Shown one piece after another: positions 1-40,350 of a stretch of 40,350 nt of DNA. The notes beneath the pieces are model-generated. The model ran no database searches. It worked only from the letters and a program-made list of their open reading frames with translations, and had not been told where the DNA came from. The stretch's first letter is position 1. Every line of letters begins with the position of its first letter. The translations under genes were made by a program, and so were the position numbers. Location of the stretch: the sequence record SRR22947725_317, one strand, 5' to 3'.

Positions 1-697
1 CAGTCGTAAGAAAGTTGATCCACCAAGCGGGCCGCGGAATCGCGTTGATAATCGTCTTAGGAGTCAGGGTCGGTGGAATAGTCATTCCGTTTCGCTTGTC
101 ACGGAGCCGGTCACCCGGAACCGGGACATCTACCGTGAGGACTAACGTCTCGAAGCCCGCTGCTTTCGCTCTTTCAATCAGGCCCATTGAGCGCTCACGG
201 TCTTTCCACATGTAGAGCTGGAACCAATTGTGTCCCTCTGGCGCGGCTTGAGCCACTTCCTCGATGGAGCGAGTGCCCATGGTGGAAAGACAAAACGGAA
301 TCCCAGCAGCCATCGCCGCCTGGGCTCCGGCTATTTCGCCTTCGGTATGCATCATTCGAGTAAAGCCGGTTGGGGCGATGCCAAAAGGCAACTTCATCCT
401 GGTTCCCAGAATCTCAGAACTGAGGTCCACTTGTGAAACATCGCGCAGAATTCTGGGCCGCCAAACTATTTGGTTAAACACCTCCCGAGTCCGGTTGATT
501 GTTAGCTCGGCATCGGCGCCACCCTCGGTGTAGTCAAAAGGGGCCTGCGGAGTCCTCCGCTTCGCAATCCGGCGAAGGTCCTCAATGGTGAATGAGTTAT
601 CTAATCTTCGTTTAGTAGGCCTGAATTCGAAGCGCTTGAATTTCATTAGTGGGGCAAGATCTATTGGGTTAGGAAACTTGCGCTTTATTCTCGCCAT
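1..697 (-). CDS. lldD: FMN-dependent alpha-hydroxy-acid (L-lactate) dehydrogenase, runs off the left edge
   Basis: Not in the ORF track because it has no stop in the window. Manual translation from ATG 697: MARIKRKFPNP...[18 protein letters not shown]...[16 protein letters not shown]...[14 protein letters not shown]...LTVDVPVPGDRLRD. Close paralogue of 21515-22759; SD GAGGTGG upstream. Confidence 0.9.
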   Translation of the reverse strand, partial: MARIKRKFPNPIDLAPLMKFKRFEFRPTKRRLDNSFTIEDLRRIAKRRTPQAPFDYTEGGADAELTINRTREVFNQIVWRPRILRDVSQVDLSSEILGTRMKLPFGIAPTGFTRMMHTEGEIAGAQAAMAAGIPFCLSTMGTRSIEEVAQAAPEGHNWFQLYMWKDRERSMGLIERAKAAGFETLVLTVDVPVPGDRLRDKRNGMTIPPTLTPKTIINAIPRPAWWINFLTT

Positions 698-758
698 CTG
701 ATCCACCTCTTCTGTTTCAAAGTTCACATCGACTTGGTTCTCATGCTATGTTGGAGCC

Positions 759-770
759 ATCCTATAGGAT
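759..770. promoter_or_regulatory. Perfect palindrome ATCCTATAGGAT, putative fucose-regulon operator
   Basis: Lies between divergent lldD and enolase starts; one-mismatch copies at 9192-9203 and 15009-15020. Confidence 0.7.
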
Positions 771-783
771 TTTGGAGCGGAAG

Positions 784-1905
784 ATGCCTTCTCAAAGCGC
801 AGTCAATAATATTGAGATTAGGGCCTGCAGAGGTCCGGATACTTCTGATTTGGGAACGGTCTCGGTGGATTTGCCCGGCGGGACGAGACCAGATTTCACA
901 GTGGTAACACTGACCACTGAAGATGGAACCACCGGAACTAGCTTTGGGTTCGGAGCGCTCGACGCGAAGGCTGCCGCGGCGGCGCAGAGCCAAGTAAAGC
1001 CATTTTTTATTGGCAGGGATGTCTTTGACGCCAACAAAAATATGAAGGACTTTGAAATGTTCGATCGGCGGTGGAATCACGTTCCGGTCTACGCCTACGG
1101 CCCCTTCGATAATGCTTGTTGGGATGCGGTAGGAAAAATCTCAAACCAACCGGTCTATAAGCTTCTGGGTGCCGCCAAGTCCGAGCTCCCCCTGTACGTA
1201 AGCTCGATGTTTTTGCCTGGGCCGCAGGATTATGCAAGGCAGGCGCTGGAGGTTAAGGCCAAAGGTTACCGAGGCTATAAATTGCACCCTCCCAACAAGG
1301 GTGTAGACCTAGACATCGAATGTTATCGAGCGGTTCGAGAGGCGGTCGGTCCCGACTTCACCCTGATGGCCGATCCCGTGATTATGTCCAGCTACGAAGA
1401 AGCTCTTCGGGCTGGGCGTGAGCTCGAGCGACTCGGTTACCGATGGTTTGAAGAGCCGCTACTTGACGTGAATTTCAATGGACTGAAAAAACTCGGAGAG
1501 AAATTGGACATACCAATTTGTGGCACTGAGGTTCTTGCTGGATCACACTATTCAACCGCCTGGTGCATTAAAGAGGGCATTGTCGACATTGTCAGGACAG
1601 ATGTCAGTTGGCGCGGCGGGCTGACCGCGGTGATGAAGACGGCTCACCTAGCCGAGGCGTTTGGAGTTCAATGTGAGCTCCACACCGCCATCTATCACGG
1701 ACTTGAGCTAGTTCAACTTCACGCGGCCCTGGCGATCTCTAACTGTGAATTCTTCGAAACGCTCTACCCATGGGATGACTTCGAGTTTGGAACTAAAACC
1801 AAACTCAACGTCATCGATGGGATGGTTCAAGCTCCGCAAGGAGTGGGACTAGGAATTGAGTACGACTGGGACTTCATTGAAGACCACACGATAGCCGTGC
1901 TTTAG
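784..1905 (+). CDS. Mandelate racemase/enolase-superfamily protein, probable acid-sugar dehydratase
   Basis: D-x-x-x-W-D-x-x-G-K capping motif, GYKLHP (KxH), metal ligands in ADP / FEEP / GTE, C-terminal ELH. Start moved to ATG 784 because of the GGAG SD. Confidence 0.85.
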   Translation: MPSQSAVNNIEIRACRGPDTSDLGTVSVDLPGGTRPDFTVVTLTTEDGTTGTSFGFGALDAKAAAAAQSQVKPFFIGRDVFDANKNMKDFEMFDRRWNHVPVYAYGPFDNACWDAVGKISNQPVYKLLGAAKSELPLYVSSMFLPGPQDYARQALEVKAKGYRGYKLHPPNKGVDLDIECYRAVREAVGPDFTLMADPVIMSSYEEALRAGRELERLGYRWFEEPLLDVNFNGLKKLGEKLDIPICGTEVLAGSHYSTAWCIKEGIVDIVRTDVSWRGGLTAVMKTAHLAEAFGVQCELHTAIYHGLELVQLHAALAISNCEFFETLYPWDDFEFGTKTKLNVIDGMVQAPQGVGLGIEYDWDFIEDHTIAVL

Positions 1906-1973
1906 CAAGCAATTGATGCACCAGGGCTTGCCGAAGTTGAAATCTTTACTGGCCACCCGGGTTACTTACAAGC

Positions 1974-2933
1974 CTAGCTAACGATAGGGCGGATCTCCCC
2001 AACCATCTTGCCGCCTCCGAAAATTGGCGCGTTGAGCTCTTGATGCTGGGCCAGCGTTCCCGCTGGAAGGGCCCCGATCCTCTCTAGAGCGCCAATCGCA
2101 ATAACTGTGGTAGCTCTCAGGCTGCCGTCAATGACCTTAATTCCGACGCTTGCACCCTCGGCCGTAGCCATGCCGAACACTCCCTCGGCACCACCCTTTG
2201 CAATACTCCCCACAAAGGACTCCATCACCAAAGTATTCAATTGCCCAACACCTTGAACCAAAACAGGATGGGCTCGCATGGCATCTGCAATACGCCCTTC
2301 GTTGGTTCCGCTCTGGGCTTGAGCCAGAACTCGGAATGACCTGGCGATGCCGACCAAGGTCGTCCCAAAAAGAGCGGCCCCGCAGCCATCTACCGCAACT
2401 AACGATTCCGTGTCCCCAGAAATAACTGCAATGGTTGATCGAATTTGCAGCTGGAGTGGGTGCTCCGGCGACAGATAGCTATCTAGAGGCCAGCCACGAG
2501 CCTTAGAAGCTGCAAGCATTGCCGCATGCTTTCCCGAGCAGTTCATAAATATTGGTTGCCTTTGCACTCCGGCACGAATCAGGCGCTCCCTCGAACCAGA
2601 ATCCTCGGGATAGTCAGCTGGACAGGCAAGGTTTGACTCTTCTATTTCATAACGATGGAGAATAGAGCGGACGACTTCGACGTGCTGCTCACTCCCCACA
2701 TGACTTCCGATAGAAACTGCCAGCTGCTGCTCACTCAGATCTAGCCCGGTATGAAGAACCCCTAGAGCTTGGAGCGGCTTATAGGTTGATCTTGGCAGCA
2801 CCAAATCTGCAGGGGAACCCAAACTCAGGGCAGTCGAACCATCCGGAGCTAAAGCGAATAGCGAGCCAAAATGCCGGCTCTCCACAAATCCAGATCGCTC
2901 GACAACAGCAAGCTCCGCGTAATTGTTAGACAC
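1974..2933 (-). CDS. L-asparaginase II family (class 3, Rhizobium etli-type) amidohydrolase
   Basis: RSTYKP (SxxK), GSH, NCSGKH, DGCG and AKGGAEG motifs; GTG start overlaps the upstream fucosidase stop by 8 nt. Confidence 0.88.
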   Translation of the reverse strand: MSNNYAELAVVERSGFVESRHFGSLFALAPDGSTALSLGSPADLVLPRSTYKPLQALGVLHTGLDLSEQQLAVSIGSHVGSEQHVEVVRSILHRYEIEESNLACPADYPEDSGSRERLIRAGVQRQPIFMNCSGKHAAMLAASKARGWPLDSYLSPEHPLQLQIRSTIAVISGDTESLVAVDGCGAALFGTTLVGIARSFRVLAQAQSGTNEGRIADAMRAHPVLVQGVGQLNTLVMESFVGSIAKGGAEGVFGMATAEGASVGIKVIDGSLRATTVIAIGALERIGALPAGTLAQHQELNAPIFGGGKMVGEIRPIVS

Positions 2934-4290
2934 GCATGAACTCTATGACGTTTGGACCTGGCACTTTTGCCGCTCCCAGCGTCATAAAGACTGACTCACC
3001 ATTTCGACGAAGTGCAACCGAAGAACCATCTGCCAGCAATTTAGCCTCGTCACGGACTAGGCCTAGCGGCAATGTGATCTCCACCTCACCACTGGCTTGG
3101 ACGTGAGCGAAGATGCGGCCATCTTTGCCCGTGAAACGAACCCAGGAAGCGTCTTCCTTGTCACCCTGCGCCTTTAGCTCAGTTACCTTCGAGGTTCCAT
3201 AAATTGCTTGGGAATTTACTGCCATCCAATCGCCCATTCCTTGCAGCACCTTGCGCTGAATTTCAGGAATAGCTCCGCTGGCTGTAGGACCGACATTCAG
3301 CAGCAGGTTGCCACCGCGAGAAACAATGTCAACAAAGTATGCCAGGGCGCTTTCTACGCTGAGCGAGTGCTCTTCGGTTTCATACTGGTTGTAGCCAAAG
3401 CTCATTCCAATTCCACGACAGTTCTCCCAAACCGATGCATCCTCAGCCTCCTTGAGGGCTTGATATTCACTGGTCCTGAAGTCGTGATGAGTATCGCCCC
3501 AGCGATCATTTACGAGGCCATGGGGCACTTTTTCGTAGTAATACTTGAATAGTTTTGCCAGGGTGAAATCAACACTCGCGTCATTCAACTTTGAAAAGTC
3601 GGGCCACTCTATGTCGTTCCACAAGATGTCGGGCTCGTAGCGATTAATCAGGTCGACCACATGTTCGTAGGCATACATGGAATACGAAGCATCATTCGGC
3701 CGCAAATCGGTCACATCCTCAAATGTTTGAATCGGTGGCTGAGTGCCAAGACCCCAATCCAAACCGCCCGAGTAATAAACGGCAAAGCGAATGTCGCTTC
3801 TCCGAGCAGCGTCTGCAATCGCCTGCATAATGTCTAACTTCGGTCCGCGTTGAACAGTGTTTCGAGTCCCAGTTCCCGGAGCATCCCATAAAGTCACGCC
3901 GTCGTGGTGCTTCGATAGGGGAACAATGTATCGCGCTCCCGCATAGTGAAACAGTTTGCACCAAGCATCGGGGTCGAAATCAGGCGTCTTCCAGTTGTCC
4001 AAAAGCTCATCGTAGGGCCTGTCTCCGAAGTGCTCGCGATGATGGAGTTGTGCTCCAGACCCCTCGATGCGAATGCTATTGAAGTACCACTCGGCATATG
4101 GGTTCGTTCTAAAAAACATACTTTCGTCTACAGTTCCCAATTCCCCCACTGGCTCACCGTAGGCCGGCACCGAAAATGGGCCCCAGGACACAAAAATTCC
4201 CAGCTTGGCGTCGGTGTACCAACTTGGCACCTCGCGGGCAAAGTCGTCCCAAAAGCTAGCGCGAGGTAGTCCCTTTTTTAGAAGTGCCAT
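2926..4290 (-). CDS. GH29 alpha-L-fucosidase-like protein (FIHWG reads FVSWG)
   Basis: NPYAEWY, KHHDG, WND nucleophile, NDRW, SEY, LLLNVGP; no signal peptide. Confidence 0.9.
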   Translation of the reverse strand: MALLKKGLPRASFWDDFAREVPSWYTDAKLGIFVSWGPFSVPAYGEPVGELGTVDESMFFRTNPYAEWYFNSIRIEGSGAQLHHREHFGDRPYDELLDNWKTPDFDPDAWCKLFHYAGARYIVPLSKHHDGVTLWDAPGTGTRNTVQRGPKLDIMQAIADAARRSDIRFAVYYSGGLDWGLGTQPPIQTFEDVTDLRPNDASYSMYAYEHVVDLINRYEPDILWNDIEWPDFSKLNDASVDFTLAKLFKYYYEKVPHGLVNDRWGDTHHDFRTSEYQALKEAEDASVWENCRGIGMSFGYNQYETEEHSLSVESALAYFVDIVSRGGNLLLNVGPTASGAIPEIQRKVLQGMGDWMAVNSQAIYGTSKVTELKAQGDKEDASWVRFTGKDGRIFAHVQASGEVEITLPLGLVRDEAKLLADGSSVALRRNGESVFMTLGAAKVPGPNVIEFMRV

Positions 4291-4341
4291 GATCTTGCCT
4301 CTCCTCTCGTTGTTTCGTTGTTGTTTTGAAAAAGCTAATTT

Positions 4342-5712
4342 CTAAAAGTGCGTCAAAGTGACGTCTTCTGGGTTGCCGCCAAGATCTAGAACCAAAACTG
4401 GGACTAGCCCGCCCAAACTGCCGTCTGAGGTGTCGATAATTAGCTCGCCCTCAGGGTCTGGCAAATCAGTGTTGTTGATTGGCGCCCGTCTCTTAAATTC
4501 ATAGCTTTGCCCGGTAGCCAGATTCTTTACCGATTTTGCCCTTCGAATCTTCACTCCGCGCACAACCACTGACTCACCCGGGGTTGCTAACTGGTGGAGA
4601 TAGACCAGGTCTCCCCGCCTAGTGCTGGGCCCATAGAACTGCCACGCCTCGAGGCCGGGCTCGACACCAATTACGCTGTCACCGCAAGCTTGCATCCACT
4701 CGCCCAGGGCTCGCATTATTTCTTGCTCCTCCTCGACTAAGGCCCCATCCCCCTTAGGCCCTATGTTCAAAAGGAGGTTTCCACCTCGTGACACCACCTC
4801 AATCAAGGTTCGAAGAATTTCATGGGTGCTTTTGAAACCGTGGTCATCTGGAACATAGCCCCACGAATAATTCATAGTCATGCAGCACTCCCAGGGCTCC
4901 GGCAGTGGCTGAGACGGGATCCATTGCTCTGGGGTCCGATAATCTCCCTGACTGAATAGTCGATCGTTGATCAGAGTTTTTGGGCTCAATTTACGAATGT
5001 GAGCCTCAATGTCTTTCGTATTCCACTGCTCTTCGCTGCGCTCCCAACCCCCATCGAACCAAAGCAAATCGACTGGACCATACTCTGTCAGGATCTCCTC
5101 AAGTTGATCTTTGAGATACTGCCTGTAGCGCGCCCACTGCTCCGGCGTTCCCATAGGAGAGTCGTAGCCAAATTTGTAGGGACGATACTCGTCCTTCCAG
5201 GGAAGGTAGTCTTCGTGACCCCAATCCGAGAGGGAGTAGTAGACCCCAACCTTTATGCCATGTGCGCGAAAAGCGTCGACATAACTGCGAAGGATATCTC
5301 CACCGCGCTTACCGAAAGGTGAGCTCGTTATGTTTCGATTTCCATGCTTGGATGGCCAGCTCGCCCAGCCATTGTGGTGCTTGGCGGTGAAAACCGCGTA
5401 GGTTATGCGAGCCTCCTTTGCAAGCGTGGCAATGTGATCTGGGTCCCACATAACGGGGTCGAAGGTTTCGTGGCTCGAGTGGTACTGCTGGGCGGGAACT
5501 CCCTTGCCCGGTAGGGCAAACACACCGCCAACCAGAGGCCAGCTCAGTTCTAATCCCTGCTGACTCGCATGATCCCAGTGAATAAAGAGGCCCAGCCCAG
5601 CTCCACTGAACCATTCTTTCACTCGCTCTGAATGCCCTGGCTCAAGCGGGTAAGCGTCTTGCATCCTCGAATCAAATAGTTCGCGGTCGGTTATGGCGCT
5701 GTTTTCGGACAT
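4342..5712 (-). CDS. GH29 alpha-L-fucosidase, divergent subfamily
   Basis: GLFIHW, AKHHNG, LWFDG nucleophile, INDR, TPEQ, WECCMTM..SWGY, LLLNIGP. Confidence 0.9.
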   Translation of the reverse strand: MSENSAITDRELFDSRMQDAYPLEPGHSERVKEWFSGAGLGLFIHWDHASQQGLELSWPLVGGVFALPGKGVPAQQYHSSHETFDPVMWDPDHIATLAKEARITYAVFTAKHHNGWASWPSKHGNRNITSSPFGKRGGDILRSYVDAFRAHGIKVGVYYSLSDWGHEDYLPWKDEYRPYKFGYDSPMGTPEQWARYRQYLKDQLEEILTEYGPVDLLWFDGGWERSEEQWNTKDIEAHIRKLSPKTLINDRLFSQGDYRTPEQWIPSQPLPEPWECCMTMNYSWGYVPDDHGFKSTHEILRTLIEVVSRGGNLLLNIGPKGDGALVEEEQEIMRALGEWMQACGDSVIGVEPGLEAWQFYGPSTRRGDLVYLHQLATPGESVVVRGVKIRRAKSVKNLATGQSYEFKRRAPINNTDLPDPEGELIIDTSDGSLGGLVPVLVLDLGGNPEDVTLTHF

Positions 5713-5745
5713 GATGCTCCTGTCTTTAGAACTCTTGAGGGCTCG

Positions 5746-6591
5746 CTACTTGCTAATACCACCGAGAGCAATTCCTTTTGTGACGTATCGGCTGAAGAAG
5801 ATGTAGAGGATGAGCACTGGCAAACTCGCCAGCGTCAGACCGGCGAACATGGGTCCGTAATCGGCAGAGAAATCACCAATGAAAGACAGCAGTCCGACTG
5901 AGATCGGCTGTGATTCTCGCCTATTGAGCAGCACGATAGATATCTGATAATCCGTCCAGGCAAATACCAGGTTCAAAATGCTTACTGCGACGATTTGACC
6001 CTTTGAAAGCGGCAGCACCAACTTGAATAAAGTTCGAACCGGCCCCAGCCCATCCAGAAGTCCTGCCTCAAGAACCTCCCGAGGAAAGTCGATGAAGAAC
6101 CTGTTCATCAGCAGAAACGCGGTTGGGATGTTGAGTGCGCCGTAAACAAATCCGGTGGCCACTGGATTGTTGAGTAAGCCGATGGCATTAAACGCCCTGA
6201 AGTAGGGAATCACTAGCATGATGATCGGGACCACCGTGCCGGCAATAACTATGAGCAGAATTCTTTGGTTCCACGCTCGCGTTAGGAATGAGGTGAAGTA
6301 GGCGCTCGGAACCGAGACGCTTAGGCTGACAAAGAGGGCCGTCGTAGCAATGATGATTGAATTGAGAAAGAACACTCCGATAGTTGCATCACTGGTGGGA
6401 CCTGCATTCCAAGCTGTCACATAGTTGACCCACTGCGGCACAAAATCAAAAAGGCCAAGGGGGTTTGAGAAGATCGCCGTGTTGCTCTTCAATCCAAACA
6501 GCGAAACGAAAATAAAGGGGAAGATCACCAGGACCGTCCAGAAAATTACTGCAACATACGCCACCAAGCGGCCGATTCGGTATTTCAACAT
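5746..6591 (-). CDS. Carbohydrate ABC transporter permease (MalG-like)
   Basis: Multiple TM segments, EAGLLDG (EAA loop); ATG overlaps the upstream TGA. Confidence 0.92.
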   Translation of the reverse strand: MLKYRIGRLVAYVAVIFWTVLVIFPFIFVSLFGLKSNTAIFSNPLGLFDFVPQWVNYVTAWNAGPTSDATIGVFFLNSIIIATTALFVSLSVSVPSAYFTSFLTRAWNQRILLIVIAGTVVPIIMLVIPYFRAFNAIGLLNNPVATGFVYGALNIPTAFLLMNRFFIDFPREVLEAGLLDGLGPVRTLFKLVLPLSKGQIVAVSILNLVFAWTDYQISIVLLNRRESQPISVGLLSFIGDFSADYGPMFAGLTLASLPVLILYIFFSRYVTKGIALGGISK

Positions 6592-7550
6592 CAATCTATC
6601 TGCCTTGATCTACTGAGACGAATGCCTAGCCATCCGATAACCACCAAGAAGATGCCGGCGATGACCGCTGCGGCAGAGGCTGGGCCGAAGCGGCCATACC
6701 TAAATGCCTCGACGTAGGTGAAGATGGGCAAGATTTCAGATGACCTTCCAGGCCCTCCCTGCGTCATGGCGAACACCAGGTTGAACCCGTTGAAATTCCA
6801 AATCAACTGGAGCGTCAGGATGGTAAACATGACGGGAGCAATGAGTGGGATGATGATTTGGAAAAGCTGCTGGCTCTGGGAGGCACCATCGATTTTTGCC
6901 GCCTCACGATAGCTAACATCGACACCTTCTACCGCCCCCAATAGGACGAGAAAAGCGAATCCGACTCCAACCCAGATTCCCACAAAAATCACGGGGAACA
7001 TCACGGTTGCCGACTGCGCTAACCATTGATTGTCGCTCGGCAACCCCAGCCGACCAAGGATTGCGTTTACGACACCAATTTCCGGCTGGAAGCCTAAGCT
7101 CCAGAAAATTGCTACCGCGGTGGGCGGGGCGACCCCAGGGAAAAACCACACGACTCTGAAAAACTTGCTTCCGCGAAGATTGGAGCTCACTGCAACCGCC
7201 AGCAACAGAGCGATCGCCACTATGAAAAATGAAGCTACAAAGGAGTAGAGGAGGGTGATTCGGATGCTTTCGGCGAGCCTACCCTCGGCAAAGAGTGTGT
7301 CGTAGTTCTCAGTTCCGACCCATACCGGAGTTCCAATTCCCGGCCACTCATTAAAGCTCAGCCAAATGGAGTTCATTGCGGGAAGGGCCAAGAAAGTGAA
7401 GAGAATACCGAAGACCGGAATGAGGCTAAAGATGGCCCACTTCTGATTCGTGGCTGCCAGTCCTATCTTGGACTTCTTGTTACTAACTCCAGAAGAGAGA
7501 GATGCCGCTTTCGAACCAACAGATTTCTTGTTGGTTGTAGTCACGGTCAT
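6591..7550 (-). CDS. Carbohydrate ABC transporter permease (MalF-like)
   Basis: TM segments, EAAKIDGAS motif, MTQGGP. Confidence 0.92.
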   Translation of the reverse strand: MTVTTTNKKSVGSKAASLSSGVSNKKSKIGLAATNQKWAIFSLIPVFGILFTFLALPAMNSIWLSFNEWPGIGTPVWVGTENYDTLFAEGRLAESIRITLLYSFVASFFIVAIALLLAVAVSSNLRGSKFFRVVWFFPGVAPPTAVAIFWSLGFQPEIGVVNAILGRLGLPSDNQWLAQSATVMFPVIFVGIWVGVGFAFLVLLGAVEGVDVSYREAAKIDGASQSQQLFQIIIPLIAPVMFTILTLQLIWNFNGFNLVFAMTQGGPGRSSEILPIFTYVEAFRYGRFGPASAAAVIAGIFLVVIGWLGIRLSRSRQID

Positions 7551-7596
7551 CTCCCTCTTCTTTGAGTTTGCTTTATCTAATCAGAACTCGAACGCA

Positions 7597-9006
7597 CTAG
7601 CCGTTCGCTCGAGTTTTTTCCAGTTCAGACTGCTGAAGCTCGCCAATTTCCTGCGGCGTGATTCGGTCCTCTTGAAGCTGCTGGATTAGCGGGTTCAAGA
7701 AGATCTGACCAAAGGCTCCAGGAACCTCAGATGTCCAGCCCGAGTTTGACCCGTTGACAGATACGTAGTCAACGATGTCCTTCACCAGTTGTGGGAAGCT
7801 CTCGGAGTCGTCAACGGAGACCGTTGTCACAGCTGGTAGGAAGCCACCAACTTCAACGGCTCCCAGACGCTGGCCCTCGTCGCTGATGTAGTACTGCAGC
7901 AACTTCTTGCCCCAGTCTGGGTTCTGAGCCCGAACTGGAACGCCGTAGGCGTTTCCGTAGTAAGGGGTCAAACGTGAAGGAGCTCCGGCATCGGACACCG
8001 GTGGCAGAACCGCAAAGCCGGGATCAAATGTCATTTCTCCACTCTCCTTGGCTGAGGCGAAGGTGCCGCCGGGTAGCCAGGAGCCGCTTAGCAGCATGCA
8101 GGATCCACCTGTGGTGAACAACGCTTCAGCAGCTGGTCCATCCTGACCCAAGTAACCTTTCTGGTACAGACCTTCCGAAGCGTAGCTTCCAAGGGTTTCA
8201 AGAGCAGCAATCACTCCTGGAGCCGAGTAGTCAGCAGTCACGTCAACGTTCGACTTCCAACTGCTGAGGTAGTTGTTGAAGTCATCTGCCGATACTGCAG
8301 TTGGAAGAGCTGCGTCGAACATCCACGAAGCTTGGTAGTTTGTGTTTCCACCAATTGCAAGGCCAGCGTAACCAGCAGCCGAGCACTTCTTGCCCGCTTC
8401 GATAAGAGATGCTGGACTCTCAAACACCTTGTTCTCAGGGATTGTGACGCCGGAAGCTGCGAGGGCGTCAGGGTTTGTCCAGAGAATGTTGTAGTAGGCA
8501 ACTGTGTTAGGAGCTGCGTAGTAGTTTCCATCAGCCTGGAGCAACGCTGCTGCAGGTGGACCTAGACGCTCTGGGAAGTTGTCTTCTGCGAAAATGTCGT
8601 TCAGCGGAACAAGCTCACTGGCGCGAACCATCTGGGTGTAAACATTTGAGTTGAGTGGAATCAGCGCAATGTCTGGCGCTTCGTTTGATGTTAGAACCTG
8701 AAGGTTTGGTCCACCCTTAGCCTCGTTGGTGATTCCCTGCAGGTCAACAGTAACGTTTGGGTACTTTGCAGAAAAAGCATCTGCGACTGCACGCCATGCA
8801 CGAGCATCAGGTCCGTCTTCTGGAACTTCATACTGCACAACGATGGTTACTGGATCTTCAGTAAGCGGAGCTGACGTTTCACCTGAAGATGAGCCATCAG
8901 TTGTAGAACCACCAGTGGTCTCGGCGGCACATCCAGCTAGAACTAGCGCAGCAATCGGAAGAGATGCACCGACCGCCCACCACCTCGAACTTGTTTTAAG
9001 TCGCAT
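7597..9006 (-). CDS. Sugar ABC transporter substrate-binding lipoprotein
   Basis: Lipobox LVLAG-C with Ser/Thr linker; first gene of the permease operon. Start set at ATG 9006 behind AAGGAG. Confidence 0.9.
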   Translation of the reverse strand: MRLKTSSRWWAVGASLPIAALVLAGCAAETTGGSTTDGSSSGETSAPLTEDPVTIVVQYEVPEDGPDARAWRAVADAFSAKYPNVTVDLQGITNEAKGGPNLQVLTSNEAPDIALIPLNSNVYTQMVRASELVPLNDIFAEDNFPERLGPPAAALLQADGNYYAAPNTVAYYNILWTNPDALAASGVTIPENKVFESPASLIEAGKKCSAAGYAGLAIGGNTNYQASWMFDAALPTAVSADDFNNYLSSWKSNVDVTADYSAPGVIAALETLGSYASEGLYQKGYLGQDGPAAEALFTTGGSCMLLSGSWLPGGTFASAKESGEMTFDPGFAVLPPVSDAGAPSRLTPYYGNAYGVPVRAQNPDWGKKLLQYYISDEGQRLGAVEVGGFLPAVTTVSVDDSESFPQLVKDIVDYVSVNGSNSGWTSEVPGAFGQIFLNPLIQQLQEDRITPQEIGELQQSELEKTRANG

Positions 9007-9191
9007 TATATATATCTCCTTACGGATCATCGTGGTCCTCCTCGTGATTTGCGTCCCAAGAAGAGGTCTTCACATCGAAGCATATATCCGATGTGATTTC
9101 TACATTATCATCAACTTTTAGAAAAAAAAGGACGTCCACCAGAACCTATCCGAATTCGTTATCTGCTTGGAAGAATAGGACTAGTCTGTAA

Positions 9192-9203
9192 ACCCTATAG
9201 GAT
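9192..9203. promoter_or_regulatory. ACCCTATAGGAT, putative fucose-regulon operator
   Basis: One mismatch to the 759-770 palindrome; in the divergent SBP/fucosidase intergenic region. Confidence 0.65.
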
Positions 9204-9242
9204 ATCGTCACCAAAAACGCAGGAACTTCAGGAGGAGAAAAA

Positions 9243-10556
9243 ATGGATTGGTCGCAGTTCAATCGTCAGGTGCCGCAGTGGTACGTTGACGCCAAATTTG
9301 GAATCTTTATCCACTGGGGCGCCTACTCTGTCCCTGCTTGGGCACCTCCGACTGGCGAGCTCGGTGCAGTTGAAGAAGAGGTCTGGTTCAAAAACAATCC
9401 CTATGCGGAGTGGTACTACAACACCGTGAGGATCGAAGGGAGCCCAACCTGGCAGCACCATCAGGATGTTTACGGCGGGGCCCCATATGACGACTTCCTA
9501 GACATGTGGAGGGCAGAGAAATTTAATCCGAACGAATGGTTGGATCTTTTTTCCCGCGCCGGAGCGAAATACGTTGTCCCAACCACAAAACACCACGATG
9601 GAATAACACTTTGGGACGCGCCAGGCACCGGAACGCGAAACACGGTGCACCGTGGTCCGAAGCGAGACCTGATTGATGACTTGGCGAAAGCAACCAGGGC
9701 CAAAGGTTTGCACTTTGGCGTTTACTACTCTGGTGGACTTGACTGGAGTGTCTCCAATCTGCCTGCACTGACCACCCACCACGAGGTACACAATGTTCGG
9801 CCCCAGGACGCCGCTTACTCTATGTATGCGTACGAGCACTGCATAGATCTGATTCATAAGTACAAGCCCGAGGTGCTTTGGAATGACATTGAGTGGCCAG
9901 ATTTCTCAAAGCATGGTGGCCCAGAAGTGGACTTCTCCCTTGCCGCACTATTCAAGAACTACTACGAGGCCGTTCCCACCGGCGTGGTAGATGATCGTTG
10001 GGGCGATACTCACCGAGACTTCATAACGAGTGAATACCAAATGAACATCGACTCAGAGGGCCAGGGGCTCTTCGAAAACTGTCGTGGAATCGGATTCAGT
10101 TTTGGCTATAACCAGGTTGAAACCGAAGAGCACTACATGAGTGTCGGCCAACTGGTCTCCCACCTTTGCGACATCGTCTCGAGAGGTGGCAACTTCCTGC
10201 TAAATGTTGGTCCCACAGCAAGCGGAGAGATCCCTGCAATTCAGCGAGCAATCCTTGAGGGCACCGCAGATTGGATGGCCGTCAATGGGGACGCCATCCA
10301 TGGCACTCGTGCAGTTCGAGAGTTGAGTGCGAGTGATTCCCCCTGGGTTCGCTTCACCGGTAAAGATGATGTCATCTTCGCGCTGGTGAAGGGAACTGGT
10401 GAAATCAGCTTTGAACTGCCAAGCCACTTGGTTCGCGACGAGGCTCGTCAACTCGGTGGCAGCAGCGTGGAGGTTCGGCGCGAAGGCTCCAGGGTGAGAG
10501 TCAGCGTGGCTGGCAATGAGGAGACTCCCACGGTAATTGAGTTCAGTCGCTCCTAG
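9243..10556 (+). CDS. GH29 alpha-L-fucosidase
   Basis: KFGIFIHWG, NPYAEWY, KHHDG, WND, DRW, SEY; strong SD AGGAGG. Confidence 0.93.
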   Translation: MDWSQFNRQVPQWYVDAKFGIFIHWGAYSVPAWAPPTGELGAVEEEVWFKNNPYAEWYYNTVRIEGSPTWQHHQDVYGGAPYDDFLDMWRAEKFNPNEWLDLFSRAGAKYVVPTTKHHDGITLWDAPGTGTRNTVHRGPKRDLIDDLAKATRAKGLHFGVYYSGGLDWSVSNLPALTTHHEVHNVRPQDAAYSMYAYEHCIDLIHKYKPEVLWNDIEWPDFSKHGGPEVDFSLAALFKNYYEAVPTGVVDDRWGDTHRDFITSEYQMNIDSEGQGLFENCRGIGFSFGYNQVETEEHYMSVGQLVSHLCDIVSRGGNFLLNVGPTASGEIPAIQRAILEGTADWMAVNGDAIHGTRAVRELSASDSPWVRFTGKDDVIFALVKGTGEISFELPSHLVRDEARQLGGSSVEVRREGSRVRVSVAGNEETPTVIEFSRS

Positions 10557-10564
10557 GAGGGCAC

Positions 10565-10987
10565 ATGGCTTCAAACGCAGAGCTCAGAGCAATAGCGACG
10601 GAGTTTTTCGAGCAGATCTGGAATCAGGGAGATGAGTCGGCGATCGAGCGTTTCATAGCGGAAGATGCCGGTGGTAACGATCCCCAGTTCGGTGTCGGTC
10701 GAGAGAGCTTTCGCGCTCAGTGGAAAAACTGGCGGCAGGCCTTTCCGGATATACACTTCGAAATCAAGGAGCTGGTTGCGGACAGTGAGGCCGAGACAGT
10801 CGTGACTCGCTGGGTGCTCACCGGAACACACGTGGGAGAGTTCTGGGGTGCCGAGGCCAGTGGAAATCGCGTGGAGGTTGATGGAGTTTCGATTGATCGA
10901 ATTGCGAACGGCATGGTCGTCTCAGGTTTCGACGCTTGGGACTCAATAGTTTTACGTCGCCAAATTGGATTACTACCCCCCGAATAG
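10565..10987 (+). CDS. SnoaL-like/NTF2-fold ester cyclase family protein
   Basis: AFPD.HF.I, RW.LTGTH.GEF.G..ASG..V.V.G, RQIG pattern; SD AGGAGG. Confidence 0.85.
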   Translation: MASNAELRAIATEFFEQIWNQGDESAIERFIAEDAGGNDPQFGVGRESFRAQWKNWRQAFPDIHFEIKELVADSEAETVVTRWVLTGTHVGEFWGAEASGNRVEVDGVSIDRIANGMVVSGFDAWDSIVLRRQIGLLPPE

Positions 10988-10994
10988 AGGAAGC

Positions 10995-12332
10995 ATGGAC
11001 TGGAAGAGTTTTGAACGCCCGACCCCCGAATGGTACCTGGATGCAAAATTCGGCATATTCATCCACTGGGGAGCGTATTCAGTGCCGGCATGGGCTGAAC
11101 CAATTGGTGAACTTGGCACAATTGAGGGCGACACTTGGTTCGCCCACAATCCATATGCAGAGTGGTACTTCAACACGATACGCATTGAGGGCAGTCCGGC
11201 CTGGCAGCATCACCAGGAGGTTTTCGATGGCGCTCCCTACGATGATTTTCTCGACTCCTGGAGAGCAGAAAAGTTTGATGCCGATGTTTGGGCCGATCTC
11301 TTTGAGAGGGTGGGCGCAAAGTATGTGATTCCAGTGACCAAGCATCACGATGGGATCGCTCTTTGGGATGCTCCCGGAACTGGCACCAGAAACACCGTTC
11401 ACCGTGGGCCAAAGCGGGACCTCATCGGCGAGATTGCCAGGGCAGTAAGAAAGAGGAATCTAAAGTTCGGAACGTACTACTCGGGTGGGCTTGACTGGAG
11501 TGTGACCAACCTTCCACCCCACAGTGAATTTGCCTCGGGTGGCGGTGATCGACCAAACGACGCTGCCTACTCGATGTACGCCTACGAGCACTGCATGGAC
11601 CTGATTGATCGATATAAGCCCGACATTCTTTGGGACGACATCAACTGGCCAGATTTCTCAAAATCCGCAGGCCCAGAGGTGAGCCACACCCTTGCCTCCC
11701 TGTTTTCTAATTACTATCGAGCGGTTCCCCAGGGCTTAGTCAACGATCGTTGGGGCGTTCCCCATCATGACTTCATTACAAGCGAGTATCAAATGAATGT
11801 CGAGCACGAAAGCAGCGGGTTGTTCGAAAACAACCGCGGCCTTGGATACAGTTTCGGCTATAACCAGGTGGAAGTTGAAGAACACCACATGAGCGTCGAG
11901 CAGGTGGTGAGTCACCTCTCAGATGTTGTTTCGCGAGATGGTAATTTCCTACTGAACGTCGGGCCACTGGCCAGTGGTGAGCTTCCACAGATTCAGTTGC
12001 AAATCCTGGAAGGCGTCGCCAAATGGATGTCGGTGAACGCAGATGCCATCCACGGGACTCGCGCTTTGAAACAGCTTTCTCCAGTCGGTTCCAAGAATCG
12101 CGGAGAGTTGCCATGGGTCCGATTTACCGGAAAGGATGAGCGCATCTTCGCCATACTGAAGGGCGCTACCTCAGTTGAGTTTGCGCTCCCCCAAGGCACT
12201 GTGCGCGATGACAGCGCAAGGGTTCTCGGTTCTGGTCAAGCGGTGCTTAGCAGAAAAGGTGACTTGGTATCTATTGAGCTGCCAAAGGAAGCCGAAAACC
12301 TGCCTATTGTCGTTGAGTTTCAGCGTCTTTAG
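10995..12332 (+). CDS. GH29 alpha-L-fucosidase, close paralogue of 9243-10556
   Basis: Same motifs. Start moved to ATG 10995 (MDWKSF matches the paralogue's MDWSQF; SD GAGG). Confidence 0.93.
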   Translation: MDWKSFERPTPEWYLDAKFGIFIHWGAYSVPAWAEPIGELGTIEGDTWFAHNPYAEWYFNTIRIEGSPAWQHHQEVFDGAPYDDFLDSWRAEKFDADVWADLFERVGAKYVIPVTKHHDGIALWDAPGTGTRNTVHRGPKRDLIGEIARAVRKRNLKFGTYYSGGLDWSVTNLPPHSEFASGGGDRPNDAAYSMYAYEHCMDLIDRYKPDILWDDINWPDFSKSAGPEVSHTLASLFSNYYRAVPQGLVNDRWGVPHHDFITSEYQMNVEHESSGLFENNRGLGYSFGYNQVEVEEHHMSVEQVVSHLSDVVSRDGNFLLNVGPLASGELPQIQLQILEGVAKWMSVNADAIHGTRALKQLSPVGSKNRGELPWVRFTGKDERIFAILKGATSVEFALPQGTVRDDSARVLGSGQAVLSRKGDLVSIELPKEAENLPIVVEFQRL

Positions 12333-12344
12333 GCCTGTCGGGCA

Positions 12345-13343
12345 CTAGTCGATGAAGGCAGCTACCGATTCTGCTCTCACTATTTTTTGATCGCGCAAAT
12401 CCACCCACATAGCTCTTGGTATCTCCGCACTGATCAAATCAGCATTGCGCTCAACTTGCTCCTTGCTTCTTGCTCCCAGGCAAATATTGGACACTGAGCT
12501 GTGCCCCAGCGGAAACCGCGCGGCGGCAGCGGGCAAGGAAACTCCGTGTGACTCGCAGATTTCGGCAATCTCATTGACCCGAGCAATCAACTCTTGAGGG
12601 GCCGGTGCGTAGTTGTAGGTCGCATCTGAAGAGGGTCGATCCTTAGAAAGCAGTCCTGAGTTAAATACGCCCGCCGCAACGATGCTCACGTTGTGCTCAT
12701 GAGCTAAGGGCATCAAATTGTCGAGTGAGTCTTGCTCGATCAGAGTGTATCGACCGGCCAACATAATGACATCGAGATCGGTGCGCTTGACAAACTCGGC
12801 AAGCATTTCGGATTGATTCATTCCTGAGCCAAAGCTTTTGATGACACCCTCGTCACGAAGCTTTGACAGGGTGGGGAATGCACCTTCCAAAGCTTGTTCA
12901 AAATGATCGTCAGGATCGTGGACGTACACAATATCGAGGTAGTCGGTGTCGAGTCTTCGCAGCGAATCCTCGATAGATCTCTTTACTCCATCACCTGAAT
13001 AGTCGTAGACGCGAACAAAGTCTTTTGGAACCATGAAACCATCGGCCAGGTCATTTTGCCCGGGAAAATCATTGGTTGGAGCCAGCACTCGCCCTACCTT
13101 CGAAGACAGAAAGTATTCAGTCCTTGGGTGCTTTGAAAGAGCCTTTCCCACTCTCCTCTCAGCCAAGCCAAGTCCGTAGTGAGGAGCTGTGTCAAAGTAA
13201 CGAATTCCCCTGTCCCAGGCGGCATCGATGGCAAGGAGCGCATCCTCTTCATCAACTTCGCGGAACAGATTGCCTATCGGTGCCGACCCAAATGACAAAA
13301 TAGGCGCCTCTATGCCACCCCTTCCAATAGCTTTGGTTTGCAT
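12345..13343 (-). CDS. Aldo/keto reductase, probable L-fucose (D-threo-aldose) 1-dehydrogenase
   Basis: FDTAPHYGLGLAE, SKVGR, VHDPD, LAGRYTL; TAATG coupling to the fuconate dehydratase. Confidence 0.82.
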   Translation of the reverse strand: MQTKAIGRGGIEAPILSFGSAPIGNLFREVDEEDALLAIDAAWDRGIRYFDTAPHYGLGLAERRVGKALSKHPRTEYFLSSKVGRVLAPTNDFPGQNDLADGFMVPKDFVRVYDYSGDGVKRSIEDSLRRLDTDYLDIVYVHDPDDHFEQALEGAFPTLSKLRDEGVIKSFGSGMNQSEMLAEFVKRTDLDVIMLAGRYTLIEQDSLDNLMPLAHEHNVSIVAAGVFNSGLLSKDRPSSDATYNYAPAPQELIARVNEIAEICESHGVSLPAAAARFPLGHSSVSNICLGARSKEQVERNADLISAEIPRAMWVDLRDQKIVRAESVAAFID

Positions 13344-14641
13344 TAGCTTCTCCATTCGGTGCCGTTAGGAAATTCAAAATCAAGTCTGGAGCGCAGCAGC
13401 ATCTCTTGGCTCGAGCCAGGTTTGCTCGGGGTCTGGTAGCGCCCGTTTCGCATGACGACGGGCGAGGCGAAGTGCTCGTGAAGATGATCGACGTACTCAA
13501 TCATTCGTCCCTCCATCGTTCCCGATAGAGCCACGTAGTCAAACATAGAAAGATGCTGAACAGCCTCGCAGAGCCCGACTCCCCCAGCGTGAGGGCAAAC
13601 TGGAAGACCCATCTTGCGGGCCATCAGCAGAATTGCGATGTTCTCATTTACCCCGGCAACGCGAGCAGCGTCGATCTGAACTACCTGGACTCCTCCGAGC
13701 TGCATGAGCTGTTTGAAAGTCACTCGGCTAGCGGCATGCTCGCCGGTGGCAACCCGTATTGGTGCCACTGCTTTTGCGATGGTGGCGTGTCCCACCACAT
13801 CATCCGGGCTAGTTGGCTCCTCAATCCAAGCTGGGTCGAATTCCCGCAATTGATTTACCCATTCGATAGCCTGAGGCACGTCCCAGCGTTGATTTGCGTC
13901 GATCGCGATGGGGTAATTCGGACCCATTACTTCGCGCGCGATTCTGAAGCGCCGTTTGTCATCTTCCAGGTCCGCACCAACTTTGAGCTTGATCTGCCCG
14001 AAGCCGTCTGCCAGTGCCTGCTTACAAAGTCTGGTCAGCTTGGCATCGTCGTAACCGAGCCAACCGGGGCTTGTCGTGTATCCGGGATATCCCTCTGCAA
14101 CCAAGTGCTCAATGCGACTTTCACGACCGCTGAGTTGAGAGCTAAAAAGCTCAACTGCCTCCTCCCGCGTAATCACATCAGAGATGTAGCGATAGTCCAC
14201 AAGATCTGCCAGCTGCTCTGGAGTCATTCGAGCAAGAAGCAGCCAGAGTGGCACTCCGGCGCGCTTGGCCTTTAAGTCCCAAAGAGCGTTTACGACAGCG
14301 CCAATTGCCATATGCATAACGCCTTTTTCGGGCCCTAGCCAGCGAAATTGAGAGTCGTGAACCAGGCGCTTCCAGGTGGTTCCCATATCGTAAAGAACAC
14401 TCTCGACATTCTCACCGACGAGCATCGACTCCAATGCCTGTATTGCGGCGACTTGGATATCATTTCCTCGACCTATGGTGAACACAAAGCCATGGCCTGT
14501 AAGGCCATCTCTGGCATCTGTCACGATCTCAAGATAGGCAGCTGAGTAATCTGGATCGGTGTTCATCGCATCCGAACCGTCAAGGCTCTTTGACGTTGGA
14601 AACCTGATGTCTTGTGTGCGAAATTCTAGGATCGTGCTCAT
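13343..14641 (-). CDS. fucD: L-fuconate dehydratase (enolase superfamily)
   Basis: DIRFPTS..LDGSDAMN.DPDYSAAY, RWLGPEKGV, KLKVG, DANQ, EEPTSPDD, ATGEH, CPHAGGVGLCE, EYVDHLHEHF. Confidence 0.92.
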   Translation of the reverse strand: MSTILEFRTQDIRFPTSKSLDGSDAMNTDPDYSAAYLEIVTDARDGLTGHGFVFTIGRGNDIQVAAIQALESMLVGENVESVLYDMGTTWKRLVHDSQFRWLGPEKGVMHMAIGAVVNALWDLKAKRAGVPLWLLLARMTPEQLADLVDYRYISDVITREEAVELFSSQLSGRESRIEHLVAEGYPGYTTSPGWLGYDDAKLTRLCKQALADGFGQIKLKVGADLEDDKRRFRIAREVMGPNYPIAIDANQRWDVPQAIEWVNQLREFDPAWIEEPTSPDDVVGHATIAKAVAPIRVATGEHAASRVTFKQLMQLGGVQVVQIDAARVAGVNENIAILLMARKMGLPVCPHAGGVGLCEAVQHLSMFDYVALSGTMEGRMIEYVDHLHEHFASPVVMRNGRYQTPSKPGSSQEMLLRSRLDFEFPNGTEWRS

Positions 14642-14661
14642 ATTTTGACCTTCTTAGCGAG

Positions 14662-14985
14662 CTAGTCGGTGTGAAAAACTTCTTGGATCTGTTGCCACCA
14701 CTCACCCTCAGCACGCCCGGGAAGCCCATACTGCAGGGGGTCGGTCAGTTTCCACCACTCCTGGGTGTTTTGATCAGCAGCGATTGCCGCCATGTCGGAG
14801 CTGTAATCTGAGCCGACATACTCAAAATAGGAAAACAGCAGATTTTCAAAGCGATAAATTGAGTAATTCCTGATGTTGCTTTCACTGATGCGAGCAAGAA
14901 CTGAGGGCCAAACTTCTCTATGAAGCCTTTCGTACTCAGCGATGTTCTCGTCCGCTATACCGATTACCGAGGCCACTCGCTTCAT
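14662..14985 (-). CDS. RhaM-family mutarotase, L-fucose mutarotase by context
   Basis: EY.R.H..VWP, NYSIY, LFSYFEY, WW..T pattern; first gene of the fucD operon. Confidence 0.85.
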   Translation of the reverse strand: MKRVASVIGIADENIAEYERLHREVWPSVLARISESNIRNYSIYRFENLLFSYFEYVGSDYSSDMAAIAADQNTQEWWKLTDPLQYGLPGRAEGEWWQQIQEVFHTD

Positions 14986-15008
14986 TGCAACTCCATCCCA
15001 ATTTGATA

Positions 15009-15020
15009 ATCCTATAGGGT
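15009..15020. promoter_or_regulatory. ATCCTATAGGGT, putative fucose-regulon operator
   Basis: One mismatch to the 759-770 palindrome; 23 nt upstream of the mutarotase ATG. Confidence 0.65.
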
Positions 15021-15320
15021 TTTACTCTACTCAATTTCTCGACGCACGCTGCCGTGGCGGGCTCAAACTTCGCGGTGGCCGAAGGGGATTGCCACCCCGG
15101 TTGTAACTTTCTCTTGGGTTTAGCGATCAGACTTTGGCTTAGATCCGGACCTAGGTTTTCGCATGCCGCTCTAATTAGATAATCAGACAGGAATCGAGAA
15201 GAGTCGCTTCACGGTCGCAAGGGCATTCAAGAGAATGGAGGAGTGGTCCTCGATCTTGCGCTTGGTCAGGCTAGGTTCCCTAAAACTGATGCTTGCCAAA
15301 AAGTTCCTTTTGACAAGTCC

Positions 15321-16370
15321 TTATGCATGAACAGGCTCGGCCTTGGAGAGAAGTTCTCTAGCAATTGGAACAACCTTGGTGGCATAGAGCTCGATTGACT
15401 TCATCAGCTTCGAGTGAGGCATTGGACCGTTCGCATACTTGAAATCAAACCTTGAGGCACCCAGTGCAGTAACCGCGTAGGCGATCTTTCTGGCCACCGT
15501 CTCAGGCGACCCAACATAGAGCGAGCCGCCATTAACCTCGGAAATGAAGTGCATCTTGGTTGTTGGTCCCCAACCCCGCTCTCGGCCAATGCGACCAAAA
15601 GCTGTTTCGTAATGCGGCCACTGCTCTTCAATGGCCTGCTCATCAGTCTCTGCGATGTGACCAGGGGAGTGAATGGAAATCGGCAGTTGCTCTTTGCCAA
15701 GTTTTGCGAGCGACTCCCTATATAGGTTTGCAAAGGGAGCAAACCTCGCGGGGTCGCCGCCGATGATTGCAAGTGCCATTGGTATTCCCAAACGGGCGGC
15801 CCTCAGAACTGACTCTGGGGATCCCCCGACTCCGACCCGAAGCGGGATGGCACCTCGCTCAGTCTTTGGGTAGACCTCTTGATTTGATAGCCCAGCGCGC
15901 TTTGTGCCCTGCCAGGTGACGGCGTTCTCTTTGAGAAGCTCCACGAGTAGCTCCAGCTTCTCTTCGAACAGCACGTGATAGTCGCTGAGGTTGTAGCCAA
16001 AGAGCGGAAACGATTCAGTAAACGATCCGCGACCTGCCGTTATCTCAGCTCTTCCATTTGAGAGAGCGTCAATGGTTGCGAAGCGCTGGTAAACCCTGAC
16101 GGGATCTTCCGAGGACAAGACTGTGACGCCAGTACCGATCTTGATTCGGTCAGTGACTGTGGCTATGCCGGCCAGCACGGTGTCGGGAGCGCTCACCGCA
16201 TAATCATCACGGTGGTGCTCACCAATGTTGAAACTGTCAAAACCCAGCTGCTCAGCATGGACGGCCTCTGCGACCACGTCCCTAATTACCTGACCCGCGC
16301 TCTTTAGCTTCCCCGAGTCGTCCAGAGAAATGTCGCCAAAGGTGTCTAGCCCAAAATGAATATCAGTCAT
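15321..16370 (-). CDS. LLM-class flavin-dependent oxidoreductase (luciferase-like)
   Basis: GEHHR.D, VLSSEDPVRVYQRFATIDALSNGRAE, GRGSF.ESFPLFG; -10 TAGACT 6 nt before the ATG (leaderless). Confidence 0.9.
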   Translation of the reverse strand: MTDIHFGLDTFGDISLDDSGKLKSAGQVIRDVVAEAVHAEQLGFDSFNIGEHHRDDYAVSAPDTVLAGIATVTDRIKIGTGVTVLSSEDPVRVYQRFATIDALSNGRAEITAGRGSFTESFPLFGYNLSDYHVLFEEKLELLVELLKENAVTWQGTKRAGLSNQEVYPKTERGAIPLRVGVGGSPESVLRAARLGIPMALAIIGGDPARFAPFANLYRESLAKLGKEQLPISIHSPGHIAETDEQAIEEQWPHYETAFGRIGRERGWGPTTKMHFISEVNGGSLYVGSPETVARKIAYAVTALGASRFDFKYANGPMPHSKLMKSIELYATKVVPIARELLSKAEPVHA

Positions 16371-16405
16371 AGAACTAGTCTAGGGGGTCTAGACAAAAAA
16401 ACAAG

Positions 16406-16534
16406 CTACGTGGTCGCGTCGACAACCCAATCAAGCTCCAGGTTCAAAATTTTCTTGTCGGCGGTTATTAAACCAAGCCCATTTGCCCTTGCCACCGCCA
16501 TGATTTGGCGGTCCATCGGATTGCCAATAGCGAC
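16406..16534 (-). pseudogene. C-terminal fragment of a PIN-domain (VapC-like) toxin
   Basis: Manual translation VAIGNPMDRQIMAVARANGLGLITADKKILNLELDWVVDATT* fits the PIN consensus DPFDRxIxAxAxxxGLxLxTxD; in-frame TGA immediately upstream. Confidence 0.6.
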
Positions 16535-16748
16535 TCAAGCGAAGCGCTAGCGGCATCCTTGCTCGAGGAGATAGGCCCCTGCTCTGGCGCGAACAAAGGA
16601 GTAATGGTGGCCATTTTTTCCCTCACATTTTTGCTGACATTTGTGCAGCTAGGTGAAATTATGGCAATTCACAGTGGTGATTAGAGCCCTGTTGACTTGC
16701 ACATTCGTGCAAAAGGTGCGCAATCGCTCTAGGGCTTAGGCTGATTGG

Positions 16749-17591
16749 GTGCTCTGGCGACTAATTCAAATTTCTAGACCCGTTCTATGGGTCAACACCA
16801 TTGGAACCACCGTCATGGGCATGTGGCTTTCGGGCTACATCTGGAACTGGGAAATACTCCCAATCCTCATCTGGGTGACCTTCCCCTTCAACCTGCTCAT
16901 CTATGGCATCAACGACATCTTTGACCAAGAGACAGACAACATCAATGCCCGGAAGGGCTCCTACGAGGGTGCGCACATCTACCCAAACGAAGTCAGGCCG
17001 ATCTGGGTTGGTGTCATTGTTACCAATGTTCCATTCCTGGTCTACTTCGCGCTAACGCTTCCCTGGCAGGCGGTTGCTTGGATGCTCGCTTACAGCCTCT
17101 TCTTCACCTTCTACTCAGCGCCTCCTTTGAGGTTTAAGGCAAGGCCATATCTCGACAGCTTCTCAAACACCGACTACGCATTTCCGCTGGCATTTGTTCC
17201 GCTGGCTCTGGGTCACGAACCGCTGTGGCTAGGAGTCATTGGGCTGATGGCATGGTCAATTGCCAAGCATGCCTATGATGCAATCCAGGACATTCCCCAA
17301 GACAGTGACACCGGCATCACCACCACCGCAGTTCATCTAGGTGTGCGGGGGACGCTTGTTTGGTCTGGAGTCTGGTGGCTGGTTTCAACAATCTTCTTTG
17401 GCCTTGTGAATCTGCCGTTGGCTGCTGCAAATGCCCTGATCGCCGGCTACCTCGTCCTCTCCGTATGGAGAAAGCCAACTCCTGAGCAAGCCCATGACGT
17501 CTACAAATACTCAATAGCCTTCCCCTACGTCGCTGGTGCTGTGGCGGGTGTCCAGCTGGTGGTTGGGATCACCTTCGGGATGTATCCATAA
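16749..17591 (+). CDS. UbiA-family prenyltransferase, lycopene elongase (CrtEb/LyeJ)-like
   Basis: ISRP..W.NT, YGINDIFDQETD..N.RK, YSAPPLRFK.RP.LDS, DAIQDI..D; -10 TAGGCT 6 nt before the GTG. Confidence 0.8.
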   Translation: MLWRLIQISRPVLWVNTIGTTVMGMWLSGYIWNWEILPILIWVTFPFNLLIYGINDIFDQETDNINARKGSYEGAHIYPNEVRPIWVGVIVTNVPFLVYFALTLPWQAVAWMLAYSLFFTFYSAPPLRFKARPYLDSFSNTDYAFPLAFVPLALGHEPLWLGVIGLMAWSIAKHAYDAIQDIPQDSDTGITTTAVHLGVRGTLVWSGVWWLVSTIFFGLVNLPLAAANALIAGYLVLSVWRKPTPEQAHDVYKYSIAFPYVAGAVAGVQLVVGITFGMYP

Positions 17592-18983
17592 ATGGCAAAA
17601 ACTATCGTCGTCATCGGAGCCGGGCTCGGGGGTTTAACCGCTGCCGCCCTGCTCGCTCAGGCTGGACACAAGGTCACCGTATTGGAGCAGGGCGACTGGA
17701 TCGGTGGCAAGAGCCGAAGAATAGAGGTTGCCGGGCAGGTAATTGACACAGGCCCCTCGCTCTTCACTTTCCCAGGTGTCTGGGAAACCTTCCTCGCAAA
17801 GTACCAAGCCCTTGGCGGCAAACTCCCTGAGGAGCTTGAGTTCATTCGCCTCGCCGAGGTGGGCAGGTACTTTTTCCGCGGCGACCAGATTGATATTCCA
17901 ATCCCCCAAGAACACCAGTGGCATGCGCCTTGGCAAAGGTTTGTTGACGAGCACAAAGACCTCGCGGGACCCATAACCACACTCTTGACCTCGGCTCCAA
18001 TGGATCTAAAGTCGCTTCCCGCACTCGGAAAGCTTCTAGGTGTCTACGGTTCCAGGCTTTCCACAAACAACTATCTAAGGTCGCTTGACTGGATGCCGGA
18101 TGGGCTCCAAGAACTGATCGCCATTCACACCCTCAACGCCGGGGTCTCTCCGGACCAAACCCTTCCGATCTATGCCTCGATGACCGCCATCATGAGCGAG
18201 CAGGGAATCTCAGTCCCAAGAGGGGGAATGAACGAGGTTCCCAGAATGCTGGCGAAGCTGGCTCAAGACTCAGGTGCAGAAATTCTCACGGGCCAGCGGG
18301 TGAGTGCGATCTCCAAGAATGGGGTCAAGACCTCCGACCAAAGCTTTAGCGCAGACATAGTGATCTCTTCGCTGGACGCCTCACTCACCAATGCTCTTTT
18401 GACGGGGAAGAAGCCGGAAGTTGCTCCAAACCGATCCTGCTCAGGCGTGGCCATATACGCAGCTCTAAAGCAGCCCCTGCCAGAGGGCACGGTAACCCAC
18501 TCGGTCGTGATGCCAGATGATCCGGGCGACCTCTATCGCGCTCTCAAGTCAAACTCGGCACCTGAGCAAACCATGAGCTTTGTCAACTACTACGAGCCAG
18601 GGTCTGTCTATGCAAACAGCAAGGCAACAGTTGCGGTTTTGTTGACAGCGCCTGCCGATAGCGCCGACTATGACCTTGAGACCACTTGGGTAAGGGACGA
18701 AATTGATCGGGTCTCTAATCTGATTGGCCTCGATCGTCCTATCGACCAGTTATTTGAGGACTACAAAATCCTCAACGCAAACTACTTCGAGAGTTTTGGA
18801 GCACTGGGCGGCGCTCTCTACGGAGCAAAGAATCCACTTTGGCAATCAGGGCCATTTCACAACCCGAGCTACCGAAGCCTCAGACGACCTTGGCTCTATC
18901 GGGTTGGTGCATCCGTTCACCCTGGAGGGGGAATACCTGCGGTGATGGGTGGAGCTATGAACTCGATTTCGAGTTTGATTTAG
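17592..18983 (+). CDS. CrtI/CrtD-family FAD-dependent desaturase
   Basis: GAGLGG Rossmann motif, DTGPSLFT, PRGGM, C-terminal VGASVHPGGGIPAV; abuts the UbiA gene. Confidence 0.8.
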   Translation: MAKTIVVIGAGLGGLTAAALLAQAGHKVTVLEQGDWIGGKSRRIEVAGQVIDTGPSLFTFPGVWETFLAKYQALGGKLPEELEFIRLAEVGRYFFRGDQIDIPIPQEHQWHAPWQRFVDEHKDLAGPITTLLTSAPMDLKSLPALGKLLGVYGSRLSTNNYLRSLDWMPDGLQELIAIHTLNAGVSPDQTLPIYASMTAIMSEQGISVPRGGMNEVPRMLAKLAQDSGAEILTGQRVSAISKNGVKTSDQSFSADIVISSLDASLTNALLTGKKPEVAPNRSCSGVAIYAALKQPLPEGTVTHSVVMPDDPGDLYRALKSNSAPEQTMSFVNYYEPGSVYANSKATVAVLLTAPADSADYDLETTWVRDEIDRVSNLIGLDRPIDQLFEDYKILNANYFESFGALGGALYGAKNPLWQSGPFHNPSYRSLRRPWLYRVGASVHPGGGIPAVMGGAMNSISSLI

Positions 18984-20107
18984 TTTTTCTCGTCGGTCTC
19001 AGCCTCGACAACGACCTCTTCAGCCTCTTCAGCGACGACCTCTGGTTCTATCGGCTTTCGGCTTTCTTCGATTGTCTTGCGACGACTAATAGCCATTTCC
19101 TGCTCTGGAGTGAGAAGAGACTTGGTTTCTGCAATGAATTCTTCGATGGCATTCTGCTGAGACGGGAGCATGCTGAGTCGAGCTTCTGCCTCTTGAATTG
19201 CCGCCTGAGTTATCTCGAGGGAACGCATTGACAGCTTCTCGGCTCGAGACCTTGCATCGGCAATGATGTTTAGCGCCATGGACTCTGACTCTGCTGCCAA
19301 TCTGTCAGCCTCAGTTCTGGCATTTTCTAGAGTTTGTTCTGCATTTTCGATTAGCGAACTGGCCTCGGCTGTGGCGGCACGAAGCTCACGCTCAGCCTCA
19401 CTGCGCATGTCTTCTGCCTCTTTTTGGACCCTACGGAATATGTCTAGCGCCTGCTTCTCGCCCTGATCGATCTTCTCTCGAATCTCTGATTCAATCTCGG
19501 CATTGCGCTTTAGAAGGCGGGCATTCTCAGTCTGGATTTTCTCGACCTCAGACTGAAGCTCGGCCTTGATCCTGGCTACGTAATTATCGGCATCAGATCT
19601 GACGACCGCAGCTTCCTTGTCCAGTTGAGCGCGTTCAGCCTGGACGCGCTGCAGCTCGTCTTCCGCTTCTTCTTTAATCTGGTTTGCATCGGCCTTTGCC
19701 TGAGAAAGCAACGTCTTGGCCTCACGCTGTGATTTTGCATTGAGCTTAGAAACCTCGTCCTCGGCTTCGAAGCGAATTCTTTCGGCCTCTGCTTTGGCGG
19801 TTTCCCGAGTCTTGAGCGCGTCTTTGCCCGCATCGTTTATGAGCTTGGCCGCTTCGCTTTCCGCGAGCCGGAGGGTCTCTTCAAACTTTGCGCCAAGCTG
19901 TGCATAGCCGGGGGACTTGGCGGCCTTGAGCTGCTCCTCGACCTCAACGAGCCTCTCGCGAAGATTCTGCTGCTCGCGCACGGCTAGAGAGTTGTAGCTC
20001 TCTAGATCGGAAAGCGTCTTCTGCAACCAGTCAATGTACTGGTCGACTTCGCCGCGGTTATAGCCACCAACGGACGTGCCGAAGACCTTCTTTGTTGGCT
20101 CGCTCAT
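18980..20107 (-). CDS. DivIVA-domain coiled-coil protein
   Basis: N-terminal F..SV.GY.R.EVD motif followed by long E/A/K/R-rich heptads. Confidence 0.75.
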   Translation of the reverse strand: MSEPTKKVFGTSVGGYNRGEVDQYIDWLQKTLSDLESYNSLAVREQQNLRERLVEVEEQLKAAKSPGYAQLGAKFEETLRLAESEAAKLINDAGKDALKTRETAKAEAERIRFEAEDEVSKLNAKSQREAKTLLSQAKADANQIKEEAEDELQRVQAERAQLDKEAAVVRSDADNYVARIKAELQSEVEKIQTENARLLKRNAEIESEIREKIDQGEKQALDIFRRVQKEAEDMRSEAERELRAATAEASSLIENAEQTLENARTEADRLAAESESMALNIIADARSRAEKLSMRSLEITQAAIQEAEARLSMLPSQQNAIEEFIAETKSLLTPEQEMAISRRKTIEESRKPIEPEVVAEEAEEVVVEAETDEKN

Positions 20108-20134
20108 AGGTGAAAAGGGTAACCCAATCCAGGG

Positions 20135-20356
20135 TTATTTACTAGCCTTCGGCTTAGGCTTGGAGGATTTTGCCTTTGTTTCACGCTCTGCTTTTTTGCG
20201 ATCTAGCCTGGCTCTTCTAGATTGAGATAGCGCATTAGAAGAAAAGTATTTTGATGTCTCAGGGTTGAACTGGCTATCTTCAGTCTCTCCAAGTGAGCCT
20301 TTCCAAGAGCGTATTTGCTCTTCAAAATCACTCTCGCTAGGAGCAGCGAAGTCCAC
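20135..20356 (-). CDS. Small hypothetical protein with basic C-terminus; start uncertain
   Basis: ORF fills the gap on the same strand as its neighbours; no motif recognised. Confidence 0.35.
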   Translation of the reverse strand: MDFAAPSESDFEEQIRSWKGSLGETEDSQFNPETSKYFSSNALSQSRRARLDRKKAERETKAKSSKPKPKASK

Positions 20357-20442
20357 TTTTGGGGCCTCGCTGTTTGTTCGGTTTACCGAAAACCATCGCC
20401 TGAAAATTTGTCTAATTTCCTGCGTCTCCTTGGGGATGGGGG

Positions 20443-20994
20443 CTACTCGCCCTCTGATTGTGAGTCTAGTCTCCCCAAGACCTCGAGGTCAGGCTCGTAA
20501 CGGAATTCTCCACTCCAGCCTGCGTCAATGCCTGATCCCCCAACAATCAAGCCGTCTTCGATGACTACGAAAAAGCTTCCGTAGTCAGGGTGGGCTAGCG
20601 AATAGCCCTGCTCCGTCTTCTCAATTACCGTGGCTTCTTCGCTGAGCATTGCCCAGGCTGAGTAAACGGTAAAGAGTTCTTTTTGTTGGACCCCGACGAT
20701 GTCATCAAATTCAAGGTTGTAAAGAGCAGCTACAAACTCGTCTCCGGGTTCATAAGTAAGTATGTAGCGATCTCCTGCCGAGGTAACTTCCTCGGTCATG
20801 CCGTTTTCTAAAAACAACTGGTAACTATCGCGGATTACATCTGCGTAGCTGACAACCTCCTCAGGCTCCTCTGGGGCTGCTGTGGCGATGAAGTTCTTCA
20901 CGGCAGGTAGCTGATCAGCCGCTGGCAACGCCTCACCATCTGCACAGCCGGCAAGTAGCGGCAGTAAAAGGGTTGCCAAAAGAAGCTTTTTCAT
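20443..20994 (-). CDS. Hypothetical acidic lipoprotein
   Basis: MKK, hydrophobic stretch, LLAG-C lipobox. Confidence 0.75.
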   Translation of the reverse strand: MKKLLLATLLLPLLAGCADGEALPAADQLPAVKNFIATAAPEEPEEVVSYADVIRDSYQLFLENGMTEEVTSAGDRYILTYEPGDEFVAALYNLEFDDIVGVQQKELFTVYSAWAMLSEEATVIEKTEQGYSLAHPDYGSFFVVIEDGLIVGGSGIDAGWSGEFRYEPDLEVLGRLDSQSEGE

Positions 20995-21006
20995 ACCTGC
21001 AAAAGC

Positions 21007-21117
21007 CTAGTTCAAGGTGCTGAGAACTAATTGTGGGTATGCCCTGATAGCTGCTGCCTCGGTTGCACGAACCAGCTCCATCGCGAGATTTCTATCAAAA
21101 TGAAGTTCCACGCTCAT
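21007..21117 (-). pseudogene. glpX: 5' fragment of class II fructose-1,6-bisphosphatase
   Basis: Manual translation MSVELHFDRNLAMELVRATEAAAIRAYP|QLVLSTLN*. DRNLAMELVRATEAAA is the actinobacterial GlpX N-terminus; similarity stops near 21034. Confidence 0.8.
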
Positions 21118-21189
21118 GGGCTCAAACCCCTTTTTCCTCTGGACGTGGACTGCCGAATACGCTTTTGGGTTTTCTGGCAGGCCAGCGAT

Positions 21190-21537
21190 CTAGGCTAAGA
21201 AAAATACATTCTCAAGGGTGAGAAATCCGTCGTCTGGATTACGGCCGTTGAGACCTTCGAAGAAGTGTGCCATCTCACGCTGCCATCTCACATTTACCTC
21301 GAGGCCTTTCATTGCCTCGATCGACGCCTGTGCGTCGTTGGACTCAAAATAGCCAAATAGGGTGCCATCGGACCGATCCAGGAACAAGGAGTAGTTTCGC
21401 CAGCCTGCCTGGCTCAAAGCAGCAGTCATTTCCGGCCACACACTCTCGTGCACTTGAACGTACTCTTCTAAGGTCGCCAAATTCAATTGAAGACGAAACC
21501 CCACTCGCTCCAAGCTAGGCGCCCCTTCTCTGCTCAT
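21190..21537 (-). CDS. rhaM: L-rhamnose mutarotase
   Basis: EEY...[27 protein letters not shown]. Confidence 0.88.
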
Positions 21538-22759
21538 AAACTAACTTGACGTGACTAGGCTCAAGTTCGGCTAAAGAGCCGACACCGAGCAACTTCATAG
21601 TTCGCAGCATTTGGCCTTGCAGAATTGTCAAAGCCCTGTCCACGCCTTCTCGCCCTCCTGCCATAAGACCATATAAGTAAGCCCTACCGACGAGAGTGAA
21701 GCTCGCGCCTTGCGCCATCGCAGCAATTACATCAGCACCATGCATGATGCCGGTGTCGATCATGACCTCTAAATCGTTCTTTAGCTCGCGACGCACCTCA
21801 GGAAGAAGATAGAAAGGGACCGGGGCTCGATCAAGCTGACGGCCGCCGTGATTTGATAAAACTATGGCGTCAACCCCAAGGGAGGCGAGTTTCTTTGCAT
21901 CACTCACATTCTGAACACCCTTGACAATTACCTTTCCGCCCCACTGCTCCTTGATCCATCGCAAGTCCTCGAAATCAACAGTTGGATCGAACATTGTGTC
22001 AAGCAACTCTCCGACGGTCCCGTTCCATGAATCCAAAGAGGCAAACTTCAATGCATCGGTTGTCAAAAAATTGATCCACCATTCCGGCCTTGGCAAAGCA
22101 TTGGTGATGGTCTTTAGGGTCAAAGCTGGGGGTATCGTCATGCCGTTGTACTTGTCTCGCAGGCGATCGCCGGCAACTGGGACATCCACTGTCAACATTA
22201 GGGCGTCAAATCCGGCAGCCTTTGCCCGCTCCACTAACGCCATCGAGCGGTCGCGATCTTTCCACATGTAAAGCTGAAACCAGTTGATGCCTTCCGGTGC
22301 AACCCCGGCAACCTCCTCGATTGATCGAGTACCCATGGTCGAAAGGGCAAAAGGTATTCCAAACTCTTCTGCAGCTGTGGCGCCCGCAAACTCGCCCTCC
22401 GTGTGCATCATTCGAGTAAATCCCGTTGGAGCAATGCCTAGAGGCATCGAGACTCTCTTTCCGAGAACTTCTAGGCTGAGGTCTACGTCCCTAACGTCTT
22501 TGAGAATGCTTGGCTGGAACTCAATTCCCTCAAAGGCCTTTCTGGCTCGGCTGATAGAAATTTCCATATCTGCTGAGCCGTCTGTGTAGTCAAAAGGGGC
22601 CTGGGGTGTTCGCCGCTTGGCAATACTCCTAAGGTCGTAGATCGTGTGCGCCCCGCTCAACCTCCGCCTTCTACCGTTCAAAACCAAAGGCTTGAACTTC
22701 AGAAGCTGGAGAATGTCCTTGGGATTGGGGAACCTGCGCCTGATTTTAATTTTCGACAT
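21515..22759 (-). CDS. lldD: FMN-dependent L-lactate dehydrogenase
   Basis: [32 protein letters not shown] motifs. Confidence 0.92.
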
Positions 22760-22764
22760 ATTTA

Positions 22765-25452
22765 TTACTGGTACCTGACTATTTTTGGATCAGTAGTTAC
22801 GACGACGTGCGTTCCGAAACTCAGGGCATCCCCGTTTGAACATGGCGAACCATTTACAGAGATCTCTGAATTTTCCGAGGTCGGCATTTCGAGAGTCGCT
22901 CTCACCCCAAATGGAATTTCCAGATTTGTAACCAGGTCACCACTGTTATTGATTTCCCAGTGAATAGCTAGTCTTCCGTAAGATGTTGCGATGTCAGCCT
23001 CAGCGTACTTGAACCCAACTGCAGGTCTTGGAGCCACAATTGTTTTGCGATATCCAGGTGAGTCGAAACTGGGTGCGATTCCTGCAACGTTACGGTAAAT
23101 CCAATCCACAACGGCTCCGTAGGCGTAGTGGTTGAAGGAGATCATCGAGGGGTCATCTTGACCCTCGTTGGCGGTATTCATTTCACCTGAGTGGATTGAG
23201 CCGTCCTCGCGGATAGCGTCCCAGCGCTCCCAGATAGTGGTCGCGTCTTTGTCTACCTGATAAAGCCAAGAACGAATCTCACGACGCATGAGCATCAAGT
23301 ATGCCTCGGGGAAGTACCCGTTTTTCGATAGTGCGTGCAGGATTAGCGGCGTACCAAGGAATCCGGTTGAAATCGCGCCGTTATCGCGACGCACCATTGC
23401 AGCGAGGTTCTTGGCAGTTTCAGCACGCTCAGCAGCTGGCACAAGGTCAAACTCTAGAGCGATTGCGCTGCCGGCGGTCGTGCTCTTGGCGTGATTACCC
23501 ATCTCAGCCCAGAGGTCGCGCCTGAGCTCGTTTGCAAGCTCTTGGTGGTGCTTCGCACCGTCGTTGGTGCCCACCAGCGACTCAACCCACGCGGTTATGT
23601 CGGCCGATCGGACGAAAAATGCGTTGGCCACGAAGTCGGCAGACACCTTTGCTTTCCAGGGCTCTGCACTGGGAGCATCAGGGTCGCACCAGTCGCCAAA
23701 CTGAAACTCGGTCGGCAGAAACTTTTCGCCCTTGCGCCTGGTATGAAGTGCGTTCACCCAGCGCCGCATCGAGGTCAGCTGATTACGCAGCACCTCGAGG
23801 CCACCAAAACACTCGTAGCTCGCCCAGGGCACAATGGTAGCGGCATCAGCCCAGCCGGCACGGCCCTGAACCTCCCAGTCGCCAATGCGAGGCATCCGTT
23901 TTAGAAGGTCAGGTATCACCGCACCAACGTCTCCGTTGTCATCCTGATCAAGCGCGAGGTCGGTCAACCAAGAGCGCCAGAAACTCTCGGTATCAAACAG
24001 TGTGTTGGCTGCGTAGGCGAAAGCCTGGGCGTCGCCGGTCCAGCCGAGGCGCTCATCGCGCTGAGGGCAGTCAGTCGGCACACCCACAAAGTTGTCGCGT
24101 TGTGACCAGACCACGTTTTCGTGAAGTCGGTTTAGGCGGGTGTCTGATGAGACAAAGTGACCGCGCTTGCTGGTGTCAGAGCTGATTGCGATGCCAACAC
24201 CCGAGATGACCTCGGCGTCGGTCACTACATCAGCAAACCTGAAGCCGTGGAAGGTGAACACCGGGGTTAAGATGTGGCGTCCGTCGCGATCGAGGGTGTA
24301 GTGGTCCGTGGCCTTCGCACTGCGAAGCGCCTTGGTGTGGAGCTTGTCGCCCGCTTCGAGCACCTCAGCGTGACGAATGACAACGGTTTGGCCTTTTTTG
24401 CCCTCAACCGTGAGCTCGACCCAGCCCGAAATGTTTTGCCTCGCGTCAAGCAGAGTGCGGTCACTCTGCGGGGTTAGTTTCATTGGGAAACGCTCAACGA
24501 CTCGAATTGGCGAGGTGTTTCGGGGTTGCAGCACCGCCTTGTCGAGTTTTCGCACAATTACAGGTGGCCAGGCAGAGTCGTTGAAACCGGGTTTGTTCCA
24601 GCCAACCTGAGTCAGGTTGAAATCAATCGTCGAGCCGTCATAGATGTCACCAAAACGGACTTCACCGGTTGACGCCCTCCAGCTGCCATCGCTGACCACC
24701 AAATCGCGCGAACCGTCGGCGTGAAGAATTTCGAGCTGCAGAATCACCGAGGTCTTCTCGCCATAGTTGTTGTACTGATCCATGAAACCAAACTTGCCGC
24801 GGTGCCATCCGTCACCAACCATCACGCCTAGAGCGTTATCTCCTGCGGCAATGAGGTTGGTCACGTCATAGGTAGCAACGTTCAACCTGAAGTCATAGGC
24901 GGTCCAGCCCGGGCTCAAGAACTCGTCGCCCACCTTGGCGCCATTGATTGAAACCTCGTATAGACCCTGGGCAGAGATGTAGAGTCGCGCCGAGACCGGG
25001 CGGCTCGAAGTACTGAATACCTTTCGCAGCAAAGTGGCGGGGTCGCTGGCGCTACTGCCGTCTCCGATTGCCTGACCCAAAAACTCTTCGCCAGATAGGA
25101 GGCCGGCTTCCAGGCGAAGGGTCGGGCCAAAGCTTGTCCAGCCCAACTGAGTCTTCACTCTTACTCGGTAGTAGCGAACTTCGCGACTTCTGAGTTCGCC
25201 AGCTGGCGCCAAGACTTCATGCTGTTCAGACGACTCAACCTCAACTGCGGCAATTAACTCTGCAAAATTTGGGTCTGAACTAACCTGCACCTCGTAACCA
25301 AGCTGCTCCAATTCTGCCGCGACCGAGCTCACCTGCCAACTCAGCAACGGGTGGTCGCCGGGTAAGCCAATCAGGTCAGCCGGGTGCTGTGAACGTAGCG
25401 ACACAACTTGAGTTTGCGCATCGGTGGCGCCAGAGTTTGCGGGCTTTGACAT
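22765..25452 (-). CDS. GH78 alpha-L-rhamnosidase
   Basis: [43 protein letters not shown]. Confidence 0.93.
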
Positions 25453-25508
25453 TGGTGACCTTTCAACTTTGAAATTTGTTACACGGAAAATGTGTCCATC
25501 AGCCTACA

Positions 25509-25522
25509 TTGAATCGTTTCAA
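25509..25522. promoter_or_regulatory. LacI-type operator TTGAATCGTTTCAA
   Basis: CG-centred palindrome upstream of the GH78 gene; identical copy at 34055-34068. Confidence 0.8.
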
Positions 25523-25696
25523 GCACAAATCCTATTTTTGATAGTAGGAGGCATCGGGGTACCCCAAGTCACGCAGATGTTGGGCAAGCTGGCGATTTAC
25601 CCGGTGCCGGATGATGCACCCAGACTGCGGGTGTTACTTGATTGTTATTGATTTGGGTTGACGACATTACAGATTCCCAATTAATCTATTTGGACA

Positions 25697-25710
25697 TTGA
25701 AACGATTCAA
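25697..25710. promoter_or_regulatory. LacI-type operator TTGAAACGATTCAA
   Basis: Exact reverse complement of the other two sites; upstream of the SBP gene. Confidence 0.8.
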
Positions 25711-25765
25711 TGTATGGCGGTCAGTCAAACAAAGCTGGCCAAATTTTCGTAATGGAGGTAGTGAT

Positions 25766-27130
25766 TTGCTTTTTCGTAACTCAAAACGCAGGGTCCTGGT
25801 ATTAGCTGCCGGATTAGCTGCAGCTGCACTGGTCCTCGCGGGCTGTGCCACCGGCGACGCAAGCTCGGACGGTTCAAGCACCGGCAACGGTTCTGACGGC
25901 TCTGGTGAGTCAGAAATCACCGAGCCAGTAGACCTTTCGTGGCTAGTCGACAATAGCGAAGCTACTGTGGCGATGGCGAACGCGATGGTCGATGCCTTCA
26001 AGGAGATTGAGCCAAACATCACCATCACGATTGAGACTAGGGAAGGTGGCGCCCCCGGCGACAACCTGGTAAAGACGCGCCTTGCAACCGGGGAAATGAA
26101 TGACCTGCTGCAGTACAACACCGGGTCCCTGTTCCAGGCGATCAATCCAAGCGAGACCCTAGTTCCGATCACCAACGAGAGCTTCGCTGGCGCAATCAAT
26201 GAATCCTTCGCATCCACCGTTACCGCGGGCGGAGACGTCTTCGGCGTGCCAATCGGCACCGCAATGGGTGGCGGAATTCTCTACAACAAGAAGGTCTATG
26301 CGGACTTGGGCCTCACCGTGCCGGTCACCTGGGATGAATTTATGGCCAACAACGCCGCCATCAAGGCTGCCGGTATAGACCCCGTGATTCAAACATACGG
26401 CGAAACCTGGACCTCACAGCTGTTCGTGCTTGGCGACTACCACAATGTCGAGGCTGCCGAGCCTGGATTCTGGGAGCGCTACACCAACAACGAGGCGAAG
26501 TATGCAGACACTCCTGCCGCGGCTCGTGGTTTTGAATACTTGCAGCAGCTGCACGAACTGGGCTACTACAACCGTGACTACACAACCGCCACCTTTAACG
26601 ATGGACTGGTTCAGCTTGCCAACGGCACCGGTGCTCACTACCCAATGTTGTCCTTCGCAATTGCATCGGTCCAAGAGCTTGCGCCTGACGCAGTGAACGA
26701 CATCGGCTTCTTCGCGCAGCCAGGCCCAAGCGCTGACACCAACGGTCTAACCGTCTGGACTAGCGCTGGTCTATACATCTCTGCAACCTCGCCAAACATC
26801 GATGCCGCTAAGAAGTTCCTTGCGTTCGTTGCCACCCCAGAGGCTTGCGATGTGCAGACCGCTGCGATAGGTGCGACCGGACCCTACTTCATTGACGGCT
26901 GCGAGCTGCCCGATGATCTCGTTCCCGTGGTCACCGACATGCTCCCTTACTTCGAGCGTGCCGGAGGAACCACTCCAGCGCTTGAGTTCCTATCACCAAT
27001 CAAGGGACCGGCTCTGGAGCAGATTACCGTTGCCGTTGGCACCGGCCAGTACACAGCCGCAGAGGGTGCTCAGATCTACGACGAAGACGTAGTGAAGCAA
27101 GCTCAGCAGCTGGGTCTACCCGGCTGGTAA
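25766..27130 (+). CDS. Rhamnose-oligosaccharide ABC transporter substrate-binding lipoprotein
   Basis: Lipobox LVLAG-C; GDNLVKTRLATGEM. TTG 25766 chosen as start because it lies 7 nt after GGAGG; the ORF-track start falls inside the operator. Confidence 0.9.
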   Translation: MLFRNSKRRVLVLAAGLAAAALVLAGCATGDASSDGSSTGNGSDGSGESEITEPVDLSWLVDNSEATVAMANAMVDAFKEIEPNITITIETREGGAPGDNLVKTRLATGEMNDLLQYNTGSLFQAINPSETLVPITNESFAGAINESFASTVTAGGDVFGVPIGTAMGGGILYNKKVYADLGLTVPVTWDEFMANNAAIKAAGIDPVIQTYGETWTSQLFVLGDYHNVEAAEPGFWERYTNNEAKYADTPAAARGFEYLQQLHELGYYNRDYTTATFNDGLVQLANGTGAHYPMLSFAIASVQELAPDAVNDIGFFAQPGPSADTNGLTVWTSAGLYISATSPNIDAAKKFLAFVATPEACDVQTAAIGATGPYFIDGCELPDDLVPVVTDMLPYFERAGGTTPALEFLSPIKGPALEQITVAVGTGQYTAAEGAQIYDEDVVKQAQQLGLPGW

Positions 27131-27155
27131 ACAAGCAAGTAACCTAAGCTAATTG

Positions 27156-27185
27156 GAGGCCCGGCACTTGATCGTGCCGGGCCTC
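27156..27185 (+). terminator. Intercistronic 12-bp GC hairpin after the SBP gene (mRNA stabiliser or partial terminator)
   Basis: GAGGCCCGGCAC-ttgatc-GTGCCGGGCCTC with no U-tract. Confidence 0.7.
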
Positions 27186-27198
27186 ACTCTACAAAGAT

Positions 27199-28128
27199 GT
27201 GGTGAGCATGACATCAGTTACGCACGAGCAATCAAAAGCATCGAAAGAAAAAACAACGGTGCGGAGGAAGCGCCGCTTCAACCCCTACCCGATGTGGTTT
27301 CTAATTCCGGGTGCGGTCATTTACCTTGTTCTATTTATCTTTCCAACCATCGCCTCGCTATTCTTCAGCCTCACCCGATGGACTCTCTTTGACGCGCAAT
27401 TCATTGGTCTAGACAATTACACCCAATTCTTCTCTGAGCGATTTTTGGTTCAAGGACTTTACAACACGGTCTTTTACGCTTTCTTCACCTCCGGCACGAA
27501 GGTAGTTCTCGGAATGCTCTTGGCGCTATGGCTAACCGGCCGCGTCTTTGGTCAGGGCTATCTGCGGGCAGTCATTTTCTTCCCGGTGCTGGTCAGCACC
27601 ATCGGTGTGGGAATCACCTTCAAGGTGCTGATGGATCCCTTTGACGGCCTTATCAACGGCTCGCTCACGGTCTTCGGGGTCGAAGGGCCGTTGTGGCTCG
27701 CTGACCCAGACACGGCGCTTCTGTCAATTGCACTGGTAGACCTTTGGAAGGGCGTCGGCATAGCAACCGTAATTTACATTGCGGGCCTCTCTGCGATTCC
27801 GCAGGAGTACAACGAGGCGGCAACCGTTGATGGCGCATCGGGCTTCAGGCGCTTCAAAGAGATCACCTTTCCACTGCTGATGCCGGCGACCTCAACAGTA
27901 ATAATTCTCTCGCTAATTGGTGGCCTGAGGAGCTTCGACCTGATTTGGGCGATGACCAAGGGTGGCCCGGGGTTTGCCTCAGACGTGATGGCCTCGATGA
28001 TTTTCAAGCAGTACCAGGCTGGTTTTTACGGCCTTTCCACTGCGGGCAACGTGGTGCTATTCGTTTTGGTTGCGGTCATTATTTATCCGCTGTCGCGGTA
28101 TCTGAACAAGAAGACGGTTGAGCTCTAG
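27199..28128 (+). CDS. Carbohydrate ABC transporter permease
   Basis: EAATVDGAS, MTKGGPG, TM segments. Confidence 0.92.
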   Translation: MVSMTSVTHEQSKASKEKTTVRRKRRFNPYPMWFLIPGAVIYLVLFIFPTIASLFFSLTRWTLFDAQFIGLDNYTQFFSERFLVQGLYNTVFYAFFTSGTKVVLGMLLALWLTGRVFGQGYLRAVIFFPVLVSTIGVGITFKVLMDPFDGLINGSLTVFGVEGPLWLADPDTALLSIALVDLWKGVGIATVIYIAGLSAIPQEYNEAATVDGASGFRRFKEITFPLLMPATSTVIILSLIGGLRSFDLIWAMTKGGPGFASDVMASMIFKQYQAGFYGLSTAGNVVLFVLVAVIIYPLSRYLNKKTVEL

Positions 28129-28965
28129 ATGCGCGCTCAAAGAATCCTGAGGGTAGTTTCGGGTGTCGTCGGTATTGTGGTCACGTTCGGGCTCTTCGTG
28201 GTTCCTTTTATTTTTATAGCCCTGACCGCGGTGAAGAGTCGGGCCGAGGCGGGCCTGCTTGAGTTCTCGCTGCCGCGCGAAGGTTACTTTTTTATGGAGA
28301 ACCTTACCCAGGTAATTGAAGCGCGGGAGTTTATGCTGGTGCGCGCATTCTGGAATTCAACCGTGCTCACGGCGGCATCGGTAGCGCTCATGGTTATTGC
28401 CGGAGCGATGATTGCCTTTGTGCTGCAGCGGCGTAAATCTAAATGGACCGGGTTGATTAATGCGCTGGTCTTGGCCGGGCTAATTATTCCGCCCGCTGTG
28501 GTCCCAACCATTTGGGTGATGCAAGGCCTTGGACTTTTCAAGACGCTCCACGGGCTGATTTTCATTGAGGTCGCATTCGGCATAGCCTTCTGTATTTTGC
28601 TGTTCCGGGCTTTCATAGCCACAATTCCGCGCGAGTTGGATGAAGCCGCGGTAATCGACGGTGCAGGGCCGATCCGCCTATTTTTCCAGGTGATTTTCCC
28701 GCTGTTGAGGTCAGTTATTTTCACGGTCGTGATACTGCAGTCGATTTTTGTTTTCAACGACTTCCAAAACCCGCTTTACTTCCTGCCGGGGGATCAAAAC
28801 GCCACCGTTCAGCTGACCCTATTCAATTTTCAGAGTCAGTTCCTGACAGCGTTCAACCTGCTGTTCATGAACATCCTGATCATCACAATTCCGATGTTGG
28901 TGCTGTTCCTGTTCTTCAACAAGCGGATTGTCGAGGGGATGACCGCCGGCGCAGTCAAGGGCTAA
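28129..28965 (+). CDS. Carbohydrate ABC transporter permease
   Basis: IPRELDEAAVIDGA, C-terminal GMTAGAVKG. Confidence 0.92.
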   Translation: MRAQRILRVVSGVVGIVVTFGLFVVPFIFIALTAVKSRAEAGLLEFSLPREGYFFMENLTQVIEAREFMLVRAFWNSTVLTAASVALMVIAGAMIAFVLQRRKSKWTGLINALVLAGLIIPPAVVPTIWVMQGLGLFKTLHGLIFIEVAFGIAFCILLFRAFIATIPRELDEAAVIDGAGPIRLFFQVIFPLLRSVIFTVVILQSIFVFNDFQNPLYFLPGDQNATVQLTLFNFQSQFLTAFNLLFMNILIITIPMLVLFLFFNKRIVEGMTAGAVKG

Positions 28966-28991
28966 GCAACAACCGAAACGTTCCTGCCGAG

Positions 28992-30446
28992 CTAGTCCCT
29001 TGGCAGGTAACTTGACAATTCGAAGTCAGAGTTGCGAATTATGGCGCGCACGTCTTCAAGGGTTTTGCCGGTGAGACCGTGGGCCCGTGCCTGAATCAGC
29101 AAATTGCCTATGGCGGTAGCCTCAACCGGTCCCGCAATCACCTCAACCTGGCAGTAGTCCGCCGTGAGCTGACACAACAGCTGGTTTTGGCTGCCGCCAC
29201 CGGTGACGTGCAACCGATCAAAACTCAGGCCCGTAAGCTCGCTAAGCTGAGCGAGAGCAACCGAATAGCTTTTTGCCAGCGAGTGCAAAATAACGGATGC
29301 GACCTCGGCGGGACTGGTGGGCCCGGGTTTGTTGGTCTCGATGAGTAGCTCGGCGATCAGCTCGGGCATCGGCCCGGGAGCCACAAATCTTGGGTCGGCT
29401 ACGTCGATGATTGCCACTGGTGGCAGCTCGGCGGCTTGGTCAAGCAGCTGGTGTAGGTTTTGCGATTCGCCTTGCTCTTGCCAGTAACGCAGGCTCTCTG
29501 AGAGTAGCCACAGCCCACTAAGGTTCTTGAGGTAGCGAACTCGGCCGTCAACACCCAGCTCATTACTGAAATTTGCCTGACGCGAGGCTTCACTCAAGAT
29601 GGGGTCGGCTATTTCGGCACCCAGCAGTGACCAGGTGCCGCTGGACAAAAAAGCGAAGTTGGGCTTGGCAGACGGGTTGCCGACCACCGCAGATGCGGTG
29701 TCGTGCGAACCAACCAGCACCACGCGAGTCTGGCTCATGCGTCTGCCGAACTCGTGTTTTATTTTGCCCAGCTCTTCACCGGCGTCTGCCAGCGGGGCGA
29801 ACTTTGACGGGTCTATCTTGAGTCGCTGCAGCAACTCGGCGCTGAACTCCCGGGTGCGCGCATCGAGCAAACCAGTTGAAGAGGCGTTAGTCCGTTCGGT
29901 TTTTGACAGCCCGGTGAGCAGATAACCAATCAAGTCGGGCAGCAGCTGCAGCTGCTCGGCCTGAGCCCAGAGCTCGGGCTGAAGTGCCTGCTGTCTGGCA
30001 ATTTGATAGAGCGAATTGAAGGGCAAGAACTGCATGCCGGTAAAGCCGTACAGCTGGGCAAAATCAATTTGCGAGTGAACTTGGTCTACCCCAATTTGGT
30101 TTTGCGGGTCACGGTAACAGGCCGGTTGGTCAAGTAGCTCTCCTTCTGCGACCAGGCCGTAGTCCACCGCCCAGGTGTCAATGCCAACACTCACCACGTC
30201 GCGCCCCATTCGCTCTCCATAGGCCCCGAGTTCGCGCAAACCGGTTCGAACCTGAGAAAACAGCTCAGTGAAGTTCCAAACTAAGAGATCTGCCCGCTGA
30301 ATTGGTCCGTTGCTGAATCGGTGGACCTCGCGAACGGTCAGCCTGCCGCTACTAACCAGGCCAGCTATTACTCGCCCCGAAGACGCCCCGATGTCGATGG
30401 CACCGAACAGAGCTGATTGGGAAGCCAATTCGGGTTGACCGTCCAC
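28992..30446 (-). CDS. rhaB: Rhamnulokinase (FGGY family)
   Basis: AIDIGASSGRV, GIDTWAVDYGL, HDTASAV, SSGTWSL, GGGSQN, GPVEATAIGN. Confidence 0.92.
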   Translation of the reverse strand: MDGQPELASQSALFGAIDIGASSGRVIAGLVSSGRLTVREVHRFSNGPIQRADLLVWNFTELFSQVRTGLRELGAYGERMGRDVVSVGIDTWAVDYGLVAEGELLDQPACYRDPQNQIGVDQVHSQIDFAQLYGFTGMQFLPFNSLYQIARQQALQPELWAQAEQLQLLPDLIGYLLTGLSKTERTNASSTGLLDARTREFSAELLQRLKIDPSKFAPLADAGEELGKIKHEFGRRMSQTRVVLVGSHDTASAVVGNPSAKPNFAFLSSGTWSLLGAEIADPILSEASRQANFSNELGVDGRVRYLKNLSGLWLLSESLRYWQEQGESQNLHQLLDQAAELPPVAIIDVADPRFVAPGPMPELIAELLIETNKPGPTSPAEVASVILHSLAKSYSVALAQLSELTGLSFDRLHVTGGGSQNQLLCQLTADYCQVEVIAGPVEATAIGNLLIQARAHGLTGKTLEDVRAIIRNSDFELSSYLPRD

Positions 30447-30448
30447 GA

Positions 30449-32485
30449 TTATCGCAAGAACGCTGCGGCAACCCCAGCGTCTACCGGAATGTGGAGCCCC
30501 GTCGTGTGAGAAAGGTCGCCAGCAGTGAGGGCAACCACTGCGTTGGCCACGGTCTCGGGCAGCACCTCGCGCTTCAGCAGCGTGCGCTGAGCGTAGTAGT
30601 TACCCAACTCCGCCTCTTTCACACCGTAAACCTTGGCTCGGGCCGCGCCCCACCCATCTGCAAAAATACCCGAGCCACGAACTACCCCGTCTGGATTTAT
30701 GCCGTTCACGCGGATACTGTGTGCGCCCAACTCTGCAGCCAGCAGCCGCACCTGATGGGCCTGGTCTGCCTTGGTAGCCGAGTAGGCGATGTTATAGGGT
30801 CCAGCAAATACGCTGTTCTTGCTGGAGATGTAGATTATGTCTCCGCCCATACCCTGCTCAATCAAAATTCTTGCAGCCTCGCGTGAAACCAAAAATGACC
30901 CCTTGGCCATCACGTCGTGCTGAAGATCCCAGTCGCGCTCAGTGGTCTCAAGCAATGGCTTCGATAACGAGAGTCCGGCATTATTCACAATCAGGTCAAC
31001 ACCACCAAAGTGCCTAACCGCAGCGGCGAGCGCCGCCTTAATTGACTCTTCACTTGTGACGTCAACCGAAACGGCGAGCGCTGCATCGCGACCGAGGTTT
31101 TCGGCAACCTGCTGCGCGGCTTCGAAGTTTAGGTCAGCGACCACGACGCACCCCCCCTCAGCAACCACGCGTTCTGCAATGGCCTTTCCTATGCCCGAGG
31201 CACTGCCGGTTATGAATGCCACCCGAGTTGACAGACGCTTGGGCTTAGGCATCCGCAGCAGTTTTGCTTCCTCGAGCAACCAGTATTCGATGGCAAACTT
31301 TTCAGCCTCAGCTATAGGTTCGTAGCTCGAGATAGCTTCCGCGCCCCGCATCACGTTTATCGCATTGATGTAAAACTCACCCGCCACTCGCGCCGTCTGC
31401 TTATTGACTCCGAAGGAAAACATGCCCACACCTGGAATCAGCACAATCGCCGGGTCCGCGCCACGCATCGCTGGTGAGTCTTTCTTAGCGAAACTGCGGT
31501 AATAGCGCTCGTAGTCAGCTCGAAACTGCTGGTGAAGTTTTAGAATGCGGGCTTTCAGTTTTTCAATATCAGTGTCACCGGGCAGGTCAACCGCCAGCGG
31601 GCGAACCTTGGTGCGCAAAAAGTGGTCAGGGCAGCTGGTGCCAAGTGCGGCTAGCTTCTTGTATTTCGTGCTGGCCATGAATTCAAGTACCTCGGGGGCA
31701 TCGGTGAAGTGCCCGACCATCGGCTTATCAGTTGAAGCCAAGCCACGCAGCAGTGGCGCAATTGCCGAGGCGCGCTCACTGCGACTAGCTGGCTTGAGCG
31801 CTTGAAAACCGGCAACTGGCCTACCAAAAGGCTCTTTCTTGCCGTGCTGCCTGATGTATCTTTCGGCAGACTTGATTATTTCAAGCGAGTGTTTTTCTGT
31901 TTGAGAGCTGGTGTCGCCCCAGGCAGTCATTCCGTGACCGCCCAGAATACAGCCGATGGCCTGCGGGTTCTGAGTCTGAATCTTCTCGATGTCGAGACCC
32001 AGTTGAAATCCGGGCCTGCGCCAGGGAACCCAAACCACACGGTCTCCAAAAATTTTCTTTGTTAAGCCTTCCCCGTCTTTGCTGGTTGCAATGGCAATGC
32101 CGGAGTCGGGGTGCAGGTGGTCAATGTGAGCCTTATCAACCAGAGCGTGCATCGCGGTATCGATGCTGGGCGCAGCCCCTGAATTACCGTGCAGGCAGAA
32201 ATCGAGGGCAGCCACCATCTCATCTTCGTGCCTTACGCCGCGATAAACCTTTTTCAGGCCACGGATTCGGTCTAGGCGCAGAACCGCCAATCCTGCCTCG
32301 GTAAGAGTTCCGAGGTCACCGCCCGAGCCCTTGACCCACATCAATTCAATGGTTTCACCCGACGCCGGGTCTAGGGCTTGACCCTTGGCCGAAGTGTTGC
32401 CCCCGGCATAGTTGGTATTTTTAGGGTCACTGCCTAATCGGTTCGATCTTTCAATCAGCTTGGCAATGGTTTCTCGCTGTGACAT
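30449..32485 (-). CDS. rhaD: Bifunctional rhamnulose-1-phosphate aldolase / SDR lactaldehyde dehydrogenase (RhaEW-type)
   Basis: Class II aldolase N-domain (NYAGGNTSAK, VKGSGGDL, HLHPD, CPDHFLRTK) fused to an SDR (TGSASGIG, NNAG, YSATK). Confidence 0.92.
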   Translation of the reverse strand: MSQRETIAKLIERSNRLGSDPKNTNYAGGNTSAKGQALDPASGETIELMWVKGSGGDLGTLTEAGLAVLRLDRIRGLKKVYRGVRHEDEMVAALDFCLHGNSGAAPSIDTAMHALVDKAHIDHLHPDSGIAIATSKDGEGLTKKIFGDRVVWVPWRRPGFQLGLDIEKIQTQNPQAIGCILGGHGMTAWGDTSSQTEKHSLEIIKSAERYIRQHGKKEPFGRPVAGFQALKPASRSERASAIAPLLRGLASTDKPMVGHFTDAPEVLEFMASTKYKKLAALGTSCPDHFLRTKVRPLAVDLPGDTDIEKLKARILKLHQQFRADYERYYRSFAKKDSPAMRGADPAIVLIPGVGMFSFGVNKQTARVAGEFYINAINVMRGAEAISSYEPIAEAEKFAIEYWLLEEAKLLRMPKPKRLSTRVAFITGSASGIGKAIAERVVAEGGCVVVADLNFEAAQQVAENLGRDAALAVSVDVTSEESIKAALAAAVRHFGGVDLIVNNAGLSLSKPLLETTERDWDLQHDVMAKGSFLVSREAARILIEQGMGGDIIYISSKNSVFAGPYNIAYSATKADQAHQVRLLAAELGAHSIRVNGINPDGVVRGSGIFADGWGAARAKVYGVKEAELGNYYAQRTLLKREVLPETVANAVVALTAGDLSHTTGLHIPVDAGVAAAFLR

Positions 32486-32491
32486 TGAAAT

Positions 32492-33658
32492 TTATGCTCC
32501 CCAGCCAGCCTGGTTTCCACCAACGCGAGTCTCCCCAATTTGAGCGAGATAGCCGCTTGCTAGAAATTCTGCCATGGGGTCTGCTGCCAACCCACGGCCA
32601 GCACGCCACTGGGCGAGCGCGGGGCGAACATCGAGGTAGAAGGCATCCATGAAAATGTCGTTTGCTCCCATTACATCTCCAGCCTCCTGAGCGCGCTCTA
32701 GTGCATCGAGGTCAATCATCAGTGCCCTGGCAGCCATCTCAACTACGTTGAGCACTGAGCGAATCTGGCCCGGGATTTTGGCTTCGATGTTGTGCCCCTC
32801 ATCGAGCATGAAGGTGACATTGGATTTCTTGTCAAAGCTACCGCCACGAATTACCTCAAACATGATCCGGAACAGTTGAAACGGATCAGCCGCACCGACA
32901 ATCAGGTCATCATCGGCATAGAAACGCGAGTTGAAGTCAAATGACCCGAGTTTTCCCAGGCGTAATAGCTGCATCACGATGAACTCGATATTGGTACCGG
33001 GGGCATGGTGCCCGGTGTCAAGACATACCACCGCTCTTTCACCCAGCGCCATAACCTGTGCGTAGGCGGTTCCCCAGTCAGGAACATCGGTGTGATAGAA
33101 AGCCGGCTCAAAAAACTTATACTCAAGTACTAGGCGCTGGCTCGGCCCAATTTGCTCGTAAATCTTGCCAAGTGAATCGGCCAATCTGTCTTGACGATCC
33201 CGCATGTCATCCTGACCGGGGTAATTTGTGCCATCGGCCAGCCAGATTTTTAGGTCGCGCGAGCCGGTCTTGCCCATAATTTCGATGCACTCGAGGTGGT
33301 GATCGATGGCGCGCTTGCGCACCTTGGAATCAGAGTGGGTCAGGCTGCCGAGCTTATAAAGCTCGTCTTGAAACGTATTCGAATTGATGGTGCCCAGCTC
33401 AAGGCCGTGGTCGGCAGCGAAGGTTGAAAGCTGGGAGTAATCATCGACTTTATCCCAGGGGATGTGCAGAGCGACTCGCGGCGCCAAACCGGTGTACTTA
33501 TGCACCTGGGCAGCATCTTCAATTTTCTCGAATGGGTTTCTGGGCACACCAGGCTGCGGGAAGACCTTAAATCGGGTCCCGGTGTTTCCGTATGCCCAGG
33601 AGGGCACCTCGATTTCAAGCTGCTCAAGATTGGCGAGTGCCGCCTCATTAACGCTCAT
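32492..33658 (-). CDS. rhaI: L-rhamnose isomerase, actinobacterial type
   Basis: PSWAYGN.GTRF, LHIPWD, WLADGTNYPGQ, EYKFFEP, DTGHH, DDDL. Confidence 0.93.
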   Translation of the reverse strand: MSVNEAALANLEQLEIEVPSWAYGNTGTRFKVFPQPGVPRNPFEKIEDAAQVHKYTGLAPRVALHIPWDKVDDYSQLSTFAADHGLELGTINSNTFQDELYKLGSLTHSDSKVRKRAIDHHLECIEIMGKTGSRDLKIWLADGTNYPGQDDMRDRQDRLADSLGKIYEQIGPSQRLVLEYKFFEPAFYHTDVPDWGTAYAQVMALGERAVVCLDTGHHAPGTNIEFIVMQLLRLGKLGSFDFNSRFYADDDLIVGAADPFQLFRIMFEVIRGGSFDKKSNVTFMLDEGHNIEAKIPGQIRSVLNVVEMAARALMIDLDALERAQEAGDVMGANDIFMDAFYLDVRPALAQWRAGRGLAADPMAEFLASGYLAQIGETRVGGNQAGWGA

Positions 33659-33664
33659 ATTCCC

Positions 33665-34033
33665 CTATCTTTCCGTGTTATCCGCCGCAAGGCCGCCAAG
33701 CTGGGACTCTAAGTTGAAGGTTTCAGTCAGCAGGGTTAATCCCTCGGTTTTTGTCGTATCCGAAACATCAAAAAACTTATCTGTTTCGCGCTGCCATCGA
33801 TCTTTCAACGCAATGGTTGACATGCCTGCTGTCGGGTCAACCCCGGCCTCGGTCACGAAACAACCCACCAAGAGCCCACAGGTATCCTCAAGAATTGAGT
33901 AGTTTGCCCAGCCGGTGCTTTCAAGCGCCCTGGGCATTTCGGACCAAACTTGCTGGTGGTAAGCCAAAAACTGCTCAGGCTTCTCAGGATTTACCTGCAT
34001 CCAGAAGCATTCTCTGGTGGCTTCAGTTGGCAA
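33665..34033 (-). CDS. rhaM: RhaM-family mutarotase, diverged and possibly decaying
   Basis: H..VW.EM, TGW.NYS, GLLVG, RWQ..FF and FNLE.QL retained, but several consensus positions are substituted. Confidence 0.7.
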   Translation of the reverse strand: MPTEATRECFWMQVNPEKPEQFLAYHQQVWSEMPRALESTGWANYSILEDTCGLLVGCFVTEAGVDPTAGMSTIALKDRWQRETDKFFDVSDTTKTEGLTLLTETFNLESQLGGLAADNTER

Positions 34034-34054
34034 TGTTACTGACCTCGAAACTCT

Positions 34055-34068
34055 TTGAATCGTTTCAA
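34055..34068. promoter_or_regulatory. LacI-type operator TTGAATCGTTTCAA
   Basis: Identical to 25509-25522; 21 nt upstream of the rhaM-rhaI operon. Confidence 0.8.
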
Positions 34069-34222
34069 TGATTCTGGCATTTAGCGGCTATCTTAGCAAC
34101 CTGGTTATTCTAGGGTTACCAAATCGTTGCCACCCTAATATGGGGGATGGTAGGGCGTTACTTGTCACCGAGGAGCGCATCCCTAGAATTGAAATGTTCA
34201 AAATTGAGTTAGAGGGTCAGCC

Positions 34223-35260
34223 ATCAATTCTCAACCAGCCAGACCGAGAGTTCAAGATGTTGCGCGGATTGCAGGGGTCGCAGTTGGCACCGTTTCGAAC
34301 GTGCTGAATCACCCGACACGCGTGACACCCGCGACTCGGAAGCGAGTTCAAGAGGCAATCGACCAACTTGGGTTCATAAGGAACGATGTGGCTCGTCAAT
34401 TGAAGGCTGGCAAGAGCAAAACCTTGGGGCTAATTGTTCCAGACGCCTCAAACCCATTTTTCGCCGAAGTCGCCCGCGGAAGTGAAATCGAAGCCCAGGA
34501 AGCCGATTATTCGCTGCTGATGGGCAACAGTGGCCAGGATGTGGAGCGCGAGTCGAAATATTTCAACCTGTTTCAAGAACAGCGAATCAGTGGGGTCTTG
34601 GTTTCGCCAATTGAAGACGTGAGAGAGGAAATAGAGTCGATCCGAAGCCAAGGCACACAAACGGTATTGGTAGACCGAAAGGCCGATCCGTCAATTTGCT
34701 GTTCAGTGTCTGTTGACGACATCGCCGGCGGTCGAATGGCGCTAAAGCACCTAATTGATCAGGGTTATCGAAATATTATTTTTGTAGCTGGCCCACTTGA
34801 AATGCAGCAGGTGGCCGACCGCCTCAGCGGCGCTCGCGAAGCCATTAGGCAATCGCGCGGCGGCGCCCAGCTGCGAGTAATTACTACGAAAAATCTGGAT
34901 GTCCTTGATGGTCGCGAGGTGGGAAGCCAAATTGTGGCCATGCCGCCGATTGAACGTCCCGATGCTGTATTTGCCGCCAATGACTTGCTCGCGGTTGGCG
35001 TGCTGCAGGCATTCGTCTTTAACGCCTCGATAAAGGTGCCCGAGGAGATAGGCCTTGTGGGCTATGACGACATCGCGTTCGCAGAATCGGCGATTGTGCC
35101 GCTGACCTCAATCAAGCAACCCGCCAGGCTACTGGGCAAGACCGGCGTCGAGATGCTAATCGAAGAGATTGAAGACCCCTCGGGCCACCGGCATCGCCAG
35201 ATCACGTTTCAGCCCGCACTGGTGGTGCGCGAAAGCACTGCCGGCCCAAGTGCGCGGTAG
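34223..35260 (+). CDS. LacI-family repressor of the rhamnose locus; only available start before the HTH is ATC
   Basis: The HTH RVQDVARIAGVAVGTVSNVLN is in frame upstream of the ORF-track GTG 34301. Sugar-binding domain has ANDLLAVG and VGYDDI. Confidence 0.88.
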   Translation: MNSQPARPRVQDVARIAGVAVGTVSNVLNHPTRVTPATRKRVQEAIDQLGFIRNDVARQLKAGKSKTLGLIVPDASNPFFAEVARGSEIEAQEADYSLLMGNSGQDVERESKYFNLFQEQRISGVLVSPIEDVREEIESIRSQGTQTVLVDRKADPSICCSVSVDDIAGGRMALKHLIDQGYRNIIFVAGPLEMQQVADRLSGAREAIRQSRGGAQLRVITTKNLDVLDGREVGSQIVAMPPIERPDAVFAANDLLAVGVLQAFVFNASIKVPEEIGLVGYDDIAFAESAIVPLTSIKQPARLLGKTGVEMLIEEIEDPSGHRHRQITFQPALVVRESTAGPSAR

Positions 35261-35270
35261 CAGCTTGCCT

Positions 35271-35357
35271 TTGCAAACAATCCTGTTGGTCGCAGCAATT
35301 ATTCAGGACACGGATGGCCGCATGCTCTTCGGGCGCCGCACTGATCACAAGTCATAG
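35271..35357 (+). pseudogene. N-terminal fragment of a Nudix (MutT/NudG-like) hydrolase
   Basis: (M)QTILLVAAIIQDTDGRMLFGRRTDHKS* resembles the VVAAII.D.DGR.L..RR start of Nudix proteins and stops before the Nudix box. Confidence 0.55.
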
Positions 35358-35367
35358 GCACCGAGGA

Positions 35368-36588
35368 CTACCACGAAACAGTTGCCCTACCTGCCTTGTA
35401 TGTGGCAACAGGGTGAGCAAAATCCATTGGCCGGTTTTGTTCGGCCTCGAGCAATCTCAATTTTGGAAATTTGCTAATCAGGCTTTCGATCGCCACACGA
35501 AGTTCCACTCGCGCCAGTTGCTGGCCAACGCAACCATGAATTCCATGTCCGAAGCCAAGGTGACCGAAAGCGTCCCTTGTGACATCAAATTGATTGGGAT
35601 CAGGGAACACCTGAGCATTACGGTTTGCCGCGACAGGTGATACGGCTACAGAATCCCCCTTGCTAAAGCGAAAGCCCTGTAACTCGACATCCTCTGTGGC
35701 AGTCCTTGAAAATAGGGTCAGGAACATCGCTCCATACCGCATGAATTCTTCGATCGCAGCAGGAATGAGGCTGGAATCATTTCGCAGTTTCTCCAGCTCA
35801 GAGGGATTCTGAAGCAGAGCTACCGTTGTGGTAGTGATCATGTAGGCCACGGAGTCGCGCCCGGATACAAATAAAACAAAGGCGAGACCCTCCTCCTCCA
35901 CTTCACTCAGGTCAGACTTGATCATTTCTCCTAGGACAGAGTCGTCTGGGTTGAGTCGCTTGATTTCAAGCACCTCTCGAACAAAGTAGACCTTCTCGGC
36001 CTGTGAAGAATCTCCCGCAAATAGCCTGTAGTACTTGTCTTGAAGGTGTTCAGGTATGCCCAAGACATGTCCGTGCACAGCGGTAGAAATTGGATTGGAA
36101 TACTCATGCTCGAGATCCACGCCGGGTCCAATAGCGCTTAAGTGAGATATCTGCTTGTTCACGATTTCACGAACCTTGGGTTCGTGCCCTTTCGCGGCAC
36201 GAACCGAGAACTTACCTAAGATTGTGCGGCGAATCCTTGCGTGTTCCAGACCATCAATAGCTAGAAGTCCAGCTAGTCGAGAAGCTTCTTCTGCCCGCTC
36301 ATCTGGCTCCTGGTCGCCAAACGCAACCTGAGTCAGAGCACCTGGAATTCTTTGAGGAAGTTGACTAAATCGCGAATCCACAAGCAGATCTCGAGCTAAG
36401 GCGTGATCAGTAACGATCCACCCTTGGTGGCCGTCTGTGAAGCTCAACGGGCTTGCCTTCCCTTCCTTTGCCCAATCAGCCAGTGTCGGAGAGGGTTTCA
36501 AAGGAGTGCCGTCAGTGGGAAGAACTCTTTGATGGGAGACTGGACACTTTCTAGTTTCTGTAGATTCTGTGTTTAGGTCTTCGTTCAA
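35368..36588 (-). CDS. Cytochrome P450
   Basis: H.R.RR C-helix, I-helix SGRDS, EEFMR (ExxR), AANR, FGHGIHGCVG heme ligand. Confidence 0.95.
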   Translation of the reverse strand: MNEDLNTESTETRKCPVSHQRVLPTDGTPLKPSPTLADWAKEGKASPLSFTDGHQGWIVTDHALARDLLVDSRFSQLPQRIPGALTQVAFGDQEPDERAEEASRLAGLLAIDGLEHARIRRTILGKFSVRAAKGHEPKVREIVNKQISHLSAIGPGVDLEHEYSNPISTAVHGHVLGIPEHLQDKYYRLFAGDSSQAEKVYFVREVLEIKRLNPDDSVLGEMIKSDLSEVEEEGLAFVLFVSGRDSVAYMITTTTVALLQNPSELEKLRNDSSLIPAAIEEFMRYGAMFLTLFSRTATEDVELQGFRFSKGDSVAVSPVAANRNAQVFPDPNQFDVTRDAFGHLGFGHGIHGCVGQQLARVELRVAIESLISKFPKLRLLEAEQNRPMDFAHPVATYKAGRATVSW

Positions 36589-37763
36589 TATCTTCTCTCT
36601 CCCTGGTTCGCCCTGATGGCTTTCTCAACGACTGGACGCATGGAGCGAAATTCTTTTGGCATGTTCAATCCAACAAGGCCTTTCAATTGACCTTGAGACT
36701 TTGCGACAGCAAGAAACTTCAGCGAGTCCTCACTCCCAGCTATAACCTCAACTTCTGAGTCTGCGCCAACCTCGCCCAGAATAAGCGCCCTGTGGTCGGC
36801 TAGCTCTGACCAGAAATAAGGCACTGGGAGGTCACTTGGTTTACCCGTTACGATTAGAGTCCCTACTGACGCCGCTTGTCCAATTGCCATCATTTGGTGC
36901 TCAATACGGCTAGCCTCTTTGGGGCTACTGTTCCAGCAAGCCACATCGCCTACCGCGTAAATGCCTGAGGCTGCTCGGCCAGTTGCATCGCAGAGAATGC
37001 CATTCGAAGTATCCAGGCCGCTTCCATGTAGCCAGCTGACATTAGGAACACTGCCGACCGCACCGATCACCAAGTCAGCCACAACCTCGAATCCATTGCT
37101 CAGAACTGCCAAAGTGCCCAAAGGACTTCCCGAGAGCTCTTCAACCGTGCAATCCATCTGAAGCTCTACGCCTAGATCAAGAAGAATCCTCGTTGCGGCT
37201 TTGGAGAGTATTTCTAAATCAGCACCTAGTCTCGGATGGGGAAAATTGCCCACTAAAGTGACTCGGTGCCCTAGCTGAGCCAAAGTTGCTGCCATTTCAG
37301 ACCCAAGCACACCTGCACCAATAATGAGAATCTGCCCGTCGGCTTTGATTGCAGATTTGAGGTTTTTGGCATCATCAAGTTGCCTTAGGTATGAAACTTG
37401 AACTTCAGAGCTAATGCCCGTCAAGGTTCTAGCTTTAGCCCCCGTTGCTATCAATAGATGTTCGTAATCAAATGTGCCCGCCGATGTAAAGACCTGAGCC
37501 TCTGAGGGGTCGAGTCGCTCTGCCGTCACGCCCATGTGAAAAGAGATTCCTAGGTCCTCTAGCCGTTTTTTCGAGGTCAGCTGAACTCTTTCTTCTCCCC
37601 ACTGTCCTGAGAGAAATTGCTTTGACAAAGGAGGTCGCTGGTAGGGAAGCTCGGACTCACTTCCAATAATGGTGACCGAGCCCTTGTACCCCTGCTCTCT
37701 GAGGGTTTCTGCGGCTGTAAGGCCGGCCACAGAGCCTCCAACAATTAGGACGCCCTTGCTCAC
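36585..37763 (-). CDS. FAD/NAD(P)H ferredoxin reductase
   Basis: GGSVAG, PYQRPPLSK, ATG, GAGVLGSE, YAVGDVA, PYFWSE. Confidence 0.92.
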   Translation of the reverse strand: MSKGVLIVGGSVAGLTAAETLREQGYKGSVTIIGSESELPYQRPPLSKQFLSGQWGEERVQLTSKKRLEDLGISFHMGVTAERLDPSEAQVFTSAGTFDYEHLLIATGAKARTLTGISSEVQVSYLRQLDDAKNLKSAIKADGQILIIGAGVLGSEMAATLAQLGHRVTLVGNFPHPRLGADLEILSKAATRILLDLGVELQMDCTVEELSGSPLGTLAVLSNGFEVVADLVIGAVGSVPNVSWLHGSGLDTSNGILCDATGRAASGIYAVGDVACWNSSPKEASRIEHQMMAIGQAASVGTLIVTGKPSDLPVPYFWSELADHRALILGEVGADSEVEVIAGSEDSLKFLAVAKSQGQLKGLVGLNMPKEFRSMRPVVEKAIRANQGERRY

Positions 37764-37957
37764 TAGCTCTCAATCAGCTGAATCGCCCTGGCCGGGCAAA
37801 GTGAGGCTGCCTTTCGTGCAAGGTCCTCTTGAGCCTCCGGGACCTCAGGCCGCAAGGCTATAACAATTCCCTCGTCATCTTGATCAAAGAGCTCCGGTGC
37901 AACTAACGCACACTGGCCCGCTCCAACGCATGCATCCTGAGTAACAGAAATCTTCAT
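37763..37957 (-). CDS. [3Fe-4S] ferredoxin
   Basis: MKISVTQDACVGAGQC...CPARAI (CxxAxxC...CP); true start is ATG 37957. Confidence 0.92.
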   Translation of the reverse strand: MKISVTQDACVGAGQCALVAPELFDQDDEGIVIALRPEVPEAQEDLARKAASLCPARAIQLIES

Positions 37958-38095
37958 CGATTCTCTTTTCTCTTTCGAGCCCAATCTACAGATTCCATGG
38001 AAATCAACGCCATGTCGCAAAATTGCAATTTATGGATAATCTGACCAATATTGGACCAAATAACATGGAGATGCAGGTGTTTATAGGAATGCGCT

Positions 38096-38977
38096 ATGGA
38101 TAAAGCACGAAACCTTGAGGAGAGCTCGATTGGCGGCCCAGCGGCGGTGGGGGCCAATTGGTACAGATTCCGAGTGGGCGAGGTTGTTCACCACAAGCGT
38201 GTTGAGACAGTCTGCTTTATCTGGGTAGTCCGAGGCTCGGGAAAAATTGTCGCTAACAGTCAAGAGATAATTCTCGACTCAAGCCAAATTCTGCGGTTGC
38301 CCTGGGGCCATGAAATTTCTTATTACCCAAGTGATGTGAGTCCTTTTCAAGTGGGGACGGTCCACATAATTCCTTGGCACAGCCTTTCGGCACCCGTCGA
38401 GGCAAGGGTTGGCGTCCTGAAGGGTGACCCTTTGGTGGGAGTTAATTGGAGGGGTCCCGGTGACTCGAGCAAGGAGGTCATACTTACTTCGGCACGCTCC
38501 GACAAAGGTCGCAACTTTATTCAGCTTGGAACCTTCGCGGTGAATTCATTTCTGTATCAAGCTCCAACTGAGTCCAAAATGCGGGCACTTGGGGACTTGT
38601 TTATCCAAGAGGCGCTGGAGGCGGAGTCAGTTCCTTCAAAGTCAAAAGGAATTCCGGTGACTCTTCAACTAATGATGGACTTCATAAATTCTGAACTTAG
38701 CGAGCACTGGAGTGTCGCTGAAGTCTCCCGAGCTGGGAACTGCAGCCCTTCGACCGCAGCGAGACTCTTTTCCCGTCACACGGGCCAATCCTTGGCGGCG
38801 TGGGCAAATCAGCAGAGGCTGCTTGCAGCTGCAGACCTTCTGAGAACAACGAGCATGAGGGTGAATGAGGTTGCTTTTGAACTTGGCTTTCAAGATCCTC
38901 TTTACTTTTCGCGGGTATTCGCAGCCGCCTACGGGGTCCCTCCGTCAAAGTACTTTGGTGATGAACTAAGACCGTAG
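38096..38977 (+). CDS. AraC-family transcriptional regulator
   Basis: C-terminal AADLL..T...V.EVA.ELGFQDPLYFSRVF...YG.PPS.Y; cupin-like N-terminus; divergent from the P450 operon. Confidence 0.9.
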   Translation: MDKARNLEESSIGGPAAVGANWYRFRVGEVVHHKRVETVCFIWVVRGSGKIVANSQEIILDSSQILRLPWGHEISYYPSDVSPFQVGTVHIIPWHSLSAPVEARVGVLKGDPLVGVNWRGPGDSSKEVILTSARSDKGRNFIQLGTFAVNSFLYQAPTESKMRALGDLFIQEALEAESVPSKSKGIPVTLQLMMDFINSELSEHWSVAEVSRAGNCSPSTAARLFSRHTGQSLAAWANQQRLLAAADLLRTTSMRVNEVAFELGFQDPLYFSRVFAAAYGVPPSKYFGDELRP

Positions 38978-39095
38978 CCATTCCACGTGGTCATCTCGAA
39001 TCATGGTAGAGCGAGGAAGATTGCGCGGGTGTTGAGCAGCCATCCGAGTTCGACTTCGAGCTTTGACTAATGGGGGCGGTTGTCAAGCCTCGAGG

Positions 39096-39947
39096 CTATA
39101 GATCCCGCCAAGAGTTACTTGGGTTAAACCCTAGAAGCCTCTTCGCCTTTTCAATACCCAGAAGGGTTTCGTGCTCCGAAACCTGTCGCCTCAAGGCAAC
39201 TTCTGGAAACACCTCTTGGAGGAGCTGGGTATTCGTCATGCGCATAACTGAGTCAGGGCTGGCAATGATGAATGGTTCGAAGCCACGAGTCTCGTAGTCG
39301 AGGGCCTTCTCAACTGCTAGAGCACCATCACGGGCATCTATGTATCCCCAAAGGTTCCACTTCCGTTTGATTGCATCGTCTTGGAAGTCTTCAAAGCTTG
39401 GGTATTCAATCGGATCAATTACATTCGAAAACCGCAGTCCAACCATCGAAAGCTCATGATCCCACCGGCAAAGCTCTTTGGCGAGACGCTCCTCAAGAAC
39501 TTTTGAGAGCGAATAGAAGGATTCTGGCCGCGGCTCATACTCCTCGTCAACGGGGACATAGGGTGGTGGTGTGTCAAAAGGAAGCCCCAGAACTGTCTCA
39601 CTGGAAGCGAATACGACCTTTTTGATTCCGGCATTCCTCGCAGCCATAAAGACATTGAGAGTGGAGTTTAAGTTGTTGTTTATAGTCGCCTTATCGGATT
39701 GAAGGCCAGGAGCTGGAATAGCGGCTAAATGGACAACGGCATCGAGTTTGCTATGGCGTTCATTGGCACCCGTCATCAAATCCATTACAGAACCGCTATC
39801 AAGAAGGTCAACGATGGTGCTCCACACTCTGGAGTCTGGATGCGGAACTCGGTCAATGCTCGTAACGTTCCAGCCCGACTCCATAAGGTGTCGAACTACA
39901 AACTTTCCCAGTTTTCCAGACCCGCCAGTTACAAGAACACTCCGCAT
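39096..39947 (-). CDS. NAD-dependent epimerase/dehydratase (extended SDR)
   Basis: TGGSGKLG, HLAA, ASS, YSLSK. Confidence 0.88.
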   Translation of the reverse strand: MRSVLVTGGSGKLGKFVVRHLMESGWNVTSIDRVPHPDSRVWSTIVDLLDSGSVMDLMTGANERHSKLDAVVHLAAIPAPGLQSDKATINNNLNSTLNVFMAARNAGIKKVVFASSETVLGLPFDTPPPYVPVDEEYEPRPESFYSLSKVLEERLAKELCRWDHELSMVGLRFSNVIDPIEYPSFEDFQDDAIKRKWNLWGYIDARDGALAVEKALDYETRGFEPFIIASPDSVMRMTNTQLLQEVFPEVALRRQVSEHETLLGIEKAKRLLGFNPSNSWRDL

Positions 39948-39968
39948 GTATAACCCTTCAAATCACCG

Positions 39969-39981
39969 ATGGTCCGACCAT
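39969..39981. promoter_or_regulatory. FadR/GntR-type inverted repeat ATGGTC-C-GACCAT
   Basis: Matches the TGGTCnGACCA FadR-subfamily pattern; 21 nt upstream of the SDR ATG. Confidence 0.6.
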
Positions 39982-40267
39982 AACAAATCGACTTCTTGTT
40001 CCGGAGCCAATCCTATGGTTTATGACTAACCCCCCCCGGCCTAGACCTTGGGTTAGTAGTTAGTACTTAGTGAGTTACGTCGTGGAAAAACGACCCGCTG
40101 GAGATTAACCGAACAACGCGCAGAGCTCGTTTCGCGCTCTAGTCTGTTGATAACTTGGTTGACAATTTGGCAGACATCCTCTAAAAAAGTTAGCTTTTGG
40201 GTTTTTATCTAGCTGCTGTTCTTGGTTCTGTGCTTCCTGCTCTAAGGCCAGATAGCAATAAAAGTAA

Positions 40268-40303
40268 GAAACCCATCAAGTCGTGAAATTCTTGATGGGT
40301 TTC
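40268..40303 (-). terminator. Intrinsic terminator of the tRNA gene
   Basis: 13-bp stem GAAACCCATCAAG / CTTGATGGGTTTC followed by a T-rich tail on the minus strand. Confidence 0.8.
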
Positions 40304-40305
40304 AG

Positions 40306-40350
40306 CGCGCTTGGAGGGACTCGAACCCCCAACCTTCTGATCCGTAGTCA
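40306..40350 (-). tRNA. tRNA-Arg(ACG), 3' part; 5' end outside the window; CCA not encoded
   Basis: Reverse complement TGA-CTACGGA-TCAGA AGGTT GGGGG TTCGAGT CCCTC CAAGCGC G gives the anticodon loop with ACG, the T-arm and the acceptor strand. Confidence 0.93.

Follow-up and report, generated by a model that had tools for sequence, protein, structure and literature searches.

The window, the whole 40,350-nt stretch of SRR22947725_317 with coordinates counted from its first letter, contains a six-gene minus-strand operon that open reading frames and Pfam profiles resolve as SBP, permease, permease, GH29a, GH29b and Asparaginase_II (Table 1), the order given in the original prediction. The genes are separated by gaps of 33-51 nt, apart from overlaps of 4 nt and 8 nt. 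The latter, in which the asparaginase GTG had been said to overlap the fucosidase stop, is indeed found at 2933-2926, and contigs bridge this junction in all four runs. The asparaginase start is well fixed, because no other ATG, GTG or TTG lies between the GTG and the conserved Arg13. The longest SBP frame opens at 9030, but its second in-frame ATG, at 9006, is probably the true start: a database SBP that is 99% identical has 469 aa, and X4 and X10, two runs of the four, have contigs with a 2-nt indel at position 9007, immediately upstream of this ATG.

Table 1. Features of the operon and the surrounding island in the window
Feature	Position	Strand	Evidence and remarks
Second enolase-superfamily dehydratase	748..1905	+	MR_MLE; convergent with asparaginase gene
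Class-3 (Ser-Lys/Zn) L-asparaginase, GH29-linked clade, 319 aa, cytoplasmic	1974..2933	-	PF06089, 321 bits, E 7.4e-96
Start/stop overlap, 8 nt, GTGTCTAA	2926..2933	-	GH29b TAA and asparaginase GTG both within
GH29b, cytoplasmic alpha-L-fucosidase	2926..4290	-	PF01120 E 2.3e-82; stop codon inside asparaginase gene start
GH29a, cytoplasmic alpha-L-fucosidase	4342..5712	-	Alpha_L_fucos PF01120 E 3e-78
ABC permease 2, MalG/UgpE-like	5746..6594	-	BPD_transp_1; 4-nt overlap with permease 1
ABC permease 1, MalF/UgpA-like	6591..7550	-	BPD_transp_1; NCBIfam matches all below cut-off
SBP, lipoprotein, CUT1-type sugar ABC importer	7597..9006 (longest ORF from 9030)	-	SBP_bac_1 E 8.5e-19; SBP_bac_8
Divergent control region, SBP/GH29c	9031..9242		Two candidate operator-like blocks, ~9081-9100 and ~9190-9207
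GH29c alpha-L-fucosidase, divergent operon	9243..10556	+	PF01120 E 3e-88; 78% in G709
SnoaL-like (NTF2-fold) protein	10565..10987	+	PF07366 E 9e-30; same place in G709, 79% identical
GH29d alpha-L-fucosidase	10965..12332	+	PF01120 E 2e-83; 73% in G709, aligned from residue 9
Aldo-keto reductase (AKR), candidate L-fucose dehydrogenase	12345..13355	-	PF00248; 75% in G709; with GH29 and MR_MLE in Actinomycetales
Enolase-superfamily acid-sugar dehydratase, candidate L-fuconate dehydratase	13343..14641	-	MR_MLE_N, MR_MLE_C; NCBIfam matches all below cut-off; 82% in G709
Island right-hand boundary, strain-variable	15367		Collinear with G001 from about 15367

Two further fucosidase genes that had gone unmentioned in the original prediction, GH29c and GH29d, lie divergent to the operon. 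GH29c is of the type that adjoins AKR and MR_MLE in other Actinomycetales, and GH29d probably starts at an ATG near 10995. These genes together form a 'fucoside island' that varies among strains; the bacterium that carries it is an aquatic Microbacteriaceae member with a small genome. The G001 genome, which is 55% complete, is without positions 1-15300 at this place; contigs end loosely at 15367 in three of the four runs, every run shows a step in depth at 15310, and the island is missing from a 99%-identical relative. The asparaginase is the sole non-fucosidase hydrolase of the operon. Neither GH18, GH85 or GH20 nor other N-glycan or GlcNAc genes were found in the window island, and searches for GH18/GH85/GH20, a peptidase, an aspartate decarboxylase and a sugar kinase gave nothing in the window or in the corresponding island of another genome, G709.

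The SBP has an LAGC lipobox and matches PDB entries weakly (E 1e-8; chitin-oligosaccharide-, xylo- and maltose-binding SBPs), and its orthologues fall into 16 database clusters at 71-99% identity. Judged by sequence, the importer is an unremarkable sugar transporter of the CUT1 type; among cultured genomes, its closest homologues are 35-38% identical and lie within asparaginase-free fucose loci. No signal peptide was found in GH29a, whose best PDB match is 6gn6 (E 1e-69; AlfC, 2e-21). GH29b, with orthologues in 10 database clusters at 65-89% identity, best matches the Thermotoga fucosidase 1hl8 (E 2e-107). An AlfC-like identity was rejected for both: GH29b is nearest the broad-specificity Thermotoga enzyme and GH29a nearest 6gn6, with AlfC distant.

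The asparaginase is a canonical class-3 (Ser-Lys/Zn) enzyme with every catalytic and zinc residue present. It matches ReAIV and ReAV at E about 1e-29 and shares their Pfam family and fold (predicted structure with pLDDT 96.5; TM 0.88 to 8ori and 7os3), although sequence identity is only 24-30% and the window enzyme is about 20-50 residues shorter. R48, S49, K52, S77, C132, K135, H136, Y153, D182, C184 and K246 are all kept, as are Glu18 and the zinc ligands, corresponding to the Ser-Lys tandems, Arg47, Cys135/Lys138/Cys189, His139, Tyr156 and Asp187 of ReAV; ReAV Cys249, in contrast, aligns with Asn. In the alignment and the model, the active site is indistinguishable from those of the free-Asn enzymes ReAIV and ReAV. 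Unlike these, the window enzyme belongs to a separate actinobacterial clade and lies inside a fucosidase/ABC operon; the R. etli ansA gene adjoins genes for an Asn permease and aspartase. This clade has no clade-specific indels except two residues near the C-terminus, and some 30 clade-specific positions, including T50 within the S-x-x-K motif and G247 adjoining the catalytic Lys; the alignment revealed no clade-specific change at a known catalytic position. Columns conserved in at least 90% of the family show a single departure, Ala in place of Pro192 in ReAV numbering, which is carried by 5 of 17 clade members and the window, and G709 is without it.

The association with fucosidases recurs beyond the window. 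G709, from another genus (GC 0.49), has a 61%-identical clade member inside a fully syntenic island that keeps SBP-perm-perm-GH29a-GH29b-AsnII plus GH29c-SnoaL-GH29d-AKR-MR_MLE at 61-86% protein identity (SBP 77%, permease 2 83%, GH29a 78%, GH29b 77%; permease 1 86% over the aligned stretch and 82% over the full alignment). Its GH29b/asparaginase junction, GTGCATGA, again overlaps by 8 nt, even though synonymous sites are saturated between the two islands. Two runs of 17-18 identical bases are retained in the control region, while neighbouring coding DNA is ~70% identical. The asparaginase is the fastest-evolving island gene (dN 0.36 between window and G709, versus 0.09-0.23 for its operon neighbours). 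Since its 3' neighbour differs between the two, the gene is tied to the operon rather than to the flanking DNA; the dehydratase at 748..1905 has an 88% orthologue elsewhere on the G709 contig. Synteny was read directly in G709. Six further clusters were tied by contig fingerprint, meaning the same size and source of contigs bearing two genes: P0010, P0017, P0004, P0003 and P0015 to GH29b orthologues, and P0417 and P0017 to SBP orthologues. The neighbourhood analysis that the original prediction had called for thus bears out, for the orthologue group concerned, the GH29/ABC linkage, which is conserved and previously undescribed. The linkage may have had just one independent origin, with all linked copies descending from one ancestral island.

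Within the genus of G709, PF06089 and GH29 each occur in one of five genomes, the same one, and the other four are without both. Class-1 and Ntn-type class-2 asparaginases were detected in none of the five; for the island-less genomes, the counts are 0/4 for class 3, 0/3 for class 1 and 0/1 for class 2. G709 also has a separate nagA/nagB/ROK/GH3 operon, and its MR_MLE gene is adjoined by lactonase-like, FAH-like, SDR and mutarotase genes; the best match of its Amidohydro_2 protein is L-fucono-1,5-lactonase.

A phylogeny against the housekeeping copy, also proposed at the outset, places the linked enzyme in a clade of its own. Pattern scans gave the 160 nearest loci, at 38-49% identity; no GH29 gene lies close to any of them, and they are members of another orthologue group, the housekeeping one. 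The closer clade emerged from a more extensive protein search and comprises 17 clusters that are 61-99% identical to the window protein. In the tree, 16 rows of the GH29-linked clade are monophyletic (SH-aLRT 99, stem 0.51) and stand apart from the Microbacteriaceae housekeeping clade. Same-genus copies of the housekeeping clade lie between dnaK and an MFS gene at 7/7 loci, none with a GH29 match. The housekeeping copies, which occur in Microbacteriaceae and elsewhere in the Actinomycetota (Leifsonia and Labedella among others), share family, length class and catalytic residues with the window protein, but are only 34-49% identical to it by tblastn/genome search (up to 55% by BLASTP). They are flanked by genes of amino-acid or housekeeping function, or by dnaK and an MFS gene, and GH29 adjoins none of the 160 pattern-scan loci or the 7 dnaK-linked ones.

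The closest functional precedent is the alf-2 cluster of Lactobacillus casei, described in PMC6960285 as encoding a GH29 enzyme, AlfC, and a glycosylasparaginase, AsnA2, that act on Fuc-a1,6-GlcNAc-Asn, defucosylation preceding amide cleavage. This agrees with the background given in the original prediction, and so does the literature on class-3 asparaginases, which treats them as a family of Ser-Lys/Zn enzymes characterised on free L-Asn (PMC12292245, PMC12951835). Like alf-2 (AlfH, AlfC, AsnA2, AsdA, SugK), the window encodes a transporter, cytoplasmic GH29 enzymes and an Asn side-chain amide hydrolase together. By the same account, however, alf-2 uses an MFS permease and an autoproteolytic enzyme (PMC6960285), where the window has an ABC system and a class-3 enzyme. 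The window fucosidases are not AlfC-like, the window and G709 islands have no AsdA, PepV or SugK homologue, and the predicted fucose catabolism in the window island is oxidative. Related actinobacterial fucose loci share the GH29c-AKR-MR_MLE core in 13 of 16 cases (43-67% identity), that of G436 having FucU, RhaM and an SBP homologue in addition. These 16 GH29 loci of other Actinomycetales have no asparaginase, one or two GH29 genes against four in the window, and transporters only 24-48% identical.

In the scheme that we propose, the SBP and two permeases would import small fucosylated compounds and the four cytoplasmic fucosidases would strip off L-fucose, which would then be oxidised via the aldo-keto reductase, which we infer to be a candidate L-fucose dehydrogenase, and the enolase-type dehydratase. 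The asparaginase would cleave the side-chain amide of the Asn-linked sugar remnant, for example GlcNAc-Asn from defucosylated Fuc-GlcNAc-Asn, to yield aspartate and a glycosylamine or ammonia, and so would stand in for the Ntn-type glycosylasparaginase of alf-2 without being its homologue; in G709, the nag operon could use the released GlcNAc. The intact zinc site and Ser-Lys nucleophile apparatus point to an asparagine-type amino acid as substrate, and the conserved stay of the asparaginase with fucosidase genes suggests the handling of Asn-linked sugar remnants. Glyco-asparagine cleavage is nonetheless a tentative assignment, somewhat short of probable. It draws on the operon, the conserved linkage, the separate clade, the co-occurrence, the intact enzyme, the chemistry of ReAV, whose affinity for L-Asn is described as no better than millimolar (PMC12951835), and the alf-2 precedent, as well as on the G709 nag operon and the position of the asparaginase as sole non-fucosidase hydrolase. 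The original interpretation, a non-homologous glycosylasparaginase or sugar amidase, or an enzyme harvesting nitrogen from imported fucosylated glycopeptides, gains from its correct background facts, the linkage and the separate clade. Both are weakened by the free-Asn-type active site, the CUT1 transporter, fucosidases unlike AlfC and the missing N-glycan and peptidase genes; the asparaginase-free GH29 loci and the possible single origin further count against glyco-asparagine cleavage.

The enzyme might instead be a plain L-asparaginase that releases nitrogen, as ammonia and aspartate, from free L-Asn during growth on nitrogen-free deoxy-sugars or uses Asn that other enzymes liberate from imported peptides. 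We consider this rather unlikely, and likewise doubtful is its corollary that the tie to fucosides is regulatory and does not run through a shared substrate. Its active site is that of ReAIV and ReAV, characterised on L-Asn (PMC12292245), with known catalytic positions free of clade-specific change. The island is otherwise a complete fucose harvest-and-burn module with no need of an amidase, and horizontal transfer of asparaginase genes is reported to be frequent (PMC9500103). However, a neighbouring rhamnoside locus organised along the same lines is without an enzyme of this kind, the start/stop overlap with the fucosidase was kept through saturating divergence, and free-Asn deamidation is no general need in the genus of G709, because its island-less genomes are without the asparaginase classes searched. 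An Asn or amino-acid transporter is also absent from the island.

Recruitment to a different amide or ester of fucosylated material, be it another amino-acid-linked glycoside, a beta-aspartyl compound or an O-acetyl group removed in the manner of beta-lactamase-fold esterases, seems improbable. The fold is described as common to glutaminases and serine beta-lactamases (PMC12292245), and the long clade stem, an amino-acid divergence about twice that of the operon neighbours and the clade-specific positions would fit a changed substrate. However, the zinc ligands, Arg48 and Glu18 are kept, which favours an amino-acid substrate, since in ReAV these residues hold its alpha-carboxylate and alpha-amino groups, the zinc being reported to bind both (PMC12951835); a lactonase role is already taken in G709 by the Amidohydro_2 protein. 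Least probable is a passenger gene, captured once at the operon end of an ancestral island and inherited along with no part in fucoside use. The linked copies form one clade, for which a single capture event could account; the island occurs patchily from strain to strain, and none of its genes evolves faster than that of the asparaginase. Against this, the genomes in question measure just 1.1-1.7 Mb, a size at which unused genes tend to be lost fast. While synonymous sites reached saturation, the reading frame, the 8-nt overlap and every catalytic and zinc residue persisted, and the fold of the protein is confidently predicted.

The six-gene order put forward in the original prediction, an SBP, two permeases, two GH29 fucosidases and an asparaginase, is present on the minus strand as a tightly packed operon. 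The 8-nt overlap between the asparaginase GTG and the stop codon of the second fucosidase, GH29b, was likewise confirmed: the segment GTGTCTAA contains both the GTG and the GH29b TAA (2928-2926), and there is no alternative start codon ahead of the conserved Arg13. The remaining intergenic gaps of the operon measure 33-51 nt. The true start of the SBP is probably the second ATG, at 9006, the end coordinate originally chosen. A signal peptide is absent from all four GH29 proteins of the window and from the asparaginase, and hydrolysis is therefore placed in the cytoplasm.

Features of the window, with the identity of the corresponding genes in G709, a genome of another genus with a syntenic island
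Feature	Window coordinates	Strand	Details	Identity to G709
SBP (SBP_bac_1)	within 1974-9030	minus	LAGC lipobox; start of divergent operon	77%
Permease 1 (BPD_transp_1)	within 1974-9030	minus	4-nt overlap with permease 2	86%
Permease 2 (BPD_transp_1)	within 1974-9030	minus	4-nt overlap with permease 1	83%
GH29a alpha-L-fucosidase	within 1974-9030	minus	PF01120, E 3e-78	78%
GH29b alpha-L-fucosidase	within 1974-9030	minus	PF01120, E 2e-82	77%
Asparaginase	GTG at 2933	minus	PF06089 (Asparaginase_II), E 7e-96	61%
Second dehydratase			convergent with the asparaginase gene	
Control-region runs	~9081-9100 and 9190-9207		17-18 bases, between SBP and GH29c	identical
GH29c	within 9243-12332		divergent from import operon; flanks SnoaL-like gene	78%
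SnoaL-like (NTF2-fold) gene	10565-10987		between GH29c and GH29d; same place in G709	79%
GH29d	within 9243-12332		divergent from import operon; flanks SnoaL-like gene	73%
Aldo-keto reductase (AKR)	within 12345-14641		after divergent GH29 pair	75%
Enolase-superfamily dehydratase (MR_MLE2)	within 12345-14641		after divergent GH29 pair	82%
UbiA prenyltransferase and flavin amine-oxidase-type gene	16749-18983		carotenoid-like pair	
Rhamnoside locus	21190-35260		same plan as fucoside island	
P450 and ferredoxin-reductase-type gene	35368-38977		adjoining AraC regulator	

Judged from its sequence, the asparaginase is an intact class-3 amidohydrolase. It scores 321.3 bits against the PF06089 profile (cut-off 25), with positions 2-321 of 322 covered, and matches ReAIV and ReAV, the class-3 asparaginases of Rhizobium etli, at E about 1e-29. 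Its AlphaFold model (pLDDT 96.5, from a 59-sequence alignment) superimposes on the ReAIV/ReAV structures 8ori and 7os3 with a TM of 0.88 (Foldseek, E 6e-25), and the next matches, glutaminases and a TEM beta-lactamase, reach only 0.35-0.40. The ReAV literature names Arg47, Ser48, Lys51, Ser80 and Lys263 as essential, together with Cys135/Lys138/Cys189, His139, Tyr156 and Asp187 (PMC12292245). The first five correspond to R48, S49, K52, S77 and K246 of the window enzyme, each retained by all 17 clade members and by 135-141 of the 141 family representatives; the zinc ligands correspond to C132, K135 and C184, and their neighbours to H136, Y153 and D182. ReAV Cys249 is replaced by Asn233, in a column that varies across the family, and the enzyme has no internal insertions or deletions of its own. 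The sole departure at columns at least 90% conserved among the 141 representatives is Pro192 (ReAV numbering) to Ala; we rejected it as a functional signature, because it occurs in the window and only 5 of its 17 closest relatives and is missing from G709. In ReAV, whose affinity for L-Asn lies in the millimolar range, the zinc holds the alpha-amino and alpha-carboxy groups of the substrate (PMC12951835). The anchoring residues for these groups recur in the predicted site of the window enzyme, so that by analogy with ReAV an asparagine-type amino acid should still be bound. Known glycosylasparaginase (EC 3.5.1.26) is an autoproteolytic Ntn hydrolase of PF01112, whereas the window enzyme has no PF01112 match and a fold of the ReAV type, so that any glycosylasparaginase activity would be non-homologous.

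A word-indexed search of 5.8 billion proteins with the asparaginase returned 17 clusters at 61-99% identity, followed by a drop to 55% or less. One of these, P0016 (61% identical to the window protein), was located at 100% identity in G709 (1.1 Mb, 78% complete), which belongs to the same family as the window but to another genus and whose contig carries the same island gene set. The GH29b/asparaginase junction of G709, GTGCATGA, also has an 8-nt overlap, with a different stop codon. Between the two genomes the asparaginase genes differ at dN 0.36 and the remaining island genes at 0.09-0.23; synonymous sites are saturated in 11 of the 12 gene pairs, for which dS consequently has no estimate. 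Throughout this saturating divergence, selection has maintained the asparaginase as the last gene of an operon that imports and trims fucosides. The GC content of each island equals that of the surrounding DNA (0.53 in the window, 0.49 in G709), a sign of long residence, from which we infer that the islands are long-standing parts of their genomes.

The islands differ 3' of the asparaginase. In G709, HTH_3 and HipA_C genes (toxin-antitoxin-like, 16104-17470 of locus L214) follow directly at the island edge; in the window a dehydratase follows, of which an 88%-identical orthologue lies elsewhere in G709. Adjoining the G709 island are genes for a GntR regulator, an SDR, an Amidohydro_2 protein, a FAH-family hydrolase and a RhaM-like mutarotase. 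Together with these neighbours the island would make up a complete oxidative deoxy-sugar pathway, with all NCBIfam scores below cut-off: the Amidohydro_2 protein matches L-fucono-1,5-lactonase best at 141 bits (cut-off 400), the FAH-family hydrolase scores 310 bits (cut-off 500), and the SDR and RhaM matches also fall short. The window's share of the oxidative fucose pathway is the AKR and two MR_MLE genes only. The idea that the asparaginase is the missing fuconolactonase was rejected because G709 has the lactonase-like Amidohydro_2 gene.

The asparaginase forms a clade of its own. Two trees were built as quick IQ-TREE ML runs with SH-aLRT as the only support; in that of 55 rows the window protein and clusters P0002-P0016 group together (SH-aLRT 99, stem 0.51) in four subgroups, and the Microbacteriaceae housekeeping clade, which includes dnaK-linked copies, is separate (SH-aLRT 95). 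The original prediction had proposed this phylogeny against a housekeeping copy along with a neighbourhood analysis of the GH29/ABC linkage, and for this orthologue group both came out in its favour, the linkage recurring in G709 with its 8-nt overlap and, by fingerprint, in six more clusters. The fingerprint is the same length and source of the clusters' longest contigs, from which linkage is deduced, with a sequence check for P0016/P0276; the pairs touch all four subgroups.

Asparaginase clusters paired with GH29b or SBP clusters through their longest contigs
Asparaginase cluster	Partner cluster	Longest contig	Source	Basis
P0016	GH29b P0276	49309		verified by sequence
P0010	GH29b P0271	14072	JGI	fingerprint
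P0017	GH29b P0279 and SBP P0441	23897	Logan	fingerprint
P0004	GH29b P0392	5486	JGI	fingerprint
P0003	GH29b P0397	4388	Logan	fingerprint
P0015	GH29b P0427	15647	Logan	fingerprint
P0417 (cluster of P0011)	SBP P0435	13808	Logan	fingerprint

Close orthologue clusters are similar in number for the asparaginase (17), GH29b (10 at 65% identity or more) and the SBP (16 at 71% or more). Beyond them lies a larger database set from ENA, JGI and Logan assemblies, with GH29 relatives at 60-62% and SBP relatives at 47-58% identity, one member being labelled freshwater metagenome. Some of its GH29 and SBP entries pair up (longest contigs 29635 and 22969) and match none of the listed asparaginase clusters; this set may represent a sister type of fucoside locus that lacks the asparaginase.

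Pattern scans with the asparaginase had given another picture. Among 160 loci, from the best 80 of 272 relatives on genome contigs and the best 80 of 129 on metagenome contigs, the homologues were only 38-49% identical, none had window-like genes for GH29, an SBP or permeases in flanks of up to 10 kb, and weak AKR matches lay near three. The resulting view that the linkage is not conserved was withdrawn after the protein search showed the clade at 61-84% identity, which the scans had missed because they required exact 8-residue words. The 51 neighbour ORFs annotated in 22 of 23 chosen loci from these scans have amino-acid or housekeeping functions (class III and IV aminotransferases, alanine dehydrogenase, GCV_T, BKACE, OsmC, HTH_3). 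Of the 37 genomes searched in the window's own genus, 11 carry a PF06089 copy, just 34-39% identical, which at all seven loci examined (L188-L194) lies between dnaJ-grpE-dnaK, from which it is divergent, and an ATG22-like MFS transporter gene downstream; dnaK was not found in G001, a close relative without the island. Across the order sample, PF06089 occurs in 232 of 401 genomes, mostly as a single copy, and a GH29b-like gene in 67. By-eye comparison of coordinates for the 150 of 256 PF06089 matches listed found none adjacent to GH29b, the closest pairs among them being 38 and 42 kb apart (G334, G259). Sixteen of the best GH29b-like loci contain no asparaginase; 13 of them have an AKR and/or dehydratase, often with ABC permeases. 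An order-wide SBP search, in which four candidates per genome were scored, reached E 1e-50 or better in two of 401 genomes.

The island belongs to the flexible genome. Over window 21034-40350 G001 shows 99% identity, and it is collinear from ~15367, with other genes in place of window 1-15300. Towards the island the identity steps down from 99% to 95% and 81%; G001 also has ~2.2 kb extra (G001:C1:37004-39215) at window 21031-21034. A search with GH29b at E 1e-20 or better found no such gene in 62 species genomes of the window's genus. In the genus of G709 the asparaginase is present only where the fucosidases are: P0016-like genes occur in one of six genomes, PF06089 and GH29 each in one of five, the same genome, whose four GH29 copies all lie on the island contig. 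Neither a class-1 asparaginase nor an Ntn-type class-2 enzyme (PF01112) was found in the five related genomes searched. Near-identical GH29b and asparaginase occur in 19 runs from nine studies, labelled marine, aquatic or sediment metagenomes. Contigs from four runs of four studies were compared with the window: they bridge the GH29b/asparaginase junction in all four, and loose ends fall at 15367 in three. Summed depth is 4-36 over the island and 18-1105 over the flank from 15310 onwards. Because all contigs at least 80% alike were summed, these depths give no more than a hint that the island is carried by a minority of cells.

To our knowledge, the alf-2 route of Lactobacillus casei is the only known pathway that pairs a GH29 enzyme with an asparagine-amide hydrolase. 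There, Fuc-a1,6-GlcNAc-Asn is taken up, AlfC removes the fucose, and a glycosylasparaginase then cleaves the product (PMC6960285). Like alf-2, the window encodes a GH29 enzyme, an asparagine-amide hydrolase family and a transporter together, an arrangement kept in G709. Unlike in alf-2, GH29a is closer to 6gn6 (E 1e-69) than to AlfC (E 2e-21), and GH29b has the Thermotoga fucosidase 1hl8 as its best match (E 2e-107), AlfC being absent from its matches up to E 1e-10. No aspartate decarboxylase, alf-2-type sugar kinase, peptidase or MFS transporter AlfH is among the Pfam annotations of the window and the G709 island. A large asparaginase survey reports frequent horizontal transfer, and a word search of it found no mention of operons (PMC9500103). 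Our literature search for asparaginase and fucosidase together in bacteria returned nothing beyond the L. casei work. Class-3 asparaginases, the GH29 genes and the fucose pathway are each familiar; the literature searched has no account of a distinct class-3 asparaginase clade stably embedded in a fucoside operon.

What the asparaginase does in this operon can be weighed from its company and its active site. It is the sole non-fucosidase hydrolase there and would share one substrate stream with the fucosidases; the bond cleaved would be the same in Asn and GlcNAc-Asn, both of which have free alpha groups. That it is a glyco-asparagine amidase is on this basis possible, with a chance somewhat short of even. 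However, its active site shows no change, the closest matches of the fucosidases are the Thermotoga enzyme and 6gn6 rather than AlfC, and the transporter is an ordinary CUT1 sugar system; the nearest cultured relatives of this transporter serve fucose loci that lack an asparaginase, no other N-glycan gene is present, and the linked copies may all descend from one ancestral island. A plain L-asparaginase retained for nitrogen release, which would fit the conserved catalytic and zinc residues, is rather unlikely. Action on another amide or ester substrate is improbable, the alpha-group anchors being those of ReAV, and it is very improbable that a gene kept under selection at this position is a mere passenger. 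G709 has nagA, nagB, ROK and GH3 genes on another contig (contig 13; L216, 8473-16877), in an operon of ROK regulator, SBP, permease, GH3, ROK kinase, NagB and NagA-like genes; searches for the NagA-like gene found no match in the congener G499 or in G001 and G009, and only a fragment-level one in G005 (E 2e-4).

Extended to a whole route, the glyco-asparagine reading would have small-genome Microbacteriaceae import core-fucosylated GlcNAc-Asn remnants of N-glycoproteins through the CUT1 ABC system; the GH29 enzymes would strip the fucose and the asparaginase would then split GlcNAc-Asn, with a gain of carbon from fucose and of nitrogen from Asp and ammonia. That the class-3 clade, with its beta-lactamase-like fold and Ser-Lys/Zn site, has in this way taken on the glycosylasparaginase role in aquatic Actinobacteria, in place of the non-homologous Ntn-type enzyme and with import, defucosylation and cleavage as one route, is doubtful but conceivable. 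Class-3 asparaginases have been studied almost solely for their action on free Asn and as drug candidates, and few physiological roles are known for them outside Rhizobium. A clade tied to a fucoside import-and-trim operon gives a concrete, testable lead on N4-glycosyl-asparagine as a second class of substrate. If the lead holds, it would be a case of non-homologous enzyme replacement, and streamlined aquatic Actinobacteria could draw carbon and nitrogen from glycoprotein debris through a strain-variable island, so that glycoprotein nitrogen in surface waters would be recycled in a new way. Even with a plain asparaginase, such conserved coupling between nitrogen release and the use of deoxy-sugars would be an undescribed arrangement.

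Elsewhere in the window, genes of rhamnose catabolism stand with a GH78 rhamnosidase and a second sugar ABC system. This rhamnoside locus comprises the GH78 alpha-L-rhamnosidase, an FMN-dependent dehydrogenase, RhaM, a second SBP with two permeases, an FGGY kinase, an aldolase-SDR fusion, a RhaA-like isomerase and a LacI regulator, and its annotation contains no amidase. A promoter and terminator scan gave no signal above shuffled controls, and an inverted-repeat search in the divergent SBP/GH29c control region found none. The two runs of 17-18 bases in this region are fully identical in G709, against only ~70% identity of coding DNA, and they share an ATATCC/GGATAT core in opposite orientation, which makes them operator-like candidates.
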